Sequence record: PP892525.1
DNA: 64,000 nt
Direction: 5' to 3' (one strand)
Source of the DNA: Escherichia phage vB_EcoS_I14
Position 1 is the first letter of the stretch. The number at the start of each line of letters is the position of its first letter. Positions 1 to 64,000 of the stretch are shown piece after piece. Made by a program: the position numbers and the translations under genes. The notes below the pieces were generated by a model that had not been told where the DNA came from, searched no databases, and worked only from the letters and a program-made list of their open reading frames with translations.

Positions 1-34
1 ACCGTAAGACATAACGTTACTAAATTTTAGTGTC

Positions 35-1012
35 TTAATTGTAATCTTTGACATATTTCGCAGCTCTAGCCAAGATTCTATCAATGTCGCCTTGAGACAG
101 CTTCTCGACTTCACGGAAGTAAAGTTCAAGTTCACCTAACATATCAAGATCAACAAGATTTAACTTAGCGTCTTTAGTAACTCGATGGTTAATCTTCTTA
201 TCTAATAAATCAGAGTCTTTGATAGACTTTAATTGAACAACGTCACCAGTAACTTCATAGACTACACGATCATAATCACTAGGTTCCATCTCTTCACCGG
301 CTCCGATTGTTTTACGAATCAGTTGTGGTAAATCACCTAGTTCAATCCATTCTACTTTTAATGTGTCGGTATCGACGATAAAGCAACCATTTGTACCTTT
401 TGTGCGTTCTCTATGGAACGATGTAGTTAATGGAGACCCTGGGTAGAGAAGTCTAGTAGATCCGATAGTCTGGCTATTAGTATAAGAATGTAAATCTCCA
501 GCAATTACAGTATCATAACAGTTGTACTTAGTTAGATCAATTTCTGGTTTTACATGTGGAGGGATTTCACCACGAACATGCGTGAAACATAGTTTTGATT
601 CAGACGGTTTCCACTTAGACTTATGGATCTCATCATACGGAACAATATCAAATTCAGGGGAACGATATGGTTTGGTAATTACTTCCCACTTTCCACTAGT
701 TACTTTATTAATAACCCCCGCATAATGATACAGACATGAAATGGTTTTAGTTAACATTTCATGATTTCCAGTAAAGATTTTGCCTGGATGGTCGAGTCTT
801 GACATGAACTGTTCAAGCAGTTCTATTTCTTCTGACGACGGGTCGGCAACATCAAGTATATCACCACCAGCAATATGAAGATCACAGTTATGATTATGGA
901 ATATATCATTTAACCGTTCTCCTAGCATCAGGAAGCGACGCTTCTGCCATTCCTTTGGAACTTTATCTTGTCCTAGTTTGATATGATGATCAGCACTAAA
1001 TAATATTCTCAT
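35..1012 (-). CDS. SbcD/Mre11-like metallophosphoesterase nuclease (T5 D12-like)
   Basis: 325 aa; N-terminal DHH, GD and GNHE calcineurin-like motifs; sits downstream of the D10-like helicase and D11-like ORF as in T5. Confidence 0.8.
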   Translation of the reverse strand: MRILFSADHHIKLGQDKVPKEWQKRRFLMLGERLNDIFHNHNCDLHIAGGDILDVADPSSEEIELLEQFMSRLDHPGKIFTGNHEMLTKTISCLYHYAGVINKVTSGKWEVITKPYRSPEFDIVPYDEIHKSKWKPSESKLCFTHVRGEIPPHVKPEIDLTKYNCYDTVIAGDLHSYTNSQTIGSTRLLYPGSPLTTSFHRERTKGTNGCFIVDTDTLKVEWIELGDLPQLIRKTIGAGEEMEPSDYDRVVYEVTGDVVQLKSIKDSDLLDKKINHRVTKDAKLNLVDLDMLGELELYFREVEKLSQGDIDRILARAAKYVKDYN

Positions 1013-1017
1013 TGGTT

Positions 1018-1041
1018 AAAAAGAAAGGGGCCGAAGCCCCT
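1018..1041 (-). terminator. intrinsic terminator-like hairpin between D11-like and SbcD-like genes
   Basis: GGGGC-CGAA-GCCCC hairpin followed by a U-run on the minus strand; palindromic; no promoter after it, so likely partial. Confidence 0.55.
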
Positions 1042-1048
1042 CTATTTA

Positions 1049-1822
1049 TTAGTCGTCCAGATCGCTTGCAGCTTCTGTGTCAATACCTTTCTGGGAGCCT
1101 GCATTGCTATTACCAGATTTGGCATCATCATCTTTATTCTCGCGACCCTCCATGAAGGCTAGAATTGCTTCTCTCTGCTCTTCATAAGTAGGAACCGGAT
1201 AGGTTTGTTCCAGAGAAGGAACTTTTTCGAACTTAATGATGTCGCCATCTTCATCACACATAGCTTCACCGATCAGATCGACATCCGCAGCATATTGCTT
1301 AGATTCCGCACTGTTAGGATCTTGCAGCTTAATCTGGAACTGCATAGCAGCAATCTGCTGTACATCATACTCAGTATCGAAACCTTTACCTTTTTTCTCG
1401 ATAGAAATATCAATATCAAACGGAGTTGCCAGGCTCAGCTGCTTCATGATAGACTGGATGCCTTTCAGAATAGTGGCCTTAACTTCCATTACTTTCAGTT
1501 TGTTATCAGAACGGTCAATAACAAAAGCGATATAGTTTTTCTTCGGTTTCAGCGGAACACGATTACCATCTTTATCCAGCTCTTTCTCGAAGAAGCCCAT
1601 CTCATGAACTGGATCAGCTTTACCACGAACAAAACTCTCTTTGTCACGGTTAAAACGGAGACATTCGAAAGGAGCTACGTTACCCTCTTTATTAGTCAGC
1701 CAATAGACATAACGTGGAAGAACACCAGAAACGATACGAACACGAGTGATACCGTTGTTGAACTTCAGGAATTCGATTTTATCGTTAGAACCGCCAGTAG
1801 TTTCGCCCCAAGACTTAGCCAT
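1049..1822 (-). CDS. hypothetical protein with acidic C-terminal tail (T5 D11 position)
   Basis: 257 aa ORF ending in DTEAASDLDD; function not assignable from sequence. Confidence 0.55.
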   Translation of the reverse strand: MAKSWGETTGGSNDKIEFLKFNNGITRVRIVSGVLPRYVYWLTNKEGNVAPFECLRFNRDKESFVRGKADPVHEMGFFEKELDKDGNRVPLKPKKNYIAFVIDRSDNKLKVMEVKATILKGIQSIMKQLSLATPFDIDISIEKKGKGFDTEYDVQQIAAMQFQIKLQDPNSAESKQYAADVDLIGEAMCDEDGDIIKFEKVPSLEQTYPVPTYEEQREAILAFMEGRENKDDDAKSGNSNAGSQKGIDTEAASDLDD

Positions 1823-2099
1823 ATTTTATTTCCTCTTTAAAGATTAATTTTGATTTGTTAATTGCGATTAGTGGGTTAGTGTCGATTACTAAACGTGGTA
1901 TCCATACTGGAACATATTGCATGTCCAAACTAGGATCGTTTGTAAACTTGTATTCGGCATAATTTCGTAGACTTAAAATTCCTAGATATTCTGCCAGTTG
2001 TCTAATAGACAACTTATTTGGATTATCAACTATTGTTGATTCATTCAAAATGAATGAGGAACCGACCAATAATTGGTGAGCATCAGGCTCTGTAAGCAT
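1815..2099 (-). CDS. hypothetical protein
   Basis: 94 aa ORF downstream of promoter-like elements at 2207-2236. Confidence 0.35.
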   Translation of the reverse strand: MLTEPDAHQLLVGSSFILNESTIVDNPNKLSIRQLAEYLGILSLRNYAEYKFTNDPSLDMQYVPVWIPRLVIDTNPLIAINKSKLIFKEEIKYG

Positions 2100-2206
2100 T
2101 CTTTTGAAGAGCTTAATAATTAGGTCGGAATTTCCTCTAGCTAGTAAGTATAGCTTTTCATAATCGAAGAATTTAATTTTTGTTTTCTCCTCGAATTTAT
2201 GTATAT

Positions 2207-2236
2207 ATTATACTAGATTTCAAGAGAATTTAGCAA
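2207..2236 (-). promoter_or_regulatory. sigma70-type promoter (minus strand)
   Basis: Minus strand reads TTGCTA-18bp-TATAAT. Confidence 0.6.
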
Positions 2237-2307
2237 CTAAAATTTTTATTTTTCTGCTTCGGACTTTCTTATCAATCCGAAACTTTCTCTCTCAAATTTA
2301 TGTATAT

Positions 2308-2336
2308 ATTATACATCATTTATGAGCTGTTGCCAA
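2308..2336 (-). promoter_or_regulatory. sigma70-type promoter inside the 3' end of the D10-like helicase gene (minus strand)
   Basis: Minus strand reads TTGGCA-17bp-TATAAT. Confidence 0.55.
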
Positions 2337-3672
2337 ATGCAATTTTAGCTAATTGAACTGCTTTCTCCGGAGTCATGGTAATAGTTTTCCACCCGTTGTT
2401 ACGATATACTGACATACGTCCAGAAGCCTGTCTTAGTCCAGTGCCTCCTTTCATAATTAGATCTACAACAATAGGGTCGAGTTTACCTTCAACAATACGT
2501 TGAACACGACCTGCAAGCTGTTCAATGAGAGACTCATTATTAATAAGACTTCCCATTATTAAACAAGATAGCTCATTAAGGGAGATACCTTCAGAGAAGA
2601 TACTCTGAGCTGCTGCAAGTACACAAGGTCCACCTTTTGCTATATCTTCCTGGATTTTTAATCGGTCATCTAAGTGGGTTGCCCCTATAATTTCATATGT
2701 TGTAACACCACGCTGTGCAAGAGCTTCTAGTACTGTCTGGATTAACTCTGTTCTATCGCTTACAATGAGTACTTTATGCCCCATATTCACGTATAAATGT
2801 GCTAGATTTATAATAGTCTCTCGATATTCAGGATGATTATATACATCGTTAGCACGTAATGCCCATGGTACGTTTTGGTTCCCTGATAACTCAACAGGTA
2901 CGGAGTACCTATGGATTGTAGGTGCAACAGTATTATTAACCGGTGGGCTAAAGATCTTATATCCAAAGAAATCTTTGAACATAACTTGTAGACCATCTTT
3001 TCTTTTTAATGTACCAGATAGTCCAATCTTATAGCGAGCACATGATATTTCTAGGAAGTTAGTGAAAGTTGTAGCCACACAATGGTGAACTTCATCAACT
3101 ATAACAGTACCGAATACTTTAGAAAGATTATTCGCATGTTTATTCACTGTTTGAATATTACTGACCACAATTGGTGGATCAATATTGTATTTTCCAGAAC
3201 CTATGATACCTGGTTCAAACCCAAACCATCTACGAACTTCTGCCGCCCACATTTCACGAATAGATGTATTAGTACAAATTACCAAAGTTTTCTGGCCAAA
3301 TTTATATGCAAGTGCAAGGGCTAGGATAGTTTTACCAAATCCAGGCTTACCATTAATAATACAGGTATCATCGCACTCTTCATATATTGGGAGTTGGTCT
3401 TCTTCACGCAGCGTGAACTTAGGTTTTGGTATATCTACCGGAGCTAATGTACGTTTATCGACTAATTCGTATTTTACTCCTTTAGCATCTAGTAAATCCA
3501 GACGCGTGATAGGAATCCACTTAATCTCTTTGGCAACAACACCACTATTCTTATACATAATAGGGTATTTACTAGTCATTGTCTCTATGTGATAAGTGGT
3601 TTGCTTACTACAATAATCCCAAAGTTCATCATCGGGCTTGAAATAGGCTTTATTAGATATAACAACCTTCAT
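2320..3672 (-). CDS. SF2 DNA helicase (T5 D10-like)
   Basis: 450 aa; Walker A GKPGFGKT and DEVH box (IVDEVHH). Confidence 0.8.
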   Translation of the reverse strand: MKVVISNKAYFKPDDELWDYCSKQTTYHIETMTSKYPIMYKNSGVVAKEIKWIPITRLDLLDAKGVKYELVDKRTLAPVDIPKPKFTLREEDQLPIYEECDDTCIINGKPGFGKTILALALAYKFGQKTLVICTNTSIREMWAAEVRRWFGFEPGIIGSGKYNIDPPIVVSNIQTVNKHANNLSKVFGTVIVDEVHHCVATTFTNFLEISCARYKIGLSGTLKRKDGLQVMFKDFFGYKIFSPPVNNTVAPTIHRYSVPVELSGNQNVPWALRANDVYNHPEYRETIINLAHLYVNMGHKVLIVSDRTELIQTVLEALAQRGVTTYEIIGATHLDDRLKIQEDIAKGGPCVLAAAQSIFSEGISLNELSCLIMGSLINNESLIEQLAGRVQRIVEGKLDPIVVDLIMKGGTGLRQASGRMSVYRNNGWKTITMTPEKAVQLAKIAFGNSS

Positions 3673-4166
3673 AATTTTATTCTAAGTCTAGGAATTTCAG
3701 GCTCCTCTTGATGGACTTGGTAAATAACAGGGCTATTATTTACCAGAATATAGCTTATATAAGCTGGAACATAGGATAATACAAATGGATATGGAACTTT
3801 AGCTACATAGCATTGGTATTTTCCGTTATAAATTCTAGCTGAATGCAAAACTTTAGAGGTGACAACATCATAGAACGTAGTTTTCTTCCAGTTAATAAGA
3901 TTTCCATCAGAATCTATAAATTGGCTACGCTTTGACCCAACTAATTGAGACAACATTGATATTCTGCCTCTAATAGGGTAGAGCTTGTATGGTAATTCTT
4001 TCCGTTTCTCAAATAGAATAAGCCTACGTTGAGAAAACGTGCCAGGCAACTTCCTGTTATCTAGCACATATTTATTATATCTTGTTGTAATTACGGAATA
4101 ATCACCTTCTTGCTCAATTGATACAAACGCCCGTAAAGCATATACGGGCAATTTGAAATCAAGCAC
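3669..4166 (-). CDS. hypothetical protein
   Basis: 165 aa ORF, start overlaps polymerase stop. Confidence 0.5.
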   Translation of the reverse strand: MLDFKLPVYALRAFVSIEQEGDYSVITTRYNKYVLDNRKLPGTFSQRRLILFEKRKELPYKLYPIRGRISMLSQLVGSKRSQFIDSDGNLINWKKTTFYDVVTSKVLHSARIYNGKYQCYVAKVPYPFVLSYVPAYISYILVNNSPVIYQVHQEEPEIPRLRIKL

Positions 4167-6726
4167 CGAGAATCCTTCTCACGTTATCCAGATCTTTACA
4201 TACAGCAATAAACTTATCATCCTTGTATTTGCTGTGATCTGGATGCTCTTTATCCATTGCAGCTAGTTTCTTATACTCGAACTCTGCATCAAGTAATACA
4301 CCCTTGACATAACGAGTATATTCATCATCATCAATACAAGCGATTGATGGGTGCTGCTTCTTCATCTTACCACAAGAGTAGTCACGAGAACCTCCAGCTT
4401 CAGAATCAGAATCAATACCAATCGGACAACCAGGAATACTGATACCACGGTCTTTCTGAATATTACGAATCAGGATTTCATTGTATTGGTCGATCAAATC
4501 CTCACGAACAATAGCAACTACGGAGTCGTGAACCAGCATAACAATCTTCATCTCTTGTTCTAGGCCAAGAGAAATGATCTCATTATCTGCATCTACAGCA
4601 CCTAAAAGGAGGCTATCAGAAGAAGCAGACTGAATGATTGCGTTAAATCCAGAACGGATTTCTTCACCTTGAACACCACGGTCTTCGGAGTGGATATTAT
4701 GCAGACGACGTTTACGACCAAAGTGACTATAGATAAACCCATGATTCTTGATCTGATCATGGCACTTATCAATCCAACGCTTAAGCTGCGGGAACTGACC
4801 GAAGTATGTCTCAATGTACTCTTTAGCATCTGCAACCGTACACTCTACAAACGGTTCGCCTGTCTTAGCAGCCTGTTCCAGAAGAGCTTCGTTAACAGAA
4901 TGAGCTACTTTAGCCGGGCCGGAACCATACAGAATACCAAAGGTGATTGCTTTAGCTGCTTGACGCAGAGCTGGGAATAACTTTTTAACATCACGAGGTT
5001 CGCATTGAAGCTTAAATACCATGTGTGCGATGTTAGAGTGGAAGTCAGGGTATTTATCAGGCTCATTTCTCATGTTGATAAATACTTGTTGCATATTTCT
5101 ATCACCAGATAGAACAGCAGCATAATAAACTTCCGCAGTTGTTAAGTCCCATGCGATTACACGATACCCGGTAGGAGCTACTACACAACCCTTGATAATA
5201 GATTCATCACGAGGTAACTGTTGCAGGTTCAGTTTACCAGAAGAACTCAGACGACCAGAAGTGGTCATGTGTTCGTGGAAGCCAGTACGAATGCAACCAT
5301 CAGCATCAATACTCAGAAGAATCTTCTCAACATAAGTAGAGATCAGCTTAGTCAGCTTACGAATCTCTAGTAGAGTCTTAGCAATTGGATGCTGCGTAGA
5401 CAATTCGTTCAGAGCCTCTGCATCTGTAGAGTCTGCTCCAGTATCCGTCAATTTACCTGTTGGAGTTAACCCAACATAATCAAACAGAAGAACACGTAGC
5501 TGCTTAACAGAGTTTGGGTTAAACGCTTCGTTCTGGTCTTTCTCTAGCTGAACGACTTCTGGATAAGTATACAGCTTCTCACGAGCTTTATTCAGATTAT
5601 GAGTTAACTGGTACTGAGCTTCTTTTAAACGATCAATAGAAATAGGTACACCACGATCCTCAACACGCTGGAGAAATACACAACCAGGCATTAGAACATC
5701 ATAATACAGACTGCAAAGTTTTTCATTCTTCTCAATTTTTGGTAAGAAGAAGTTGTGCAAACGTATGGTGGCATCGGTATCTTTTGCAGCGTAAGGCCAC
5801 ATAATATCAAACGGAATTAAATCATAGGTGAAATCTTCTTTCTTGATTTTATGTGCTTTGCAGTAATCCTCCTTGAACTTATCTAGCTCAAAGTCATAGT
5901 CACCCATATCGGTATACTTCATTGCTAGAGATTTCAAGCCATGAGTACCACGACGCTCATCTAGAACATAATGCTGCAACATTGTATCATGGAGCCTGCG
6001 TTCTTTATGTGCTTTATCAAAAGTAAGTCCCAGATGGTACTTATAAAAGTGCATATCGAACTTCAAGTTGTGAAAAACAATAGTGTGGTTTTCACTATCC
6101 AGAATTTTCTGGAGATAATATACTGCAACCTCTGTGAGACAATCAGAATCGATATATACACCCTGATACTCTTGGTGAGACATAGAAACACCAAGCAGAT
6201 AACCATCTCGACAGTATAGTGCTGAGGTTTCGGAGTCGAATGCGACAGGTCCGATAACCATATTATACACCATCTTGATATATTCTTCCGCCTCGTCAGG
6301 GTCAGTAATAGGACGGTAATCACCAGCTTTTGCAATCTTCTCACGACCATTGATAATATCGTGGATATTCTCTACTGTTGCATCAAAAACTGGTTTCATT
6401 TCAGGCTTAAAGTGTAACTGGGCTGGGCTGATACTCGCAATCCAGTTAGCATATCCATTATACTCTACACGTTTACCAGTATAATCCCCAATGCCTTTCT
6501 TTCCTGCAAAGTATAGGAAAGGTTCAGCACCTACCAGTATAACAAAATCATAATCATTCGGGTCAAATGGGTTTTCTGGTGTTCCAATAGTAATATGCTT
6601 TTTAAGCAAACGACCAGATAACTTCTCGTTACACATATGGAATACATCAACTTCCTCGCCGTATAGCTGGAAATGTTTATCATAACGAGTGTTATTTAGA
6701 GCTTTATCAACTACTGCGATTTTCAA
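4159..6726 (-). CDS. DNA polymerase, family A, with 3'-5' exonuclease domain
   Basis: 855 aa; exo motif FDSETSALY; pol motifs DLTTAEVYYAAVLSGD, RQAAKAITFGILYGSG, LVHDSVV; apparent TTG start 7 nt after AGGAGA. Confidence 0.95.
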   Translation of the reverse strand: MKIAVVDKALNNTRYDKHFQLYGEEVDVFHMCNEKLSGRLLKKHITIGTPENPFDPNDYDFVILVGAEPFLYFAGKKGIGDYTGKRVEYNGYANWIASISPAQLHFKPEMKPVFDATVENIHDIINGREKIAKAGDYRPITDPDEAEEYIKMVYNMVIGPVAFDSETSALYCRDGYLLGVSMSHQEYQGVYIDSDCLTEVAVYYLQKILDSENHTIVFHNLKFDMHFYKYHLGLTFDKAHKERRLHDTMLQHYVLDERRGTHGLKSLAMKYTDMGDYDFELDKFKEDYCKAHKIKKEDFTYDLIPFDIMWPYAAKDTDATIRLHNFFLPKIEKNEKLCSLYYDVLMPGCVFLQRVEDRGVPISIDRLKEAQYQLTHNLNKAREKLYTYPEVVQLEKDQNEAFNPNSVKQLRVLLFDYVGLTPTGKLTDTGADSTDAEALNELSTQHPIAKTLLEIRKLTKLISTYVEKILLSIDADGCIRTGFHEHMTTSGRLSSSGKLNLQQLPRDESIIKGCVVAPTGYRVIAWDLTTAEVYYAAVLSGDRNMQQVFINMRNEPDKYPDFHSNIAHMVFKLQCEPRDVKKLFPALRQAAKAITFGILYGSGPAKVAHSVNEALLEQAAKTGEPFVECTVADAKEYIETYFGQFPQLKRWIDKCHDQIKNHGFIYSHFGRKRRLHNIHSEDRGVQGEEIRSGFNAIIQSASSDSLLLGAVDADNEIISLGLEQEMKIVMLVHDSVVAIVREDLIDQYNEILIRNIQKDRGISIPGCPIGIDSDSEAGGSRDYSCGKMKKQHPSIACIDDDEYTRYVKGVLLDAEFEYKKLAAMDKEHPDHSKYKDDKFIAVCKDLDNVRRILGA

Positions 6727-6787
6727 ATTTAATCTCCTCTTGGTAAGTAAGTATAACTTCAGTGTTTCTTCTCTAACTTACCAATAT

Positions 6788-6816
6788 ATTATATCAAAAT
6801 ATTGGGATAATAGCAA
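6788..6816 (-). promoter_or_regulatory. sigma70-type promoter upstream of DNA polymerase (minus strand)
   Basis: Minus strand reads TTGCTA-17bp-TATAAT. Confidence 0.65.
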
Positions 6817-6819
6817 ATA

Positions 6820-7149
6820 CTATTTATAGGTGTGTAGTAATTTACGCATTTCATTGCGCTGCTTTTCTAGCACTCGAAATTCTTCATCTATACACAGAAA
6901 AGCATCTAGCACTTTCATAGATTGCTCAGTATTTTCTACAACAGCCCAATCATATGTTAGGTACACCTCTTGACCTGTATCTTTTACTTTAAAGTAAATA
7001 TAAGATGCAGGCAATTTAGGATCACCAAATAAATGGAAATTCTTTCGTTTATTAATGGACTCCAGTGTTGTAAACCGCTCTAGTTTAACCTCTTTGTGTG
7101 TTATACTATCGTACACCGGAACATCCGCATAAATATATACATATTCCAT
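6820..7149 (-). CDS. hypothetical protein
   Basis: 109 aa ORF between primase and polymerase. Confidence 0.5.
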   Translation of the reverse strand: MEYVYIYADVPVYDSITHKEVKLERFTTLESINKRKNFHLFGDPKLPASYIYFKVKDTGQEVYLTYDWAVVENTEQSMKVLDAFLCIDEEFRVLEKQRNEMRKLLHTYK

Positions 7150-7175
7150 AGTAGCTCCTCAGTTATTTAGGACTA

Positions 7176-8066
7176 TTATACCAAATCTTTAAGCGACTCA
7201 GCAACTAAAATTTCAATACGTTTTGCTAACATATCAATTTCATCTTTGTTTAAATCACCCGGATCTTTGCCTTCTGGCAGAAGAAAGTTAGCAACTACAG
7301 GTGTTAAACGCGTTTTTGTACGAATTAGCTTGGCCAACGCTTGTGCAGCTTTGTTACCAGAAGCATCATTATCTAGTAAGATAACAACAACTTTTACACC
7401 AGCAATAATATAAGGACTGAACTTATCTGCAATGTTATCCGAAGTAAACTGATGTGTACCAAAGCAGCAAGAAGCATAGTCTATACCATTATCCTCTAGG
7501 TTAAGCATATCAAAGATACCTTCAACTAGAATAAGAACTGGAGTATTATATCGTACAGGGAAAATCGGTGGTGAAACTTGTTTTGGTTTTACTAAGTATT
7601 TAGGAGGGGCAGAACTGTTTATAGAACGACCCAAAAATAGGATATTGCGTCCAACAGCATCTGTGATTGGGAATACAATTCTGCCTTCCCAGTCTGCTTG
7701 GTGTTGGAAAGCAAAATATTTCTTCAAGGTTTTAGAACTTATACCTCGGAAATCACCTTCGAAAAGGTAAGCAGATTCAGGAATTGCAAGATTTGTAGAT
7801 CCATTCCTAATCTCTGAAATCTTTTTACGTACCTGCGATAGTCTTGGAGACTGTCGGTACTGAGTCTCGTTAAAATAATGGTAAATGCTCGGTATACCTT
7901 TACCGAAGCCACAACTCAAGCAGTGCATAATACCTGTTTCAGGATCAATACGCAAACTTGGGTGTTTATCGTCATGATCTGGATTGAGACAACAGATGAG
8001 GATGTCCCCACCTGTGTCTTTATATTCAATGCCTTTCAGATCAAGTAGTTCTGTTATTCTACTCAT
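7176..8066 (-). CDS. DNA primase (zinc finger + Toprim)
   Basis: 296 aa; CHC2-like zinc motif CLNPDHDDKHPS...HCLSCGFG; Toprim-like VVVILLDNDASGNKAA. Confidence 0.8.
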   Translation of the reverse strand: MSRITELLDLKGIEYKDTGGDILICCLNPDHDDKHPSLRIDPETGIMHCLSCGFGKGIPSIYHYFNETQYRQSPRLSQVRKKISEIRNGSTNLAIPESAYLFEGDFRGISSKTLKKYFAFQHQADWEGRIVFPITDAVGRNILFLGRSINSSAPPKYLVKPKQVSPPIFPVRYNTPVLILVEGIFDMLNLEDNGIDYASCCFGTHQFTSDNIADKFSPYIIAGVKVVVILLDNDASGNKAAQALAKLIRTKTRLTPVVANFLLPEGKDPGDLNKDEIDMLAKRIEILVAESLKDLV

Positions 8067-9535
8067 ATATCGCTGGCCTGTTCACCTGTTGAATTTTCAG
8101 TTTTGTCTTTCTTAGCACGTTTAGGTTGAGCCGGCTTATCCTTCTCAATAGGGATAACGAACTCAGCTTCCATTTGAGATATATCTTCCATTGCTAGGTT
8201 GGTAGTGTTATCCATTCGCAGAGTTTCCCAATTCATTTTAGGCATAAACTTCACGCTATCAGAAGAACGAGTCTTAACGAAGTCAAACATAATAGCACCT
8301 TGACCATTATCAGCTTTAGCAGCATTAAGATTAGCAGCCATGTCTGCGGAATCAAGAATCCCCTTTGACATACGTGTTCTACCATCTTGATCGATCTGGT
8401 AGGGAGCTACGCCAGCCACGTTATGTTTCTGGCAGATGGATTTGAAAGACGAGCTAACAACCATCTGTTCCTTCCAGTCATACATATCAATGGTTTTAGA
8501 ATCTGGAAGTCGGGTTTGGTTAATATAGTCCAGTAAAGCTACTGTAACTTTATCACCATATCTAGCAACTAATTTATTTAATTCTACGTCAACTGTTGTA
8601 ATGGACAGTTCAGGGTCATAAACGATAATCATAGGAGTATGTAGTTCATACCCTTCTATTAGCTTACTCTCCATATCGTAGAAATCACTCATCTTAGCCA
8701 TTGTATACTGTTTAACGAAGTTATCGAAAAGCTCTTCACCCCCGTTGAACATTCTAGCTCTAGTTCTGGCTAATCTCAATAGAGCTGCACCTTCTAGAGT
8801 ATTATTACGCATTGCTAGTGCTGATACCCCGGCTAACATGGCTAGATTACGTCTAAATACTTCATGTTCTTTCATCTCAATTGAGAAGTATGGAGCAATA
8901 TCTCCATTCAAATATTGCTGAACCTGTATGTTTGAACAGATAATGGATTTACCAGTACCACGCCAACCACCAAGCAGTAACGTTTCTGTGCGAGCTAAAC
9001 CAATTTGAGCGTCGAACTCATTACAAATACCAAGAGCGATTAAGTTCAGTTTGGTATCTTCTTCTCTCTGGAAAATACGCATGTTATCTGCGTTGAATAC
9101 TTTTCCAGTATTCGTTACTTTCTCTTCTAATTTTAAGTGAAGGGAGGCAACTCGGTTGAGAATTTCTCCCTGATCCAGCATTGTTAAATCTTGAAGCACG
9201 TCTGTTTCTAGAAGCTTCAGGAATAAATCCTGTGTATATTCAGCCTCTAGGACTTCAAGTGCCTGTTCCATGCTCACTTCTGGAATTTGAGTGTTAGCTA
9301 AGACGACTAGAGCTTGAGAAAGGCGGGCGTTCCTATTAGCTTCAAGCATAAGTGCGTCAATGGACGGCATTGTGTTATATTTTTTATAATAATTCTGGAC
9401 GGCTTGGTAAATTGAGGAGAAAGCGTCATTAAAATGATCTTTATGCAGTTTTGAGAATGTTTCCAATGCTATTTGCTTCTGTTCGGAAGCTAGAAGCATC
9501 TTTAACACTACAGCTTGCACGTTAAACAAGGTCAT
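8063..9535 (-). CDS. DnaB-like replicative helicase (RecA-fold ATPase)
   Basis: P-loop GGWRGTGKS; start chosen at ATG 9535 preceded by AAGGAG; the track ORF extends to 9586. Confidence 0.7.
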   Translation of the reverse strand: MTLFNVQAVVLKMLLASEQKQIALETFSKLHKDHFNDAFSSIYQAVQNYYKKYNTMPSIDALMLEANRNARLSQALVVLANTQIPEVSMEQALEVLEAEYTQDLFLKLLETDVLQDLTMLDQGEILNRVASLHLKLEEKVTNTGKVFNADNMRIFQREEDTKLNLIALGICNEFDAQIGLARTETLLLGGWRGTGKSIICSNIQVQQYLNGDIAPYFSIEMKEHEVFRRNLAMLAGVSALAMRNNTLEGAALLRLARTRARMFNGGEELFDNFVKQYTMAKMSDFYDMESKLIEGYELHTPMIIVYDPELSITTVDVELNKLVARYGDKVTVALLDYINQTRLPDSKTIDMYDWKEQMVVSSSFKSICQKHNVAGVAPYQIDQDGRTRMSKGILDSADMAANLNAAKADNGQGAIMFDFVKTRSSDSVKFMPKMNWETLRMDNTTNLAMEDISQMEAEFVIPIEKDKPAQPKRAKKDKTENSTGEQASDI

Positions 9536-9568
9536 TCTCCTTTGCACGCTTTCGTGCCTTCTAAATGC

Positions 9569-9598
9569 AAAAAGGGGAAGGAGCATAGCCCCCTCCCC
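9569..9598 (-). terminator. intrinsic terminator-like hairpin
   Basis: GC-rich hairpin followed by UUUUU on the minus strand, between the 255-aa gene and the helicase. Confidence 0.55.
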
Positions 9599-9617
9599 TT
9601 AGGTTTAATTTACCAGA

Positions 9618-10385
9618 TTATTCAGCAGCCGCAGCTTTTGCATCCAGTTTAGCACGCTTAGCGGCACCATCATAGTCCTTAGCAACCAGACCACGACGAG
9701 ACAGCATAGATTTAACACCGCGCTCAGACTTACCAGTTTTCTCAGCGATCTCAGCAACAGTCATGTTAACCAGATCCAGACCTTCTAACAAATCTTCACG
9801 AGTTTTAGCACTTGAAGTTTCCTGTACCGGCATAGCAGCGATACGACCTTCACGAAGCAGGCTCAGAGCTTTACCACGGATCTGCTTGATATTACGACCG
9901 AAGTGAGCAGCAATAGCTTCAATAGTAGCACCAGCAACAACCTGATTAACAAAATCAGTTTCTTCATCCGGAGTGAAGGAACGAACAGCGGCAGCTTTTT
10001 CAGTTGGTTTAACAGAAGCGGTCATTTCCAGACTCAGGATCTTACCCTGTACCTGCTTAGCACCGAACTGACCACCAGCTACAGCAGCAGCGATTTCAGC
10101 ATAGGTATACTGACCAGCATGAGCGTTCAGGAAATCAACCAGTTCAGCTTCCTGCTCGGGAGTCCACGGGGATTTCTGTACTTCGTTAGCTTTCTGTACT
10201 TCAAAACCTTCTTTACGCAGTTTAGAGCCAACAGAGCGAGCAGTAACATCTTTGCCAGTTTCAGCAGCCAGTTCAGCAGCGATAGCAGCTACTTGTTCTT
10301 GAGAGATTACAGCAACACCCAGAGCAGTGGCTTTTGCTTTCAGAGACTCGGTTACACCTTCTACGTTCCAGTTCAGTTTAGACAT
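9618..10385 (-). CDS. Ala-rich protein with four tandem HTH-like repeats, putative DNA-binding (possibly T5 D5-like)
   Basis: 255 aa; four repeats of the pattern (S/T)xxEIAxxxGxxxxxxxxKxxxLxxxG. Confidence 0.5.
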   Translation of the reverse strand: MSKLNWNVEGVTESLKAKATALGVAVISQEQVAAIAAELAAETGKDVTARSVGSKLRKEGFEVQKANEVQKSPWTPEQEAELVDFLNAHAGQYTYAEIAAAVAGGQFGAKQVQGKILSLEMTASVKPTEKAAAVRSFTPDEETDFVNQVVAGATIEAIAAHFGRNIKQIRGKALSLLREGRIAAMPVQETSSAKTREDLLEGLDLVNMTVAEIAEKTGKSERGVKSMLSRRGLVAKDYDGAAKRAKLDAKAAAAE

Positions 10386-11160
10386 TATTATTTTTCTCCA
10401 ATAGTTCTTTAATCGACAGGATTTCTATCCCATTCGTTTCGGCTTTCTTATAAGATGAGGAAGAACGTTTTGATTCATCCTCACAGATTAGGTATTTGAC
10501 GTCTTTAGTAACGGATTTCTTAACCGTATACCCTAGACTTTCTAAATAGTTTGTTGCATCCGTTCTATTTGCAAAATCTTGCAAAGATCCGGTAATACAT
10601 ACCGCGATTCCATTTGGCTGGGCAACTAATTCATCTGTAATGATGATATTAGCTTTAGTGCCCCTAATACCAGTTGAAAATTTCCACGGTAGTTCGATAA
10701 CATCTTTGCCTTGTGGGGAATTTAGCCAGGCTTTATAATTTTCTCCAGCCTTGCCGTCAGCCTTCACATCGTGGAAGCTAGTGCAATTTTGGGATAATTT
10801 CTTTGCTGCAACCTCTCCAATTAGAGGGATTCCTAAAGAACCGAGAACTGAACCAAAGTCAATGTCTCCGCGAACTTTAGTATTTAATTCGCTAATTAAC
10901 TTAGCGGCAACCTTGCTACCCACGGCTCTAACCAAATCTTCTTCGGTTAGGTAAAATAGTTCTGAAATCTTCGTCAGCTCCAGCTTCTCAATAGTTTTTG
11001 GGCCAAAGCCCTTTAACTTCATTTTTGTACAGAAGTTCTCAATTAACTTACTTGATTGTGCTGGACAGTTGGACTTATTACGACAGAATAATTGTCCGTT
11101 GACAAGATCTAGCTTAGAACCACAAGAGGGACATTGTGTTGGAATTTCGATTTTCATCAA
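10378..11160 (-). CDS. NAD-dependent DNA ligase, C-terminal part (Zn finger, HhH, BRCT)
   Basis: 260 aa; zinc finger CPSCGSKLD...CRNKSNC; BRCT-like C-terminus; own promoter and ATG. Confidence 0.8.
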   Translation of the reverse strand: MMKIEIPTQCPSCGSKLDLVNGQLFCRNKSNCPAQSSKLIENFCTKMKLKGFGPKTIEKLELTKISELFYLTEEDLVRAVGSKVAAKLISELNTKVRGDIDFGSVLGSLGIPLIGEVAAKKLSQNCTSFHDVKADGKAGENYKAWLNSPQGKDVIELPWKFSTGIRGTKANIIITDELVAQPNGIAVCITGSLQDFANRTDATNYLESLGYTVKKSVTKDVKYLICEDESKRSSSSYKKAETNGIEILSIKELLEKNNNV

Positions 11161-11187
11161 ATTTCTTCCTTATCAATTTATATAAAT

Positions 11188-11216
11188 ATTATAGCAAGTA
11201 TTTAAGCATTTAGCAA
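11188..11216 (-). promoter_or_regulatory. sigma70-type promoter upstream of the ligase C-terminal ORF (minus strand)
   Basis: Minus strand reads TTGCTA-17bp-TATAAT, then TATAAATTGATAAGGAAG and ATG at 11160. Confidence 0.7.
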
Positions 11217-11359
11217 CTACAATTTTAACTAACTTTGCTTACCCTCGCCATAACTTTCTATCCCTCAACTGAATGATAATAGTATATACCTAAGCGGCGA
11301 AAATGTCAATAACCACTTTATAATTCCGATATGGTAGATGGGTAGCAAAGGGTTATGTA

Positions 11360-12331
11360 TTAATCGTATACTCGCTCTACTATGCACGGGATTACACCAC
11401 CAGCACGAATCACTCGAATCTGGCAACCGATCTCTAGATCAAGAGAGTTAATATAATCAACGTTATTAAGAGTCGCTTTAACAATTGTAGCGTCATCAAT
11501 AATTACCGGTTCGAAATAACCAACTGGAGTTACTTTACCAGAAGCCCCTACCTGCCATTCAACTTTAGTAAGAGTTGTAATCTCGCCTTCTTCATCCTCT
11601 TTAATAGCGAATGCCCCACGAGGGAATTTATTAGTCCAGCCTTCACGGAAGAATTTGTTGTTGTCATTAATACGAACAACTTTACCGTCCGTCGGAATCC
11701 ATTTAAAGAAGGAACGCACATTAACAACTGTTAAGAAATCTTCATTCTCTAGCCAGAGCATATCTTTTAAATATGATTCTGTAATACCTACAGATTCAGC
11801 AGAACACTGGATACCGTATGCAACAAAGATTAAACCACCTTCCCCGATACGTTGTACGAAATCATCGCTATCTTTGAGGTTAATAGCGCCAGAGGCAAAG
11901 TTACGTTTATTTTCTACTTCTTTTGTAATTAGAACTTCACCAGTAATTTGAGTAGGTACTTTTTGGGAAATCTTTTTAGGGATGTTCAGCAATCTTACGT
12001 TGCTTGTGACATCATTCCCTAGAATGCCATTACCGCGAGTTAGTGCTTGAACAAATTCGCCATTAATATATAACAGAGAAATCGCACAACCATCTAACTT
12101 ATCAGTTTCTACCTGACCTAATGGGTTAAACGGAGGTTTATCCCCACGATTATAATAAACTTTCTGTAAAGAATACATACGATACAGATGTGGAATATCT
12201 CCCTTAGGCCCAATCTCTTCCTCTAGTGGGAATCTTTTAATCAGACGATCATATTCTTCGTCAGAGATTAAAGACATTCCCTGGTAATACGCTTCTTGGC
12301 AACGTTTAATAAAGTCTTTTACATTAGTCAT
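11360..12331 (-). CDS. NAD-dependent DNA ligase, N-terminal part (adenylation + OB domains)
   Basis: 323 aa; KxDG adenylation motif TDKLDGCAIS; OB-like C-terminus. Confidence 0.85.
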   Translation of the reverse strand: MTNVKDFIKRCQEAYYQGMSLISDEEYDRLIKRFPLEEEIGPKGDIPHLYRMYSLQKVYYNRGDKPPFNPLGQVETDKLDGCAISLLYINGEFVQALTRGNGILGNDVTSNVRLLNIPKKISQKVPTQITGEVLITKEVENKRNFASGAINLKDSDDFVQRIGEGGLIFVAYGIQCSAESVGITESYLKDMLWLENEDFLTVVNVRSFFKWIPTDGKVVRINDNNKFFREGWTNKFPRGAFAIKEDEEGEITTLTKVEWQVGASGKVTPVGYFEPVIIDDATIVKATLNNVDYINSLDLEIGCQIRVIRAGGVIPCIVERVYD

Positions 12332-12362
12332 TTATTTGTATCTCTCATTAATTTATATAAAT

Positions 12363-12391
12363 ATTATATAACAAAACTGAGTTGAAAGCAA
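12363..12391 (-). promoter_or_regulatory. sigma70-type promoter upstream of the ligase N-terminal ORF (minus strand)
   Basis: Minus strand reads TTGCTT-17bp-TATAAT, then TATAAATTAATGAGAG. Confidence 0.7.
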
Positions 12392-12401
12392 ATACATTTA
12401 T

Positions 12402-12435
12402 AAAGAAAAAGCCAAGAACTAGGCATTCTTGGCTT
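12402..12435 (-). terminator. intrinsic terminator
   Basis: Hairpin GCCAAGAA...TTCTTGGC followed by a U-run on the minus strand, just upstream of promoter 12363-12391. Confidence 0.6.
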
Positions 12436-12727
12436 TGAGTTCTTCAGCTCGTTTCTGTACTTCATGTAAAACCTCAGATTCGCTAAGAATCTGGGTAAAC
12501 GCATAGAAAAGCTGTGATGTTGTTTCTAGGGTGTAAGGAAAAGAGAAGCCAGATTTCGTTGGAAACCATTCATCATTAATATCAAGAAGCCAGTAACGAA
12601 TACCCATGTATAGATTCCCACGAAATTCAGATACTGTTAATCTTACTTGTTCTCCCTCCTTCTCCCAGAGTATGATGGACTGGTCATCAACGTGTCCTTC
12701 ATAGTTTTGATTTACCTGTTCGCTCAT
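12419..12727 (-). CDS. hypothetical protein
   Basis: 102 aa ORF with upstream promoter and downstream hairpin. Confidence 0.5.
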   Translation of the reverse strand: MSEQVNQNYEGHVDDQSIILWEKEGEQVRLTVSEFRGNLYMGIRYWLLDINDEWFPTKSGFSFPYTLETTSQLFYAFTQILSESEVLHEVQKRAEELKAKNA

Positions 12728-12745
12728 TTACATATCCCAAATACA

Positions 12746-12767
12746 CAAAAAGCCCCATATAGGGGCT
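12746..12767 (-). terminator. intrinsic terminator-like hairpin
   Basis: AGCCCC-ATAT-AGGGGCT hairpin followed by UUUUU on the minus strand. Confidence 0.55.
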
Positions 12768-12777
12768 AATTGGTTTC

Positions 12778-13074
12778 TTATCGGCCTACTGGAGAAGCAC
12801 GATCTAACTCTGATTGGAGGCTAGTCACACGACGGACTTTCTCGACAGGAATAAAACGGAAGCTATCATTAGTACGAGAGAAGACAAGGATCTCATCATC
12901 TTTCGCTTTACGAATACGTTCACGTTTAATACGCTCAGCCAGATATTTATCTTGGGCTGGATCAAATTCCATCGTACCCTGAAGGTACGTGGTTCCTTTC
13001 TGACGAAGTTTCTCGTAATGAAGATAAAACTCACCAAATTTTTCACATTGTGCGATAATTTCAGCTTTGGTCAT
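12778..13074 (-). CDS. hypothetical protein
   Basis: 98 aa ORF. Confidence 0.5.
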   Translation of the reverse strand: MTKAEIIAQCEKFGEFYLHYEKLRQKGTTYLQGTMEFDPAQDKYLAERIKRERIRKAKDDEILVFSRTNDSFRFIPVEKVRRVTSLQSELDRASPVGR

Positions 13075-13110
13075 AACTGTGTTCCTTTTGTTGGTGGATT
13101 TATCTAAAAA

Positions 13111-13521
13111 TTACTTAGTGATAGCTCGGATTGCTTCTGCCAGATGAGCAGCCGCTTTACCGGTCAGTTTGTCGATAATTGCATCATCCAGAAAATCTGG
13201 TGCTAGGCCAGCATCAGAGAATGCTGAACGAAGGTCGGCATGAGCTTGGGCTTTGGAAGTACGAGAACCACCAGAAGCTTTTTCTCCAGTAGATGCGCTA
13301 GATTTAGAAGCAGAGCCAGCAGCTTTCTTGATATACAAACCTGCTTTAGTCAGCTTCATACGAAAACCGTTCGGAGTTACACCATTTTCCTGGGCAATTT
13401 CGCTAACAATTTCCATGCTAACACCTGGACGTTCATCCTCTGGGAATTGCTCCATACGAGCAACGTATTCGGAAGACATTTTTTCGAACAGTTCATCAGT
13501 CCACTGAGTTGGAGTAGTCAT
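13111..13521 (-). CDS. hypothetical protein with HTH-like repeat related to 9618-10385
   Basis: 136 aa; motif EIAQENGVTPNGFRMKLTKAGL resembles the repeats in the 255-aa protein. Confidence 0.5.
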   Translation of the reverse strand: MTTPTQWTDELFEKMSSEYVARMEQFPEDERPGVSMEIVSEIAQENGVTPNGFRMKLTKAGLYIKKAAGSASKSSASTGEKASGGSRTSKAQAHADLRSAFSDAGLAPDFLDDAIIDKLTGKAAAHLAEAIRAITK

Positions 13522-13578
13522 ATTTTATATTTCCTTAATTAAGAATTAAACAGAATAGTTCTTTCAAACTATGAGAAT

Positions 13579-13607
13579 ATTATATCAAGAATTATAGGAT
13601 TAAGCAA
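13579..13607 (-). promoter_or_regulatory. sigma70-type promoter (minus strand)
   Basis: Minus strand reads TTGCTT-17bp-TATAAT. Confidence 0.65.
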
Positions 13608-13627
13608 CTGAAATTTTTCTGTAATTG

Positions 13628-13915
13628 CTACACATCTAGCTCAACGATCTCCCAATCATCCGCCAGAGCTTCTTCTAGGGTTAGGGAGGAGGTTTTCCAT
13701 GTTGCGTCTTTTATATCGAACTTGGTATACCCATCTTCATTGGGCCACCAGGTAAACTCGACAATATCATTATTATCAACATCTACTTTTATAATAGTAG
13801 AGTAATAAGTACGAGAGTCCCAATTACCCCAGCTATCCCGCTGGAGATATTTTACATCTCCATCTTTGAGCAAATCTGTTAGCTTACTCACGGCGTTTTC
13901 CTTTTTCTTTATCAA
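13628..13915 (-). CDS. hypothetical protein
   Basis: 95 aa ORF. Confidence 0.5.
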   Translation of the reverse strand: MIKKKENAVSKLTDLLKDGDVKYLQRDSWGNWDSRTYYSTIIKVDVDNNDIVEFTWWPNEDGYTKFDIKDATWKTSSLTLEEALADDWEIVELDV

Positions 13916-14588
13916 GCTTCAGGGCGGCCTTAACAGCTTCGTTAATCAACGTAATAATTTCTTCACGAGTCCACTTGTACCCTAGAGATTTTACGTCAAC
14001 CCCTAGTTTTTCCAGATGTTTAACAGAAGCCAGCTCGTAATTCATATAATGAACGTTCTGTTGTTTGCCTTCCGATAGAAGCCATACACGGTAACAACCA
14101 ACAGGATTATCCATTGCTTTTTTGATTTCACCGATACACTGGTATCCAGGAACCCAAACAAGCTCACCAACTGCAAATTCTTCTGCTACAGCATCATCAG
14201 GAATAATCGGAGGATTCAATGGATCTACAATATCGTTCAAACGAAGTAGAGCACCATAGCGTTCCAGAACAGATTTAACCATTGCTACAGAGCGGTAATT
14301 ACGATCGGCAATTTCTTCAAAAGAATCACCAGATAAATACTGCTCAATAACGTTAGCTAACTCGATGCCTTCAATAAGTGTGCCACGTTTCTTTTTCTTC
14401 ATTTCGGCAACTTGAATTTGGCGATCTTGCCACTCTTCAATCATCCTTTCCATAGTTGGATTGGATGATACGCCGAGCATTTCACATGCTGCTTTCTTAG
14501 TACCACCGTTCTCCAGATGCTCTATAACCTTTTTAAAGACTTCATCAGGGATTTCATGGATATGTTTCTTTCTACGAGAACCAGCCAT
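13884..14588 (-). CDS. hypothetical protein, possible HTH DNA-binding
   Basis: 234 aa; basic N-terminus and HTH-like segment TKKAACEMLGVSSNPTMERM. Confidence 0.5.
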   Translation of the reverse strand: MAGSRRKKHIHEIPDEVFKKVIEHLENGGTKKAACEMLGVSSNPTMERMIEEWQDRQIQVAEMKKKKRGTLIEGIELANVIEQYLSGDSFEEIADRNYRSVAMVKSVLERYGALLRLNDIVDPLNPPIIPDDAVAEEFAVGELVWVPGYQCIGEIKKAMDNPVGCYRVWLLSEGKQQNVHYMNYELASVKHLEKLGVDVKSLGYKWTREEIITLINEAVKAALKLDKEKGKRRE

Positions 14589-14619
14589 ATTTAAACTCCT
14601 CTCTCAAATTTATAAATCT

Positions 14620-14649
14620 ATTATACAGAAATTTTTTGCACTATGCAAA
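14620..14649 (-). promoter_or_regulatory. sigma70-type early promoter resembling T5 P-N25 (minus strand)
   Basis: Minus strand reads AAAAATTTATTTGCAT...TCTGTATAATAGATTTATAAATTTGAGAGAGGAG, recalled from memory as near-identical to P-N25. Confidence 0.7.
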
Positions 14650-14656
14650 TAAATTT

Positions 14657-14899
14657 TTACGATTCCTTGAGCAAAGAAGCAAGTTCAGCATAGACTTTAT
14701 CTAACTCAAAGCCGATGCGAAGAGACACGTTAGTTTTCCGTTGTTTAAGTAACCACTCGGATATGTTAGGGATGCCAGCTAATCTATGTGGTACCACCCT
14801 ACATAGCTTTTCCGAAGTGTCGTAAACAGGAACTTTACGTTCTTTTACTGGGAACTTCCTTGTTTCCCATTTTTTATTCTTCACTGTCATTTCTAGCAC
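14657..14899 (-). CDS. hypothetical protein
   Basis: 80 aa ORF overlapping the stop of the upstream helicase gene. Confidence 0.4.
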   Translation of the reverse strand: MLEMTVKNKKWETRKFPVKERKVPVYDTSEKLCRVVPHRLAGIPNISEWLLKQRKTNVSLRIGFELDKVYAELASLLKES

Positions 14900-17663
14900 C
14901 TAGCTCTGCCATTGCTTCATCATGCATATGTTTCTCCTCATCAGTCATAAACTTATACGGGATTGGCATACATTCGATTTTACAATAGGTTCTGTACCAG
15001 TCTACAATATTCTCCGTGTTCATATCCTTACCAATACCCATCATACCAAGATACATTCTGGCATATTTTGGGTTAGCACTCTGACCTGTTTTAAGGAAGA
15101 AATCTTTCTTCTTACCTTTCAGAGCTTCTATGAATGGTTTGATAGTGACATTTGAGCACTTCTTAATATCTTCCCAGAACATCTCGTGCATTTTATGGAA
15201 GAATGCCGCTCGATCATTCGGTTTATCCTTGATATACTGCTCAACATGCTCAACTGTTACATCTTTAATAGACTCAAGATGATAATAGCGAACAAGAAGT
15301 AGTTTAGCTTCATACGCATCTGCATGACGTGGAGCACAATAATCAGGAGTTGAATACAAAATAGCTTTGATTCGCTCTTCCGTATATTCTTTTCCTGCAC
15401 CTTCGATAGTTCCCCAGCTTTCACTGAAAATATCAATAGTTGCACCCTGATCAAGCAAGTAATAACGTAAAGTACTAGTATAGTTCCTAGATTCCAGCTC
15501 CCTACGACGTGCGTATAATTGCTGTGCTAACTCCAGCCAACCTTCATCAATGTTATACTGTTCAGAACCTGCGGAGAATCCACTCGTAGATTTATCAATA
15601 AAATAATAAATGTTCTGGGCACCACGGTCGCGCCTGATTGCTTGGAAACGCATGTTTGGCGCTTGGTTGCTAGTTCTAGTAATAACGAATACGTTATCAA
15701 AATAGTTGAAGTCAACACCACTCGTTACGGATGGACTACATAATAAGCAATCAATTTGTTGGTCAATTAACTCATTAGTTGTGTAATCCAGAATACGTCG
15801 AATATCTACATCAGACGTAGAGTTTGAGTGGATTTCCTTAACTAACGCACCCGTATTACGACGCAACGCCATGCCCTTCTCATTCAGTTCATCCGGCCCA
15901 CAGTCAGATACTAGGATAGATTTCTCCCCCATCTCTAGAGATGTCTGAAGCGCAACCCAAATACTGGATTCATCAGGGAACTCATAAGCATGAGCTTTTG
16001 ACAGCATTTTTCGGTGATGATTATAAAATGCAACCGGTTTATCAAACTCAATCAAGGAACCATATGCTTCAATTGTTTCTGCACTAATATCACCATCAGA
16101 TAATATAATGATTTTTGCAGTTGCAAGAATATCCCGAAGAACCTGAATGCATTCACGACGTTGTTTAACAACCGGGGCGAATAGTAGGTCATTCATTACA
16201 GCATCACATTCATCGATAAAGATTGCATCAATTTGACCAATAAAACTCTTGAACTTATGCAAAGAGTGAATAGTTGTGGACATACGGTCAATAGCACCAC
16301 GCTTAAAATTAAGCATATCTACAGACTTATCATATTGTCCTGCACTAAATTTCTTAGCATTTGAAGACACCAGTGCTCTAGTATTGGTAATTGCTAAGAA
16401 ATTACCTTTAATAACTCCCGAATCTAACCAACGCACAACCGCCGTGGTTTTACCTGTACCTAGACTTGCTTTTACAAAAGTCATATAACCTTCTGGTGGC
16501 ACAGTATTTAATTTCAAGAAGTTATCAGTTTCTAGGGAGTTAGTTTCTAGCTTTTTAAGTGGAATACCTTTTAAAACATCAGGTATATCGCGTTTAGAAT
16601 TATTAACAAACGCTTTCAGAGCCTGTTTACGACCGTTATTAAAGTAATCTTGAATATTACGACTATTATCTTTAGTTGCAATATATTCTGATAAGGCTGG
16701 GCGGATTTCTTTTTCTAGCCATGCAAAATCAACACCATCCTCTAAAGCCCTGTGATAGAGTTTAGGAATAATACGTAGATACACTCCATCCTCAGCTTCT
16801 TCTAGTTCGCTGATAGTTTCTTCTACTTTATCAGAGGCAGCTTTTTTACCCTTAATTTGGTCGAGTAAAGAGTAAAACTCCTCCTTAAACTCACCTCTAG
16901 TTGTTTCATAGTCAACCAGATTATTTGGTAAATTTACTTTAGAACCTTTAACAAATACCAGACGTGAAGCACCCTCCGCCTTAAACGGATCTACTATACC
17001 ATCGGTAAATAACGGATCTGCAAAATAATGGAGCTGTACGGAAGAGTAATAAGCTAAGTCGGCAATATCAAAGCCATACTTTTGTCTACTACTTTCGTTG
17101 ATAGATGTAAATAAGAATTTGATTTGACCCTGAGTTACTTTAACATTAGATTCTAGTATTAAGTGCATTCGGATACCTGGTTTTAGCCCAGCCGAAGATG
17201 ATGCATGAGCGATAAACCCTGCATCAAGAGGAAACATATCCTCACTAATACTATTTAACATTCTAATAATATGTCGAGCCATACCAACAAGATCAAACTT
17301 GTTACAACCACCTGTATCTACAATACCATCCACGTCCATTGCAATTATATGACTTGGGTTAGATACATTAAAGTTGCCCTTCTTACGTCGCACATTATTT
17401 TTAGGTGCAAGACATCGACCTCGTACCGCAACGATATGAGGGTCAGACGTTAAACGCCTCATAAGAGGGAGCATTTCTACTAGGGTTTGAGGATCAACTT
17501 CATCAATTACATCAAACTTGAAGGGCATTGAAGCTGGTTTACCTTCAGGATGCTTTGAGGAAAATCTTTTAGCAAAAAGATAGTCTTCTGCTTTAACTTC
17601 TCGCCAAATGCCTGTGGCTAAGTCGCGATGAAATCCTGCATGACCTTGTAGGATTGAGAACAC
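14874..17663 (-). CDS. large replication protein with P-loop helicase domain (origin-binding/initiator helicase-like)
   Basis: Walker A KASLGTGKTT and Walker B IFIDECD; proposed GTG start at 17663 after ACAGGAG; the track ORF runs to 17741. Confidence 0.7.
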   Translation of the reverse strand: MFSILQGHAGFHRDLATGIWREVKAEDYLFAKRFSSKHPEGKPASMPFKFDVIDEVDPQTLVEMLPLMRRLTSDPHIVAVRGRCLAPKNNVRRKKGNFNVSNPSHIIAMDVDGIVDTGGCNKFDLVGMARHIIRMLNSISEDMFPLDAGFIAHASSSAGLKPGIRMHLILESNVKVTQGQIKFLFTSINESSRQKYGFDIADLAYYSSVQLHYFADPLFTDGIVDPFKAEGASRLVFVKGSKVNLPNNLVDYETTRGEFKEEFYSLLDQIKGKKAASDKVEETISELEEAEDGVYLRIIPKLYHRALEDGVDFAWLEKEIRPALSEYIATKDNSRNIQDYFNNGRKQALKAFVNNSKRDIPDVLKGIPLKKLETNSLETDNFLKLNTVPPEGYMTFVKASLGTGKTTAVVRWLDSGVIKGNFLAITNTRALVSSNAKKFSAGQYDKSVDMLNFKRGAIDRMSTTIHSLHKFKSFIGQIDAIFIDECDAVMNDLLFAPVVKQRRECIQVLRDILATAKIIILSDGDISAETIEAYGSLIEFDKPVAFYNHHRKMLSKAHAYEFPDESSIWVALQTSLEMGEKSILVSDCGPDELNEKGMALRRNTGALVKEIHSNSTSDVDIRRILDYTTNELIDQQIDCLLCSPSVTSGVDFNYFDNVFVITRTSNQAPNMRFQAIRRDRGAQNIYYFIDKSTSGFSAGSEQYNIDEGWLELAQQLYARRRELESRNYTSTLRYYLLDQGATIDIFSESWGTIEGAGKEYTEERIKAILYSTPDYCAPRHADAYEAKLLLVRYYHLESIKDVTVEHVEQYIKDKPNDRAAFFHKMHEMFWEDIKKCSNVTIKPFIEALKGKKKDFFLKTGQSANPKYARMYLGMMGIGKDMNTENIVDWYRTYCKIECMPIPYKFMTDEEKHMHDEAMAELGARNDSEE

Positions 17664-18162
17664 AACAATACTCCTGTGTTGGAAATGAAATAAGTTTTCT
17701 TTAGGACTATTCAGAAAGAATAGAACAACTGTTACTGTCAATTTCTCAACAAATTAATTGCAAATACTGAAGTGGGGTGGCAACTTCCACTTTCACGCTA
17801 CACTGCCGCTTCACTATACCGCACAAATCCTTGAGGATGGCCGCTAAGCCAGATTTGCTCACCTAATGCTTCATGTACTAGCTCATACTAGATGTAGTAT
17901 ACCTTACGTCATCACTTCTCAGAGTTTTTCACTCTTCCCGTCTCACTTCACAACCACCTCACACTAGGTTGCTTCGAGGCCTTACCAGGGTTCCTACGGG
18001 ATGTAGATCGCTAAGTATTCTATTAATTATTTGTTTAAAAACTAACACGTAACAGTTAAAACAACCCTTAATGGGGCAGCCTAACTGTTCCGTATCGCGG
18101 ATTGTAAACAAGAAAAATTAGCAAAATCAATTTTTACTAATGTCTCTCAATTCAATATAAAT

Positions 18163-18191
18163 ATTATATCAAGATTTTGGGCATCCTGCAA
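18163..18191 (-). promoter_or_regulatory. sigma70-type promoter preceding a long ORF-free leader (minus strand)
   Basis: Minus strand reads TTGCAG-17bp-TATAAT; about 500 nt without ORFs before the helicase start. Confidence 0.55.
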
Positions 18192-18282
18192 GTAAAATTT
18201 TCCGGACGGTGCTATCATTGGTCTTGAGTACGGATAAAACCGAGCCAAAATGACTCGGTAATCAGAGTTCAGCTAGTAAAAA

Positions 18283-18675
18283 TCATTCATCATTTAGGCC
18301 TGGAACATAGATCCCAACACGGTTTAATTGTTCTTTAGCTTCTTTGAGAATATCTGGAGTGTACTCCCAAATATCATCTTCCACCTGTAAAAGATGGGGC
18401 GAACAACCGTCATCCGGCACACGACATATGGCCAAACCACGTGGATGGAACAAAGAGAAATTTAGGGCAACAATTAAACCCATAGCAGACAATTCATTCC
18501 AATCCAATTCCCATTCCCCCGCGTAGCCGGATAGGAAAACACCAACACAGGGATCATCTATTTGCTGCTCCGGAAAAGTGAGGGAGGCTTGTCTTACCCC
18601 CAACCAACGTTGTAGCAGCTTCTCCGCACGTTTCACCAAACTAGGGTCAATCTGACGCCAATATACTTGTTCCAT
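18283..18675 (-). CDS. hypothetical protein, tandem paralog A
   Basis: 130 aa; shares MGLxxALN(F/Y)xLF and VPGL motifs with the adjacent ORF. Confidence 0.5.
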   Translation of the reverse strand: MEQVYWRQIDPSLVKRAEKLLQRWLGVRQASLTFPEQQIDDPCVGVFLSGYAGEWELDWNELSAMGLIVALNFSLFHPRGLAICRVPDDGCSPHLLQVEDDIWEYTPDILKEAKEQLNRVGIYVPGLNDE

Positions 18676-18684
18676 TCTGCCTCC

Positions 18685-19113
18685 TTAAGCAGTTAAACCT
18701 GGGATCATATACCCGAAACGGCGAAGTTTTTGAATCCCCTCATTTACTTCTTCCGGTGAGTAAGACCAACCATAACGTTCATTAATCTGAAAACCAGGAG
18801 ATTCACTAGTTTTATAGTTAACAACGAGGCGGTGCTTAGCAGGCATAAACAGCTTATAATTTAACGCAAAAACTAAGCCCATTTCGTCTAACTCTTTCCA
18901 GCCCACAATCTCTTCAAGACCATCCTCTACCTGAACAATTAAACCAATACAGGGAGCCTCATCAATATCATCTTTAAAAGCAAAGGAGATTTCGTTATTC
19001 TCACACCATATTTTCAAAGAGTTAATAGCCTCATTATACAGGCTAGCTGGGAGGGTACGCCAAAAGTTAACCAAAATTGGGTTAGCCTCTTTAGAGAAGA
19101 CATTATTAAACAT
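18685..19113 (-). CDS. hypothetical protein, tandem paralog B
   Basis: 142 aa; paralogous to 18283-18675. Confidence 0.5.
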   Translation of the reverse strand: MFNNVFSKEANPILVNFWRTLPASLYNEAINSLKIWCENNEISFAFKDDIDEAPCIGLIVQVEDGLEEIVGWKELDEMGLVFALNYKLFMPAKHRLVVNYKTSESPGFQINERYGWSYSPEEVNEGIQKLRRFGYMIPGLTA

Positions 19114-19115
19114 AT

Positions 19116-19622
19116 TTACACCTTAAATTGTTGTAGGGCTTTACACATTTCAAGATCTGGACTAAATTCTAACATATAGCTAACAGCTTTTAAATCTTGA
19201 AGATTTATTCCAGTCCTACCGTTGACTATAACCGTTGGATACTGATACATCATAGCACCCGCATCATCAAGCACACACCAATGTTTGAGCTTATGCTTTT
19301 CAACGAAGCGAAGAACAGAATTGCCCCTAGATAATCCACCCCCAGTAAAATCCGTTGTACCAAGAAAACGATCGATAAGGCCTAATCCGGTCATAATCTG
19401 AACGTTCTCCATCTCATTTCTGACAGAGAACCAAGATGATACTCCAACAATCATTATCGGAGAAGGACGAATAAAGTCCTGAAAAGCCTTGAGAAGCGGT
19501 TTGAAAACCCAGTCACTTCCAAAGAAAATCTTTTCATTATCAGGTGCATGATGGTGGGAGATGCTCGAATTGAGCACCCCATCAATATCTAGAAAAATAA
19601 TTGGAGTATTACTTATTTCCAT
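19116..19622 (-). CDS. HAD-superfamily phosphatase-like protein (possible nucleotidase)
   Basis: 168 aa; HAD motif I IIFLDIDGVLN near the N-terminus and later VLDD. Confidence 0.6.
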   Translation of the reverse strand: MEISNTPIIFLDIDGVLNSSISHHHAPDNEKIFFGSDWVFKPLLKAFQDFIRPSPIMIVGVSSWFSVRNEMENVQIMTGLGLIDRFLGTTDFTGGGLSRGNSVLRFVEKHKLKHWCVLDDAGAMMYQYPTVIVNGRTGINLQDLKAVSYMLEFSPDLEMCKALQQFKV

Positions 19623-19818
19623 TTTTGTTCCTTTCTAAGAACGTATCATACTCAACCGTATCAACATATATAACACCATAGTCATCGGATTTATAGTCCA
19701 TTTCCCACAGCTCACAGCGATAGCACCAACTACCATCTGCCCATACAAATATATCATCGGGATGTGTATAAACAGATTTAACTATGGACATATCTGTTTC
19801 CCTTGCTTCTCGACACAT
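19609..19818 (-). CDS. hypothetical small protein
   Basis: 69 aa ORF; true start may be the internal Met. Confidence 0.35.
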   Translation of the reverse strand: MCREARETDMSIVKSVYTHPDDIFVWADGSWCYRCELWEMDYKSDDYGVIYVDTVEYDTFLERNKNGNK

Positions 19819-20614
19819 AAGGTCTACCCTCTAAATGAGCTTCTACACGAGCAATAAAATCAGGGTCACTAAAAGCATCTACCGCACCTTTACTCCAGTA
19901 AGGGATACCGCGTTCTTCCAACTGGTACATCTCACTACGAGTCATACCTTGATAGCCCGGTTCTGCTGCGAGGGCACTATCATAGTAGTTAACAACCATA
20001 AGTTTCGCAGCAGTCAAATTAAGAACAGGAAATAATTCCCAGTAGAAGTTAATTACTTGGTTAGAGCAACCAACCACAATGATCATATCTTGACTGGTAA
20101 TACCATCAAAAACATTATACATTTCTGCGTATGCAGGAGCATGTTCTCCAAAGAAGATTACATTAGGTTTAACCCATTTATAATCATCTGGATCAATAGA
20201 ATTATACCCTACATCAATAATCCGTTTATTGCTACTATTGTAGCTATCAGCTACAACAACCTCTTTTAAATATCCGTGAATGTGCAGAATGTCACTATGT
20301 GGAACGCCAGCACGCTCAATAAGGTCATCAACGTTGGTAGTCAAGTTTACTACTTGACCTGGATATTGTTTATACCATTCACCAATACGCAAATGTGCAA
20401 GATTGGGTTCAACAGTTTTTAGCTCTTCACGACGTTTGTTGTAAAACATATGGGTTTTATGGTAAAAATTACCACGAAAGGCATGAATATTACATACTTC
20501 TTCTAGATCATAATCATCCCACAATGCTTTACCACTAGCAGTATCAGTACGAAAAGCTCGTACACCACTTTCAACACTCAAACCTGCACCGCTAATAATA
20601 ATTACCCTACGCAT
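19778..20614 (-). CDS. SIR2-family (sirtuin-like) NAD-binding protein lacking the zinc ribbon
   Basis: 278 aa; sirtuin motifs GAGLSVESGVRAFR, TTNVDDLIERAG, HIHGY, PNVIFFGE, VVGCSN; no CxxC pairs. Confidence 0.65.
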   Translation of the reverse strand: MRRVIIISGAGLSVESGVRAFRTDTASGKALWDDYDLEEVCNIHAFRGNFYHKTHMFYNKRREELKTVEPNLAHLRIGEWYKQYPGQVVNLTTNVDDLIERAGVPHSDILHIHGYLKEVVVADSYNSSNKRIIDVGYNSIDPDDYKWVKPNVIFFGEHAPAYAEMYNVFDGITSQDMIIVVGCSNQVINFYWELFPVLNLTAAKLMVVNYYDSALAAEPGYQGMTRSEMYQLEERGIPYWSKGAVDAFSDPDFIARVEAHLEGRPYVSRSKGNRYVHS

Positions 20615-20828
20615 TTTTCACCTGTTCTCTGAAGTTTTGCCCAATACTGTCTAATAGCTCAGCTAATTCTTTATTGCCTTTCTCCATTAAGGTATTAGCA
20701 ATAACTTCTAGCATAGTAGCACAGGATTCAACACCATCCTTATAGCCAGTTTCCCAGTGCTGCATTAATGCGTTTTCCAAAGCGGAGTTTAAACCCTTAT
20801 CTGGCAGCATCGGCTTCGAGAATGCCAT
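20607..20828 (-). CDS. hypothetical protein
   Basis: 73 aa ORF. Confidence 0.4.
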   Translation of the reverse strand: MAFSKPMLPDKGLNSALENALMQHWETGYKDGVESCATMLEVIANTLMEKGNKELAELLDSIGQNFREQVKNA

Positions 20829-21000
20829 AAAGTTTCTCCTCTAGTTCCATAACACGATTTTCATAAGAGGCACGCAACTTTTCAATTGCTAGCGCACGCA
20901 CTGTAACCTCATTAGAATTAATAGCTAATTGGGCCAGATCTTCTGTTTCCATACGTCCGTTGTAAATTAAGCGATATTTAAGATGTTTTACGTTTTTCAT
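20797..21000 (-). CDS. hypothetical protein
   Basis: 67 aa ORF. Confidence 0.4.
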   Translation of the reverse strand: MKNVKHLKYRLIYNGRMETEDLAQLAINSNEVTVRALAIEKLRASYENRVMELEEKLYGILEADAAR

Positions 21001-21009
21001 TCTTGTTCC

Positions 21010-21291
21010 TTAGTTCTGTACTGTAAATTCATTCTTATCACAGTGAGCATAATAATACCCGTACATACGATAAATTTTCACAGCCTTAGTAGACCCCTTC
21101 GATTCTTCATAATCGATCCAGAGCCACTTGTCTTTACCTACATAGTGTACCCGAAACTTCTTAACCTTCTTATCATTCCATGTTGCAACAACACGACGAT
21201 AATCAAATCCACCCAACCAATCTAGAGCCTTACGTTCTTCACTAGGCTCTCCAAGATGGGAGACATCTACTTTAGGAAGCAACTCGCTCAT
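21010..21291 (-). CDS. hypothetical protein
   Basis: 93 aa ORF downstream of promoter 21320-21348. Confidence 0.45.
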   Translation of the reverse strand: MSELLPKVDVSHLGEPSEERKALDWLGGFDYRRVVATWNDKKVKKFRVHYVGKDKWLWIDYEESKGSTKAVKIYRMYGYYYAHCDKNEFTVQN

Positions 21292-21319
21292 AGCTTTCTC
21301 CTATCAAATTTATAAATCT

Positions 21320-21348
21320 ATTATATATAAATTTTTGGCTGAAAGCAA
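21320..21348 (-). promoter_or_regulatory. sigma70-type early promoter resembling T5 P-N25 (minus strand)
   Basis: Minus strand reads TTTATTTGCTTTCAG...TATAATAGATTTATAAATTTGATAGGAG. Confidence 0.7.
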
Positions 21349-21390
21349 ATAAAATAAAAGCCAGGTCGACTAGCAACCCGGCTGATTAGC

Positions 21391-23265
21391 TTATTTAGCT
21401 CGAATATCCTGATGTTTCACCCTGCCCATAACCTCATGCTGTTTGCCTGGGTTAAATGGACGAGCACCTGGATTTCCAAGATACCCACAAACTCGACGAG
21501 TTACTTCAAGAGTTTCAGGGTCATGATTACCACAGATAGGGCACTTAAACCCATCTTCGGATGCTATTGTTTCACCTAAGAATCCACATTTACCACAAGA
21601 ATCCACTGGAGTATTAATACCGAAGTAATGAACCTTACTAGCAGCATAATTAATAACCCATTCCAGTGCATCTGGGAATCGTTTCATATCCGGTAGTTCT
21701 ACATAGGAAATACACCCACCAGAAGCAATCGGAGTAAAGTTAGATTCATAATCAAATTTGACGTTAGGAGCAACTTTACGTTCCACATCAAGGTGGTGCG
21801 AGTTAGTGTAGTATCCTTTAGACAGAATATCTTCATGCTCTGGGAAATATTCACGGTCTAGACGACAAAAACGATCACATAGGGATTCTGATGGTGTAGC
21901 ATACAGGCTATAACCTAACTTAGTTTCTTCCTTCTTCTGATCGACTCTATCCCGCATGTACTGCAATACACGCTGAACAAACTTGATGCAGGTCTCGGAC
22001 ATTGTGTCTACATCTTTGCCAAACATGAACTGTAGCATTTCATGGCAACCAATATACCCTAGAGATACAGAAGCACGGTTATAGAAATGATCGAATACAT
22101 ATTCATCAGGCTCCAAGCGTAAACCAAAGGCTCCTGACATATAGAGGATAGGTGCAGCTTTAGCTTGGATGTATTTTAAGCGATCAACTCTCCACTCCAA
22201 TGCTTTTAACGCTGTATCCACACGTAGCTCAAGCAAATCAAAGAATAGATCAATATTTCCTTCAGCTTCGATAGCAATTCTAGGCAAGTTTACAGAAACA
22301 ACACCTAAGTTATTACGACCGGCAGTTTCACCATCTTCTGTAGCAGCTAAGAATGAACGACAGCCCATAGAAACTTTATAGTCTCCAGTAACTTCCACAA
22401 CCTTATCATAGCTGATATAATCTGGATACATACGTTCAGCAGTACATTTCATAGCTAACTTCTTGATGTCATAATTAACATCCCCTGGTTTCATATTTAC
22501 GCCATCACGAAGTACAAATACCAGTTTCGGGAAGATAGCTGTACGTTTATTGATACCTAAACCATCCATGCGTACTTTGAGTATTGCTTTCTGTACTAGA
22601 CGTGCTTCCCAAGAAGTTCCCAGACCAAAGCCAAAGGTAATAAATGGACTCTGACCATTAGAGTTGAACATGGTATTGATTTCATATTCTAGACCCTGAC
22701 AGGCATCATAAACTTCTTTTTCAGTCATCTCCGTAGCCATTACTGATGCTTTGGCCTCATCCTTAGTCCAACGTTTTGCAAACGCATGATTTTTGTCATA
22801 GGATTTACGAACATAAGGAGCTAATACTTCATCAAGGCGATCCACGGAAGTACCACCATACTGATGGGAACTAACCTGTGTGATAATCTGAGCTGTAATA
22901 GCCGCCGCAGTAGTGATAGAGTTTGGAGTGCTAATTTCAGCATTACCAACCTTCATACCATTCTTCAACATATCTTCCAGAGCTACCAGACAACAGTTAG
23001 TCATGCCTAATGCAGCATAATCAGCATCATGGAAATGAATATCCCCAATCATATGAGCATTTCGAATCTGAATTGGCATTTCTTCTAGAATCAGATACTT
23101 ACTCAATTCACCTGCAAGCATATCCCTTTGTGTAGGGAAACGTTCTGAGGGTTTATTGGCATTATTAAACAGCAGTTCTTCATCTGCTGACCCTTCGATA
23201 ATCTCTTTGCAGTTTCTAATTAACGCCTGCATTCCTTTATACTTTAGTTCTTCATTGCGATTCAT
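21391..23265 (-). CDS. nrdD: anaerobic ribonucleoside-triphosphate reductase (class III)
   Basis: 624 aa; C-terminal glycyl-radical motif RVCGYLG; zinc ribbon CGKCG...CPICG. Confidence 0.95.
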   Translation of the reverse strand: MNRNEELKYKGMQALIRNCKEIIEGSADEELLFNNANKPSERFPTQRDMLAGELSKYLILEEMPIQIRNAHMIGDIHFHDADYAALGMTNCCLVALEDMLKNGMKVGNAEISTPNSITTAAAITAQIITQVSSHQYGGTSVDRLDEVLAPYVRKSYDKNHAFAKRWTKDEAKASVMATEMTEKEVYDACQGLEYEINTMFNSNGQSPFITFGFGLGTSWEARLVQKAILKVRMDGLGINKRTAIFPKLVFVLRDGVNMKPGDVNYDIKKLAMKCTAERMYPDYISYDKVVEVTGDYKVSMGCRSFLAATEDGETAGRNNLGVVSVNLPRIAIEAEGNIDLFFDLLELRVDTALKALEWRVDRLKYIQAKAAPILYMSGAFGLRLEPDEYVFDHFYNRASVSLGYIGCHEMLQFMFGKDVDTMSETCIKFVQRVLQYMRDRVDQKKEETKLGYSLYATPSESLCDRFCRLDREYFPEHEDILSKGYYTNSHHLDVERKVAPNVKFDYESNFTPIASGGCISYVELPDMKRFPDALEWVINYAASKVHYFGINTPVDSCGKCGFLGETIASEDGFKCPICGNHDPETLEVTRRVCGYLGNPGARPFNPGKQHEVMGRVKHQDIRAK

Positions 23266-23294
23266 TATACCCTCCTTCTCTAACTAAGACTACT

Positions 23295-23323
23295 ATTATA
23301 ACTCATTCGAAGGCGGATGTCAA
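23295..23323 (-). promoter_or_regulatory. consensus sigma70 promoter upstream of nrdD (minus strand)
   Basis: Minus strand reads TTGACA-17bp-TATAAT (perfect consensus hexamers). Confidence 0.7.
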
Positions 23324-23374
23324 CAATATTTTACTATAAAGTTCTATAACATGATCTGAGTCAAAAAATTTTAT

Positions 23375-23403
23375 TTGCCAACCTCTACTAAAAATAGTAT
23401 AAT
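23375..23403 (+). promoter_or_regulatory. sigma70-type promoter (distal, divergent region)
   Basis: TTGCCA-17bp-TATAAT with A/T-rich upstream. Confidence 0.6.
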
Positions 23404-23515
23404 CACGCACCCGTGTACGCGATATAAAATGATTATCTAGTACCATACATCTCCCAATAAAAGCAAGCAAATTTTTTATTTAAATGCAATATCATAGGCT
23501 TATTTAAAATTGTAG

Positions 23516-23544
23516 TTGCTTTCTCCCGTATATATTGGTATAAT
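23516..23544 (+). promoter_or_regulatory. sigma70-type early promoter upstream of phoH
   Basis: TTGCTT-17bp-TATAAT with AAAATT upstream tract. Confidence 0.7.
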
Positions 23545-23617
23545 ATATTTGTAAGTTGATAAACAAGATCTTTTTGTTGATCCTCTGTTAGCGAAGTACA
23601 CTATAGGAGTGTTATTT

Positions 23618-24370
23618 ATGGGAAAAGCACGTCAAAAAAGAGAGAACCGCAATGGTTCAAGAAAGCGTGGCAACAAGTACGAGAGTAACGTAATTCAAGC
23701 AGATTTCTCTGGTGATTACGCCAATCCAGTTGCTAAATCCCTAGTTGGTAAAAACCGTGAGCAAAAATCATATATCAATATGATCAAGAACAACACAGTG
23801 ACTGTGGGTATCGGTGAACCAGGTACTGGTAAAACCTTTATCCCGTCCGTTCTTGCAGCTCAGGAACTCGTAGACATTCACTCAGATATTGAGCAAGTGA
23901 TCCTCGTGCGTCCGAACGAACCTCTAGGTAAATCTCTTGGTATGCTCCCAGGTGATCTAGCAGAAAAGCTAGAGCCTTGGTTGGAACCAATAGCCGATGG
24001 CATGAAATGGGCAATCGGTGATCACGCCTATAAAGGATATGTCGAACGTCAGAAAATCAAATTCCTGGCTATCGAACATGCCCGTGGCCGAACTTTCAAC
24101 AACTCCTATGTAATTGTCGATGAAGCTCAGAATATTTCCGTTGAGGCAATGATTTGTCTTCTAACTCGTGTAGGGCAAGACTGCCGTTTAATTATCTGCG
24201 GAGATATAGCTCAGAAAGACATTAAAGGTGACTCAGGTCTAGCACTCCTTATGGAAGTCTATGAGAAATACGAAAATGCCCCATTCTCAATGATCGAATT
24301 GATTGATAACGTTCGTTCTGTTGAGTCTAAAGCATTCTATGACATCTTTAAAGACATGGGGAAGGTGTAA
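23618..24370 (+). CDS. phoH: PhoH-like ATPase
   Basis: Walker A GEPGTGKTF; HARGRT; DEAQN; ATG 23618 after AGGAG. Confidence 0.85.
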   Translation: MGKARQKRENRNGSRKRGNKYESNVIQADFSGDYANPVAKSLVGKNREQKSYINMIKNNTVTVGIGEPGTGKTFIPSVLAAQELVDIHSDIEQVILVRPNEPLGKSLGMLPGDLAEKLEPWLEPIADGMKWAIGDHAYKGYVERQKIKFLAIEHARGRTFNNSYVIVDEAQNISVEAMICLLTRVGQDCRLIICGDIAQKDIKGDSGLALLMEVYEKYENAPFSMIELIDNVRSVESKAFYDIFKDMGKV

Positions 24371-24371
24371 T

Positions 24372-24593
24372 ATGGGAAACGTCGTTCATCTGAGCCGTAA
24401 AACTAAAATACATCGTACTTCACTGAGTGCTGCTAATATAATTACACGTAAGGAAGGGGAAGAAAGTCCTAAGACAACCCTAGCGTGGAAAATTGTAACC
24501 TCAAATCCAAATAAACCATTCAATTATAATGAGCTGAGCACCTCCATAGATATTCTATTAAAAGAAGTGGCTAGAGCTAAAATAATTGAATAA
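24372..24593 (+). CDS. hypothetical protein
   Basis: 73 aa from ATG 24372; the track ORF starts at 24303 in overlap with phoH. Confidence 0.4.
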   Translation: MGNVVHLSRKTKIHRTSLSAANIITRKEGEESPKTTLAWKIVTSNPNKPFNYNELSTSIDILLKEVARAKIIE

Positions 24594-24735
24594 ACTAAAA
24601 AGCTAGACTGGTAATATACAGGGCCTGGGTATGAAAATACTCGGGCCTTTTCTATCAGAAAATTTTATTTGCCTAATGACCGATAATAAAGTAGAATATT
24701 CCTTAAATCCTGATAACTATAAAAAGGAAAGCCAA

Positions 24736-27066
24736 ATGAGCCATCGCATTGAAAAAGTAATTAAACGTGACGGTACTGTAGAAGACTTTGCTCCTGAAAA
24801 AATCAATGGTTGGGCAGAGTATGGGTGCAAAACAGTTGATGTAAGTTGGTCAGCCATTACTATGGCTGCTCAAAAAACTCTGCCTAAAGGGGTTGTAGAT
24901 TCCGACACTCTGATGGATGCATTAATTAAAGCTGCTGAAAGTCTTATTAAAGATAATCCAGCATATGATGTGCCAGCAAAGGAATTACGTCTTGCGCAAA
25001 TGCGTAAACGCCTTTATGACTCTTTCGAACCACCTTCTCTACGCTTCTTCCATGACCATATGGTTAGCGTAGGTGCATGGGAAGACATGAGTGCATGGAT
25101 TACCGATGAGCAATTTGAAGCTCTGAATCAGGTTATCGACCATGACCGTGACCGTCTTTTTACTAGTGGTGGGCTGAAGCAGTTCTTTGATAAGTATTCC
25201 CGTCGTAACATAGCCACTGGTGAAATTTACGAAACCCCGCAGTTTGCCTACATGGGTATGGCAATGGCGATGCTTTCTCAACCTAACTGGACAATTCTAG
25301 ATGCAATCGACCTCTACAACGCAATGTCACTCCACAAAATCAACGTTCCTACGCCGCCACTGGTTGGTCTGCGCTCTAGTGACCGTGGATTTGCTAGTTG
25401 CTGCCTCGTGGATTCCACTGACACGTTGGATTCAATCGACACCGCCGAGCACATCGTCTTCAAAATGGTCGCAGCCAGAGCGGGAATCGGGTATCATCTT
25501 GAAAGCCGATCAATTGCTGATCCGGTGCGAAATGGGGCATTCCCGCATTCCGGAAAACTGCCATATTATCGACACATTGACCGCTCAGTAAAGGCCAATA
25601 CTCAGCAAACTCGTGGTGGTTCTGCTACAGTGTCTTATCCGTACTTCGACCCTGAAATCATTCAATTGATGCAGGTTAAGCAACAACGTGCTACAGATGA
25701 GAATAAAATTGATAAGATGGATTATTCTCTAAGCTTTAACAATCTTTTGTTAAAACGTTATCTTAAAAACGAAGATATTACGCTAATGTCATACTTCTAT
25801 GCTCCAGAAGTTCATGAAGCGTTTTATAGTGATGACGAGGCTAAATTTGAAGAAATCTACGTGGCAGCGGAGAAACGTGTGGCATCTCTTACAAAGATCG
25901 ACCACGAAGGAAAAACAGTTCCAGCAGCTCCTAAAGTCTCTGCAAAAGAAATCCTAGATACTTGGCTACGTATCCGAATGGAAACAGGACGTATGTATGC
26001 TCATCACATTGGGGAATCTAATCGTCACGGTAACTTCCTTGATCCGATCCGTATGACAAACCTTTGTGTTGAAATTACTCAGCCTACACGCCCGTTCCAT
26101 CACATTACAGAGCTGTACAAGACAAAAGAGCAGCTTAATCAGATGAAGCCGGAGGATATTGGTGAAGTATCCCTGTGTAACTTAGGTGGTGTTGTACTTG
26201 GACGCATGGAATCTCTGGCTGAGTGGGAAAAAACTTGCTACATCCTTCTGAAGTTTGTTGATACAATTATTGAAATTCAGGATTACCCGTTCCCAACTAT
26301 GGAATATACGGCTAAGAAACGTCGTAATGTTGGTATTGGCCTGATGAACGCAGCAGGTGCAATGGCAGCAGAAGGTCTGGCTTACGAAGGTATTGAAGCT
26401 CGTAACTGGATCCACCGTGAGGCTGAAAAACTGTCTTACTTCCTGCATAAAGCCTCTGTACGCCTGGCTAAGGAACAGGGTGCATGTGAGTGGTTTGATC
26501 GTACTAAACCATCTAAAGGAATTCTGGTAATCGACACGTACAAGAAAACTGTTGATGAGTTGGTATCCGTAGGTCTAGAAATGGACTGGGAGTCTCTGCG
26601 TGCAGATATTCTGAAATACGGTATGCGTAACTCTGTTCTGACTGCTCAGATGCCAGGAGAAAGTTCTTCTGTTCTGTTAGGTGTTACTAACTCTATTGAA
26701 CCGCCTCGTAAGATTGTATCTATCAAGGGTAGTGCAGTGAATAAAGTAATTGCAATTGCCCCGGGTGCAACCGATTGGGAAACGTTAATGAGCTATAAAC
26801 TGGCTTATGATGTAGATCGTATAGAGTGGATCAAATGGGTAGCAACTATGCAGAAATTCTTCAGTCAGTCTATCAGTACGAATATGTACTATGACTACAC
26901 CAAGTTTGAGAATGAAATCATTCCTGGCCCAGTAGTAGTTCGTGATTTCATGACTGCTGTTAAATACGGGTGGAAAACTTGGTATTATGCTAACTTCAAC
27001 ACCGCAAATGGTGGTGGTGCTGGAGAAGAAGCAGCCGGTTGTGCATCAGGCGGTTGTACTATTTAA
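24736..27066 (+). CDS. nrdA: ribonucleotide reductase class Ia large subunit
   Basis: ATP-cone N-terminus then RNR catalytic core; start at ATG 24736 after AGGAAA; the track ORF starts at 24631. Confidence 0.95.
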   Translation: MSHRIEKVIKRDGTVEDFAPEKINGWAEYGCKTVDVSWSAITMAAQKTLPKGVVDSDTLMDALIKAAESLIKDNPAYDVPAKELRLAQMRKRLYDSFEPPSLRFFHDHMVSVGAWEDMSAWITDEQFEALNQVIDHDRDRLFTSGGLKQFFDKYSRRNIATGEIYETPQFAYMGMAMAMLSQPNWTILDAIDLYNAMSLHKINVPTPPLVGLRSSDRGFASCCLVDSTDTLDSIDTAEHIVFKMVAARAGIGYHLESRSIADPVRNGAFPHSGKLPYYRHIDRSVKANTQQTRGGSATVSYPYFDPEIIQLMQVKQQRATDENKIDKMDYSLSFNNLLLKRYLKNEDITLMSYFYAPEVHEAFYSDDEAKFEEIYVAAEKRVASLTKIDHEGKTVPAAPKVSAKEILDTWLRIRMETGRMYAHHIGESNRHGNFLDPIRMTNLCVEITQPTRPFHHITELYKTKEQLNQMKPEDIGEVSLCNLGGVVLGRMESLAEWEKTCYILLKFVDTIIEIQDYPFPTMEYTAKKRRNVGIGLMNAAGAMAAEGLAYEGIEARNWIHREAEKLSYFLHKASVRLAKEQGACEWFDRTKPSKGILVIDTYKKTVDELVSVGLEMDWESLRADILKYGMRNSVLTAQMPGESSSVLLGVTNSIEPPRKIVSIKGSAVNKVIAIAPGATDWETLMSYKLAYDVDRIEWIKWVATMQKFFSQSISTNMYYDYTKFENEIIPGPVVVRDFMTAVKYGWKTWYYANFNTANGGGAGEEAAGCASGGCTI

Positions 27067-27074
27067 TAAAAACA

Positions 27075-27100
27075 AGGGGATCTTCGGGTCTCCTTTTTCT
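27075..27100 (+). terminator. terminator-like hairpin after nrdA
   Basis: Imperfect GGGGA...TCTCC hairpin followed by TTTTTCTTT. Confidence 0.45.
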
Positions 27101-27112
27101 TTGAAATTTTAC

Positions 27113-27141
27113 TTGCTAATCGCTACCAGATTTGCTATAAT
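27113..27141 (+). promoter_or_regulatory. sigma70-type early promoter upstream of nrdB
   Basis: TTGCTA-17bp-TATAAT. Confidence 0.7.
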
Positions 27142-27172
27142 ATTCCTGAAATAGTGAGAAAGAGGAAAATCA

Positions 27173-28318
27173 ATGACTACTTTACTAAACCTGAACTGGG
27201 ATCATACTAACGCTGACCTTTTCCTGGGAGATTCTCTCGGTATCGCAGATTATGTACGTGTAGCACATCCAGAACTAGAACGTCTGGCACTACTGCAACG
27301 CTCTCAATTTTGGACTGAAACTGAAATCAGTCTGGAAGCAGATAAGAAACAATGGCCTAATCTCCCACGTGAAATTCAGGAAATTACACTCCTGAACTTA
27401 GCATGGCAAACCCAAACCGACTCCTTTATCAGTCGTGCCCCTGAAGCAGCTATTATGCCGCTTGTAAGTCGTCCAGAATTGGAAGGTATGCTCAAGCAGT
27501 GGAGCTACTTCGAAGATCTGCATAGTCGTGCTTATAGTAATATTATTCGTAATGTGCTGACTGATCCAGCAGAATTTATTGATTCTGTAACCAAAAATCA
27601 AGAAGCATTCGCACGAATCGCTGATTCTGTTGAGCTATTTGATGAGCTATATCAGTTAGGCCAGTATTTCATCGCAGTACGCGATCATCGTGGTGACAAT
27701 ACATATCCAGAAACTGAGTTCCCTGAAGTTAAACGTGAAACTCAGGCTAAACTATTAGACGCTTACTTTGCGATCTATGGTCTGGAAGCAATGCAGTTTT
27801 ACGCATCCTTTGCATGTACTTTTGCATTAGCAGAGAATGATATTCTGCAAGGTATTGCTAAAAATCTGCAATTAATCGCTAAAGATGAAGCTCTGCACAC
27901 TCAGATGTCCAAAGCAATCATCCAGATTATGTTCCAGCAGTTTGACAAAGATCTGGTGGATGAAGCAGTGGCTAAAGCACCAGCACAGCTCCTGAAAACT
28001 CTGAAAACTGAAATTGAATGGGGTCATTTCATTTTCAAAGGTCGTAGTCTGATTGGCTTGAATGCAGAACTTCTAGAAGAATATCTGTACTTTGTGGGGC
28101 GTAATGCATTTATGCACATCGGTGTAGAATGGCCTAGTCATTTACCAGTAATCACCAAGAACCCCATTCCGTGGATCATGAACTGGCTGGATACCACTTC
28201 TTTACAGCCTGCTCCACAAGAAATCCAGATTGGTGCAGCATATCGTGTAGGTCAAGTCACCGAAACCTCTACTGATACTCTGAAAGATCTGGGTAATGAA
28301 TTTGGAGATTTCTTATGA
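27173..28318 (+). CDS. nrdB: ribonucleotide reductase class Ia small subunit
   Basis: 381 aa ferritin-like ORF directly after nrdA with its own promoter. Confidence 0.9.
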   Translation: MTTLLNLNWDHTNADLFLGDSLGIADYVRVAHPELERLALLQRSQFWTETEISLEADKKQWPNLPREIQEITLLNLAWQTQTDSFISRAPEAAIMPLVSRPELEGMLKQWSYFEDLHSRAYSNIIRNVLTDPAEFIDSVTKNQEAFARIADSVELFDELYQLGQYFIAVRDHRGDNTYPETEFPEVKRETQAKLLDAYFAIYGLEAMQFYASFACTFALAENDILQGIAKNLQLIAKDEALHTQMSKAIIQIMFQQFDKDLVDEAVAKAPAQLLKTLKTEIEWGHFIFKGRSLIGLNAELLEEYLYFVGRNAFMHIGVEWPSHLPVITKNPIPWIMNWLDTTSLQPAPQEIQIGAAYRVGQVTETSTDTLKDLGNEFGDFL

Positions 28319-28848
28319 TTACAGCAATGTATGCAGTTGGGCCGAATGGGGAGTTCGGCCTCCACGGTAAACTTCCGTGGGGTTCCTTCAAAGAAGAACT
28401 AGATGCTTTCTATTCTCAACTGGACGTGTTGAATCCAGATAACATCATCATTGGTGCTGGTACTTATTTAGCTCTTCCATACGCCGTTAGGGAACGTATG
28501 ATTGGAGCTTCTGATCTATTTATTCGTGCTGATCGTCCACTGCCAGACGATATTACACATGGTATTTACACCCCAATTTCTAAGATTGGGGATACATTGC
28601 CTACGTTCTTAAAAGATCAACAGACAGTGGTTTTAGGTGGCGCAACATTACTGTACGAAATGTATATTCACGGTCATATTGAAAGTGCTTTCGTATCCAC
28701 AATCTTTAGTGATCAAAAACTAGAGGCAGATGTACATCTGGATAATACGATTCTAGATTACAACTATGAATCTACTCGTTTAGTTTACGCAACTGGCGCA
28801 AACAGTGATAACAGCCTGCGATTTGTACAGGAATTGGTTACTTATTAA
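28315..28848 (+). CDS. dihydrofolate reductase
   Basis: 177 aa; DHFR-like N-terminus; between nrdB and thyA. Confidence 0.7.
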   Translation: MITAMYAVGPNGEFGLHGKLPWGSFKEELDAFYSQLDVLNPDNIIIGAGTYLALPYAVRERMIGASDLFIRADRPLPDDITHGIYTPISKIGDTLPTFLKDQQTVVLGGATLLYEMYIHGHIESAFVSTIFSDQKLEADVHLDNTILDYNYESTRLVYATGANSDNSLRFVQELVTY

Positions 28849-29687
28849 TGCAACAATATTTAAAAATTCTAACAGATGTAATTTTACTGGGTGAACCACG
28901 TAACGATCGTACAGGAACAGGCACAGTTTCAATTTTCGATTCCTATGCTAAGTTCGACCTACGTGAAGGATTCCCTGCCGTAACTACTAAACGTCTAGCT
29001 TGGAAATCGGTAGTTGGGGAACTCTTATGGTTCCTATCTGGATCTACAAATCTCCATGATCTGCGTGTATTCACGTTTGGGCGTGACCAAGGACAGTGGA
29101 CTATCTGGACCCCAAATTATGAAGACCAAGCTATAAGCATGGGTTATGACAATGGTAATCTAGGACCAGTATACGGTAAACAATGGCGCAACTTTGGCGG
29201 ACGAGATCAGATTTTAGAACTCATTGAGGGACTCAATAATAATCCACATAGTCGTAGACACCTAGTATCTGCATGGAACGTTGCTGAACTGGATAAGATG
29301 GCACTACCACCATGTCATTATGGTTTTCAGTGTTACGTAAGTAATGATGGATACCTAGATCTTAAATGGACACAACGTTCTGTAGACTGTTTTCTAGGCC
29401 TACCTTTCAATATTGCTAGTTATGCTTTATTAACACATATACTAGCAAAACTGACTGGACTAAAACCTCGTTATCTCATCTTTAGTGGTGGAGATACACA
29501 TATTTACAGTGATCATATAGAGCAAGTAGAGGAGCAAATGAAACGTAAACCACGTCCTCTGCCAACTCTAGTAATGCCAGAATTTGTAGATCTCTATGAT
29601 TTATTAGAGAATAATACTGCGGCTTGGTCCTTCCAGCTTGAAGGATATGATCCGCATCCAGCTCTTAAAGCTAAAATGTCTTCTTAA
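28848..29687 (+). CDS. thyA: thymidylate synthase
   Basis: 279 aa; catalytic LPPCHYGFQCYV motif. Confidence 0.95.
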   Translation: MQQYLKILTDVILLGEPRNDRTGTGTVSIFDSYAKFDLREGFPAVTTKRLAWKSVVGELLWFLSGSTNLHDLRVFTFGRDQGQWTIWTPNYEDQAISMGYDNGNLGPVYGKQWRNFGGRDQILELIEGLNNNPHSRRHLVSAWNVAELDKMALPPCHYGFQCYVSNDGYLDLKWTQRSVDCFLGLPFNIASYALLTHILAKLTGLKPRYLIFSGGDTHIYSDHIEQVEEQMKRKPRPLPTLVMPEFVDLYDLLENNTAAWSFQLEGYDPHPALKAKMSS

Positions 29688-29692
29688 TTTAA

Positions 29693-29717
29693 ATAGCCCT
29701 TCGGGGCTATTATATTT
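29693..29717 (+). terminator. intrinsic terminator after thyA
   Basis: ATAGCCC-TTCG-GGGCTAT hairpin followed by a T-rich tract. Confidence 0.7.
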
Positions 29718-29726
29718 AAATTTCAT

Positions 29727-29755
29727 TTGCTTATTTAGTGAAATTTAAATATAAT
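29727..29755 (+). promoter_or_regulatory. sigma70-type early promoter
   Basis: TTGCTT-17bp-TATAAT, then ATAAATTGGAGG box. Confidence 0.7.
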
Positions 29756-29780
29756 ATATTTTATAAATTGGAGGTATATA

Positions 29781-30062
29781 ATGATTTCAGCCAAAGAAGC
29801 TCAAGAACTTGCAGGATTAACAGAAGTACCCGCATTTCTAAAGTTTATAGAAGAAAAGATTGTAGAAGCTGCTAAGTCTGGAAATACAGAAGTAATTATT
29901 CGAGATAATCCTTACGCTAGGTGGCTATATAATCCTAGAGAAATGCCAGGAGCCGCTAAATCGGTACTAAAAACCTTATCGGATAAGGGGTATCATCTCT
30001 CACAATACTACCGAGAAGCCGCCTTTGTAGACATGGGTCTTAAAATTAGTTGGGAGGTATAA
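29781..30062 (+). CDS. hypothetical protein
   Basis: 93 aa ORF with promoter and RBS. Confidence 0.5.
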   Translation: MISAKEAQELAGLTEVPAFLKFIEEKIVEAAKSGNTEVIIRDNPYARWLYNPREMPGAAKSVLKTLSDKGYHLSQYYREAAFVDMGLKISWEV

Positions 30063-30538
30063 TGTCGGTTTTCCACATTTACACAGATGGTGCTTGTAAG
30101 TCTAACCCAGGTCCGGGTGCTTGGGGTTTTATTGTCTATGATGGTAACGACGATCGTTTAGGTTCTAAATCTGGTTATAATCCTAAAACCACAAATAATG
30201 AGATGGAACTCACAGCTATCGTAGAAGCCCTACGTTGGTCTGTTAAAAAAGATAATAGACCAATTGCTATCTATACTGACTCTGCTTATTGCAAAAATGG
30301 CATGGAAAGTTGGATGTTTTCTTGGCAAAGGAAAGGCTGGAAGAAAGCAGATGGTGAAGTCCCTCTTAATCTAGAACTTTGGCAGGAAGCATTTAAATTA
30401 ACACAGCAGTATATCAACTTTCATAATACTAACCCTACCTTTATTAAGGTTAAAGGACATTCTGGTATTAGTGGTAATGAAGCTGTAGATGCATTGTGTA
30501 ACACAGTTATTACTGAAGCTGAAATGGCTGAGATGTGA
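30062..30538 (+). CDS. rnhA: ribonuclease H
   Basis: YTDGA, NEMEL, YTDS and GHSG...NE.VD motifs; ATG 30062. Confidence 0.85.
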   Translation: MSVFHIYTDGACKSNPGPGAWGFIVYDGNDDRLGSKSGYNPKTTNNEMELTAIVEALRWSVKKDNRPIAIYTDSAYCKNGMESWMFSWQRKGWKKADGEVPLNLELWQEAFKLTQQYINFHNTNPTFIKVKGHSGISGNEAVDALCNTVITEAEMAEM

Positions 30539-30558
30539 TAAATAAATTAAAAATTTTC

Positions 30559-30587
30559 TTGCTTAAAGCCCTCTAATTTAGTATAAT
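30559..30587 (+). promoter_or_regulatory. sigma70-type early promoter
   Basis: TTGCTT-17bp-TATAAT. Confidence 0.7.
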
Positions 30588-30614
30588 ATTCTTATTGAAA
30601 GTGAGGAGGGCTTT

Positions 30615-30893
30615 ATGCGAATTTATAACTCAAATTCACTAGGATTTAAACCATTGAGAAAACGTGCACAATCACCTCGTCAAATAAGAAAGGCTAATAT
30701 TGGTGAGCCAGAAACACGTCTTCCACCTCCTCCAGAGCAACGTTTAGTTTATCTGGATGAAGAATTAGCTGAACGCGAAAGAAAAGCTCAGGAAGAGATT
30801 GAGCGTAAGAAAATGTGTACTGCTCCGGCGTATAATAAAGGAGCGTATCAATATGTCTCAGATGCTGAACAAGCTAAGATGGTTGGTAGATAA
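30615..30893 (+). CDS. hypothetical protein
   Basis: 92 aa ORF. Confidence 0.5.
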   Translation: MRIYNSNSLGFKPLRKRAQSPRQIRKANIGEPETRLPPPPEQRLVYLDEELAERERKAQEEIERKKMCTAPAYNKGAYQYVSDAEQAKMVGR

Positions 30894-30911
30894 TTTTTAA
30901 AAAAAATTCAT

Positions 30912-30940
30912 TTGCTAAACGCTTCAAATTCTCGTATAAT
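30912..30940 (+). promoter_or_regulatory. sigma70-type early promoter
   Basis: TTGCTA-17bp-TATAAT, then CATAAATTGATAAAC. Confidence 0.7.
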
Positions 30941-30978
30941 ATACTTCATAAATTGATAAACAAAAAGGAAAATAAATA

Positions 30979-31494
30979 ATGGCTAAGCAGAAAAACGCAA
31001 AAACTCAAGCAGCTCCGGCAGTTAAAACTTTCCCACAGACCGAGGCTAATCGCAAAGCTCGTCTGGAACGCCACCTGCGTAAGCATCCTACCGATGCTCA
31101 GGCTGCGCAAGCACTGAATAGTCCGGCTCCGATTCGTCAGAAGCCTAAAGCTAAAAATGCCACCCGTAAATCCTACAAAATGGTTATGTATGTAGAAAAT
31201 TACGGCCACAAATCTGTCTCAGTTTCCCTGAGCTTTAACGCTGGGGCTGAATTGTTCTCTCGTAATGGTATGTCCATGAAAGACTATGAGAAAGCAGTTA
31301 ACCAGAAGCGTAAACCAACAGCAGATGTATTACGTGATACTCGTGGACAGTTTGGTTCTGTTAAGCCAAATATCTTTGGCGTAGAGTATAGTAAAGATAA
31401 TGTTCGTGCTCTGTGTTACGGTGTAGGCATTAAGTTCACTGGTGATTCTGCTCGTAAATCTGCTAAACCAGCTCGCAAGCGTAAAGCGAAGTAA
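30979..31494 (+). CDS. hypothetical basic protein
   Basis: 171 aa, Lys/Arg-rich. Confidence 0.5.
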   Translation: MAKQKNAKTQAAPAVKTFPQTEANRKARLERHLRKHPTDAQAAQALNSPAPIRQKPKAKNATRKSYKMVMYVENYGHKSVSVSLSFNAGAELFSRNGMSMKDYEKAVNQKRKPTADVLRDTRGQFGSVKPNIFGVEYSKDNVRALCYGVGIKFTGDSARKSAKPARKRKAK

Positions 31495-31558
31495 TAGATA
31501 AATAGGGGCAGAAGCCCCTACAATCTACTAATTCTCTAACTAATCAAGGATATTTTTT

Positions 31559-31774
31559 ATGTTCTCTAAGAAACCACGTTCTGTTACTGAAATCGTTGCT
31601 TCCTTTACCACTATCACTGATGAGCTTCAAGCTCGTATTGAGGCTGATCAAAAAATTGCTGCGGATATTCAGAAACAGCAGGAAGAACTCGCTTTAAAGT
31701 TGGCTGAAACCAACAAGAGTGAAAAATCTGCCCAAACTATTATGGAAAATATCTTTAAACTGCTGGGCAAGTGA
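31559..31774 (+). CDS. hypothetical protein
   Basis: 71 aa ORF flanked by hairpins. Confidence 0.45.
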   Translation: MFSKKPRSVTEIVASFTTITDELQARIEADQKIAADIQKQQEELALKLAETNKSEKSAQTIMENIFKLLGK

Positions 31775-31783
31775 TTTAAATCA

Positions 31784-31808
31784 GGGGGCGAAAGCCCCTC
31801 TTATTTGG
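31784..31808 (+). terminator. intrinsic terminator
   Basis: AGGGGC-GAAA-GCCCCT hairpin followed by CTTATTT. Confidence 0.6.
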
Positions 31809-31815
31809 AGAAACT

Positions 31816-32052
31816 ATGCGTAATTTTGTAGCAAAGAATGATTTTAACCGTGCTAGCACTCATAAGTCCGCTAGAGATTATACACGACTTTCTAGTCATG
31901 AGGTAATGGATACCTGTTATGAAGAGCTGGAAGGTAGCTGGAATGAATGGCCCGGCCTCTCTATGGAAGAGAACTGGGATGTCAGTGAGGATATGCTTCC
32001 TGGTTTTAAAGACCCCAAGAAGTGGGAGTCTATTAAAGAGACAGCTCTTTAA
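31816..32052 (+). CDS. hypothetical protein
   Basis: 78 aa ORF. Confidence 0.4.
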   Translation: MRNFVAKNDFNRASTHKSARDYTRLSSHEVMDTCYEELEGSWNEWPGLSMEENWDVSEDMLPGFKDPKKWESIKETAL

Positions 32053-32080
32053 TAGTTTTCTACACAATAAAGGATAAGTT

Positions 32081-32782
32081 ATGAAAGTAAAACCATTTGG
32101 TATGCTAGATATTGAATCTCTAGGAACTCCAGGAGATTGTGGTACTACTCATATCGCAATGCCTTCTTTCGCTTTTGTGGCTATGCATGGAATTGATAAA
32201 GACCCTGATCTAGTATTTGTTACCTTAGATGTACAAGATCAACTTAATTCTGGTGCCAAAGTTACAGCATCTACTCTAGCATTCTGGATGGATCAGGCTA
32301 AACATAGCCCGTCTGCTATCCACATTATGGAAGCTATGAATGAGCGTAATCCAAAACTGATTGCCTTCCAAAATGGTAAACATCATTGCACTAATAAACT
32401 TGGCTCTAACCATGCTGCCTTCTCTATGGCTCAAAATATTATGGAGTTGGCTCTAGGTGAAAATGCTTTGTACTATGGCAATGGCCCAGAGTTTGATATG
32501 ACTATCTACTCTGCAAACACTTTCCATGCTGGAACCAATGAAGAAATAGTTCCGTGGAAATTCTGGAACTTGGGTAATGTTAGATCTCTTCGTAATCTCT
32601 GGATGCAAACTGGCTATAGTTATAAAGCTCTAGAAACCGAAGGTATTAGCTGGGCAATAGCTAAAATGGAGAAGATGGACACCATTCGTTATGGGATCTA
32701 TCCGGTTAAGCACGACCCAGCATTCGATGCCCTAGTTGAGAGCTATTGTGTTGCAGCTATGATCGAAAAAATGAAAATTTGA
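32081..32782 (+). CDS. DEDDh-type 3'-5' exonuclease (DnaQ/RNase T-like)
   Basis: 233 aa; Exo I MLDIESLG, Exo II YGNGPEFDM, Exo III HDPAFDA. Confidence 0.6.
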   Translation: MKVKPFGMLDIESLGTPGDCGTTHIAMPSFAFVAMHGIDKDPDLVFVTLDVQDQLNSGAKVTASTLAFWMDQAKHSPSAIHIMEAMNERNPKLIAFQNGKHHCTNKLGSNHAAFSMAQNIMELALGENALYYGNGPEFDMTIYSANTFHAGTNEEIVPWKFWNLGNVRSLRNLWMQTGYSYKALETEGISWAIAKMEKMDTIRYGIYPVKHDPAFDALVESYCVAAMIEKMKI

Positions 32783-32783
32783 T

Positions 32784-32812
32784 TTGCTTCCGGCTCCAAA
32801 ATTCTGTATAAT
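32784..32812 (+). promoter_or_regulatory. sigma70-type early promoter
   Basis: TTGCTT-17bp-TATAAT; -35 region overlaps the 3' end of CDS 32081-32782. Confidence 0.7.
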
Positions 32813-32852
32813 ATATTCATAAATTTGAGAAAACAATAAAAGGAAAACAAAT

Positions 32853-33035
32853 ATGCCAGTATCTAAAAATGTTCGTAAAAATGGTAAGAAAGCTACTCGT
32901 AATCTGGGTATCCGTCGTATGGCTGAACGTCAATCAGGTATCCAGAAAATCTTTGATCTGCTAAATCGTGCTAATCCTAAAATTGATAACAGTAACGATA
33001 CTGTTCTGCGCACCCTGCTGGCAATTGGTCTGTAA
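32853..33035 (+). CDS. hypothetical small basic protein
   Basis: 60 aa ORF. Confidence 0.4.
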   Translation: MPVSKNVRKNGKKATRNLGIRRMAERQSGIQKIFDLLNRANPKIDNSNDTVLRTLLAIGL

Positions 33036-33088
33036 TAGACCAAATTTAAACAAATTCAAATCTCAAACTTCATATAAGGAAGCAAATA

Positions 33089-33727
33089 ATGACTACTCGT
33101 ATCTCTAAAACTCGCGCTCTGGCAACTATCAAATCTCTGGAAGCTAAAATCCGTAAAGCTACTGAACAACAGCTTCTGATCGCTGTTGGTGAAGGTAAGG
33201 ATAAAAACCAGGTTGTAGTTGGCGCTGCAATCGAAGTAGATGCCCTGTCTACTCGTATTAAAACTGATTTCCAATCTCTGCTGGATATGATGTCTCAGCG
33301 TGATCGTATTAAATCTGCTCTGATTAAGAGCAATGCAGAAACAATCGTTGAGATTGGTTCTCGTAAGATGACTGTTGCGGAAGCAATTGAAGCTAAGCGT
33401 TCTATGGAGCTTAAAGCTCAGCTGCTGGCTAACATGCGTAAGCAGTTCCATGCCGCTACGGTTAAGTTTAATACGCAGAAAGCACAGTTTGATGCTAAAT
33501 ATGAGCGTTTGCAGGATAGCATGGCTACCCGCGATAAGAAAACTTCCGAAGATGAAGTTAAAATGCAGCTCAATCTGCTGGAACTCAAGAATACTCCATT
33601 CTTGATTGATCCGCTGGAACTGGAGAAGCTGATTAAGCAGCATGACGAGGAATACCAGGACTTTGCAACAAATGTTGACTTTGTTCTATCCGAGTCTAAC
33701 GCCTCTACCTTCATTGAAGTAGAGTAA
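33089..33727 (+). CDS. hypothetical protein, predicted coiled coil
   Basis: 212 aa ORF. Confidence 0.5.
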   Translation: MTTRISKTRALATIKSLEAKIRKATEQQLLIAVGEGKDKNQVVVGAAIEVDALSTRIKTDFQSLLDMMSQRDRIKSALIKSNAETIVEIGSRKMTVAEAIEAKRSMELKAQLLANMRKQFHAATVKFNTQKAQFDAKYERLQDSMATRDKKTSEDEVKMQLNLLELKNTPFLIDPLELEKLIKQHDEEYQDFATNVDFVLSESNASTFIEVE

Positions 33728-34110
33728 TAATTTAAAAGCTAGTAAATCGGTAGACGAAAGCCCAAGCATCTTACCTCGCAGCAGCGGTTGAAATACGAGG
33801 TTAAATAAGACCGCTGACCATACTATAAAGTATAATCTATTGGAGATTATGTTTATTACACCAGCCTTTTAAGCTGACACGTAAGAACAAAGCGTCGTTG
33901 ATATTACCGACACAACTTCAAAGATCAACATTTAAGTATGAAAGCTGAAAAGTTTAAAGAACTCAAACTTCTAAACTTCTAAAGCTAAAAGATGCAAAGT
34001 ATTCGTTGATGATTCAAACCCTAGATCAAAGGTACATGGCTCATAAGATATGGCCTGTGGCGCCTCTAGGCTGTTTATCGGTTTACTAGTTTCACAATTT
34101 AAAAATGTAT

Positions 34111-34139
34111 TTGCTAATTTACTAAGTTATCTGTATAAT
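34111..34139 (+). promoter_or_regulatory. sigma70-type early promoter
   Basis: TTGCTA-17bp-TATAAT, then TTAAATTGATGAAACGAGG. Confidence 0.7.
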
Positions 34140-34169
34140 ATATTTTTAAATTGATGAAACGAGGCTATT

Positions 34170-34487
34170 ATGACTTTTCATATTTTGATTGATGATGTGC
34201 GTAATCTTCACGGAATGGACATTATCATTCGAACCCCAGAAGCCGCTGTAGAGTTTCTGAATAAAACTGATACCACCGGCCATTTCGTTTATATGGATAA
34301 TGACTTGGCTGTAGATGGTATGGAAGGTTATCAAATTCTTCGTTTACTCTTAGAATTTGGGCAGAGACCAAAGAAAGTGGTACTAGTAACCTCGAACCCA
34401 GTAGCTAAGCAAAATATGCGTAATGATTTGCTTGACTTAGGGTATAAAGAAAATCCCAATCGTGTTGAATATGATTGGCAGGAGTAA
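34170..34487 (+). CDS. receiver (REC/CheY-like) domain protein, stand-alone
   Basis: 105 aa; ILIDD, FVYMDNDL, VVLVTSN and PVAK fit the DD-D-T-K receiver pattern. Confidence 0.45.
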   Translation: MTFHILIDDVRNLHGMDIIIRTPEAAVEFLNKTDTTGHFVYMDNDLAVDGMEGYQILRLLLEFGQRPKKVVLVTSNPVAKQNMRNDLLDLGYKENPNRVEYDWQE

Positions 34488-34492
34488 AAAGA

Positions 34493-34942
34493 ATGAAGGC
34501 AGCTTTGCTTTTAGTAGCTGCCCTTACCTTCAGCTTTAGTAGTCAGGCATCGCACGATGCAAAAGAAATAGATTGCATTGCTAAAAATATCTATTTCGAG
34601 AGTCGTGGTGAGGGCATAAAGGGAATGACGGCAATTGCACATGTTACTAAAAACCGTGTAAACTCCGGTAAATTCCCAGATTCCTACTGTAAAGTAGTAT
34701 ATCAGTCTAACCAGTTCTCTTGGGTATCTAAGAGACCAAAAGTTGATAAAACTGATGAGGCTTGGCAAACCGCTAAGAATTTAGCTAGAGTGATATACTA
34801 CGTTGATTTACCACAAGATCCTACACATGGAGCACTATACTTCCATAGTGGTAAAGATAAACCTTACTGGACAAAGAAATTTAAGAAAACAACTAAGATT
34901 AAGGGACATACGTTTTATAAACCTGTTGTCACTAAAACTTAA
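34493..34942 (+). CDS. secreted cell-wall hydrolase (SleB/Hydrolase_2-like)
   Basis: Signal peptide MKAALLLVAALTFSFSSQA; motifs IYFESRGE, AIAHVTKNRV, CKVVYQSNQFSW; the track ORF starts at 34475. Confidence 0.65.
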   Translation: MKAALLLVAALTFSFSSQASHDAKEIDCIAKNIYFESRGEGIKGMTAIAHVTKNRVNSGKFPDSYCKVVYQSNQFSWVSKRPKVDKTDEAWQTAKNLARVIYYVDLPQDPTHGALYFHSGKDKPYWTKKFKKTTKIKGHTFYKPVVTKT

Positions 34943-34950
34943 AAATTTAC

Positions 34951-34979
34951 TTGCTTAAATACTTAAATTTCTGTATAAT
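34951..34979 (+). promoter_or_regulatory. sigma70-type early promoter
   Basis: TTGCTT-17bp-TATAAT, then CATAAATTAATGAGAGG. Confidence 0.7.
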
Positions 34980-35010
34980 ACTTCCATAAATTAATGAGAG
35001 GAAGCGAAAT

Positions 35011-35181
35011 ATGAAATCAGTTGTAATTATTGGTGTTAACACTCGCGGTATTCGTACTACGAAAACTGTTAAAACTTCTAACGTTGCTGAGATCACTACG
35101 AACCCTAAAAAGTTTGATTTCGCCAAAGTCTCAGCAGTTATGACAGAACAATCTTTTAACCAAGCATTGGGGATGAAATAA
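35011..35181 (+). CDS. hypothetical small protein
   Basis: 56 codons from ATG 35011; not in the ORF track. Confidence 0.35.
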   Translation: MKSVVIIGVNTRGIRTTKTVKTSNVAEITTNPKKFDFAKVSAVMTEQSFNQALGMK

Positions 35182-35615
35182 TGGGTACGAATATGATTCG
35201 TGTGCTGCGAGAATTAATTGAAAAAGCTCGCAAACACGGTGATACTGTGTCAGTCAAGCACCTTAGTACGATTTTAGGTGACTTACAACGAATTGATAAA
35301 GATTGCGTATCTAGACTAGAGTTTACTAACTGGATTAAATCACAGTTCAAAGCAATTGAGAGTACAATGACTTCTGCTGCAAAAGCAAATATCGAGTATA
35401 CTCCAGATGCTGAATATCTCGACTTGTTAGCAGGTCTAGAGTATGAATATGCTCTAGAGCAGTTAACTGAAGTTCAGATTCGTGAGTATTTTGCAGAACT
35501 GGTTAAATTAAACCCAGGTATTACCAAAGCTCTATTAATGAAAACTATTAAGGCAGAATTTCCTGGACGTTATGACGGTAAAACAACTGCTTTGATTGCT
35601 AGTGAATTTTTCTAA
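35181..35615 (+). CDS. hypothetical protein
   Basis: 144 aa ORF. Confidence 0.5.
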   Translation: MGTNMIRVLRELIEKARKHGDTVSVKHLSTILGDLQRIDKDCVSRLEFTNWIKSQFKAIESTMTSAAKANIEYTPDAEYLDLLAGLEYEYALEQLTEVQIREYFAELVKLNPGITKALLMKTIKAEFPGRYDGKTTALIASEFF

Positions 35616-35623
35616 AAATTCAC

Positions 35624-35652
35624 TTGCTAAATGCTTATAAATTCTGTATAAT
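35624..35652 (+). promoter_or_regulatory. sigma70-type promoter at the start of the tRNA/ncRNA region
   Basis: TTGCTA-17bp-TATAAT; no ORF follows for about 750 bp. Confidence 0.7.
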
Positions 35653-35718
35653 ATATTCATAAATTAGAGAGTAATTTCTATCTAATTTATAAATAGTGGG
35701 GTGTGGAAATCACTTATG

Positions 35719-35790
35719 TAGTAACACTGCCGTCCTAGTATAATTGGTATTATCAAGCCGTAACTGGTGGAAGATGTAGGTTCGAATCCT
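35719..35790 (+). tRNA. tRNA-like element, anticodon arm not foldable
   Basis: T-arm GTAGG-TTCGAAT-CCTAC and acceptor GCCGTCC/GGTCGGT with one mismatch; no convincing D or anticodon stem; no CCA. Confidence 0.3.
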
Positions 35791-36293
35791 ACGGTCGGTA
35801 AGAACTGGATAACTGATGCTTTTAACGTAAAAGCTTCCGAGGTTAGTTGCGCACTGCCTAAACCACGCGGTAGTTGGTTCCAGACTAACCAACCAGTCTG
35901 CTGAATAGTTTTATTACGATTTAACTATGTCCAGGCTAAAGAAGAACTTTAGAAGGTATTTCTAGGATAGTGAAGTTCTTTCTCCATATCGGAGTAGTTT
36001 TTCAAGCTATCCACAAAGTGGGAAATGCTGACATGAGAGATGTCACTAATGGTGCACAATAGCACAGGTAATTCGCGATAACTCCTGTTGAGTAGCAGCA
36101 AAAGGCGGGAAGTCATGACCCCAAGCCTAACCGAGTCCTCAATATACCGCAGGACATAACCACTAAGTCACCCTGACTTAAACTGGAAAATAATAGACGT
36201 TACTGTATTTTGTCTTGAAATACTTAATGAGTGAGACTTATGATTCTCCCGGTATCGTCTGTATTTTTAAGAGTTTTTACGAGAGTTCTTAAA

Positions 36294-36368
36294 AATACTT
36301 AAACGGGGTGTAGTCTAATGGAGAGGCAGGAGTCTTCTAAATTCCTTTATGCAGGTTCGAATCCTGTC
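36294..36368 (+). tRNA. tRNA-Arg(TCT), tentative
   Basis: Acceptor CGGGGTG/CACCTCG; anticodon stem GGAGT/ATTCC, loop CTTCTAA; T-arm GCAGG-TTCGAAT-CCTGT; CCA encoded; short D-arm. Confidence 0.55.
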
Positions 36369-36412
36369 ACCTCGGCCAATTTTATTAACTGTAACTAAAA
36401 CAAAGGAAACAT

Positions 36413-37360
36413 ATGTTTAATACTAAAAATATGAAAGAATTGACTTCTGAGCAGAAAGTAATTCGTACTATTAAACGTTGGGGTATTGGTGCTATAGTTG
36501 GTTTAGCAGGTTTAATCCTAGCTTTTAATTCGTATACCATTGTTTCTGATGGTACGGTTAAAACCCAAACATTCCTGGGTAAAGTAGACCCTAATCCAGT
36601 ATTACCTGGTTTCCATCTTGTAAACCCGTTTGCATCTTTCGATACTTTTAGTACAAAAGATATTGCTGTAAAATTAGATAAACTTCAGGTTCCTAGCCAG
36701 GATAAGTTTAAATCCACTGTTGACCTGACTGTTATGTTGCAGTTTGATGGTTCTAAGGCACCAATTAACCGTATTAACGCAGGTACTCAGGATCAAGCGT
36801 TAGACAAGTATGTAACTGAAAAATTACTGTCTACTATTCGTGAGTTTGGTAAGTCTGTACCTAAAGCACAAGATTTGTTTGATGCTAAAATTCAGGCTCA
36901 ATTGCAAACCGCAATTCAACAAGAAGTTGAAGAGTATGCACGCCCATATGGTTACACAGTTAAGCAGGTATTCCTTCAGGATATTACTCTACCACCAGTA
37001 ATCATGGAACAGGTACAGAATACCAAAGTTCGTGAAGAGCAAGTTAATGCTGCGAAAGCTGAATTGGCTCGTGTTGAACAGGAAGCACAGCAAAAAGTTA
37101 AACAAGCAGAAGCAGATCGTGAAGCTCGCAACAACCAAGCTATTGCTAATGAACGTGACGCAGATGCTAAACTGTACGCAGCTAAGAAAGAAGCTGAAGC
37201 TAACGCCGCACTGCAACGTACCATTACTCCTGAGATGATTCGTTGGAAACAACTGGAAGTTGAGATGATTCGTGCTCAGAAATATCAAGGTGGTGTACCG
37301 CAGACTGTGGTTGGCACTGGCTATGATGGCCAAATGATTATGGATATGCGTAATAAATAA
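36413..37360 (+). CDS. SPFH/band-7 (prohibitin/HflKC-like) membrane protein
   Basis: 315 aa; N-terminal TM segment, SPFH-like core, Ala/Glu/Gln-rich coiled coil. Confidence 0.7.
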   Translation: MFNTKNMKELTSEQKVIRTIKRWGIGAIVGLAGLILAFNSYTIVSDGTVKTQTFLGKVDPNPVLPGFHLVNPFASFDTFSTKDIAVKLDKLQVPSQDKFKSTVDLTVMLQFDGSKAPINRINAGTQDQALDKYVTEKLLSTIREFGKSVPKAQDLFDAKIQAQLQTAIQQEVEEYARPYGYTVKQVFLQDITLPPVIMEQVQNTKVREEQVNAAKAELARVEQEAQQKVKQAEADREARNNQAIANERDADAKLYAAKKEAEANAALQRTITPEMIRWKQLEVEMIRAQKYQGGVPQTVVGTGYDGQMIMDMRNK

Positions 37361-37383
37361 TACCCGCACGTAACATCTGAAGT

Positions 37384-37419
37384 GAGCCCTGCGTTCCCTG
37401 GAGAGCGCAGGGCTTTTCT
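37384..37419 (+). terminator. intrinsic terminator after the SPFH gene
   Basis: GAGCCCTGCG...CGCAGGGCT hairpin followed by TTTT. Confidence 0.7.
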
Positions 37420-37456
37420 ATATAATGTATTTGTAAATCTAACTAGGAGATCAAAT

Positions 37457-37975
37457 ATGAATGTTGATGAGCTAATACAGCACCTCTTATCTAGGGGATT
37501 TGATACAGATAAATATCATTGCTGGTTAAGTCCGGAAGGATGGCTAACAGTCCCGTTGTATGACTTCTCTGGGATGTTGAGAGGCTATCAGACTTATAAT
37601 CCTTCTGCTCCCAAAAGGCAGGGTAAGTGCCCATTTGAAGCTAAATATTTTACCCATTCTACTACACAGTGTGTATGGGGGCTAGAAACTCTCAATGGAG
37701 ATGAAAAAGTAGTATTGATTGCTGAATCTGTATTTAAGGCAGTTGCGTTACATAACGCTGGTTATCCCGCCCTAGCAATGTTGGGTTCTTCTCCGGGAAA
37801 AGCATTATTAAAGCAACTGAAATTACTACCTTTTAAATTGATAGCTATTGGTGACAATGATCCCGATGGTGAAAAATTTGCTAGAAAATTAAACGGCTTT
37901 GTTTCTCCCGTAGATGTGGATGAGATGTCTACCGAAAACTTGAAAAATTTTCTTGCTATGAAGCTAAATTTCTAA
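37457..37975 (+). CDS. hypothetical protein with Toprim-like motifs
   Basis: ATG 37457 after AGGAGA; VVLIAESVF and IAIGDNDPDGEKFA; the track ORF starts at 37382 inside the terminator. Confidence 0.45.
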   Translation: MNVDELIQHLLSRGFDTDKYHCWLSPEGWLTVPLYDFSGMLRGYQTYNPSAPKRQGKCPFEAKYFTHSTTQCVWGLETLNGDEKVVLIAESVFKAVALHNAGYPALAMLGSSPGKALLKQLKLLPFKLIAIGDNDPDGEKFARKLNGFVSPVDVDEMSTENLKNFLAMKLNF

Positions 37976-37981
37976 TATAAT
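37953..37981 (+). promoter_or_regulatory. sigma70-type promoter upstream of tRNA-Ser
   Basis: TTGCTA-17bp-TATAAT; -35 lies in the 3' end of CDS 37457-37975. Confidence 0.65.
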
Positions 37982-37994
37982 ATATCTTATAAAT

Positions 37995-38085
37995 TCGGAA
38001 GAATAGCATAACGGTATTGCAGCAGATTGCTAATCTGTCGGTTTGAAATATAGCCTTGTGGGTTCGATTCCCACTTCTTCCGCCA
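37995..38085 (+). tRNA. tRNA-Ser(GCT), type II
   Basis: Acceptor GGAAGAA/TTCTTCC; anticodon loop TTGCTAA; long variable arm; T-loop GTTCGATTC; CCA encoded. Confidence 0.7.
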
Positions 38086-38091
38086 GATTTT

Positions 38092-38169
38092 GGTTCTCAA
38101 GCTCATATGGTATGAGCACCCGGCTCATAACCGGAAGGTACGTAGGTTCGAATCCTCGGGGAGCCACCA
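38092..38169 (+). tRNA. tRNA with CAT anticodon (Met or Ile2), tentative
   Basis: Acceptor GGTTCTC/GGGAGCC; D-stem GCTC/GAGC; anticodon loop CTCATAA; T-stem has two mismatches; CCA encoded. Confidence 0.5.
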
Positions 38170-38385
38170 ATTAAATAGAGGTCACAAATGGATCTATATA
38201 TATAGTTTATGTTGTGTTTATCCAAGATAGAGAATACCCGGATGAATATAAAAAAGGATATAGGTTAGCCAGAGCTACTTCTGAAGCCCAAGCTATGGAT
38301 AAAGTGGCAGATTATATGATTACAGTAGAAAACGTACACTATATCGACTACCTTGAAGCCTCAAAAGTAATTGACTAAACTACAT

Positions 38386-38462
38386 GGGGGTGTAATCGAA
38401 TTGGCATAGGTACTGGACTTAAAATTCAGGTTTTGTGGGTTCGAATCCCACCACCCCTACCA
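38386..38462 (+). tRNA. tRNA, anticodon tentatively TAA (Leu)
   Basis: Acceptor GGGGGTG/CACCCCT; T-arm GTGGG-TTCGAAT-CCCAC; CCA encoded; D-arm unclear. Confidence 0.5.
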
Positions 38463-38477
38463 AATTAAGGAAATAAG

Positions 38478-38645
38478 ATGTATAGACATCCACCTCCGCC
38501 AACACGTCGTTCTAGAGAAGTTATCCTCATGGAATTAACTAAAAACTTCAAGGCAACTCTTGAAGATAGAGATCTAGGCACGGATGAAGACATTGATTTT
38601 ATTTGTAGACTACTAAAGATGAAACTGGAGAAACAACATGGCTAA
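38478..38645 (+). CDS. hypothetical small protein
   Basis: 55 codons from ATG 38478; not in the ORF track. Confidence 0.3.
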   Translation: MYRHPPPPTRRSREVILMELTKNFKATLEDRDLGTDEDIDFICRLLKMKLEKQHG

Positions 38646-38844
38646 TCCTGAAATTACCGCACAACGTTTCATGCTTAAAGGCATGATTGCTGAAGCAGGT
38701 ATGACTCAAGAGGTTGCAGACTTTCATAAGCAAATTCTTGATATTATAACTCTAGCTAAAGAGACTGGAGAAAAAGAGCACGCAGCAGCAATTATGGCTA
38801 TATCTCTTATTAGTCTAGACTTGGCTGAAGAATCTGGAGTTTAG
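38638..38844 (+). CDS. hypothetical protein
   Basis: 68 aa ORF. Confidence 0.4.
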   Translation: MANPEITAQRFMLKGMIAEAGMTQEVADFHKQILDIITLAKETGEKEHAAAIMAISLISLDLAEESGV

Positions 38845-38874
38845 CTCCTCCAAACAGAATTTTTAAAAATGTAC

Positions 38875-38904
38875 TTGCCTTTTGCTTTAAATTTCTGATA
38901 TAAT
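38875..38904 (+). promoter_or_regulatory. sigma70-type early promoter
   Basis: TTGCCT-18bp-TATAAT, then TATAAATTGATGAAGGAG. Confidence 0.65.
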
Positions 38905-38934
38905 AGTTATATAAATTGATGAAGGAGTTAACGA

Positions 38935-39210
38935 ATGCAAAATCGTGTTGTAGCAGCTGGTATTGAAAGTGCAATCTGTAAATCCTGGGAAGGCTGGGAA
39001 GGTGAGATTGAATGGCTTTATTTCTACGATGTAGAACTTCTTCCAGAAGTTAAAGCTAAATGTGTTGAAGCTGGCATGGCTCCAGATGCAAAAGCTGATA
39101 TTGATATTTCAATGTCTGAACTTAAAGGTCGTGTAATTACTGTTGGTGATGAGGGCGAAGAAGTTTTCGAACTTCCGTTCTCCTTAACTGTCACTCCTAA
39201 GTTCGACTAA
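38935..39210 (+). CDS. hypothetical protein
   Basis: 91 aa ORF. Confidence 0.5.
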   Translation: MQNRVVAAGIESAICKSWEGWEGEIEWLYFYDVELLPEVKAKCVEAGMAPDAKADIDISMSELKGRVITVGDEGEEVFELPFSLTVTPKFD

Positions 39211-39246
39211 CTAATACAGCACTGAGCAAGTTCTTTAAAATTTGAC

Positions 39247-39275
39247 TTGCTCAGTGCCTTAAAACTTGGTATAAT
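39247..39275 (+). promoter_or_regulatory. sigma70-type promoter upstream of tRNA-Tyr, overlapped by a 12-bp inverted repeat
   Basis: TTGCTC-17bp-TATAAT; perfect inverted repeat GCACTGAGCAAG/CTTGCTCAGTGC (39220-39257) spans the -35. Confidence 0.6.
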
Positions 39276-39338
39276 AGTTATCTAATTTGGAAACATATTT
39301 AAAAGTGTTTAAACTAATATTTGAATACTTTTAAATAT

Positions 39339-39426
39339 GGGCGTTTATTCCGTAAGTGGTAGCGGAGGGGATTGTAAATCCCTGGTCATTGCGACTCGAG
39401 TGGTTCGACTCCATTAACGCCCACCA
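39339..39426 (+). tRNA. tRNA-Tyr(GTA), type II
   Basis: Acceptor GGGCGTT/AACGCCC; anticodon stem GGGGA/TCCCT, loop TTGTAAA; long variable arm; CCA encoded. Confidence 0.7.
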
Positions 39427-39443
39427 AATTAAAGGTAAAGGAT

Positions 39444-39935
39444 ATGTATATTGATAGGATAATTCAAGAAGCTGCAAATAGGGGTATTATACAGTTAGGT
39501 TCACCCGCTGATATAAACAAAGATCTAATATTAGAGAGCCTCACATTTGGTACAGCTAACTTTGGTCGCGATAGTAATCGTCGGTATAGTTTGAAGTTAT
39601 CTGCTCTATCTTTTATCAAGTATAACAAAAGTATTGGAGAAAAATCCAGCTGTGGTTTTATTTATGCAATAACTAACCCAGCTTGGGATAACTATGTAAA
39701 AATTGGTATGTCTTCTGATCCTAAAACAAGATTAGGAAATTACCAGACTTACTCTCCTTTACGTGATTATAAGTTAATACATTGGTCATTTTGGTTTAAT
39801 GCTAGAGAAGCTGAGAAAATGCTTCATAATAGCTTTCCCGAACGGCTTAATGAATGGGTAGTATTAGATAGAAGTGTAGATGAAATACTTTCTGAGTTTA
39901 ATAATCTATCCAATAAACAATTTAAGTCCTGTTAG
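39444..39935 (+). CDS. T5orf172/GIY-YIG-like domain protein (homing-endonuclease-like)
   Basis: 163 aa; motif GFIYAITNPAWDNYVKIGMSSDPKTRLGNYQT; lies between tRNA genes. Confidence 0.55.
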   Translation: MYIDRIIQEAANRGIIQLGSPADINKDLILESLTFGTANFGRDSNRRYSLKLSALSFIKYNKSIGEKSSCGFIYAITNPAWDNYVKIGMSSDPKTRLGNYQTYSPLRDYKLIHWSFWFNAREAEKMLHNSFPERLNEWVVLDRSVDEILSEFNNLSNKQFKSC

Positions 39936-40002
39936 ACAAACTGGTAAAGTCACTACCCTTTCAAGGTAGGGTTTGTGGGTTCGATCCCCGCACAGGACGC
40001 CA
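39926..40002 (+). tRNA. tRNA-Glu(TTC)
   Basis: Acceptor GTCCTGT/ACAGGAC; anticodon stem CTACC/GGTAG, loop CTTTCAA; CCA encoded; 5' end overlaps the stop of CDS 39444-39935. Confidence 0.65.
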
Positions 40003-40010
40003 ATTTCTGC

Positions 40011-40087
40011 ATTCCTAGAGTGTTACTGGACAGCATGTCGGTCTCCAAAACCGTACGGTCTAGGTTCGAGTCCTAGTAGGTTTGCCA
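40011..40087 (+). tRNA. tRNA-Trp(CCA), tentative
   Basis: Anticodon loop CTCCAAA; T-arm CTAGG-TTCGAGT-CCTAG; CCA encoded; acceptor has two U-U mismatches. Confidence 0.45.
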
Positions 40088-40093
40088 AAATTT

Positions 40094-40168
40094 GCACCTT
40101 TAGCTGAGATGGATTAGCGCTTGCCTGAAGAGCTTGAGAGGTTCGTTCGATACGAACAGGGTGCACCA
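40094..40168 (+). tRNA. tRNA-Phe(GAA), tentative
   Basis: Acceptor GCACCTT/AGGGTGC; D-stem GCTG/TAGC; anticodon loop CTGAAGA with weak stem; T-arm GTTCG-TTCGATA-CGAAC; CCA encoded. Confidence 0.55.
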
Positions 40169-40185
40169 AATTGAAGGAGCTGCTG

Positions 40186-40458
40186 ATGCATCCTGAAAAC
40201 TTCTTTATTTACTGCGCTGATAAGTCGCTAAAACGTAGAATTAACAAAGTCTATCATTATCGTGCTAGTCAACAGCCTTATGTATATGCTTTTGACGGTG
40301 ATCACATTCCACTAGAACAATTATCTTGTGATTACATGATATTGAAGAACTTTGACGAGACGAAGATCTCAAGCGTTCACAATCGACAGAATCCATTAAC
40401 GTGGAAATATAAGAAGAAAAAGAAAGGAATCAAATTCTTAAAAAATGTAGTTGCTTAG
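40186..40458 (+). CDS. hypothetical protein
   Basis: ATG 40186 after AAGGAG; the track ORF begins at TTG 40171. Confidence 0.4.
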   Translation: MHPENFFIYCADKSLKRRINKVYHYRASQQPYVYAFDGDHIPLEQLSCDYMILKNFDETKISSVHNRQNPLTWKYKKKKKGIKFLKNVVA

Positions 40459-40479
40459 TTTCCAAAAGTTCTGTATAAT
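40451..40479 (+). promoter_or_regulatory. sigma70-type early promoter
   Basis: TTGCTT-17bp-TATAAT. Confidence 0.7.
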
Positions 40480-40508
40480 AATTACATAAATTGAACTGGA
40501 GAAGCAAC

Positions 40509-40733
40509 ATGACAGAACAAGAATTGAATGAACGTAAGCTGGTAATGCTTCGCTTACTAAATATTTTCTCTGGTATGGACGGTGGAATTGACTTTGTTCA
40601 TCTACGTTCTTTCGTAGAAGAAGCCGAAGGCGAATCTATCACTAAAATCCTTAAACACATGGGATTACTTTTAGATGCTGCTAATGTGGCTACTGAATAT
40701 AAACTAGAAGATCTACCGGAGCGTGTTAAATGA
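40509..40733 (+). CDS. hypothetical protein
   Basis: ATG 40509 after GGAGAAG, downstream of promoter 40451-40479. Confidence 0.45.
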   Translation: MTEQELNERKLVMLRLLNIFSGMDGGIDFVHLRSFVEEAEGESITKILKHMGLLLDAANVATEYKLEDLPERVK

Positions 40734-40921
40734 AACGATTAGTTAGATTTAAGTGTTGTGGTTCTGAACATATTTTCACACATCTTCGTGAATTTAAAAT
40801 GTGTGATTGTGGTAAATCAGGCTATGACTCAGGAGATGGGTTCTACGCCCGTACTCTAGGGAACTTCAATGATCTAGAATTTGAAGATCTCGAAAAGCAA
40901 GATAAATCGACCGTTGGCTGA
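40730..40921 (+). CDS. hypothetical Cys-rich small protein
   Basis: 63 aa; CCGSEH...CDCG; 3' end overlaps tRNA-Cys. Confidence 0.4.
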   Translation: MKRLVRFKCCGSEHIFTHLREFKMCDCGKSGYDSGDGFYARTLGNFNDLEFEDLEKQDKSTVG

Positions 40922-40983
40922 ATGGCTTAGGCGAAGGATTGCAAATCCTTTTTATGTGAGTTCAAATCTCATGCGGTCGTCCA
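40908..40983 (+). tRNA. tRNA-Cys(GCA)
   Basis: Acceptor CGACCGT/GCGGTCG; anticodon stem AAGGA/TCCTT, loop TTGCAAA; T-loop TTCAAAT; CCA encoded; overlaps the 3' end of CDS 40730-40921. Confidence 0.7.
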
Positions 40984-40990
40984 AATTTTA

Positions 40991-41073
40991 GGGTCGTTAG
41001 CCAAGCGGTTTGGCGGCGGATTGTTAATCCGTGTCGAAAGACAACGTAGGTTCGAATCCTACACGGCCCGCCA
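40991..41073 (+). tRNA. tRNA-Asn(GTT) with extended variable region, tentative
   Basis: Acceptor GGGTCGT/ACGGCCC; D-stem GCCA/TGGC; anticodon stem GCGGA/TCCGT, loop TTGTTAA; CCA encoded. Confidence 0.6.
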
Positions 41074-41175
41074 AATTCTGTGTAGAGTTAAGTAAACCGG
41101 TAGCCAACCAGCTATCATTGCTGACATCGAATTCAGCCACAGATACCATTTTCATTAATAACTGAGGAAACAAGC

Positions 41176-41361
41176 ATGTCCAAGAATGTAATTGCACAGT
41201 TAGAAGTTCATCGTGATAACACAGCTAATAACATTAAGTGCCGACAAAAAGATATTGAAGCTCGAAAGGCTGATCTTTTAATGAGTATTCGAGAGCTTAA
41301 TGTACGAAAAGAGTTTCTTAAAGAACTTAATGCAGCTATTGAAAAACTCAAAGCTGAGTAA
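41176..41361 (+). CDS. hypothetical protein
   Basis: 61 aa ORF. Confidence 0.4.
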   Translation: MSKNVIAQLEVHRDNTANNIKCRQKDIEARKADLLMSIRELNVRKEFLKELNAAIEKLKAE

Positions 41362-41370
41362 ATGAATTAT

Positions 41371-41447
41371 GCGACCGGGGCTGGCTTGGTAATGGTACTC
41401 CCCTGTCACGGGAGGGAATGTGGGTTCAAATCCCATCGGTCGCGCCA
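41371..41447 (+). tRNA. tRNA-Asp(GTC)
   Basis: Perfect acceptor GCGACCG/CGGTCGC; anticodon stem CTCCC/GGGAG, loop CTGTCAC; T-loop TTCAAAT; CCA encoded. Confidence 0.75.
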
Positions 41448-41473
41448 AACTAAACTAGCACGAGAAATATGAT

Positions 41474-41821
41474 ATGGTTAATGCTAAAGAAGAATTGTTA
41501 CTTGCCCTAAAGAATACTAATTCTGAAGTTAAGTGTATTAAGATAGAATTCGGTTATTATGGGGACAAAGAAGTTTGGGTATTACCCATAGGTTATACAG
41601 AAAAAGATATTGAAGATTTTCTAAATAATCTAGACTTTAAATATGATTCTGGTTTCGGTGGACAATTGCTTTATGGTAACGTATGGTTTACTGATGGAAC
41701 TTGGTTAGAACGTGGTGAATACGACGGTTCTGAATGGTGGGAATATAAGGCTACACCAGCAATCCCAGAAGAATGCCGAACAATTAATGGTGAAGTAGAT
41801 CGTACTTTACTATTAAATTAA
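41474..41821 (+). CDS. hypothetical protein
   Basis: 115 aa ORF. Confidence 0.5.
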   Translation: MVNAKEELLLALKNTNSEVKCIKIEFGYYGDKEVWVLPIGYTEKDIEDFLNNLDFKYDSGFGGQLLYGNVWFTDGTWLERGEYDGSEWWEYKATPAIPEECRTINGEVDRTLLLN

Positions 41822-42213
41822 CAAAATTTCAGTGCAGAACACGGAGCTAGCAATTCGGAAGTGCTGACTCATGATAAGCTGCCTATGTACTTGCGAAGCG
41901 GTCGTGTCCAAGACTCGGACTCTTGCACTGAAAACAATCAAACATTCTAGCGTGGTTGATGGGGAAACCAGCTTGGCTAGGGCAGAAGCTCGTTCGATTC
42001 GAGTGAAAGAATGGTTCTCGTAAGTCCGCACAAGTGATAGCAGGTTCGAGTCCTGTCTAGAATGACACTATAAAGTTTACTTATTATGTAGGTTCCGATA
42101 GATCGGCGGGTCTATTCTGGCATTTAAGAGAAGTCTCGCAAACTTTTTTGTCAGCCGTGGGGTTGGTAGCCTCCAGGTGGCCTACACAATAAGTAAATTT
42201 ATTAAAAATTCAT

Positions 42214-42242
42214 TTGCTATTCTGCTTTATTATCTGTATAAT
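42214..42242 (+). promoter_or_regulatory. sigma70-type early promoter
   Basis: TTGCTA-17bp-TATAAT, then TATAAAGTGAAGAGAAGG. Confidence 0.7.
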
Positions 42243-42274
42243 ATATTTTATAAAGTGAAGAGAAGGAAAGCAAA

Positions 42275-42433
42275 ATGAAACACAAGATAGCTCAAGTCTT
42301 TATGGCATTATGGTGTATGCCAATAGCTATAACAGCATTTAATCTAGATACTTTTACTATAGAAGAAAAATATATCGGATTAGTTAGCGGCTTTAGTATG
42401 CTGGGCTTATCTTTGCTGTGGTTAAAGAAATAA
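42275..42433 (+). CDS. hypothetical small membrane protein
   Basis: 52 codons after promoter 42214-42242; hydrophobic; not in the ORF track. Confidence 0.35.
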   Translation: MKHKIAQVFMALWCMPIAITAFNLDTFTIEEKYIGLVSGFSMLGLSLLWLKK

Positions 42434-42437
42434 TATT

Positions 42438-42515
42438 CTCCGTGTAGCTCAGTTTGGCCAGAGCGTTTCGTCTGGAGCGATAGGGTCGGGGGTTCAAATC
42501 CTCCCACGGAGACCA
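42438..42515 (+). tRNA. tRNA-Pro(TGG), tentative
   Basis: Acceptor CTCCGTG/CACGGAG; D-stem GCTC/GAGC; anticodon loop TCTGGAG; T-arm GGGGG-TTCAAAT-CCTCC; CCA encoded. Confidence 0.55.
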
Positions 42516-42521
42516 AATAAT

Positions 42522-42599
42522 TGCGGGTTAGATCTCTGGTAGAGATCGCTAGTCTCATAAGCTAGAAAGAGGTAGGTTCGATTCCTGCACCCGCTTCCA
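42522..42599 (+). tRNA. tRNA with CAT anticodon and unpaired 1-72 (initiator-like Met), tentative
   Basis: Acceptor TGCGGGT/ACCCGCT with U-U at position 1-72; D-stem GATC/GATC; anticodon stem CTAGT/GCTAG, loop CTCATAA; CCA encoded. Confidence 0.55.
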
Positions 42600-42619
42600 T
42601 TTTAATAGAGGATTTCGAA

Positions 42620-42787
42620 ATGAAAGTATTTCGATTAGTAGTAAGTGACAAACGCTTAGGTAAGAATACATCAAAATCCTTACTTGCTCATTATGGTAGA
42701 AATTGGGATGAAGTAATGGCAGAGTTTAGTACTAATCACCCTTACTTGAAAGTTCACTCTATTAAAGAAGTATACAATGGTTACTAA
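42620..42787 (+). CDS. hypothetical small protein
   Basis: 55 codons between tRNA genes; not in the ORF track. Confidence 0.3.
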   Translation: MKVFRLVVSDKRLGKNTSKSLLAHYGRNWDEVMAEFSTNHPYLKVHSIKEVYNGY

Positions 42788-42788
42788 T

Positions 42789-42867
42789 AGATCGCTAGCT
42801 CAATAGGTTTAGTAGCATCCGACTTTTAATCGGAAGGTTCTGGGTTCGAGTCCCAGGCGATCTACCA
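42789..42867 (+). tRNA. tRNA-Lys(TTT)
   Basis: Perfect acceptor AGATCGC/GCGATCT; anticodon stem TCCGA/TCGGA, loop CTTTTAA; T-arm CTGGG-TTCGAGT-CCCAG; CCA encoded. Confidence 0.75.
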
Positions 42868-42871
42868 AATT

Positions 42872-42945
42872 GCTCGGTTAGTTTAATGGGAGAACCCCGT
42901 CTTTACACGGCGGTTGCGATAGTTCGATTCTATCACCGAGTACCA
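42872..42945 (+). tRNA. tRNA-Val(TAC)
   Basis: Acceptor GCTCGGT/ACCGAGT; anticodon stem CCGTC/GGCGG, loop TTTACAC; T-arm GATAG-TTCGATT-CTATC; CCA encoded. Confidence 0.7.
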
Positions 42946-42964
42946 ATTAACTCAAAATAAGGAA

Positions 42965-43324
42965 TTGCAAATGCAATTATCAAGCAAGGTTCAAGGCTAT
43001 TTCGGTCATGTAACAATGGAGTTCGCTATCTCTAAAGGTTGGGACTTCGAACAAGATTTAGCTGAGTTCTACAAAGATATTGATCTGAACGTACCATATA
43101 TGGGACTTTCTACTGGTCAGGAGATCACAGAAGCCGATGTATTCAAGGCAAGTCAAGGTGAGGTAACACCTAGTTTTGCCGAGTTCTGGTTAGGCATTAC
43201 GTTAAAAGAAGATGCACCAGATAGTGGTGTACTAATGTCTAGTTTGCACTCTGGAAGTTCCGATTACCTTTTCATTAGCGATGTTAAGGAAATACAAGAA
43301 GTCTGCAAAAATGTACTTGCTTGA
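42965..43324 (+). CDS. hypothetical protein
   Basis: 119 aa ORF. Confidence 0.5.
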   Translation: MQMQLSSKVQGYFGHVTMEFAISKGWDFEQDLAEFYKDIDLNVPYMGLSTGQEITEADVFKASQGEVTPSFAEFWLGITLKEDAPDSGVLMSSLHSGSSDYLFISDVKEIQEVCKNVLA

Positions 43325-43345
43325 TGCTTAATTTCTTGTTATAAT
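43317..43345 (+). promoter_or_regulatory. sigma70-type promoter preceding an ORF-free segment and tRNA-Ala
   Basis: TTGCTT-17bp-TATAAT; -35 overlaps the end of CDS 42965-43324. Confidence 0.7.
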
Positions 43346-43583
43346 ATTTATATAAATTGATGAGGATTTCTCCTCATCATAGTTCACTAAGGTATTAGCT
43401 CGACCTAGGACTGGCTGCCAAAAAGCACGATCCCTACGATTCGGGAGAAGTTCTAGATTAGTCCACTAGATTCAGCGGCAACTGAATAGTGTATTGGGTT
43501 TGCGAGATGACGCGGTTCCTTCCGCTCGAAGCGAAGGTGCTGTAGTTACGCCGAGCTAATAGCCTTAGTAAACTAAAGAATTT

Positions 43584-43657
43584 GGGGATATAGTTTAATG
43601 GTAGAACATCTGCTTTGCACGCAGAAGACGAGGGTTCAACTCCCTCTTTCTCCACCA
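43584..43657 (+). tRNA. tRNA-Ala(TGC)
   Basis: Acceptor GGGGATA/TTTCTCC with G3-U70; anticodon stem TCTGC/GCAGA, loop TTTGCAC; T-arm GAGGG-TTCAACT-CCCTC; CCA encoded. Confidence 0.7.
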
Positions 43658-43663
43658 AAATTC

Positions 43664-43748
43664 GGGGCTATGCTGGAACTGGTAGACAATACGGCCTTAG
43701 ATTCCGTAGCTTAAATGCGTGGGAGTTCGAGTCTCCCTAGCCCCACCA
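43664..43748 (+). tRNA. tRNA-Leu(TAG), type II
   Basis: Perfect acceptor GGGGCTA/TAGCCCC; anticodon loop CTTAGAT; long variable arm; T-loop GTTCGAGTC; CCA encoded. Confidence 0.7.
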
Positions 43749-43764
43749 ACTTATAGGGTAATGT

Positions 43765-44349
43765 ATGCAGTTTGTACCAATAAAAGATGCACCAGGGTAT
43801 TTAGTAAATGAAACAGGGGATGTGTTATCTACATTTACTAATAAAATTTTATCAAGATATATAGTTGATGGATACCCTGCTGTAAAATTACAGATAAATG
43901 GTAAGCAAACTTCGGTACTTATACACCGAATTATTTCTCATGTATTTGGGGACTTATATAATCTATTTGACCCTGAATTAGAAGTAGATCACAAGGATAG
44001 AGATAGGCTGAATCTATCTAAAGATAATCTTCAAGTTTTATCAAAAATAGAACATCAGAAGAAAACTAATAAAGATAATGGATGGTCTGATAGTAGAGTA
44101 CCTTGCCCCTTATGTGGAAATCTAATGCTTCAGAGATCAGTAACATGTACAAATTGTAAGCCAAAACCTACAGGAAAGTTAATAAAACCAGAGTTGTCCT
44201 TAGAAGACATAACTGAAAAGGTTTTATTAATGGGGTGGGTTAAGGCAGCTAAAGATCTAGAAGTATCAGAGTCCACTTTACGTAGACGATATACTAAACT
44301 AACCGGATTAAGCCCAAAAGTATTAACAGAACAACGGAAAAGCAAATAG
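43765..44349 (+). CDS. HNH homing endonuclease
   Basis: 194 aa; HNH motif VDHKDRDRLNLSKDNLQVL; C-terminal HTH-like tail; within tRNA cluster. Confidence 0.75.
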   Translation: MQFVPIKDAPGYLVNETGDVLSTFTNKILSRYIVDGYPAVKLQINGKQTSVLIHRIISHVFGDLYNLFDPELEVDHKDRDRLNLSKDNLQVLSKIEHQKKTNKDNGWSDSRVPCPLCGNLMLQRSVTCTNCKPKPTGKLIKPELSLEDITEKVLLMGWVKAAKDLEVSESTLRRRYTKLTGLSPKVLTEQRKSK

Positions 44350-44429
44350 ACTGGTGACTAAACCCGATTGGAAATCGGTTGAGTGGTAGCAATACCGCCT
44401 TATGGGTTCAACTCCCATCTTTTCCGCCA
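44336..44429 (+). tRNA. tRNA-Ser(GGA), type II
   Basis: Perfect acceptor GGAAAAG/CTTTTCC; anticodon loop TTGGAAA; long variable arm; CCA encoded; 5' end overlaps the stop of the HNH gene. Confidence 0.65.
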
Positions 44430-44441
44430 AACAATTTATAT

Positions 44442-44536
44442 GGTAGGTCAATCCAACGGCTGGCGCTGGACTCCGACTTGAAATCGGTTGATCGTAGTGA
44501 TACGGTGTAAGGGTTCGATCCCCTTACCTACCTCCA
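44442..44536 (+). tRNA. tRNA-Ser(TGA), type II
   Basis: Perfect acceptor GGTAGGT/ACCTACC; anticodon loop CTTGAAA; T-arm AAGGG-TTCGATC-CCCTT; CCA encoded; unusually long (95 nt). Confidence 0.6.
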
Positions 44537-44902
44537 AATCTTGAAGTATGCCGGAATCGGTAGACGGGGCTGCCTAAAAGGTTTATAGGGAACATCCACT
44601 CCCTGCAACATACCTCATAAAGCGGCTGAGATAAATGGTCTATCTCGTGAAGGTTCAAGTCCTTCTGCTTCTTGATACATCTATGGCTCAAAGTGTAACG
44701 GTGCTATTTGATGCTCTTGGTAAGACTTCCCCGACATGCGTTCGGGAGTAAGCTGCTAAGGCTAGGGTAGAAGAGTTTCTGAGAGCCGCCACAATTGAAA
44801 ATTCGTACTCGTCTTGAGCTGCGTGCAATAGGAGATAACTTGATTAGTATTCTAGAACATGCTAATTGAGGAAGGTTTCGCTAACCCTGCGAGTTTTCAA
44901 TT

Positions 44903-44979
44903 GTGGCTATATCATAATTGGTTAATGATCCTGATTGTGAATCAGGCCTATGTGGATTCGAATTCCACTAGCCACCCCA
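44903..44979 (+). tRNA. tRNA-His(GTG)
   Basis: Perfect acceptor GTGGCTA/TAGCCAC; anticodon stem CCTGA/TCAGG, loop TTGTGAA; T-arm GTGGA-TTCGAAT-TCCAC; CCA encoded. Confidence 0.75.
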
Positions 44980-45003
44980 AATTAACTTAAATAGGAAATA
45001 AAT

Positions 45004-45198
45004 ATGGCTGATTTCTGCAAACAATGCTCCATTGATATGTGGGGCAGAGATACTGGTGATCTTTCTGGTTTGATTACAGAAGCTGAAGTTAAAGAAGGCT
45101 ACGGTGCTGTTGTGGTTTGCGAAGGATGCGGAGTTATTCGAGTAGATCATGAAGGCAAACGTTTGGAAGAATCTGAGCCAACAACGATTTTTCCGTAG
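45004..45198 (+). CDS. hypothetical zinc-ribbon-like small protein
   Basis: 64 aa; CKQC...CEGCG. Confidence 0.45.
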   Translation: MADFCKQCSIDMWGRDTGDLSGLITEAEVKEGYGAVVVCEGCGVIRVDHEGKRLEESEPTTIFP

Positions 45199-45214
45199 AA
45201 TAAGATGAAATTAT

Positions 45215-45290
45215 TGGGATGTAGATCAATTGGCAGATCGTCGGTTTCTGACATCGAAGGTTCCACGTTCGATCCGTGGCATCCCAGCCA
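45215..45290 (+). tRNA. tRNA-Gln(CTG)
   Basis: Acceptor TGGGATG/CATCCCA (U1-A72); D-stem GATC/GATC; anticodon loop TTCTGAC; T-arm CCACG-TTCGATC-CGTGG; CCA encoded. Confidence 0.75.
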
Positions 45291-45296
45291 AACAAT

Positions 45297-45371
45297 TGGA
45301 AAGTAGTGTAATGGTTAGCACTGGAGATTTTGAATCTCTTAGTTAGGGTTCGAATCCCTACTTTCCTGCCA
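45297..45371 (+). tRNA. tRNA-Gln(TTG), tentative
   Basis: Acceptor TGGAAAG/CTTTCCT with 1-72 mismatch; anticodon stem GGAGA/TCTCT, loop TTTTGAA; T-arm TAGGG-TTCGAAT-CCCTA; CCA encoded. Confidence 0.6.
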
Positions 45372-45377
45372 ATTTAC

Positions 45378-45452
45378 GCGTGATTAGTTCAGTGGCTAGA
45401 ATAACTGGCTTCCAACCAGTAGACACGAGTTCGACTCTCGTATCCCGCACCA
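45378..45452 (+). tRNA. tRNA-Gly(TCC)
   Basis: Acceptor GCGTGAT/ATCCCGC (one mismatch); anticodon stem ACTGG/CCAGT, loop CTTCCAA; T-arm ACGAG-TTCGACT-CTCGT; CCA encoded. Confidence 0.65.
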
Positions 45453-45469
45453 ATTTTTAAGGAAACGTT

Positions 45470-45691
45470 ATGCACGTTTTTGAATTTCGTAATAAAAGTA
45501 CCGATAAACGAGTTATTGTTATTGGAGAAACATACCGAGCATACGAACAAACTGACGGCTCTGTTATCTTGAATGACGAGAAAGGAGGTTTTAGCTTTTA
45601 TCCCAAAGAAACTTACGAAGAATTTCGTACAAAGTTTCTTCTACCAGACTGGCTAGAAGTAGCGCAGCAACGAGAACCCGAAGATGGCTGA
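45470..45691 (+). CDS. hypothetical protein
   Basis: 73 aa ORF. Confidence 0.45.
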   Translation: MHVFEFRNKSTDKRVIVIGETYRAYEQTDGSVILNDEKGGFSFYPKETYEEFRTKFLLPDWLEVAQQREPEDG

Positions 45692-45848
45692 TAACCTAAA
45701 AGTCAAGATCGATAAACAAAAGAAACGTGTAGAAGTAGAGATTGGTGAAGAACGTGTAGCCTTCACCTTTGAATTTCTACAACAAATGGCAATGACAGTT
45801 ATGACTGATAAGTCTCCTGTTATTGAAAAAGAAATCCCGTTAAAATAA
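45684..45848 (+). CDS. hypothetical small protein
   Basis: 54 codons; ATGGCTGA overlap with upstream stop; not in the ORF track. Confidence 0.3.
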   Translation: MADNLKVKIDKQKKRVEVEIGEERVAFTFEFLQQMAMTVMTDKSPVIEKEIPLK

Positions 45849-45856
45849 CGGGATCT

Positions 45857-45943
45857 GCTGGGTTGGCAGAATGGTTGAATGCACCTGATTTGTAATCAGG
45901 AGGAGTAATCCCGTTGCAGGTTCGAATCCTGTGCCCAGCACCA
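45857..45943 (+). tRNA. tRNA with TGT anticodon (Thr) and long variable region, tentative
   Basis: Acceptor GCTGGGT/GCCCAGC; anticodon stem CCTGA/TCAGG, loop TTTGTAA; T-arm GCAGG-TTCGAAT-CCTGT; CCA encoded; 87 nt. Confidence 0.55.
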
Positions 45944-45957
45944 ACTTAAGGACTAGT

Positions 45958-46125
45958 ATGTTTAAACTGTTAGTAGTTATCTGGTATAGTCAATCAAATA
46001 GAGCGAATACCTCCCACGTTATAGACTTTAATACTAAAAATGAAGCTGAAAAAGCATACGCTAATTTAATAGAACGTAATAAAGAATCTCGTAGTATAGT
46101 TTATGAAGTGACTAAACTTTATTAA
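45958..46125 (+). CDS. hypothetical small protein
   Basis: ATG 45958 after AAGGA; the track ORF starts at 45931 inside a tRNA. Confidence 0.35.
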   Translation: MFKLLVVIWYSQSNRANTSHVIDFNTKNEAEKAYANLIERNKESRSIVYEVTKLY

Positions 46126-46133
46126 AAATTCAT

Positions 46134-46162
46134 TTGCCTTCTCTCTTATTTCTTGTTATAAT
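46134..46162 (+). promoter_or_regulatory. sigma70-type early promoter
   Basis: TTGCCT-17bp-TATAAT, then TATAAATTAATGAGAGGG. Confidence 0.7.
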
Positions 46163-46192
46163 ATTTATATAAATTAATGAGAGGGAAACCAA

Positions 46193-46486
46193 ATGAAACG
46201 TTATATTTCTGTTATGTTCCAAACTGGTGGTCAACGCTATACATATGAATTTCCATCTTCTTGGAAAATCAAAGAAGGTGATCAAGTAGTTGTACTAACA
46301 CCTCGTGATGGGTACAAGGTAGTAACGGTTAAGCAAGTCTTCCCAAAAGATTATACGCCATCTAAGTCTATTAATTATAAAATGATTCATGGTGTAGTTC
46401 GTCAAGTACCACGAGCGGAAGTCGAAATCAAAGTAGATAAAGATGGTAAACTTAAATATACCTCTTGCTTAGAAGAGTTGCTATAA
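46193..46486 (+). CDS. hypothetical protein
   Basis: 97 aa ORF after promoter 46134-46162. Confidence 0.5.
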   Translation: MKRYISVMFQTGGQRYTYEFPSSWKIKEGDQVVVLTPRDGYKVVTVKQVFPKDYTPSKSINYKMIHGVVRQVPRAEVEIKVDKDGKLKYTSCLEELL

Positions 46487-46692
46487 TGAGGATTACTTTT
46501 ACAGAAAAGATCATGAGTAATGGTGTTATGATCATTACTGCATGGGATGGTAATCAGTGGTGTAGTGTCTCAGGTATTAAGCCTGAAGAACAAACACTAG
46601 ATAATATCTCAAAGATTAAGCGAAGAATGACAGAACGTGCACGACTTCCAGGTGCACCTAGAAATGGCAAACGTTCTGCTGCAAAATGTTAA
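46486..46692 (+). CDS. hypothetical protein
   Basis: ATG 46486; the track ORF starts at TTG 46465. Confidence 0.4.
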   Translation: MRITFTEKIMSNGVMIITAWDGNQWCSVSGIKPEEQTLDNISKIKRRMTERARLPGAPRNGKRSAAKC

Positions 46693-46693
46693 T

Positions 46694-46770
46694 GCTTCGG
46701 TAGCTTAGCGATCTAAAGCACTCGGCTGATAACCGAGAGATCGGGGGTTTAAATCCCTCCCGGAGTACCA
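46694..46770 (+). tRNA. tRNA-Ile(GAT)
   Basis: Acceptor GCTTCGG/CCGGAGT; D-stem GCTT/AAGC; anticodon stem CTCGG/CCGAG, loop CTGATAA; CCA encoded. Confidence 0.7.
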
Positions 46771-46866
46771 AATTTAGGAATTAAGACTATGCGTCCAGGA
46801 AAGTTTAAAAAAGCTAATTGGTCTAAAGAGTATAAAGAATACTTACTTAGTCTAGTAAAACATAAT

Positions 46867-46942
46867 AGTTAGTTGGCAGAGTGGTTATGCACCTCCTTCA
46901 TACGGAGCGACTACAGTGGTTCAAATCCACTACTAACTACCA
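46867..46942 (+). tRNA. tRNA with CAT anticodon (Met or Ile2), tentative
   Basis: Perfect acceptor AGTTAGT/ACTAACT; anticodon loop TTCATAC; T-arm AGTGG-TTCAAAT-CCACT; CCA encoded. Confidence 0.6.
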
Positions 46943-46979
46943 TTAAAAGAGCTAGAGATAGCTAACTTTAGGAGCAGCT

Positions 46980-47174
46980 ATGTTAACAATTAAAATAATG
47001 TCAGCCAAGAATGGGGAACAGATTCATACAGGCAAAAGTGTAAGCTTTAATCCTAGAAATAAAAGACTGGCTATAGTTGGAGTAGACCAAGCCATCTTTT
47101 TAAAAGAAGATGAAGTAGCATATGTCATGAACCAAACTGGTAAGACAGTTTCCGTATACTATGGAAAAGTATAA
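46980..47174 (+). CDS. hypothetical protein
   Basis: 64 aa ORF. Confidence 0.4.
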   Translation: MLTIKIMSAKNGEQIHTGKSVSFNPRNKRLAIVGVDQAIFLKEDEVAYVMNQTGKTVSVYYGKV

Positions 47175-47216
47175 AGAATAAATAGCTGAGCCAAATTCTA
47201 ACATCGGGGAGATCTA

Positions 47217-47585
47217 ATGAAAGCATATCAAAACCTTAAATCTGGCGTAATTAATATTGTTCATAATAATCAGATCATTCAGCTATACTCCGACAACGGT
47301 GAACTTAAACAGAAAGTTCTAGTTGAAGATCTAGAAGGTATCACACCACAATTCGATCCTGAAGCCTTCCGTGAAGTTAAGGTGGAAGTCGCCCCTCAAA
47401 TCGAAGGTGGTCAGCACCTAAATGTCAATGTGTTAAGCCGTGATCAGCTTTTGGATGCGCAGAAACACCCTGAAAAATATCCTCAGTTGACCATCCGTGT
47501 CTCTGGCTACGCTGTTCGATTTAATGCACTGACTCGTGAACAACAGAACGACGTTATTAGTCGTACATTTACTCAGGCGATGTAA
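47217..47585 (+). CDS. hypothetical protein
   Basis: 122 aa ORF. Confidence 0.5.
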
Positions 47586-47666
47586 TGGGGTTTGGATACG
47601 ATTTCTCCCAGCTACGCAAGGTAGTCGAGCAAACTCCGTTTATCTCCCAAGTTTTAGGAGAAATGT

Positions 47667-47972
47667 GTGGATCGAGCATTAAGACGTCATCACAGGCAAC
47701 GTGTAAAGAACAACCGCAAGAAGTACTGGACAGTCTTTCCACATGAAGAAAGCCCTAAGCGGTTAGGTATTATCACTACTACTCCTTGCATCTGTTCTTG
47801 TTGGATGTGTGGGAACCCTCGCAAGTACTATAAGAATAGTAAAGCAGGCATGAAAACCTCGGAGATCAGGAAAATGGAAGCGATGATTGCGGGCATCACC
47901 TATACTGGTGGTATTTCAAATGATGAATTTGATGGCTTTGTGTCGTTCGAAGATGAACGCCCCGATCTGTAA
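47667..47972 (+). CDS. hypothetical basic Cys-containing protein
   Basis: 101 aa ORF followed by a terminator hairpin. Confidence 0.45.
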   Translation: MDRALRRHHRQRVKNNRKKYWTVFPHEESPKRLGIITTTPCICSCWMCGNPRKYYKNSKAGMKTSEIRKMEAMIAGITYTGGISNDEFDGFVSFEDERPDL

Positions 47973-47980
47973 TTAATAAC

Positions 47981-48018
47981 AAACCCCAGCTATTGAATAA
48001 GTAGTCTGGGGTTTTTCT
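47981..48018 (+). terminator. intrinsic terminator
   Basis: AAACCCCAG...CTGGGGTTT hairpin followed by TTTT. Confidence 0.6.
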
Positions 48019-48093
48019 GTATAAAGGTACATAATATATGTATAATAAAATTCATCCACATTAGGTTAATTTAAAAGACTTAATGGAGGTAAT

Positions 48094-48441
48094 ATGAGCC
48101 GTACTTATCGTAAACAATCTGGTGATCAGTGGTGGAAGTCTAAAGAACACTTCTCTCAAGAATATTCTTTCTTCAAAGAAAATGGCTACTGGATTCGTGT
48201 TATTTATCCCAAATCCTGGGACGACATCAAAAAAGAAATGAAGGAAGCAACCATTCGTAATGAGAAAAAGGATGGTTATAACTGGAATTCCATTAGTAAG
48301 AATGTTAAGTGGCACTCTAATAAAATGGTTCGTCAAGGGAATCGTCAAGAACTTCACCGCGTGATGAAAGATCCAGAAAATTACGACTATAATCGCGATC
48401 ATGACATGCGTAAGCGTGGGTTATGGTGGTGCTATGACTAA
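48094..48441 (+). CDS. hypothetical protein
   Basis: 115 aa Trp-rich ORF. Confidence 0.5.
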   Translation: MSRTYRKQSGDQWWKSKEHFSQEYSFFKENGYWIRVIYPKSWDDIKKEMKEATIRNEKKDGYNWNSISKNVKWHSNKMVRQGNRQELHRVMKDPENYDYNRDHDMRKRGLWWCYD

Positions 48442-48458
48442 ATTCTGAAATAATTCAT

Positions 48459-48487
48459 TTGCTAAACCTCTCTTTTCTTGCTATAAT
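48459..48487 (+). promoter_or_regulatory. sigma70-type early promoter
   Basis: TTGCTA-17bp-TATAAT, then TATAAATTGATGAGAGAGG. Confidence 0.7.
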
Positions 48488-48517
48488 ATGTTTATAAATT
48501 GATGAGAGAGGTTTGAA

Positions 48518-48799
48518 ATGAAAACTCGTCTAGACTGTGCTGTTCATGTTCTTGAGCATGATGTTGCTGGAACCTGTATGTCTTACCACGAAGCAGGTCG
48601 TTTAATTAAAGAACGTGTGGCAGATGTGTGTGGATTGAAGATTACTGCTGAGGAAGCTGATGATCTTTTAGGTCAAGCACTGGAGAAAACTGAAATGTTC
48701 CTCTGCGATTCTTGTTCTTGGTGGGGTGAAGCTCACGAACGTTCTTTCAACGATTATGATGTATGTCGTGATTGTAGTGGGGAGGATGAAGATGAATAA
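48518..48799 (+). CDS. hypothetical Cys-rich acidic protein
   Basis: 93 aa ORF after promoter 48459-48487. Confidence 0.5.
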   Translation: MKTRLDCAVHVLEHDVAGTCMSYHEAGRLIKERVADVCGLKITAEEADDLLGQALEKTEMFLCDSCSWWGEAHERSFNDYDVCRDCSGEDEDE

Positions 48800-49091
48800 G
48801 TTTATTATTGCACTGATGATCTCCGCAGTTAGTTTCGGTTCTCTGGCGTCTACCAAAGTTTCTATGAAAAATGGTAATGTTAAAGTTCAACAGAACGGCA
48901 TTATTACCGAGTATGGTAAAGTTCGTGATGTTAAGGAACGTAATGGTAAAGTAGAAATATATACTAATAAAAACTTCTCTACTCCAGCCGTTACTATTAG
49001 CAAACGCGGTGAAATAACCACTCAACGTACTAATAGCTCCAGTTCTTTTACTTGTCGTTATGATTGCGACTTTGAAGGTGAAGATGAATAA
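48792..49091 (+). CDS. hypothetical secreted protein
   Basis: Signal-peptide-like MNKFIIALMISAVSFGSLAS from ATG 48792; the track ORF starts at 48726. Confidence 0.5.
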   Translation: MNKFIIALMISAVSFGSLASTKVSMKNGNVKVQQNGIITEYGKVRDVKERNGKVEIYTNKNFSTPAVTISKRGEITTQRTNSSSSFTCRYDCDFEGEDE

Positions 49092-49479
49092 TTTAGACCC
49101 TAGAATTAAATTTGCAATTACAGAAATCCAAGATCAAATTGATGAGGACTTCACCGTTTGGTCAAGGTCTGGTAATGGAGAATATTGCCAGCTTTATAGC
49201 ATGAAAATGGGTATCTCAATTGAGCTTAATATCAACTCTGAAGGTAGAGTAGAAGCCCAACCCATGTTCAGTGTTCCAGGCTTCTCTGGATTTGTTGCAG
49301 GTATAAAATTGTGTCTACCAAATAACCATCTTCATCGAGTTATTTGTCAGCTAGAGACTATTAAGCATTTCTTGCCAGAAGATAACATTAATGACTACTA
49401 CCACGAAGTTGTAGCAGCTCATATGATGAAAGAATCTAAACGTCGGAGAGAAGAACGTGAAAAGACTAAACATCAATAG
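49084..49479 (+). CDS. hypothetical protein
   Basis: ATG 49084 in the same GAAGATGAATAA junction as the previous gene; the track ORF starts at 49060. Confidence 0.45.
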   Translation: MNNLDPRIKFAITEIQDQIDEDFTVWSRSGNGEYCQLYSMKMGISIELNINSEGRVEAQPMFSVPGFSGFVAGIKLCLPNNHLHRVICQLETIKHFLPEDNINDYYHEVVAAHMMKESKRRREEREKTKHQ

Positions 49480-49753
49480 CACGGTGCAGATTCCAGCAAC
49501 TAAGGATGTTTTAACATTCCTACGAAGTGAAAACGCTCAGTTTTGGCATGATCATGTTGTAAAGAACGGTAGTACTCCAGATGTAGTTGCCTTTGCCAAA
49601 AAACGTATCGAGGAGTATAAAGATCCAGAGATTAAAGATGGTACGATAACTATGCAGTTATGGGTAGCCATGCAAACCTTTGGCCCCACAATGCGTTTAG
49701 GAAATATCCCATTATTTACAAATATTTTAATTAATGAAAAGGATCTGAAATGA
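49457..49753 (+). CDS. hypothetical protein
   Basis: 98 aa ORF. Confidence 0.45.
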   Translation: MKRLNINSTVQIPATKDVLTFLRSENAQFWHDHVVKNGSTPDVVAFAKKRIEEYKDPEIKDGTITMQLWVAMQTFGPTMRLGNIPLFTNILINEKDLK

Positions 49754-50034
49754 TTATCTCTCCATTTGCTCTTTGGTTCGTCATTGGATCTATAGTAGCT
49801 ATTTACAGCTTGGTTGATGATCTGTATATTTCTAAGAATAAAGATGTAATATTATACGTTATACATAAAACTCGACCGTTAGATCTGCCTCCTCTTGATG
49901 ATAAAACATTACTCAGATGTGCTAGATCTATGATATTTATTGTAGATATTCTTCTAGGCCCAACATCTGTGTTTTTCTTTTATAGAAAGACTCGTAATAT
50001 GAAAAAATTTAAAGCTGAAATGCAGAATACCTAA
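49750..50034 (+). CDS. hypothetical membrane protein
   Basis: 94 aa with hydrophobic segments. Confidence 0.45.
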   Translation: MIISPFALWFVIGSIVAIYSLVDDLYISKNKDVILYVIHKTRPLDLPPLDDKTLLRCARSMIFIVDILLGPTSVFFFYRKTRNMKKFKAEMQNT

Positions 50035-50143
50035 AGAACTCGCGTAGGACCGAGTTGCGTCACCTGCAACTGTTACGGATAAGGGAGTCGTGCCCCTTAG
50101 TGCGGTAAGTGGTGAGGTGGCTGCTAGCCCTAACTGGAGATAA

Positions 50144-50489
50144 TATGACTACATTACTAATTCTTGTTACAACTTGGTTTTTAATCGGTGCTGGATATGC
50201 GATAGCTATTATTAGACATCTGGACGAATATTCTGCTGAATGGTTTGTTAAGTATCTACGTATTGATGATCAAGAACAGAAGTTTAAAGATGAAAAGCAG
50301 AAAAAAGCAGTAAATAATATGACAGCCAAAGAATGCTTGTTCTACATGCGTATTGTAGGGTTCTTTGGACTATTAGTTGCTGGCCCAATTGGTTCTACCA
50401 TTGCCCCATATAAAGAAACAGTTGCTGACATCAAATTGTGGAGAAATGCAGGGGTACTACGCAAAGCTAGAGAAACTAATATTACATAA
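50144..50489 (+). CDS. hypothetical membrane protein
   Basis: ATG 50144 after GGAGATAAT; the track ORF starts at 50109. Confidence 0.45.
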
Positions 50490-50533
50490 GATTGATACTA
50501 AATCAACTTACTAGCAAAAGCAAATAATGACAA

Positions 50534-50570
50534 AGCCCAGCCTGCACTTTTGCGACTGGGCTATTTTTAT
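50534..50570 (+). terminator. terminator-like hairpin
   Basis: AGCCCAG...CTGGGCT stem with a long loop, followed by ATTTTTAT. Confidence 0.5.
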
Positions 50571-50583
50571 AATAAAATTTTAG

Positions 50584-50612
50584 TTGCTTAGATGCCCAAA
50601 TTTTTGTATAAT
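50584..50612 (+). promoter_or_regulatory. sigma70-type early promoter
   Basis: TTGCTT-17bp-TATAAT. Confidence 0.7.
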
Positions 50613-50643
50613 ATGTTTATAGATTGAGGCAAGAGGATTAAAT

Positions 50644-51342
50644 ATGAGGATCATTTCTAAATTCGCCGATGTATATGATTTGCAGAACAGTTTATTTGAT
50701 GCAGATCGTGTTTGGGAGCGTAAAACTGAAGAGCTACTGGTTAAAGTAACCGATGATGCAGAAAAGAACATTGTGCATACTCGCCAGGTATTTCGTGATG
50801 GCTCACTATCCTTTCGTGGTGATTTCGAATATTTTGTAAACCCACTATTTGTTGCAGGTGAAGTTTACTGGTTGCACGAGCTGTACTGCTGGCATCCAGC
50901 ATTTAGCTTCAAAACGTTTAATCTCGACACTATGTTCGATAAAATGGAAGAGATGGGATTACATGCTCGCTCTTACTTAATGGATAAGAGTCGCGGAGAT
51001 GTTCGTGAAACAATGCGTGATTTGCTCGCTGAAGCAAAACCTAAAGCAGAACGTATCTTATCCGAACTGCGTGTACCGATTGCATATGTGAAAGGTATTA
51101 AGAAGAACGATAACGATGATGTTCGTAACTTCGTGATTCAGACTAATATTCGTTTCCATCAGTCAGGTATTCCGTGGCAGGAAATTGAAAGTAACTTATA
51201 CCGTTTACACCAAGTTCTCGAACAGTATATCTTCGGTGTACTAGGAACTGGTGAGCCTGATATGATTAAAGTATCAGATAAAGACAGGTTAGCAGCGCAT
51301 GGATTTGATACAAAAACTTCTTTCAGGAATATGGCACGGTAA
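50644..51342 (+). CDS. hypothetical protein
   Basis: 232 aa ORF after promoter 50584-50612. Confidence 0.5.
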   Translation: MRIISKFADVYDLQNSLFDADRVWERKTEELLVKVTDDAEKNIVHTRQVFRDGSLSFRGDFEYFVNPLFVAGEVYWLHELYCWHPAFSFKTFNLDTMFDKMEEMGLHARSYLMDKSRGDVRETMRDLLAEAKPKAERILSELRVPIAYVKGIKKNDNDDVRNFVIQTNIRFHQSGIPWQEIESNLYRLHQVLEQYIFGVLGTGEPDMIKVSDKDRLAAHGFDTKTSFRNMAR

Positions 51343-51748
51343 GTGGTATATCCTGGGAGCAGGTCTAGCGATAGGCATCGGGTTCGGTGCGTATCACTTA
51401 GTAAATAAAGTGGAGACTTTAGCGGGAGATCTTGCGGTAGCTACTAAAAAGATTTCCTCTCTAGAGACTTCCCTTAATAAGGTGAAAGCTGAAAGTGAAC
51501 TTCGTGAGACTAGAATGAATCAGTATTTCACAGTGAATAATATTTCGCAAGCAGATCTAGACAAAAAGATTAAGCAGTTAGATAAAGCTCTTAGTCGACA
51601 AGATATTATAGCTGCAAAGCCTGGATTGGTAACATTAATTGCTAAAAAGCAGAGTAAAGAGTTCGAGGAAAGATTAGCGTGTTTAACTGGAAACTTGGAA
51701 TACTGCTCGCAGCCGCAATCACAATCACAGGCTGTGCAGAAGAAATAA
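51299..51748 (+). CDS. membrane-anchored coiled-coil protein (candidate i-spanin-like)
   Basis: 149 aa; N-terminal TM WYILGAGLAIGIGFGAYHLV then coiled coil; 3' end overlaps the lipoprotein ORF. Confidence 0.4.
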   Translation: MDLIQKLLSGIWHGKWYILGAGLAIGIGFGAYHLVNKVETLAGDLAVATKKISSLETSLNKVKAESELRETRMNQYFTVNNISQADLDKKIKQLDKALSRQDIIAAKPGLVTLIAKKQSKEFEERLACLTGNLEYCSQPQSQSQAVQKK

Positions 51749-52032
51749 AACCAGAGCCATCTCATGAGTTAAAGCAAGCTCATGTAGACTGGCCTAAAGG
51801 ACTTCAACCTTGTAGCTTTGACTTTAAGTTTGAAAAGAAATTAGCTACAAATGGAGAAGATGGCGTAGTAGTTGTTGTACCATACAAAGATTGGAATGCA
51901 AAAGCAAAATGTGAGGAAGCAGTTTACTCTTACATTTCACGACTGACTGGTATGGTTTGCTTCTATCGCCAAGATTTACAAGAAAAACGTTGCTTAGTTT
52001 ACTATCCACCAATTAACAATAGGAAAGATTAA
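51679..52032 (+). CDS. lipoprotein (candidate o-spanin-like)
   Basis: 117 aa; signal peptide with lipobox ITGC; start embedded in the 3' end of 51299-51748. Confidence 0.45.
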   Translation: MFNWKLGILLAAAITITGCAEEIKPEPSHELKQAHVDWPKGLQPCSFDFKFEKKLATNGEDGVVVVVPYKDWNAKAKCEEAVYSYISRLTGMVCFYRQDLQEKRCLVYYPPINNRKD

Positions 52033-52784
52033 TGTCAGTATTAGTCGGTTTACATGGTGAAGCTGGTTCGGGAAAAGATACCGTTGCAAAATTAATTATC
52101 GATTGGTGTAATGACACGTATCCAACATGTTTATCACGTCGTTATAGTTTTGCTAAGCCCGTTTATGAACTTGCATCCGTAATCCTCGGTGTAACTCCGG
52201 AGTTTCTAGGAGAGCGCAGGGGAAAAGAGATTGACCAATGGTTTACTGTCACACAATCTCAATTGGAGCGAGCCAGAGATGTGTGGTTTAAGTACGGTAT
52301 CGATAAGTTTGAAGACTTCTCGTACATTTGGCCTATTTTTGAGGAAAAGTATCTTAATCCTCAACAACTTATCTCAGAGAATAAAGAAGACGGACTTTAT
52401 AGTTTATTTATTTCTCCGAGAAAAATGTTACAGCTCGTAGGGACAGAGCTAGGAAGGCAGCTGGTGCATGAACGCATTTGGCTCATAATTCTGGAGCAAT
52501 CCATCGCTAAAGACGACCCAGATGTCGCCGTAATAACAGATGTTAGATTCCCCAATGAAGGAGAGTTACTCAGAGAAACAAACCATTTAGATATGGATTC
52601 TTTGATAGTAAATGTAGTACCCGCTGAGCAGAAGTTCACTATTAAATCAGATCATCCATCTGAAAGTGGTATTCCTGCAAAATATATTACGCACGAATTA
52701 GTTAATAAATTCGATGGTATCAATAACCTTAAACTAGAAGTTTATAACTTCTGTGACTTAGAGCTAGAACCACTAGTTGGATAA
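52032..52784 (+). CDS. dnk: deoxynucleoside monophosphate kinase
   Basis: 250 aa; P-loop GEAGSGKDT; size matches T5 dNMP kinase. Confidence 0.75.
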   Translation: MSVLVGLHGEAGSGKDTVAKLIIDWCNDTYPTCLSRRYSFAKPVYELASVILGVTPEFLGERRGKEIDQWFTVTQSQLERARDVWFKYGIDKFEDFSYIWPIFEEKYLNPQQLISENKEDGLYSLFISPRKMLQLVGTELGRQLVHERIWLIILEQSIAKDDPDVAVITDVRFPNEGELLRETNHLDMDSLIVNVVPAEQKFTIKSDHPSESGIPAKYITHELVNKFDGINNLKLEVYNFCDLELEPLVG

Positions 52785-52796
52785 TCAAGGATCGCT

Positions 52797-53396
52797 ATGA
52801 CTAATAAAAAAGAAGAAAAGACTAACCTGTTTCACTCCATTCGCCAATCTAATGAGTATACCTTTTTCTTTGATGAAGAATTAGGTCCACCTGATGAATA
52901 CCGTGATTTATCAATGGTACTTATGCAGGCAAATGAGGACGACGAAATTAATCTGATGATTAATGGCCCGGGTGGTTATGTTGATACTGCTGCACAGTTA
53001 TCTAACTTAATTGCTAATTGCCGTGGAACAGTTATAGGACATCTGGTTGGTCCTAGTGCTTCTGCTTACTGCACAATTTTTCTATCCTGTCATGGATGGG
53101 TAGTACACCCACATGCTACGCTAATGGGCCACACGTTCTCTGGTGGGTTCTGTGAGAAAGGTCAGGAAATCAAGAAAGCCTATGAATCTTACAACAAGTT
53201 TGTAGAAGATATGATGCTAGATGTCTACTATCCCTTTTTCTCAATAGATGAAATCGACGAGATGGTAAAAGACAACAAAAATATCTATCTAGATAGCAAG
53301 GAAATCCATAAGCGTATTGAAATCTTGGCGAAATATCGATCTGAGCAATATAATAAAGCCCAGTTACCTCAATCCGAGGAGCACAACGAAGAGTAA
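52797..53396 (+). CDS. ClpP-like serine peptidase family protein
   Basis: 199 aa; INGPGGYVDTAAQL resembles the ClpP INSPGG motif; candidate Ser in GPSASAY. Confidence 0.5.
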   Translation: MTNKKEEKTNLFHSIRQSNEYTFFFDEELGPPDEYRDLSMVLMQANEDDEINLMINGPGGYVDTAAQLSNLIANCRGTVIGHLVGPSASAYCTIFLSCHGWVVHPHATLMGHTFSGGFCEKGQEIKKAYESYNKFVEDMMLDVYYPFFSIDEIDEMVKDNKNIYLDSKEIHKRIEILAKYRSEQYNKAQLPQSEEHNEE

Positions 53397-53405
53397 GTAA
53401 TTTTA

Positions 53406-53437
53406 AGCCAGGGTTTAACGACCCTGGCTTTTCTTTT
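53406..53437 (+). terminator. intrinsic terminator after the ClpP-like gene
   Basis: AGCCAGGG-TTTAACGA-CCCTGGCT hairpin followed by TTTTCTTTT. Confidence 0.75.
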
Positions 53438-53499
53438 ATCTAAAATTCTTCTTGACAACGACAAAATTTTGTGCTCCAAAGAAAATCTTTAAAAACACA

Positions 53500-53528
53500 T
53501 TGTAATTTTCCTCCAAAATTAGTATAAT
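53500..53528 (+). promoter_or_regulatory. sigma70-type promoter upstream of holin
   Basis: TTGTAA-17bp-TATAAT; a TTGACA hexamer also lies at 53452-53457. Confidence 0.55.
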
Positions 53529-53552
53529 GGTACTGGTTAGAGGAGGTTACAA

Positions 53553-54209
53553 TTGGAAAAGTTCTTACAATTATTAACGGTACTGCTCCAAGAAGCGAAA
53601 GATCCAGCATCGCTTCTTAAACGTCTGCTAACTATCTTAGTTGCTGTCATTATTTTCTTATTTGTTAGTAATACTAGCGAGGTGATGTCATTCTTAAAGA
53701 CTTTCTCCACGTCTGCGGTTCTACAGGATGTTCAAACTCAAAGGATAGATAACTTTCCTAATGTAGCTAGAGAAAAGAGCATGGTACTCTTTTCTCAAAC
53801 GGGTGCGGATGCTGTTTTTGTAGTCAAGTATAAACCCGATGCCATTAATGATTATTCTAACATTATTGCATGGGAAAGCAATGCGCAATTAGATAGGGCT
53901 GACTTGGCCGATAAAGCAGTAAATAAAACGTCTGAGCTATACAGACGTCACTTAGAGGGCTTTAACTACGCATCGGATTTAAGTGTAAGAGTAAATAAAT
54001 ATACGGGGTTAAATATACCTGCGTTTAAGAACGTTACTTTTAATTACATATACACTTGTCCATATTTCAATCTAAACAATATCTATGCTGGATATATTGG
54101 TATTGCTTGGAAAGATAATCCTGTAGATGCAGCCGATTCTGAGAAATTTAAGGAATATTTAACAAAGCTCTGTTCTCCACAACAGAGATCTTTAGGTAGA
54201 TCAATATGA
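53553..54209 (+). CDS. holin-like membrane protein
   Basis: 218 aa; TM segment LLTILVAVIIFLFV; immediately upstream of endolysin; apparent TTG start after AGGAGG. Confidence 0.6.
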   Translation: MEKFLQLLTVLLQEAKDPASLLKRLLTILVAVIIFLFVSNTSEVMSFLKTFSTSAVLQDVQTQRIDNFPNVAREKSMVLFSQTGADAVFVVKYKPDAINDYSNIIAWESNAQLDRADLADKAVNKTSELYRRHLEGFNYASDLSVRVNKYTGLNIPAFKNVTFNYIYTCPYFNLNNIYAGYIGIAWKDNPVDAADSEKFKEYLTKLCSPQQRSLGRSI

Positions 54210-54619
54210 GTTTTAAATTTGGTAAAAATAGCGAAAAACAATTAGCTACCGTTAAGCCAGAGCTACAAAAAGTAGCTCGTAGAGCTTTAGAATTATCTCC
54301 ATATGATTTCACGATCGTACAGGGTATTCGTACAGTAGCACAAAGTGCCCAGAATATTGCTAATGGTACTTCATTTTTAAAAGATCCTAGTAAAAGCAAG
54401 CATATTACTGGGGATGCTCTTGATTTTGCTCCATACATTAATGGCAAGATTGATTGGAATGACTTAGAAGCATTTTGGGCAGTTAAAAAGGCTTTTGAAC
54501 AAGCAGGTAAAGAACTAGGCATTAAACTTCGTTTTGGTGCTGATTGGAATGCTTCGGGAGATTATCACGATGAAATAAAACGTGGTACCTATGATGGCGG
54601 TCATGTCGAACTAGTTTAA
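54206..54619 (+). CDS. endolysin, L-alanyl-D-glutamate peptidase type
   Basis: 137 aa, the size of T5 endolysin; His/Asp-rich C-terminus; followed by a strong terminator. Confidence 0.8.
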   Translation: MSFKFGKNSEKQLATVKPELQKVARRALELSPYDFTIVQGIRTVAQSAQNIANGTSFLKDPSKSKHITGDALDFAPYINGKIDWNDLEAFWAVKKAFEQAGKELGIKLRFGADWNASGDYHDEIKRGTYDGGHVELV

Positions 54620-54628
54620 TTAATAACT

Positions 54629-54653
54629 GAGGCGGGAATATTCCCGCCTTTTT
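54629..54653 (+). terminator. intrinsic terminator after endolysin
   Basis: GGCGGGA-ATAT-TCCCGCC hairpin followed by TTTTT. Confidence 0.8.
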
Positions 54654-54696
54654 AGGCAAAGGGGGCTTTAATAATTTTTGAAGATAGGAGAAAGCC

Positions 54697-55113
54697 ATGT
54701 TTGCAGAACTATTCACTATGATGCTGCTAGGTATCTGGAAAATAAGTCTAGTAGTATTCGTTTTAATGATAGTCTTTACTATCCTTGCATTAACTACCCG
54801 AAATAGCTTGTTAATAAAGGTTATTCACGGACTAGAGTATATAATTATGGGTTCATTCGGCGTTTGTAAATGCAATTGCCATAGAGATACGAAATATTGT
54901 TGGTTATGGATGGAACTAGAGAATCCTATATCCATAGCTTTGGCTGTTTCATTCGGCATGATTCTTATGGCCCTTACTCTAGCATTAATACCTTTGATGT
55001 TAGCTGGGGGAGTTACAGCGTATTTCACCCTTTTCTCCCCGATACTTATGTACTCAATTTACCCAATAACTATGTATCTAGTTAGGAAAAGATTTATACA
55101 CGCAGAAGATTAA
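54697..55113 (+). CDS. hypothetical multi-pass membrane protein
   Basis: 138 aa with several hydrophobic segments. Confidence 0.5.
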   Translation: MFAELFTMMLLGIWKISLVVFVLMIVFTILALTTRNSLLIKVIHGLEYIIMGSFGVCKCNCHRDTKYCWLWMELENPISIALAVSFGMILMALTLALIPLMLAGGVTAYFTLFSPILMYSIYPITMYLVRKRFIHAED

Positions 55114-55126
55114 GATAAAAAAGTAT

Positions 55127-55155
55127 TTGACTTTTAGCCCTAGTTATTATATAAT
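55127..55155 (+). promoter_or_regulatory. sigma70-type early promoter
   Basis: TTGACT-17bp-TATAAT, then CATAAATTAGTTAAGAGAGG. Confidence 0.7.
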
Positions 55156-55188
55156 ATATACATAAATTAGTTAAGAGAGGTATATATT

Positions 55189-55620
55189 ATGTCTGATCGT
55201 TTCTATACTCAAATGGCGGAACATTTTCGTATACCACATTACGAGCTAAACATTGCACTCCGTGATCATGACTCTCCTGAGTACAAAAAGCTCGAAAAGA
55301 AAGCGGAAAAATCTATTGATACAAAGGTAGGTGCATCTATGTCTAAGGGCAAAAAGTTAACTCGTCTTGATCTTAATAAAATTTTAACTGAACTTTTGGG
55401 TACTGATATTGAAGGTGCTAAATTACCACTTCTTGTACTAGAGACTATGATTAAAAAGGTCAAAAATAAAGAGTATAAAAAGGTAGAAGTCCCAGAAGGC
55501 AGATTAAAGGCTCCTTATCAGGAAGCATTAACCGAGTGTTTGGGTGTAAATCTTGATCTGAGCACCGCAACCGTAAAAACTATGAAAAACTTCTTAGAGG
55601 CCATTAATAACTATGAGTAA
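55189..55620 (+). CDS. hypothetical protein
   Basis: 143 aa ORF after promoter 55127-55155. Confidence 0.5.
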   Translation: MSDRFYTQMAEHFRIPHYELNIALRDHDSPEYKKLEKKAEKSIDTKVGASMSKGKKLTRLDLNKILTELLGTDIEGAKLPLLVLETMIKKVKNKEYKKVEVPEGRLKAPYQEALTECLGVNLDLSTATVKTMKNFLEAINNYE

Positions 55621-55903
55621 ATTAGTATATTTATTAAAAGGTTCCACTTGCAATCCTTGCAAACTTTTCGAGCCAGTGTTTGATAAAGTAGTCAGTGACT
55701 ATAATTTGGAAATCCATAAAGAGACTGATAATACAGAATTAATGCAGAAATTTGGTGTGCGCCAAGTTCCTGTAGTAGTTCTGGCGGATCGTTTACCTAA
55801 TGGTCGAGTAGAAGCTAATCATATTTTGATTGGACGTCAGCTTCGTAAAGAAACTATGCACGAAGCTATTAAAAATTTCCTGGAGGATAATCCAGAGGAC
55901 TAA
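55613..55903 (+). CDS. thioredoxin/glutaredoxin-like protein
   Basis: 96 aa; CNPC redox motif near the N-terminus. Confidence 0.6.
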   Translation: MSKLVYLLKGSTCNPCKLFEPVFDKVVSDYNLEIHKETDNTELMQKFGVRQVPVVVLADRLPNGRVEANHILIGRQLRKETMHEAIKNFLEDNPED

Positions 55904-55909
55904 TAAACA

Positions 55910-55940
55910 AAGCCTGATCTTAGCTGATCAGGCTTTTATT
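55910..55940 (+). terminator. intrinsic terminator after the thioredoxin-like gene
   Basis: AAGCCTGATC-TTAGC-TGATCAGGCTT hairpin followed by TTTATTTT. Confidence 0.75.
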
Positions 55941-55944
55941 TTAC

Positions 55945-55973
55945 TTGCTTTTTGCTAAAAATCTTGGTATAAT
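55945..55973 (+). promoter_or_regulatory. sigma70-type early promoter
   Basis: TTGCTT-17bp-TATAAT, then TATAAATTGATAGGAG. Confidence 0.7.
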
Positions 55974-56001
55974 ACTTATATAAATTGATAGGAGTATTAC
56001 G

Positions 56002-56379
56002 ATGAACTATGCATATCTAATTATTAATAACAATGTAGTTTGTGGTACTCGCGCCGTTGAGATGGGTATTACAGAAGAAAAGTATAAGTCACTCCCAGGA
56101 AAGGAACAACAATATTATGTTGAAGAAGCTGCTTGGGAATATGCTGATGTTTATCCCGAACAACGTGAAGATCGCGTTACTATTGTTGTTTCTTTGGGGC
56201 TGGTTGGCTGTGATACCGAAATTGATACAGACCTAGAGACTTTAGAAGAGTGGGAAGAATTAGACATTTCAGCTAAAAACTCTTTAATCCGTGAGGCTTT
56301 TTGGGAAGCAGTTGACTGCCATGTTGTCTTTGAACCTAACGATGAGGAAGCTGAGAAGCATACTAACCAATGGAGATAA
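56002..56379 (+). CDS. hypothetical acidic protein
   Basis: 125 aa ORF. Confidence 0.5.
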   Translation: MNYAYLIINNNVVCGTRAVEMGITEEKYKSLPGKEQQYYVEEAAWEYADVYPEQREDRVTIVVSLGLVGCDTEIDTDLETLEEWEELDISAKNSLIREAFWEAVDCHVVFEPNDEEAEKHTNQWR

Positions 56380-56383
56380 TTAA

Positions 56384-56629
56384 ATGTTAGCGGAACAAGC
56401 AAAACGTTTAGCCAGGATAAATAGAGCTGTACTCCTTAAGAGCAAGAAGAAAACGTATAAGTATGTTAAAAAGAGAATAGTTTCTTCCGTAGGTATTGGA
56501 GGTTCTTTTGTACAGTTTAATCGTGATGAAATTAGTTATGAAGCTATAAAAGCCCTCTATAAAGAGGGGTATACTCTCCAACTATCTAATGATTATGGCA
56601 CAACTATTTTAACTGTTATTTGGGAATAA
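56384..56629 (+). CDS. hypothetical protein
   Basis: 81 aa ORF. Confidence 0.45.
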   Translation: MLAEQAKRLARINRAVLLKSKKKTYKYVKKRIVSSVGIGGSFVQFNRDEISYEAIKALYKEGYTLQLSNDYGTTILTVIWE

Positions 56630-57495
56630 TTATGAAAAAAGAATTTAATGTACATAAAACTCTAGTAGTGCCGGATGATGCCAACTTGTTTTTCGTTGGT
56701 GATATTCATGGATGCAATGATTTGCTAGAAGATGCGTTGAAATTAGCTGGGTATAATAGCAAAAAAGATTGCGTAGTATGTGTTGGTGACTTAATTGACC
56801 GAGGCACACAAAACTTACAAGTTTTAGCCAAATTCTTGTATAATCCACGTTTTATCAGTGTCCGTGGTAATCATGACCAATTTATGATTGCAGGAGATTG
56901 GGCTAATTGGATGTATAATGGTGGTATGTGGGCTATGAATGAGCTGGATGCAGATACAATTAAAAATATTGCCGAAGATATGGCTGAAAAAATGCCAGTA
57001 TTCCTAACTGTCAGACATCGTGGTAATAAATTTGGTGTTGTTCACGGTGGTGTACCTTTTACGTACAAAGAATGTGGTAATGAGGTAGAAACCCCAGTAT
57101 GGAATAATCTTATTGCACAAGTAGAAGCAGCTAAAGAAGACCCGCATGACCATCCTGAATACCATATTGAGCCATATTTATGGGACCGAGATGTAATCCA
57201 AGAAATAGGCTTCCACTTGTCCAAAAAGGGTGAGGAACACCCATATTTCCAGCGTTATGCAGGATTTAAGGAAAAATACATGGTAGAAGTGCCAGAGGTT
57301 AAAGGGGTAGATTTCGTATTTCACGGACATACTGGGGTTCCTTACCCACTTCTTTATAAAAACCGTGTTTATCTTGATACTGGCGGTGTTTTCAACGGGC
57401 AGTTGACGGTTGCGCAAGTTAACGATGAAACAGGTAAAATCACCACATTTACCACAGACAAAAATAATAGCTGCGGTGTACAGAGGGTTCTTTAA
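56620..57495 (+). CDS. Ser/Thr protein phosphatase (PPP family)
   Basis: GDIHG, GDLIDRG and RGNHD motifs; start may be ATG 56632. Confidence 0.85.
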   Translation: MGIIMKKEFNVHKTLVVPDDANLFFVGDIHGCNDLLEDALKLAGYNSKKDCVVCVGDLIDRGTQNLQVLAKFLYNPRFISVRGNHDQFMIAGDWANWMYNGGMWAMNELDADTIKNIAEDMAEKMPVFLTVRHRGNKFGVVHGGVPFTYKECGNEVETPVWNNLIAQVEAAKEDPHDHPEYHIEPYLWDRDVIQEIGFHLSKKGEEHPYFQRYAGFKEKYMVEVPEVKGVDFVFHGHTGVPYPLLYKNRVYLDTGGVFNGQLTVAQVNDETGKITTFTTDKNNSCGVQRVL

Positions 57496-57794
57496 TGAAT
57501 GATAGCACAAAAGATACACAAGAACAGCTAGAATCAATGCATATTGATGCCCTTCGTTGGAGGGCATTAGTTAATGCTTTCGTCAAAGGAGATACCGGAG
57601 TAATATATTCTGGAATAGCAGTCAATTTTTGTTTTAATTCTCCTGCTGAAATAGAGATAGAAACAAGGCTTACTACCTACCTTAATGAGGTAGATCTTAA
57701 GGAAGGAGAGACTCCCGAGGAGTTTAAAACCAAAGTGTTAACCTCTTGGGCTAATAGTTTAATACGGAATAAGGAAAAGAATAATGAAAGTTAA
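57495..57794 (+). CDS. hypothetical protein
   Basis: 99 aa ORF. Confidence 0.45.
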   Translation: MNDSTKDTQEQLESMHIDALRWRALVNAFVKGDTGVIYSGIAVNFCFNSPAEIEIETRLTTYLNEVDLKEGETPEEFKTKVLTSWANSLIRNKEKNNES

Positions 57795-58374
57795 ATTCTG
57801 GTCAGACTTGCACCTAGACCACCCTGGAGCGTTACGTTTCCGTCCGTGGTTTAAGAACATGAAAGAGCACGATGAGTATATTCTAGATACTTTGTCCAAG
57901 CATATTGGTAAACGAACAAAACTTATTTTGCTAGGAGATATTGCAGTAGGTCGTGAAGGTCTAGCTAAATTAAAGTCGGTTATCCACAATGTTCCTAATC
58001 AACTGATTATGGGTAATCATGATGCGGAGCGTCAAGGACTGAGTATTAGGGACTTAGCGGAAGTTTATGATGATATTCAGGCTCTAGGTAAACAGACTGG
58101 AGGTGGCAAAAAGTTTTGGTTATCTCACTGCCCTTTGCACCCCAATGAACTTCGTGGCAAACTAAATATTCATGGACACGTACATACTACTTCTCTACGT
58201 GATCCACGTTATATCAATGTTTCATTTGAAATGAGTAAAACTCCAATTTCATTAGAGGATATTGTGTCTGGTAAGTTTACTAGTTACGATAGAATAGTTA
58301 ACTGTACTACCGGCGAGGTATTACAAATAGGGGAAGACGTAGCTGCTGTATTGCGTGGTGATATAAATGTATAA
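57784..58374 (+). CDS. calcineurin-like metallophosphoesterase
   Basis: 196 aa; SDLHLDH, LLGDIA, GNHD and GHVH motifs. Confidence 0.65.
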   Translation: MKVKFWSDLHLDHPGALRFRPWFKNMKEHDEYILDTLSKHIGKRTKLILLGDIAVGREGLAKLKSVIHNVPNQLIMGNHDAERQGLSIRDLAEVYDDIQALGKQTGGGKKFWLSHCPLHPNELRGKLNIHGHVHTTSLRDPRYINVSFEMSKTPISLEDIVSGKFTSYDRIVNCTTGEVLQIGEDVAAVLRGDINV

Positions 58375-58482
58375 GTATATAGCTGAGGCTATTATTAAAC
58401 GAATCATACAAGCGATAGCAATACTTATAATCATTTGTATTGCTATTGGCACAGGACTAGGCATTTTAATTAAAAGTTTTAT

Positions 58483-58511
58483 TTGCTAAAATGCTTAAGT
58501 TTCTGTATAAT
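58483..58511 (+). promoter_or_regulatory. sigma70-type early promoter
   Basis: TTGCTA-17bp-TATAAT, then TATAAATTGATGAGAAGG. Confidence 0.7.
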
Positions 58512-58541
58512 TACTTTATAAATTGATGAGAAGGAATCAAA

Positions 58542-58973
58542 ATGAACAAAGTTGATAAAGCTCTAGTTTTCGCAGCAGCAGATAAGTTTGAACAAGTTAA
58601 GGCAACTTTCCGAACCTTGTTCCAGTCTTACGTTCAGGATAAGTCTAATCCTATCTCTGAACGTTTGATGGTCTGGGAATGTCATGCTTGCAATGCCCTA
58701 TTAATTGCGGATTATCGTAGCGATATGGATAAAGATCTGTGCGAAATTCTTATCGCTGAGGAGGCAGAACGTTATCAGTTAATCTCTTTCCAAGATTTGG
58801 CGGAGCATATCATTCCTGATGATCTTTGGGATAAATACTACGGTGATCCTGAAGATGAGGGAATGACTCCAGAAGCCTGTATTGAGCTGATCTGCAAAGA
58901 TCATCCTGAAATTGCAGAGAAATTTGAAAAAGTTTTTGCTTCTGAGTTCTCCGGCGTTGTTAACGATTGGTAA
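58542..58973 (+). CDS. hypothetical protein
   Basis: 143 aa ORF. Confidence 0.5.
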   Translation: MNKVDKALVFAAADKFEQVKATFRTLFQSYVQDKSNPISERLMVWECHACNALLIADYRSDMDKDLCEILIAEEAERYQLISFQDLAEHIIPDDLWDKYYGDPEDEGMTPEACIELICKDHPEIAEKFEKVFASEFSGVVNDW

Positions 58974-58990
58974 GTAATTAAAAAATTCAG

Positions 58991-59019
58991 TTGCTTTAAG
59001 CCTTAAAATTCTGTATAAT
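58991..59019 (+). promoter_or_regulatory. sigma70-type early promoter
   Basis: TTGCTT-17bp-TATAAT, then TATAAATTAATGAGAGAGG. Confidence 0.7.
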
Positions 59020-59051
59020 AAGTTTATAAATTAATGAGAGAGGAAATTCTA

Positions 59052-59303
59052 ATGGAAAACATGACTAAAAATGAAATGGCTAACGTTCTGGCAATTCTCC
59101 TCGACATGCAGGGTTTTGAAGGCCAGCTCATGAAGATGTCTATTCCGGCAATGAAAAAGATGTATGATTCCCTGAATAAGAATGCTATGGCGTTCAACCT
59201 TGCAAAACAGGAAGCACGTTTTGCGAAAGAACATCAGGCAACTGCCGAACGTCGTGCAGCATCTTTTGAGCGTGAAGTTAAGCAACTGAAAGGTAAGAAA
59301 TAA
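59052..59303 (+). CDS. hypothetical protein
   Basis: ATG 59052 after GAGAGAGGA; the track start 59034 lies in the promoter-proximal box. Confidence 0.45.
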   Translation: MENMTKNEMANVLAILLDMQGFEGQLMKMSIPAMKKMYDSLNKNAMAFNLAKQEARFAKEHQATAERRAASFEREVKQLKGKK

Positions 59304-59464
59304 TGGAGAATAAACTAGCATTAGTAGCAATAATGGTAGTTTTCCAAGCGATATTTTTGGGACTTATCCACAATAAAGTTTCTAAACTAGAAAACTCAGC
59401 AAAAGAACTGAAAGTAGAAATGTGTAAATTAGTCCCGGATAACGAAAAATGTAGGGGTATTTAA
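59303..59464 (+). CDS. hypothetical small membrane protein
   Basis: 53 codons, hydrophobic N-terminus; not in the ORF track. Confidence 0.3.
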   Translation: MENKLALVAIMVVFQAIFLGLIHNKVSKLENSAKELKVEMCKLVPDNEKCRGI

Positions 59465-59745
59465 TGTTAATTGAAATTCTCATTGGATTGCTAGTGCTTA
59501 TGACACTAGTAGCTATAGGTGGGATTATTGGTATTGTAAGCATGCGAAAAAATATAGAGAGTATGCTTACTACTAATAGTGGACTTCACTGCCGCTTAAT
59601 AGAACAAGAACAAGATATTGAACTAGCACAGAGACGCTCAGATATTCTAAAAGAAAAACTAAACAATATTGAAACAATTGCTGGGAATACAAAACTACCT
59701 AATAAAGTAATGCGTGCTCAGATAATTACGGAGATTAAAAAATGA
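59464..59745 (+). CDS. hypothetical membrane protein
   Basis: 93 aa with N-terminal TM. Confidence 0.45.
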   Translation: MLIEILIGLLVLMTLVAIGGIIGIVSMRKNIESMLTTNSGLHCRLIEQEQDIELAQRRSDILKEKLNNIETIAGNTKLPNKVMRAQIITEIKK

Positions 59746-59987
59746 TGATGTTTATTCTAGCGTTTTATCTAATTGTGGTTGGTGTACTGGTTACTAAGTA
59801 TCACACATGGACACCAAAGAATGTAGCTAAGGTAGCTTTATTTGTTATTCCAGTCCCACTTATTATCTTTTCTATGCTAATGGTGATGTTAGTTGGTAAA
59901 GTAACAAAAACAGATATTAAACGAATTGCGGAGGAATTGCAACAGTCTTGCGATATGGTAGAGGATATTCTTAAAGATGAAGCTTAA
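59742..59987 (+). CDS. hypothetical membrane protein
   Basis: 81 aa with two hydrophobic segments. Confidence 0.45.
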   Translation: MMMFILAFYLIVVGVLVTKYHTWTPKNVAKVALFVIPVPLIIFSMLMVMLVGKVTKTDIKRIAEELQQSCDMVEDILKDEA

Positions 59988-60303
59988 TTTTAATGAATTA
60001 AATACCTTACATGAGATATTACAGTTTGTGAATAACAATATTAGTATTCCAGATGATACACTAGAAGTTCTCATGTTAATAGAGAAAAAGGTAGGAATTG
60101 AAATTGAGGACTCTTGGAAACCACTTTCTGTATTAACACCACTTAATATGAAAGTGATAGTTAAAAATATTGATACTGGTGAAGAGTGTGAAATGATTCG
60201 TAAAGAACTAGCTGATAGCTATTCACCAAAGTCTGTAGTAATGTACCATGATGATACCGCTAAGACTCTACAGACAGCTAATTACGTATGGCGTCTCCCA
60301 TGA
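59977..60303 (+). CDS. hypothetical protein
   Basis: 108 aa ORF. Confidence 0.45.
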   Translation: MKLNFNELNTLHEILQFVNNNISIPDDTLEVLMLIEKKVGIEIEDSWKPLSVLTPLNMKVIVKNIDTGEECEMIRKELADSYSPKSVVMYHDDTAKTLQTANYVWRLP

Positions 60304-60402
60304 TTGATTTAGTACCAATTACTGCGGGGCTAATAGCGCTATTAGTGCTTGCAGTTTTTATTATTGTGGAGCAGGCCAAAGTAATAAGGAGACTTAAAAA
60401 CA

Positions 60403-60603
60403 ATGATAAAACGTCTTGTTTATCAGGCACCAAAGATTGTAACTGAGTATTTTGTATTACTGCCTCAGATTGTATTTCTAACAGCATTATTTAATATACT
60501 TTTTCGACATCTAGGAATAACGGAAAATATCTTCTACACTTCTGAACTACTTCCTTTTATGTACGAAGGCATCATCGTGGCAATTAATGGAGTTCGTAAA
60601 TGA
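60403..60603 (+). CDS. hypothetical protein
   Basis: 66 aa ORF. Confidence 0.4.
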   Translation: MIKRLVYQAPKIVTEYFVLLPQIVFLTALFNILFRHLGITENIFYTSELLPFMYEGIIVAINGVRK

Positions 60604-61061
60604 CAGCACTACAACAACTACAGAATTACTGGTTTGATAACCAATTTAACGATCTCTTCATCCAGTTGTTTGTCGAAACGAACGGACGCTTCAACTACCG
60701 ATTCTTTAATAAGTTTCACGAAACAAAATTCTCTCATACAGAAATTAATGCAGCGATCCAAGACCTAACCGGTTCTAAAGTAATTCAGTATCGTGAAGTA
60801 GACTTTACACCTGATTGTTTTGGGTTTGAGCTGTTTAAGAAAGCGTATAAATTTGGTAAGTTTGAGGATGCTCGTCAATGGGTTCATGATTTCTGGTACA
60901 ACACTGATATTGTTCCTAGTCGTGTACTGATTCTTAACTGGATTGCTAAACAACATCCACCTAAAGCTCAATCGTCCTTCTTACCAACTGACACAGGAAA
61001 CCTTTACCATGACAGAAAAGAAAAATCCATTGCTGGAGCAGATGAAGGAATGGGAGAGTAA
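60600..61061 (+). CDS. hypothetical protein
   Basis: 153 aa ORF. Confidence 0.5.
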   Translation: MTALQQLQNYWFDNQFNDLFIQLFVETNGRFNYRFFNKFHETKFSHTEINAAIQDLTGSKVIQYREVDFTPDCFGFELFKKAYKFGKFEDARQWVHDFWYNTDIVPSRVLILNWIAKQHPPKAQSSFLPTDTGNLYHDRKEKSIAGADEGMGE

Positions 61062-61380
61062 TATTGAATCTGGTCTAGTAGACGGAGAAGATATTGTTAA
61101 CTCTATGCTAGAAGTAACAATAGATAATATTAACCCTATTTTGGCCAGTGAAACCTCAGATCTTATAGGACTTTCTAGTACTTTCGATTCTTTAGCTAAA
61201 TTAGCTTTAGATAATGAAGAGATAACCAAAGAAGATCTCGCCTCAGCTATGAATATGGCTATTAACGCTTACATTGGCAAACGTACCGATGAACTCGACA
61301 AACAAATCAAAAAGCGGGATACAACGTTAAATCTTATGGAAACGGCCACTATTTTAAGAAGTGGTAAACAACTTCATTAA
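61009..61380 (+). CDS. hypothetical protein
   Basis: Internal Met of track ORF 60943-61380; overlaps the upstream gene. Confidence 0.4.
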   Translation: MTEKKNPLLEQMKEWESNIESGLVDGEDIVNSMLEVTIDNINPILASETSDLIGLSSTFDSLAKLALDNEEITKEDLASAMNMAINAYIGKRTDELDKQIKKRDTTLNLMETATILRSGKQLH

Positions 61381-61387
61381 TTCTAGA

Positions 61388-61416
61388 GGCCAGGACTTAA
61401 TTGTTCTGGCCTTTTG
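61388..61416 (+). terminator. intrinsic terminator
   Basis: GGCCAG...CTGGCC hairpin followed by TTTT. Confidence 0.65.
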
Positions 61417-61434
61417 TGTTTCAAGGAACTTAGT

Positions 61435-61632
61435 ATGAAAACATTAGATAACTACCTAAAGGCTAGATATAGCCCTACGGAAGATCAATCTGCTGTAACC
61501 TGTGAAATAAGCAAAAATAAAACAGTACGATTAGCTCAAAAAGGTGGAGGAACATCCCCCAATATTATTTGGCTATCCGAAGAACAAGCAAAAGACTTAT
61601 ACTGTAAACTAAATAAGTTATTTAATAAGTAA
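61435..61632 (+). CDS. hypothetical protein
   Basis: ATG 61435; the track ORF starts at 61414. Confidence 0.4.
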   Translation: MKTLDNYLKARYSPTEDQSAVTCEISKNKTVRLAQKGGGTSPNIIWLSEEQAKDLYCKLNKLFNK

Positions 61633-61633
61633 C

Positions 61634-62080
61634 ATGCGTGATAAAATAAATGAATTATTAATCGAGGAAGCGAACAACTTCCCAATAAATAGGTTTACCA
61701 AATCAGATGGGTCTATTAATAGAACTAAGATTAAGCAGCTACATCCCGACTTTCAACAGGAAGCGCTAAACCTTATCTTTATCAAGAAAGCTGTTGCAGT
61801 TCATGGAGCTTTCTTTGGATATGAACGTGTAAATTATAAAACAATGCAACAGCAAGTCGAGATCTATTGTCCAGATCATGATGGTTATTACTGGCAAACT
61901 GCTAGATCTCATTTAGAAGGGCATGGTTGTAGACTGTGTGCACACAAGGTTGTGCAGCGTGTCACGGATTATGGAACTTATACCGTACCAGCATGTTATC
62001 ATAAATTTGTAGTTGACGATAATCATATAGTTTGGTATAATAAGTTTTCAAAGTTAAGAATGGAGATAAATAGTGAGTAG
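61634..62080 (+). CDS. hypothetical Cys/His-rich protein
   Basis: 148 aa; CPDHDGYYW...GHGCRLCAHK. Confidence 0.5.
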   Translation: MRDKINELLIEEANNFPINRFTKSDGSINRTKIKQLHPDFQQEALNLIFIKKAVAVHGAFFGYERVNYKTMQQQVEIYCPDHDGYYWQTARSHLEGHGCRLCAHKVVQRVTDYGTYTVPACYHKFVVDDNHIVWYNKFSKLRMEINSE

Positions 62081-62363
62081 CTATATTATATGGTCAAATC
62101 CATTAGCAGCACTTAGTAACAAACTATTTAAAACAACGTGGGGCTATAATGAAATAGACTTAAGCAGTCGCCCAATATCAAATACATGCTCTCTAGTCCC
62201 AGATCTGTATAAAGTAGTAATAAATAACGTAGAATATTTGGTTGACGAATTTGACAGAAAGTATATACTAGAGTGCGTTTATGATAACAACACATCAATG
62301 AATGAACTGATAGATCATGCCCAAATGTGTGATAAAAGCTGGATGTTAATATGGAAATCATAG
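62073..62363 (+). CDS. hypothetical protein
   Basis: 96 aa ORF. Confidence 0.45.
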   Translation: MSSYIIWSNPLAALSNKLFKTTWGYNEIDLSSRPISNTCSLVPDLYKVVINNVEYLVDEFDRKYILECVYDNNTSMNELIDHAQMCDKSWMLIWKS

Positions 62364-62584
62364 CAATTATTTTAGTAGTTATGTTATTCATCGTAGTACT
62401 TGTATCTTTTGCTATTATGCGTAGAGCTAGAGAACTAGCAGAAGATCTGGTAAAATTACGGGGTGAGTTGGCTGCTCTTAAGTTACAACGTGAAGCTCTC
62501 AAGCTATTCGTAGCTCAAGGTAGCGTAGAGCATACAGCAGAAGACTTCATCGTATATCTTAAACGTTACATGGGAATCAAATAA
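62351..62584 (+). CDS. hypothetical membrane protein
   Basis: 77 aa, N-terminal TM then coiled coil. Confidence 0.4.
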   Translation: MEIIAIILVVMLFIVVLVSFAIMRRARELAEDLVKLRGELAALKLQREALKLFVAQGSVEHTAEDFIVYLKRYMGIK

Positions 62585-62769
62585 TGGAAACTCTTTTTCT
62601 TTTAATGCTCGTAGGTTCTCTGTTACTAATACTAGCACTTCTACTAATCTGCAACATTCTTAATAATAAGAATTTAGAGTTAAAGTGTGAGAACCAAATC
62701 CTTAATCGTGAACTTAAACAATATAACCTAGCAGCCCATAAACTGTTAGACAAACTGGAGAATAAATAA
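62584..62769 (+). CDS. hypothetical membrane protein
   Basis: 61 aa, N-terminal TM. Confidence 0.4.
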   Translation: METLFLLMLVGSLLLILALLLICNILNNKNLELKCENQILNRELKQYNLAAHKLLDKLENK

Positions 62770-63389
62770 TGACATTTAATGCACAACAACCTATTCAAGT
62801 AGTACCAGACCATGAACTGAATACGTGGGATTATAGCTTTAAAGATTTAACTGCTACTGTACAATTCAAATCTATGAAGCTAACATTTGCACACAATGAC
62901 CTTAGAGCATGTAAAGATCTTGAGGGTAAGCTCGAAGATGCTCGTAAGATTTTTGGTAAGGCTCGCATCCCAGCTGATAATCTAATTAACGCATTAATCG
63001 ATGCATGGTATAAACTTGTGAAGACTGAGGTAAATCGGCCCAGTACTCCAGTGACTATTAGAGATCCGTGGCAGTTAGGGACAATCTCAATGCTGAATAA
63101 CTCCGATAAAAGATTAATGTCGGATATGCACAATGTTCCTTGTGGGGGTGTGGGAAGTAGTACGCAGTCATATAAGTTAGGAGAAGATTACGGCCCTTCT
63201 GTACAGTTGAAACATACTCAAGAAGCTTTTGAATCTGATATGCGAAGCGTAGCACCTGCGGATGCTGGAGTTTCTAGGAGTTCTGTTTGTACTATTCATT
63301 TTAATAATCCTAGTAAACATGGAAGCTTAGAAGATGCTATTATGGGGGCGCTGGGAGCCTCTATTAATGAAGATAAAAGAGGTAATTAA
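62769..63389 (+). CDS. hypothetical protein
   Basis: 206 aa ORF. Confidence 0.5.
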   Translation: MTFNAQQPIQVVPDHELNTWDYSFKDLTATVQFKSMKLTFAHNDLRACKDLEGKLEDARKIFGKARIPADNLINALIDAWYKLVKTEVNRPSTPVTIRDPWQLGTISMLNNSDKRLMSDMHNVPCGGVGSSTQSYKLGEDYGPSVQLKHTQEAFESDMRSVAPADAGVSRSSVCTIHFNNPSKHGSLEDAIMGALGASINEDKRGN

Positions 63390-63877
63390 TGAAAGAAGCA
63401 CTTAAGTTTGCTAATATACTATTTGAACCGACGGAGGACTCGTCGGTTTACTTTCTACAAATAACTGATGGTGCAAATGTACGACGTTATCTAACTGTAT
63501 TAACTTTTGAAGCTATTACGCTTATTGAAGCTATTAGAAAAGTCTCTTATGACTCAGAAGATGTCCAAACTATTGGATTCCTGAATTTCTTGAAGGAACA
63601 GAAATGTGCAGTGATTCCTATGAAAGAACATATTCCTGTTGATAGTACGGGAATACTAGAGTCTTTCCCACTTACTAAATATACTCAATTACATTTGAAA
63701 GAGTATACTATATGTCTGGGAGAGGAAGAGTTTGAGGTTCCTAATCCTAGAGTCTTATTTGACCTAATAAAGAGAACAGCCAAAAATAAATCTGATGCAA
63801 AAGATATTATTAATGGTATCTTGAAACGTGAAAGAAGATTAGCAGCAACAGCTAGTGGACAGGCGGATGATATATGA
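63389..63877 (+). CDS. hypothetical protein
   Basis: 162 aa ORF. Confidence 0.5.
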   Translation: MKEALKFANILFEPTEDSSVYFLQITDGANVRRYLTVLTFEAITLIEAIRKVSYDSEDVQTIGFLNFLKEQKCAVIPMKEHIPVDSTGILESFPLTKYTQLHLKEYTICLGEEEFEVPNPRVLFDLIKRTAKNKSDAKDIINGILKRERRLAATASGQADDI

Positions 63878-64000
63878 GTATTAAAAAGAATTTAGCAGAG
63901 ATTATTAAATTAGCTAGAGCTTGTAATGGAAAATGTGTTTCTCAGCTTAATGAACTAGAGGCACATGCAGTAGCATTTTGTGCAGAGTTTTATCCTGCAT
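63874..64000 (+). CDS. hypothetical protein, 3'-truncated by window end
   Basis: ATG 63874 overlapping the previous stop; ORF runs off the window. Confidence 0.35.
   Translation, partial: MSIKKNLAEIIKLARACNGKCVSQLNELEAHAVAFCAEFYPA

What the first reader, a model, noticed from the sequence alone, without database searches (positions are those of the whole stretch)
51299..52032. Overlapped membrane-protein/lipoprotein gene pair resembling embedded spanins, 1.5 kb from holin-endolysin
ORF 51299-51748 has one N-terminal TM helix followed by coiled coil. ORF 51679-52032 starts inside its 3' end in another frame and encodes a lipoprotein with lipobox ITGC. This matches the genetic architecture of overlapped i-spanin/o-spanin pairs, although the lipoprotein is Cys-rich rather than Pro-rich and is larger than typical o-spanins.
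Basis: partly seen in the sequence, partly recalled or inferred. Interest (0 to 1): 0.5.

Follow-up and report, generated by a model that had tools for sequence, protein, structure and literature searches.

The report
Known T5-family overlapped spanin gene pair
These two overlapping genes are the already catalogued spanin pair of T5-like phages, an inner-membrane protein and an outer-membrane lipoprotein that together break the host's outer membrane at the end of infection, so the finding is correct but ordinary.

Summary
ORF 51299-51748 (149 aa) has an N-terminal membrane helix followed by a helical region with heptad repeats. ORF 51679-52032 (117 aa, GTG start) overlaps it by 70 nt and encodes a lipoprotein with lipobox ITGC and Ala at +2. 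The window is a T5-like phage, 98% identical in DNA to E. coli phages AZ23 and AZ21.

The two proteins match PHROG 739 and PHROG 812, both named 'Rz-like spanin'. They are orthologues of T5.045 and T5.044, and many GenBank records annotate the pair as i-spanin and o-spanin. Kongari et al. 2018 already define a 'T5 family' of overlapped spanins with the same 70-bp overlap. Their EPS7 i-spanin differs from this one at 6 of 149 residues.

That is a structured o-spanin whose two essential C-terminal cysteines align with C94 and C105 here. One correction: the architecture is 'overlapped', not 'embedded'.

Small differences from T4 are an extra Cys pair in the o-spanin and a C-terminal CxTGNxxxC tail on the i-spanin.

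Verdict: already known, low interest.

The parts
51299..51748 (+). i-spanin gene (149 aa). It has a short cytoplasmic N-terminus, a membrane helix at about residues 17-35, a helical periplasmic domain with heptad repeats, the conserved AKPGLV motif, and a C-terminal CLTGNLEYC tail (C128, C136).
   Evidence: PHROG 739 'Rz-like spanin', E 8.2e-37. It differs at 6 of 149 residues from the EPS7 i-spanin catalogued by Kongari 2018. BLASTP to T4 PseT.3 gives E 8e-6. Alignment A2. Hydropathy and heptads. AF2 secondary structure.
51679..52032 (+). o-spanin gene (117 aa, GTG start). Signal peptide with lipobox ITGC, lipid Cys19, Ala at +2. The mature part is 99 aa with C45, C78, C94 and C105.
   Evidence: PHROG 812 'Rz-like spanin', E 3.5e-30. 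BLASTP to T4 PseT.2 gives E 3e-7. C19, C94 and C105 are invariant in 65 of 65 relatives. The AF2 model has mean pLDDT 81, with a hairpin at 50-66 and a helix at 69-96. Foldseek hits in BFVD are o-spanins and PseT.2.
51679..51748 (+). The 70-nt dual-coding overlap. It encodes the i-spanin tail (A-CLTGNLEYCSQPQSQSQAVQKK) in one frame and the o-spanin signal peptide and lipobox in the +2/-1 frame.
   Evidence: Direct reading. Lower divergence than the flanks. The overlap is retained in Klebsiella relatives (88 nt) and Providencia relatives (49 nt).
51666..51672 (+). Shine-Dalgarno-like GAGGAAA upstream of the o-spanin GTG start.
   Evidence: Sequence.
53553..54209 (+). T-type holin. It is the first-step lysis partner and lies in a separate transcription unit.
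   Evidence: Pfam Phage_holin_T, E 2.8e-112. PHROG 860.
54206..54619 (+). Endolysin, the second-step lysis partner.
   Evidence: PHROG 465 endolysin, E 2.2e-54. Peptidase_M15_4 scores just under the Pfam cut-off. The orthologue is T5 lys, T5.040.
53405..53430 (+). Terminator-like hairpin (11-bp stem followed by a T run). It closes the unit that contains the spanin genes, dnk and the Clp-like protease gene.
   Evidence: T5 annotates a terminator and a promoter at the same place.

Best explanation
The two genes encode the two-component spanin of a T5-like phage.

Step by step:
1. The 149-aa product sits in the inner membrane through its N-terminal helix and extends a helical, partly coiled-coil domain into the periplasm.
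2. The 117-aa product is exported, lipidated on Cys19 and sorted by Lol to the inner leaflet of the outer membrane, because residue +2 is Ala.
3. The C-terminal parts of the two proteins bind each other, so the complex spans the periplasm and is held in place by the peptidoglycan mesh.
4. The T-type holin (53553-54209) releases the endolysin (54206-54619), which degrades the wall.
5. The freed complexes then collapse and fuse the inner and outer membranes, which completes lysis.

Shown here: gene structure, the targeting signals, membership of the T5 spanin family and homology to T4 PseT.3 and PseT.2.

Inferred from homology: complex formation, disulfide chemistry and membrane fusion. C94 and C105 correspond to the two essential Cys of T4 PseT.2.
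For: - Family models: PHROG 739 and 812, both 'Rz-like spanin'.
- Orthology: T5.045 and T5.044 are annotated as spanins similar to PseT.3 and PseT.2.
- Literature: the T5 family, its overlapped architecture and the 70-bp overlap are catalogued in PMC6139136.
- Homology to T4: BLASTP E-values of 3e-7 (PseT.2) and 8e-6 (PseT.3), with shared motifs AKPGLV and C-Y-Y-R-x-x-L-x-E-x-x-C.
- Experiment on the T4 homologues: T4 pseT.3 and pseT.2 complement a lambda RzamRz1am lysis defect, and both PseT.2 Cys are essential (PMC6139136).
- Conservation across 65 relatives: the lipobox Cys is invariant, Asp never occurs at +2, and C94 and C105 are invariant.
- Synteny: the order i-spanin, o-spanin, dnk, Clp-like protease, holin, endolysin is kept in Klebsiella and Providencia Demerecviridae.
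- Structure: the AF2 o-spanin model matches predicted o-spanins and PseT.2 in BFVD.
Against: - No experiment on this phage or on T5 itself was found.
- The local Pfam and NCBIfam copies give no hit for either protein.
- The membrane-helix hydropathy of 1.55 is just below the classical 1.6 threshold.
- The spanin genes are not in the holin-endolysin transcription unit. The same is true of T4.
Confidence: 0.93

Rival explanations
1. The lipoprotein is a superinfection-exclusion or receptor-masking lipoprotein, like T5 Llp, which blocks FhuA, or Cor of phi80/N15. On this reading the upstream membrane protein is unrelated.
For: T5-like phages are known to encode such a lipoprotein (own knowledge). 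The gene lies among early-region genes, not next to the holin.
Against: - All 67 relatives found carry the same precomputed Pfam family, PF26831. Wherever a source names them, the name is spanin, Rz1 or outer-membrane lipoprotein, apart from one JGI pilus-biogenesis label.
- The protein is homologous to T4 PseT.2, which was tested as an o-spanin.
- It is always paired with, and usually overlaps, the PseT.3-like gene.
- No PDB sequence matches it below E 0.76.
- T5 Llp is encoded next to the receptor-binding protein gene in the late region, not here (own knowledge).
Confidence: 0.03
2. The overlap is a chance out-of-frame ORF, and only one of the two ORFs is a real gene.
For: Gene callers often omit one of the pair. 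Many records annotate only one of them, or a truncated o-spanin.
Against: - Both ORFs hit independent family models at E <= 1e-30.
- Both remain open, with the lipobox intact, at 36-46% identity.
- In IrisVonRoten a homing endonuclease gene separates the two genes and both are kept full-length.
- Most of each gene lies outside the overlap (380 nt and 284 nt).
Confidence: 0.01
3. The pair is a spanin-like complex with a different or added role, for example lysis-inhibition signalling or envelope tethering during infection, rather than the final outer-membrane disruption.
For: The genes are transcribed with early-type genes (dnk, Clp-like protease) and are separated from the holin-endolysin unit by a terminator. 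The holin is T4 T-type, and T4 uses periplasmic signalling for lysis inhibition (own knowledge).
Against: T4 also places pseT.3 and pseT.2 far from genes t and e, yet they act as true spanins in complementation. Nothing in the sequences points to another activity.
Confidence: 0.03

Closest known systems
T5-family two-component spanins: T5.045/T5.044, and the EPS7, SPC35 and Stitch pairs (Kongari et al. 2018, PMC6139136)
   Same: - Same lengths in EPS7 and Stitch (149 and 117 aa; the T5 and SPC35 i-spanins are 147 aa), 70-nt overlap and lipobox.
- Same flanking gene order: T5.047-like gene upstream, then dnk, Clp-like protease, holin and lys downstream.
- The i-spanin is 96% identical to that of EPS7.
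- The o-spanin is 92% identical to that of T5.
   Different: - The start codon is GTG here and ATG in T5.
- T5 has the HNH endonuclease gene hegF inserted just upstream, and its i-spanin has a different N-terminus (MRKWFVDLVWNNKM...).
- Neither difference is functionally notable.
T4 PseT.3 / PseT.2 spanins
   Same: - Homologous proteins.
- Same domain order and the AKPGLV motif in the i-spanin.
- The W-P motif and the two C-terminal Cys of the o-spanin (T4 C87 and C98, aligning with C94 and C105 here).
- A structured beta-alpha o-spanin that is not Pro-rich.
- The genes lie away from the holin and endolysin genes.
   Different: - In T4 the two genes share only 4 nt, and Kongari et al. class the pair as separated.
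- PseT.3 has no Cys, whereas this i-spanin has a roughly 25-aa C-terminal extension with C128 and C136.
- This o-spanin has an extra Cys pair, C45 and C78, where T4-like proteins have Tyr or Trp and Trp.
Lambda Rz / Rz1
   Same: Same functional class and topology: a type II inner-membrane protein plus an outer-membrane lipoprotein. The o-spanin gene starts inside the i-spanin gene in another frame.
   Different: - Rz1 is fully embedded in Rz, short (40 aa mature), Pro-rich and unstructured.
- No sequence similarity was detected.
- The Cys pattern differs (PMC6139136).
P2 LysB / LysC
   Same: Overlapped rather than embedded architecture.
   Different: It belongs to a different sequence family in the Kongari classification.

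Membership tests
Two-component spanin (functional class) | An i-spanin with a single N-terminal transmembrane domain and a periplasmic C-terminal domain | tested here: met
   The only strongly hydrophobic segment is residues 17-35 (KD19 1.55). Basic residues on the N-terminal side are few (K6, K15). The rest of the protein is polar and helical. This is a prediction only.
Two-component spanin (functional class) | A helical, coiled-coil periplasmic domain in the i-spanin | tested here: met
   Hydrophobic residues fill the a/d heptad positions across residues 31-62. AF2 places helices at 2-79 and 84-98, at low confidence. Kongari 2018 lists a coiled coil at 33-75 in EPS7.
Two-component spanin (functional class) | An o-spanin with an SPase II signal and lipobox, and no Asp at +2, so it is sorted to the outer membrane | tested here: met
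   MFNWKLGILLAAAITITG|C, with Ala at +2. The Cys is invariant and +2 is never Asp in 65 relatives.
Two-component spanin (functional class) | The o-spanin gene is embedded in, overlaps or directly follows the i-spanin gene | tested here: met
   The overlap is 70 nt, in the +2/-1 frame.
Two-component spanin (functional class) | At least one periplasmic Cys available for homotypic intermolecular disulfides | tested here: met
   There are 2 Cys in the i-spanin and 4 in the mature o-spanin. Whether disulfides actually form was not tested.
Two-component spanin (functional class) | The i-spanin and o-spanin bind each other through their C-termini | not testable with these tools
   Only single-chain prediction is offered, and no coordinates are returned.
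Two-component spanin (functional class) | Required for outer-membrane disruption; a null mutant arrests as spherical cells in Mg2+ | not testable with these tools
   No experiment on T5-like spanins was found. The T4 homologues complement lambda RzamRz1am.
T5 spanin family (Kongari 2018) / PHROG 739 + PHROG 812 | Significant sequence match of both proteins to the family | tested here: met
   E-values are 8.2e-37 and 3.5e-30, each covering nearly the full profile. Identity is 96% to the EPS7 i-spanin and 92% to the T5 o-spanin.
T5 spanin family (Kongari 2018) / PHROG 739 + PHROG 812 | Overlapped architecture with a 70-bp overlap, upstream of dnk | tested here: met
T4 PseT.2-type o-spanins (precomputed Pfam PF26831 on all relatives) | The conserved W-P motif and two C-terminal Cys spaced by 10 residues (CxYRxxLxExxC) | tested here: met
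   W38, P39, C94, Y96, E102 and C105 are invariant in A1. C94 and C105 are invariant in 65 of 65 sequences. The window protein itself gave no hit in the local Pfam copy, so the PF26831 label is known only from the relatives' precomputed annotation.
Lambda Rz1-type o-spanins | A short, Pro-rich, unstructured mature peptide embedded wholly within the i-spanin gene | tested here: not met
   The mature part is 99 aa with 7 Pro, and it is predicted to be folded, with pLDDT above 83 for residues 31-110. The gene extends 284 nt beyond the i-spanin stop.

The most novel reading that the evidence does not exclude
T5-type spanins may use a disulfide topology unlike both lambda and T4. The i-spanin carries a conserved C-terminal CxTGNxxxC pair, encoded inside the overlap and kept even when a homing endonuclease gene splits the genes. 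This pair could provide the homotypic covalent dimer link. The extra o-spanin pair, C45 and C78, replaces a Tyr/Trp-Trp pair of T4-like proteins and could act as an intramolecular staple. If so, the requirement for covalent linkage would have moved between subunits within a single homologous family.
Probability: 0.35. Interest if true: 0.25.

Novelty: already known. Interest (0 to 1): 0.08.

Why it matters
It matters little beyond correct annotation. The pair completes the lysis gene set of this phage (holin, endolysin, spanins) and shows that the first-stage reader can recognise spanin architecture from raw sequence.

There is some practical value. Many public T5-like records still label one or both genes 'hypothetical', truncate the o-spanin, or start the i-spanin after its membrane helix.

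The family is also a convenient natural series for asking which cysteines a spanin needs. T4-like phages have 0 + 2, Providencia PR1 has 2 + 2, and T5 and Klebsiella phages have 2 + 4.

Tried and rejected
- Local Pfam-A and NCBIfam scans gave nothing for either protein. The only NCBIfam hits were sub-threshold coiled-coil noise, such as FtsL at 21 bits against a cut-off of 50.
- PDB sequence searches found no relative of either protein.
- Foldseek of the o-spanin model against the PDB found nothing below E 1.9, so no solved structure informs the fold.
- The first single-sequence protein search returned only 5 close relatives. A profile of the T5-, Klebsiella-, Providencia- and T4-type sequences was needed to reach 67.
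- Rfam found no RNA family in 47000-56000.
- I could not measure Cys-Cys distances in the AF2 model because coordinates are not returned. The proposed C45-C78 disulfide therefore rests only on co-occurrence within one clade, which may be a single evolutionary event.
- Literature searches found no experimental work on T5-like spanins.
- The frame column in Kongari's Table S4 could not be interpreted unambiguously, so the frame is stated from direct reading.
- Rejected explanations: an Llp- or Cor-type exclusion lipoprotein, and a chance ORF. See the rival explanations.

Full report
**Observation**

The two ORFs are present exactly as described. ORF 51299-51748 starts with ATG and encodes 149 aa. 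Its only strongly hydrophobic segment is residues 17-35, YILGAGLAIGIGFGAYHLV. The Kyte-Doolittle mean is 1.55, slightly under 1.6 because the segment is Gly-rich. Residues 31-62 follow with hydrophobic residues at every a/d heptad position. A single-sequence AlphaFold model is weak (mean pLDDT 66) but almost wholly helical up to residue 129, with a disordered tail.

ORF 51679-52032 starts at GTG, the only start codon in that open frame, and GAGGA lies 9 nt upstream. T5 and Salmonella phage GSW6 have ATG at the same position, and the A/G change is silent in the i-spanin frame. This fixes the start.

The N-terminus MFNWKLGILLAAAITITG|CAEE is a lipoprotein signal peptide with lipobox ITGC, lipid Cys19 and Ala at +2. 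The overlap is 70 nt. The second gene starts 380 nt into the first, which is the +2/-1 frame. The holin starts 1,520 nt after the o-spanin stop.

**Context**

The window is a T5-like phage of the Demerecviridae. The 2.2 kb around the finding is 98.4% identical to E. coli phages AZ23 and AZ21, and about 98% identical to many Salmonella T5-like phages. In all, 448 phage records match.

The local gene order is:
- a T5.047-like ORF (50644-51342)
- i-spanin
- o-spanin
- dNMP kinase (52032-52784)
- a Clp-like protease (52797-53396)
- a terminator-like hairpin (53405-53430) and a promoter-like site (53500-53528)
- a T-type holin (53553-54209; Pfam Phage_holin_T, E 2.8e-112)
- the endolysin (54206-54619)

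The T5 reference record annotates the same order, with a terminator and promoter at the same place. The spanin genes are therefore in a transcription unit separate from the holin and endolysin genes.

**Identity**

The two proteins match PHROG 739 (E 8.2e-37) and PHROG 812 (E 3.5e-30). Both families are named 'Rz-like spanin'.

The orthologues in T5 are T5.045 and T5.044. They are annotated 'Rz-like spanin', with notes on similarity to T4 PseT.3 and PseT.2. Many related records call the pair i-spanin and o-spanin.

Kongari et al. 2018 (PMC6139136) define a 'T5 family' of both i- and o-spanins. Its members are T5, EPS7, Stitch, SPC35, AKFV33, FFH1, DT57C, My1, phiR201 and Shivani. They state that the T5 spanins overlap by 70 bp. 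Their tables list EPS7 and Stitch with a 149-aa i-spanin and a 117-aa o-spanin. The EPS7 i-spanin printed in their supplement differs from the window protein at 6 of 149 positions. The finding is therefore already catalogued.

**Why the lipoprotein looks atypical**

This is explained by homology to T4 PseT.2:
- BLASTP gives E 3e-7 for the o-spanin against PseT.2 and E 8e-6 for the i-spanin against PseT.3.
- tblastn of the o-spanin reaches pseT.2 of T4-like phages.
- A profile built from T5-, Klebsiella-, Providencia- and T4-type sequences retrieves 67 protein clusters. All carry the precomputed Pfam family PF26831. Where a source names them, all but one of the names are Rz-like spanin, O-spanin or outer-membrane lipoprotein Rz1; the exception is a JGI pilus-biogenesis label.

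According to Kongari et al., PseT.2 is a structured beta-alpha-beta o-spanin without a Pro-rich region. It has two invariant Cys (C87 and C98), and both are essential. T4 pseT.3 and pseT.2 complement a lambda RzamRz1am lysis defect.

In my alignments those two Cys correspond to C94 and C105 here. Together with the lipid Cys, they are invariant in 65 of 65 sequences, and residue +2 is never Asp.

An AlphaFold model of the o-spanin from this alignment has mean pLDDT 81, and 83-95 for residues 31-110. It shows a beta-hairpin at 50-66 followed by a long helix at 69-96. It matches no solved structure, with a best Foldseek E of 1.9. It does match predicted viral structures annotated as o-spanin, Rz1 or PseT.2.

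**More than chance**

- In a Klebsiella T5-like phage (46% o-spanin identity) and Providencia phage PR1 (36%), both ORFs remain open and overlapping, by 88 nt and 49 nt. Their lipoboxes are ASGC and IVGC.
- Against phage GSW6, the dual-coding stretch has 3 differences in 67 nt. The i-only part has 65 in 335 nt and the o-only part has 40 in 284 nt. This fits constraint in two frames.

**Mechanism**

What is shown here is the gene structure, the targeting signals, family membership and homology to a tested spanin pair.

The rest is inferred from established spanin biology (lambda Rz/Rz1 and T4 PseT.3/PseT.2, PMC6139136):
1. The i-spanin is anchored in the inner membrane.
2. The o-spanin is lipidated and sent to the outer membrane.
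3. The two bind through their C-terminal regions to span the periplasm and form disulfide-linked higher-order complexes.
4. After the holin and endolysin remove the wall, the complexes fuse the two membranes.

No experiment on T5-like spanins was found.

**Differences from T4**

These are minor.
- The i-spanin has a C-terminal extension of about 25 aa that is absent from T4-like PseT.3. It contains CxTGNxxxC (C128 and C136) and is conserved in T5, Klebsiella and Providencia phages. This extension is the part that reads through the o-spanin signal-peptide codons.
- The o-spanin has two further Cys, C45 and C78. They occur together in 6 of 65 clusters, all in the T5/Klebsiella clade. Elsewhere they are replaced by Tyr or Trp at position 45 and mostly Trp at position 78. 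That suggests an intramolecular disulfide replacing an aromatic contact. However, it is one clade and possibly one event, and I could not measure distances in the model.

**Rivals**

An Llp- or Cor-type exclusion lipoprotein is unlikely. The protein is homologous to PseT.2, is always paired with the PseT.3-like gene, and has no PDB sequence relative. A chance ORF is excluded by conservation. A non-lytic role suggested by the early-type operon context is not supported, because T4 has the same separation from its holin and endolysin genes and its pair works as a spanin.

**Verdict**

The feature is already known and of low interest.

Noticed in passing
L013 (Escherichia phage IrisVonRoten, NC_130053.1, 85149-86594); also L012 (SHSML-45) and L010 (H8): A roughly 700-bp homing endonuclease gene sits exactly in the i-spanin/o-spanin overlap and turns the pair into a separated one. 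About 15 nt (CTTGGAATACTG...) occur on both sides of it. The i-spanin keeps both Cys (ACLSGSLEYC) but gains a new tail, GNEHKNK. The o-spanin gains a new ATG start, MRKIK..., with the lipobox intact. The same kind of variant was described for Shivani and phiR201 by Kongari 2018.
   Followed up: partly
window 51299-51342; L002 (T5) 3246-3743: The upstream 232-aa ORF (50644-51342, PHROG 4243, unknown function) overlaps the i-spanin start by 44 nt. In T5 the HNH endonuclease gene hegF is inserted at this junction, and the T5 i-spanin has a different cytoplasmic N-terminus (MRKWFVDLVWNNKM... versus MDLIQKLLSGIWHGKW...).
   Followed up: partly
window 52214-52217: The only GCGC in the dNMP kinase gene (context GAGAGCGCAG) lies 182 nt from the gene start. 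T5 annotates a major single-strand interruption (nick consensus Pu-pGCGC) at the same offset in its dnk gene. The nick site therefore appears to be conserved in this phage.
   Followed up: no
window 54697-55113: A 138-aa ORF lies directly downstream of the endolysin. Hydropathy suggests about four membrane-spanning segments. It matches PHROG 5944 (unknown function) and has no Pfam or NCBIfam hit. Its position next to the holin-endolysin pair makes a lysis-related role, such as antiholin or regulator, worth testing.
   Followed up: no
window 49750-50034 and 50145-50489: Two small ORFs each have two predicted membrane helices. They correspond to T5.049 and T5.048 and lie just upstream of the spanin operon. 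Their function is unknown.
   Followed up: no
window 36304-46942: A cluster of 24 tRNA genes on the + strand, typical of T5-like phages.
   Followed up: no
L003 (Klebsiella phage vB_Kpn_K7_rec11) 3501-3830; L004 (Providencia phage PR1) 3097-3549: Two public annotation errors. The Klebsiella record truncates the o-spanin to 3675-3830 and so loses the signal peptide and lipobox. The PR1 record starts the i-spanin at 3208, after its membrane helix, and labels it 'outer membrane lipoprotein i-spanin'. Many T5-like records also call one or both genes 'hypothetical'.
   Followed up: partly
window 51679-52032: Every relative in the large protein collection carries the precomputed Pfam family PF26831, yet the local Pfam-A copy gave no hit for the window protein. 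This is probably a difference in library versions.
   Followed up: no

What the first reader, a model, noticed from the sequence alone, without database searches (positions are those of the whole stretch)
52797..53396. ClpP-like peptidase family protein encoded next to dNMP kinase
The motif INGPGGYVDTAAQL resembles the ClpP INSPGG signature and a candidate catalytic Ser lies in GPSASAY, but a canonical Ser-His-Asp triad is not obvious. It may be an inactive ClpP mimic that interferes with host proteolysis, or a divergent protease.
Basis: inference. Interest (0 to 1): 0.45.

Follow-up and report, generated by a model that had tools for sequence, protein, structure and literature searches.

The report
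T5 Clp-like protease gene (T5.042)
This is the long-annotated but never characterised Clp-like protease gene of phage T5 and its relatives: a real ClpP-fold enzyme with its catalytic Ser and His intact and Asn in place of Asp, and apparently without the surfaces that ClpP uses to dock its ATPase partners.

Summary
The ORF at 52797-53396 (+, 199 aa) is real. The window is a T5-like phage, and the protein is 99% identical to T5 gene T5.042, annotated "putative ATP-dependent Clp protease" in hundreds of genomes.

It is a true ClpP-fold protein: Pfam CLP_protease scores above its cut-off, and Foldseek's top 50 solved structures are all ClpP.

The triad does map. Ser89 and His112 align with ClpP Ser97 and His122 and are invariant in 161 of 161 diverse relatives. 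The third position is Asn162 in the T5 clade, against Asp or Glu in 143 of the 161.

The gene is under strong purifying selection (dN/dS 0.05), which argues against a dead mimic.

It belongs to a discrete phage-only clade. Members always sit among early and nucleotide-metabolism genes, never beside portal or capsid genes. The clade lacks ClpP's N-terminal axial loop, and its IGF-loop patch is degenerate (Y60/Y62/F82 become N52/M54/N74). The "ATP-dependent" label and the idea of a ClpX/ClpA-sequestering mimic are therefore both unsupported.

T5.042 knock-down gave no fitness defect in a published screen, and no substrate is known.

Most likely it is an accessory, chaperone-independent intracellular peptidase. 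Interest is modest.

The parts
52797..53396 (+). Clp-like protease CDS (199 aa), orthologue of phage T5 gene T5.042
   Evidence: ORF. It is 99.0% identical to T5 AY543070 21157-21753, "putative ATP-dependent Clp protease" (H26). Pfam PF00574 scores 33.7 bits, above the gathering cut-off of 20.2. PHROG 1827 gives 2e-90. ClpP fold.
52787..52791 (+). Shine-Dalgarno AAGGA, 5 nt before the ATG
   Evidence: Read directly from the sequence.
52959..53000 (+). INGPGGYVDTAAQL (aa 55-68), equivalent to the ClpP INSPGG loop. Gly59 and Gly60 are invariant; Gly60 corresponds to ClpP oxyanion-hole Gly68.
   Evidence: G59 and G60 are present in 161/161.
53061..53063 (+). Codon TCT for Ser89, the catalytic nucleophile (ClpP Ser97)
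   Evidence: Alignments; 161/161 invariant.
53130..53132 (+). Codon CAC for His112, the catalytic His (ClpP His122)
   Evidence: 161/161 invariant.
53280..53282 (+). Codon AAT for Asn162, at the position of ClpP Asp171. The family has D 118, E 25, N 8 and T 6 here.
53405..53440 (+). Intrinsic-terminator-like hairpin (11-bp stem) plus a T tract, 9 nt after the stop codon
53500..53528 (+). Sigma-70-like promoter (TTGTAA, 17-nt spacer, TATAAT) ahead of holin and endolysin
   Evidence: This is a consensus match only.
52032..52784 (+). dNMP kinase, immediately upstream and probably in the same transcription unit
51299..52032 (+). i-spanin (51299-51748) and o-spanin (51679-52032), upstream of the dNMP kinase
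   Evidence: DaisyDussoix annotation.
53553..54619 (+). T-type holin (53553-54209) and M15 endolysin (54206-54619), downstream
   Evidence: Pfam Phage_holin_T 2.8e-112; PHROG 465 endolysin 2.2e-54.

Best explanation
The gene is the T5.042 orthologue of a T5-like phage (Tequintavirus). It encodes a ClpP-fold serine peptidase from a discrete, phage-specific, non-structural clade (PHROG 1827). Catalysis most likely uses Ser89 and His112, with Asn162 orienting the histidine in place of the usual Asp. This third position tolerates D, E, N, Q and T across the clade. The protein has only about 8 residues where ClpP has its axial gating and docking loop, and two of the three aromatic residues of the IGF/LGF-loop patch are Asn. 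I therefore infer that it works without ClpX or ClpA, like the ClpP-related prohead proteases that are its nearest sequence relatives, so the "ATP-dependent" label is inherited rather than earned. It appears to be the last gene of a + strand unit (at least dNMP kinase and clp, possibly starting at the spanins). An intrinsic terminator follows it, and the holin-endolysin pair has its own promoter. It is dispensable in the laboratory but strongly conserved in nature, which fits an accessory intracellular protease acting on host or phage proteins or peptides during infection. The substrate is unknown. What is shown: fold, family membership, Ser/His conservation, the Asp-to-Asn change, purifying selection, genomic context, and absence of the docking motifs. 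What is inferred: catalytic activity, chaperone independence, oligomeric state, timing of expression, and biological role.
For: Identity: 98-99% nucleotide identity to Tequintavirus genomes, and 99% amino-acid identity to the T5 "putative ATP-dependent Clp protease". Fold and family. Catalytic residues: Ser89, His112, Gly59 and Gly60 are invariant in 161/161 representatives clustered at 50% identity or less; position 162 is D118/E25/N8/T6. Across phage lineages it is N, D, E, Q or T while Ser and His are always kept. Selection: dN/dS is 0.052 at dS 1.1 against Epseptimavirus, with a single substitution in residues 47-133. It is one of only 8 core genes above 80% identity in 185 Tequintavirus genomes (PMC12639943). 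A discrete clade: the profile search gives 154-256 bits for family members and about 60 bits for cellular ClpP. NCBIfam gives clpP TIGR00493 15.9 bits against a cut-off of 308.6; the best NCBIfam hit is the ClpP-related head maturation protease at 40.9 bits. PHROG head-protease families score 1e-21 to 1e-12, against 4e-8 for Pfam ClpP. Docking elements: E. coli ClpP residues 1-14 align with gaps, and Y60/Y62/F82 align with N52/M54/N74 (family consensus N/H/N). These are the two chaperone-binding elements described in PMC4416901. Context: homologues lie among early, replication and nucleotide-metabolism genes in Pakpunavirus, Otagovirus, Barbavirus, Certrevirus, Schizotequatrovirus, T4-like metagenomic contigs and Demerecviridae, and never beside portal or capsid genes. 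T5-likes have a separate prohead protease (PMC10644984). Operon signals. Dispensability: T5.042 is listed "Not Fit" in CRISPRi-ART (PMC11879866, supplementary file 16).
Against: No enzymatic or structural data exist for any member of this clade (searches found none). An Asn at the third triad position accompanies inactivity in isolated Listeria ClpP1 (PMC9257651), so the T5 enzyme alone could be weak or need activation. The docking-patch mapping rests on an alignment at 13-21% identity, although it is anchored by the invariant PGG, GxxxS and MxH motifs. The model's N-terminus (residues 1-19) and Gly-rich loop (116-122) have low confidence. Oligomeric state could not be predicted with the tools available. 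A non-canonical contact with host unfoldases cannot be excluded.
Confidence: 0.62

Rival explanations
1. ClpP1-type partner ring. The phage protein forms a heptamer that is inactive or weak alone. It stacks on a host ClpP heptamer to form a hybrid 7+7 particle. Host ClpX or ClpA still dock on the host ring, and the phage ring changes cleavage rate or specificity.
For: It shares three traits with non-docking ClpP1 subunits. It has a Ser-His-Asn triad like Listeria ClpP1 (Ser98/His123/Asn172), which is inactive alone and aligned and active in the ClpP1/2 heterocomplex (PMC9257651). Its N-terminal loop is short (about 8 residues), comparable to about 7 in M. tuberculosis ClpP1, which does not bind chaperones (PMC4416901). 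Its hydrophobic patch is degenerate. The handle helix and the GG motif of the Gly-rich strand are retained.
Against: It is only 13-21% identical to cellular ClpP, whereas the M. tuberculosis ClpP1/ClpP2 pair, for example, is 39.5% identical. The clade occurs in phages of very different hosts without tracking host ClpP. Most clade members have a normal Asp or Glu. The residues equivalent to the ClpP Asp170/Arg171 inter-ring sensor (sensor role from my own knowledge of S. aureus ClpP) are Asn160/Lys161 here and mostly Gly/Lys in the family. Its closest relatives are prohead proteases, not cellular ClpP.
Confidence: 0.12
2. One reading: a catalytically dead ClpP mimic that sequesters ClpX or ClpA, or poisons host ClpP, to block host proteolysis.
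For: The Asp of the triad is replaced by Asn162 in the T5 clade. Knock-down has no laboratory phenotype, as expected of an accessory host-interference gene.
Against: Ser89, His112 and Gly60 are invariant across the clade, including the Asn-bearing subclade down to 58% identity. dN/dS is 0.05. The IGF-loop patch and axial loop needed to bind ClpX or ClpA are absent. Asn, Gln, Thr, Glu and Asp all occur at the third position with Ser and His kept, which points to a tolerant catalytic site rather than decay.
Confidence: 0.06
3. A morphogenetic or virion-associated protease, either a second maturation protease or one that processes a tail or ejection protein, descended from a ClpP-like prohead protease.
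For: The nearest families outside its own are ClpP-related head maturation proteases (PHROG 1684 at 6.5e-21; NCBIfam NF045542 as best hit). The BF23 orthologue (ORF45) was detected in purified virions (PMC10644984).
Against: The virion signal was near the bottom of the list (3 peptides, about 50-80 times below portal), and a metabolic enzyme, DHFR, was also detected. T5-likes have a dedicated prohead protease. The gene lies in the early/nucleotide-metabolism region in every lineage examined and never with structural genes. The NF045542 score of 40.9 is far below its cut-off of 120. Knock-down is not deleterious.
Confidence: 0.1
4. A genuine ATP-dependent Clp protease core, as the database label says, which recruits host ClpX or ClpA through a non-canonical interface.
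For: ClpP fold with a handle region. This is the common database annotation.
Against: The label comes only from the Pfam-level similarity. The clpP equivalog models fail by a wide margin. Both known docking elements are missing. No AAA+ unfoldase is annotated in the DaisyDussoix stretches inspected, which cover the region corresponding to this window.
Confidence: 0.08

Closest known systems
Phage T5 gene T5.042 (AY543070 21154-21753), "putative ATP-dependent Clp protease"; PHROG 1827; BF23 ORF45
   Same: It is the same gene: 99% amino-acid identity and the same neighbours (spanins, dnk, clp, holin, lys). It is a core gene of Tequintavirus.
   Different: Nothing material. The function of T5.042 and BF23 ORF45 is itself stated to be unknown.
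Cellular ClpP (MEROPS S14; E. coli ClpP, TIGR00493)
   Same: Same fold. The Ser-His pair, the oxyanion Gly, the GG motif of the Gly-rich strand and the handle helix are all present, and the length is similar.
   Different: Identity is 13-21%. Asp171 becomes Asn162. There is no axial N-loop or propeptide. The IGF patch Y60/Y62/F82 becomes N52/M54/N74. There is a long C-terminal helix at 167-189. It fails the equivalog cut-offs.
Listeria monocytogenes ClpP1 (and M. tuberculosis ClpP1), non-docking ClpP isoforms
   Same: Ser-His-Asn triad (Lm ClpP1 Ser98/His123/Asn172), no cognate chaperone-binding site, and a short N-loop.
   Different: These are true ClpP paralogues that pair with a co-encoded ClpP2; Mtb ClpP1 and ClpP2, for example, are 39.5% identical. 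The phage protein is far more divergent, has no co-encoded partner, and its Asn is a derived state of one subclade.
ClpP-related phage head maturation proteases (NCBIfam NF045542; PHROG 1684 and 94)
   Same: These are the nearest sequence families outside its own. Like them, it is a ClpP-fold phage protein with no AAA+ partner encoded nearby.
   Different: It is not encoded between portal and capsid genes. T5 has a separate prohead protease. The score is 40.9 against a cut-off of 120.

Membership tests
ClpP superfamily (Pfam PF00574, MEROPS clan SK, family S14-like) | Sequence match above the Pfam gathering threshold | tested here: met
   33.7 bits against 20.2, E 4.2e-8, residues 41-139.
ClpP superfamily (Pfam PF00574, MEROPS clan SK, family S14-like) | ClpP alpha/beta fold with a handle helix | tested here: met
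   AF2 pLDDT 81.6. The top 50 Foldseek PDB hits are all ClpP, with E down to 8.7e-10, TM 0.6-0.65 and rmsd about 3 A over about 160 columns.
ClpP superfamily (Pfam PF00574, MEROPS clan SK, family S14-like) | Catalytic Ser and His at the conserved positions | tested here: met
   Ser89 and His112 align with Ser97 and His122 and are invariant in 161/161.
Canonical ClpP (TIGR00493 equivalog, the proteolytic core of ClpXP/ClpAP) | Asp as the third triad residue (E. coli Asp171) | tested here: not met
   Asn162 in the window and in all 8 T5-clade representatives. The wider clade has Asp or Glu in 143/161.
Canonical ClpP (TIGR00493 equivalog, the proteolytic core of ClpXP/ClpAP) | Score above the curated equivalog cut-off | tested here: not met
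   TIGR00493 gives 15.9 bits against 308.6. PRK00277 gives 22.8 bits against 249.
Canonical ClpP (TIGR00493 equivalog, the proteolytic core of ClpXP/ClpAP) | N-terminal axial loop for gating and unfoldase contact | tested here: not met
   E. coli mature residues 1-14 align with gaps. Only about 8 charged residues (MTNKKEEK) precede the segment aligned with helix A. Residues 1-19 are disordered in the model.
Canonical ClpP (TIGR00493 equivalog, the proteolytic core of ClpXP/ClpAP) | Hydrophobic patch for the IGF/LGF loop (E. coli Y60, Y62, F82, which are Y74, Y76, F96 in precursor numbering) | tested here: not met
   N52, M54 and N74 in the window; the family consensus is N, H, N. Patch residues as given in PMC4416901.
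Canonical ClpP (TIGR00493 equivalog, the proteolytic core of ClpXP/ClpAP) | Tetradecameric double ring and ATPase-dependent protein degradation | not testable with these tools
   No multimer prediction or biochemistry was available.
ClpP-related phage head maturation protease (NF045542) | Score above the cut-off, and a location in the head module beside portal, scaffold or capsid genes | tested here: not met
   40.9 bits against 120. The gene lies between the dNMP kinase and the holin. Homologues in 10 or more lineages are in early or metabolic regions. A separate prohead protease exists.
PHROG 1827 ("ATP-dependent protease", phage-specific clade) | Full-length profile match | tested here: met
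   E 2.1e-90, residues 1-198 against profile positions 5-201 of 202.
SppA/S49 and NfeD-type ClpP-fold proteases (Ser-Lys dyad) | Family profile above the cut-off, and a Ser-Lys dyad | tested here: not met
   NfeD1b_N gives 19.1 bits against 40. An invariant His112 sits at the ClpP histidine position.

The most novel reading that the evidence does not exclude
T5.042-type proteins form a widespread, uncharacterised class of gate-less, unfoldase-independent ClpP-like peptidases that large virulent phages co-express with their nucleotide-metabolism, PhoH and lysis genes. In the T5 subclade the Asp-to-Asn change and linked substitutions around the active site (P86, S87, Y91, C92, E120) mark a regulated enzyme. 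It could, for example, be activated by stacking on host ClpP in the manner of Listeria ClpP1, or by a phage partner. Such an enzyme would remodel the host proteome or remove a specific host or defence factor in natural hosts.
Probability: 0.15. Interest if true: 0.6.

Novelty: already known. Interest (0 to 1): 0.28.

Why it matters
The gene is one of very few proteins conserved above 80% identity across 185 Tequintavirus genomes. Relatives are present in more than 1,300 phage records, yet no member has a known substrate, partner or phenotype. [quoted passage not shown] A defined role, whether host proteome recycling, removal of a host factor, or control of lysis, would explain why an apparently dispensable gene is held under dN/dS of about 0.05. 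As a discovery from this window, however, it is an ordinary, already annotated gene.

Tried and rejected
1. Literature. Searches for T5 plus Clp protease, phage-encoded or viral ClpP, Clp-like protease, and T5.042 found no functional study. They found only the BF23 virion proteomics ("function currently unknown"), a core-gene list, and the CRISPRi-ART table.

2. Domain fusions as functional clues. Ten long family members (287-357 aa) carry no informative extra Pfam domain.

3. A scan of viral contigs with the 50-sequence alignment failed because no sufficiently conserved 7-10 column stretch exists. I used tblastn against annotated phages and contig look-ups instead.

4. Head-maturation protease reading: rejected on context and on NCBIfam score.

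5. SppA/NfeD Ser-Lys reading: rejected.

6. An alternative acidic residue to replace Asp in the T5 clade. D159 and D166 are not conserved.

7. The dN/dS value for the neighbouring dnk gene (0.38 at 58% identity) came from an ungapped comparison and should not be relied on.

Full report
**What is there**

The window is a T5-like phage. The stretch 52000-54700 is 98-99% identical at the nucleotide level to Salmonella phage WP85, Escherichia phage DaisyDussoix (Tequintavirus, Demerecviridae), AKFV33 and more than 400 other records.

The flagged ORF runs from 52797 to 53396 on the + strand, ATG to TAA, and encodes 199 aa. It is the only ORF of 40 aa or more in that interval. An AAGGA ribosome-binding site lies 5 nt upstream.

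The gene order around it is:
- i-spanin and o-spanin (51299-52032)
- dNMP kinase (52032-52784)
- this gene
- an 11-bp-stem intrinsic terminator (53405-53430 plus a T tract)
- a TTGTAA, 17-nt spacer, TATAAT promoter (53500-53528)
- T-type holin (53553-54209)
- M15 endolysin (54206-54619)

The protein is 99% identical to T5 "putative ATP-dependent Clp protease" (AY543070 21157-21753). That gene is T5.042 in the re-annotation used by Adler et al. (PMC11879866, supplementary file 8).

**Is it really ClpP-like?**

Yes, on four lines of evidence:
- Pfam CLP_protease scores 33.7 bits, above the gathering cut-off of 20.2 (E 4.2e-8).
- PHROG 1827 "ATP-dependent protease" matches over the full length at 2e-90.
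- phmmer against PDB sequences finds only ClpP chains, apart from one weak Enkurin hit at E 0.5. The best is Coxiella ClpP 3q7h at 1.9e-5.
- An AlphaFold2 model (mean pLDDT 81.6, pTM 0.77) matches solved structures with ClpP in all top 50 places (E from 8.7e-10, TM 0.60-0.65, about 160 aligned columns, 13-21% identity).

**Triad mapping**

The HMMER alignment to Coxiella ClpP and the MAFFT alignments with E. coli ClpP agree. GPSA-S89-AY aligns with GQAA-S97-MG, and LMG-H112-TF aligns with VMI-H122-QP. The ClpP motif R-D171-RFL aligns with K-N162-IYL.

An exhaustive HMMER search of 1.84 billion representatives found 1,925 relatives (942 at E below 1e-10). The best 150 that were listed are about 200-350 aa long and, a few fragments aside, align end to end.

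I aligned 161 sequences: the window protein plus the hits of at least 150 aa. Ser89, His112, Gly59 and Gly60 (the last being the ClpP oxyanion-hole Gly68) are present in 161 of 161. Position 162 is Asp in 118, Glu in 25, Asn in 8, Thr in 6, and something else in 4.

The eight Asn sequences are exactly the T5-like subclade, reaching down to 58% identity with the window protein. Named phages show the same spread at this position:
- Asn: T5-like window protein, Epseptimavirus
- Asp: Sugarlandvirus, Vibrio T5-like D391, Schizotequatrovirus phi-ST2
- Glu: Otagovirus M5.1, Certrevirus CB7, Pakpunavirus PaP1
- Gln: Barbavirus
- Thr: Shenzhenvirus AhSzq-1

Ser and His are kept in every one of them. 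Ser and His are unambiguous. The Asp has become Asn, one nucleotide away from an Asp codon (AAT against GAT). Within this clade that position tolerates any hydrogen-bonding side chain.

The T5 subclade also carries linked clade-specific substitutions. Some sit next to the nucleophile: P86, S87, Y91 and C92. One sits in the Gly-rich strand: E120, where 142 of 153 other members have Gly. I could not test whether these compensate for the Asn.

**Is it a decaying or dead copy?**

No. Against the Epseptimavirus OSY-STA orthologue, synonymous sites are nearly saturated (dS 1.1) while dN is 0.058, giving dN/dS of 0.05. That is comparable with the neighbouring holin and endolysin, and only one substitution falls in residues 47-133.

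A comparative study lists it among only eight core genes above 80% identity in 185 Tequintavirus genomes (PMC12639943).

**Which kind of ClpP-fold protein is it?**

It is not an orthologue of cellular ClpP. The NCBIfam clpP equivalog TIGR00493 scores 15.9 bits against a cut-off of 308.6. The best NCBIfam hit is "head maturation protease, ClpP-related" at 40.9 bits, itself far below its cut-off of 120.

After its own PHROG, the next best are PHROG 5410 (also "ATP-dependent protease", 2e-22) and the head-maturation-protease PHROGs 1684 and 94 (6.5e-21 and 1.7e-12). All of these are better than Pfam ClpP.

A profile search with 50 diverse members shows a clean gap. Family members score 154-256 bits, while cellular ClpPs score about 60 bits. 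This is a discrete phage clade whose nearest relatives are prohead proteases.

**Genomic context across phages**

tblastn finds the clade in 1,331 phage records. I inspected representatives of these groups:
- Pakpunavirus PaP1
- Certrevirus CB7
- Barbavirus
- Schizotequatrovirus phi-ST2
- Otagovirus M5.1
- Shenzhenvirus
- a Vibrio T5-like phage
- Epseptimavirus and Sugarlandvirus
- six metagenomic contigs of 30-290 kb

In every case the gene lies among early, replication or nucleotide-metabolism genes (dNMP kinase, dCMP deaminase, DHFR, NrdD, DNA ligase, RNase H, PhoH). It never lies beside portal, scaffold or major capsid genes.

Within Demerecviridae-like phages the order dNMP kinase, clp, holin/endolysin persists down to 40% protein identity (L015; D391).

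T5-like phages have a separate, dedicated prohead protease (PMC10644984). It lies outside this window, which covers the replication, nucleotide-metabolism, tRNA and lysis regions.

**Does it look able to work with ClpX or ClpA?**

The two known unfoldase-binding elements of ClpP are the N-terminal axial loop and a hydrophobic patch. In E. coli ClpP the patch is marked by Y74, Y76 and F96 in precursor numbering, which are Y60, Y62 and F82 in the mature protein (PMC4416901).

In the family alignment, E. coli mature residues 1-14 face gaps. The phage protein has only about eight charged residues (MTNKKEEK) before the segment that aligns with helix A, and residues 1-19 are low-confidence coil in the model.

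The patch positions are N52, M54 and N74, with a family consensus of N, H, N. Further pocket positions (known to me as I90 and L114) are H82 and H104.

This mapping is anchored by the adjacent invariant motifs, but it remains an alignment at low identity. On this evidence neither the "ATP-dependent" label nor a ClpX/ClpA-sequestering mimic is supported.

**Experimental knowledge**

I found no functional study. Two data points exist:
- The BF23 orthologue (ORF45) was detected in purified virions with 3 peptides. Its intensity was roughly 50-80 times lower than portal, and DHFR was detected alongside it. The authors state that its function is unknown (PMC10644984).
- In the genome-wide dCas13d knock-down of T5, T5.042 is listed "Not Fit", meaning no significant fitness cost under laboratory conditions (PMC11879866, supplementary file 16).

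**Most likely mechanism**

I consider it a catalysis-competent, accessory ClpP-fold serine peptidase. It would use Ser89 and His112, with Asn162 as the orienting residue. It would be made with the dNMP kinase from the early region and act in the cytoplasm without an AAA+ unfoldase, like the prohead proteases from which the clade appears to derive. Its target would be an unknown host or phage substrate (confidence about 0.6).

The main alternative is suggested by its resemblance to non-docking ClpP1 isoforms. Listeria ClpP1 has Ser98/His123/Asn172, is an inactive heptamer alone, lacks chaperone-binding sites, and becomes active when stacked on ClpP2 (PMC9257651). M. tuberculosis ClpP1 has an N-loop of about 7 residues and does not bind ClpX or ClpC1. 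A hybrid with host ClpP is conceivable, but several points count against it: the very low identity to cellular ClpP, the normal Asp or Glu in most clade members, and the non-conservation of the inter-ring sensor residues (about 0.12).

The other rivals are less likely:
- Dead mimic: about 0.06.
- Morphogenetic or virion-associated protease: about 0.10.
- True ClpXP-type core: about 0.08.

**Verdict**

The gene is already known and annotated, and its biological role remains open. Three modest points come from this check: the Asp-to-Asn change is a derived state of the T5 subclade, the docking elements are absent, and the clade has a consistently non-structural context. Interest is low to moderate.

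Noticed in passing
L004 4198-5720; L006 3186-4552; L016 5189-6651; L014 3786-5726; L003 846-5867; L012 and L013 (PhoH about 4.7 kb upstream): A PhoH-like ATPase gene recurs beside the Clp-like gene. It is immediately upstream in Barbavirus, Otagovirus M5.1 and metagenomic contig L016, where the two overlap by 4 nt. Alteromonas phage V22 lists them as consecutive genes, CDS-146 and CDS-147 (PMC7289586). PhoH is one gene away in L014, three genes away in CB7, and within 5 kb in two T4-like contigs. In the T5-like window PhoH is about 30 kb away. This could be inherited synteny or a functional link.
   Followed up: partly
window 53553-54619; L008 4851-5249; L013 4451-4996; L010 and L015: Cell-wall hydrolases also recur next to the Clp-like gene. 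Holin and endolysin lie directly downstream throughout the Demerecviridae-like phages. In Vibrio phage D391 the endolysin overlaps the clp stop codon by 11 nt. In a 290-kb phage contig a Hydrolase_2 gene lies immediately upstream. In the window the lysis cassette is split by the dNMP kinase and clp genes (spanins | dnk | clp | terminator | promoter | holin | endolysin).
   Followed up: partly
window 50644-51342 (+): This 232-aa ORF of unknown function has the same length (699 nt) and the same position as T5.047. T5.047 is scored "Fit" (important) in the CRISPRi-ART T5 screen, while its neighbours are "Not Fit". It was not examined further, and the orthology is inferred from position and length only.
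   Followed up: no
window 55189-55903 and 51299-51342: The window appears to lack two homing-endonuclease insertions that relatives carry. DaisyDussoix has a putative HEG between the 143-aa ORF and the thioredoxin-like 96-aa ORF (L001 9615-10142), whereas in the window these two ORFs overlap directly. T5 has hegF (T5.046) between T5.047 and the spanin gene T5.045, where the window has none.
   Followed up: no
window 52797-53396, residues 86, 87, 91, 92, 120, 129, 132, 135, 145: A set of substitutions is specific to the Asn162 (T5-like) subclade. It includes Glu120, which replaces a Gly present in 142 of 153 other family members in the Gly-rich handle strand, and Pro86, which replaces the usual Glu or Asp three residues before the catalytic Ser. 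This may be a compensatory remodelling of the active site.
   Followed up: partly
P0002: [quoted passage not shown] This is almost certainly a T5-like phage contig mislabelled as bacterial.
   Followed up: no
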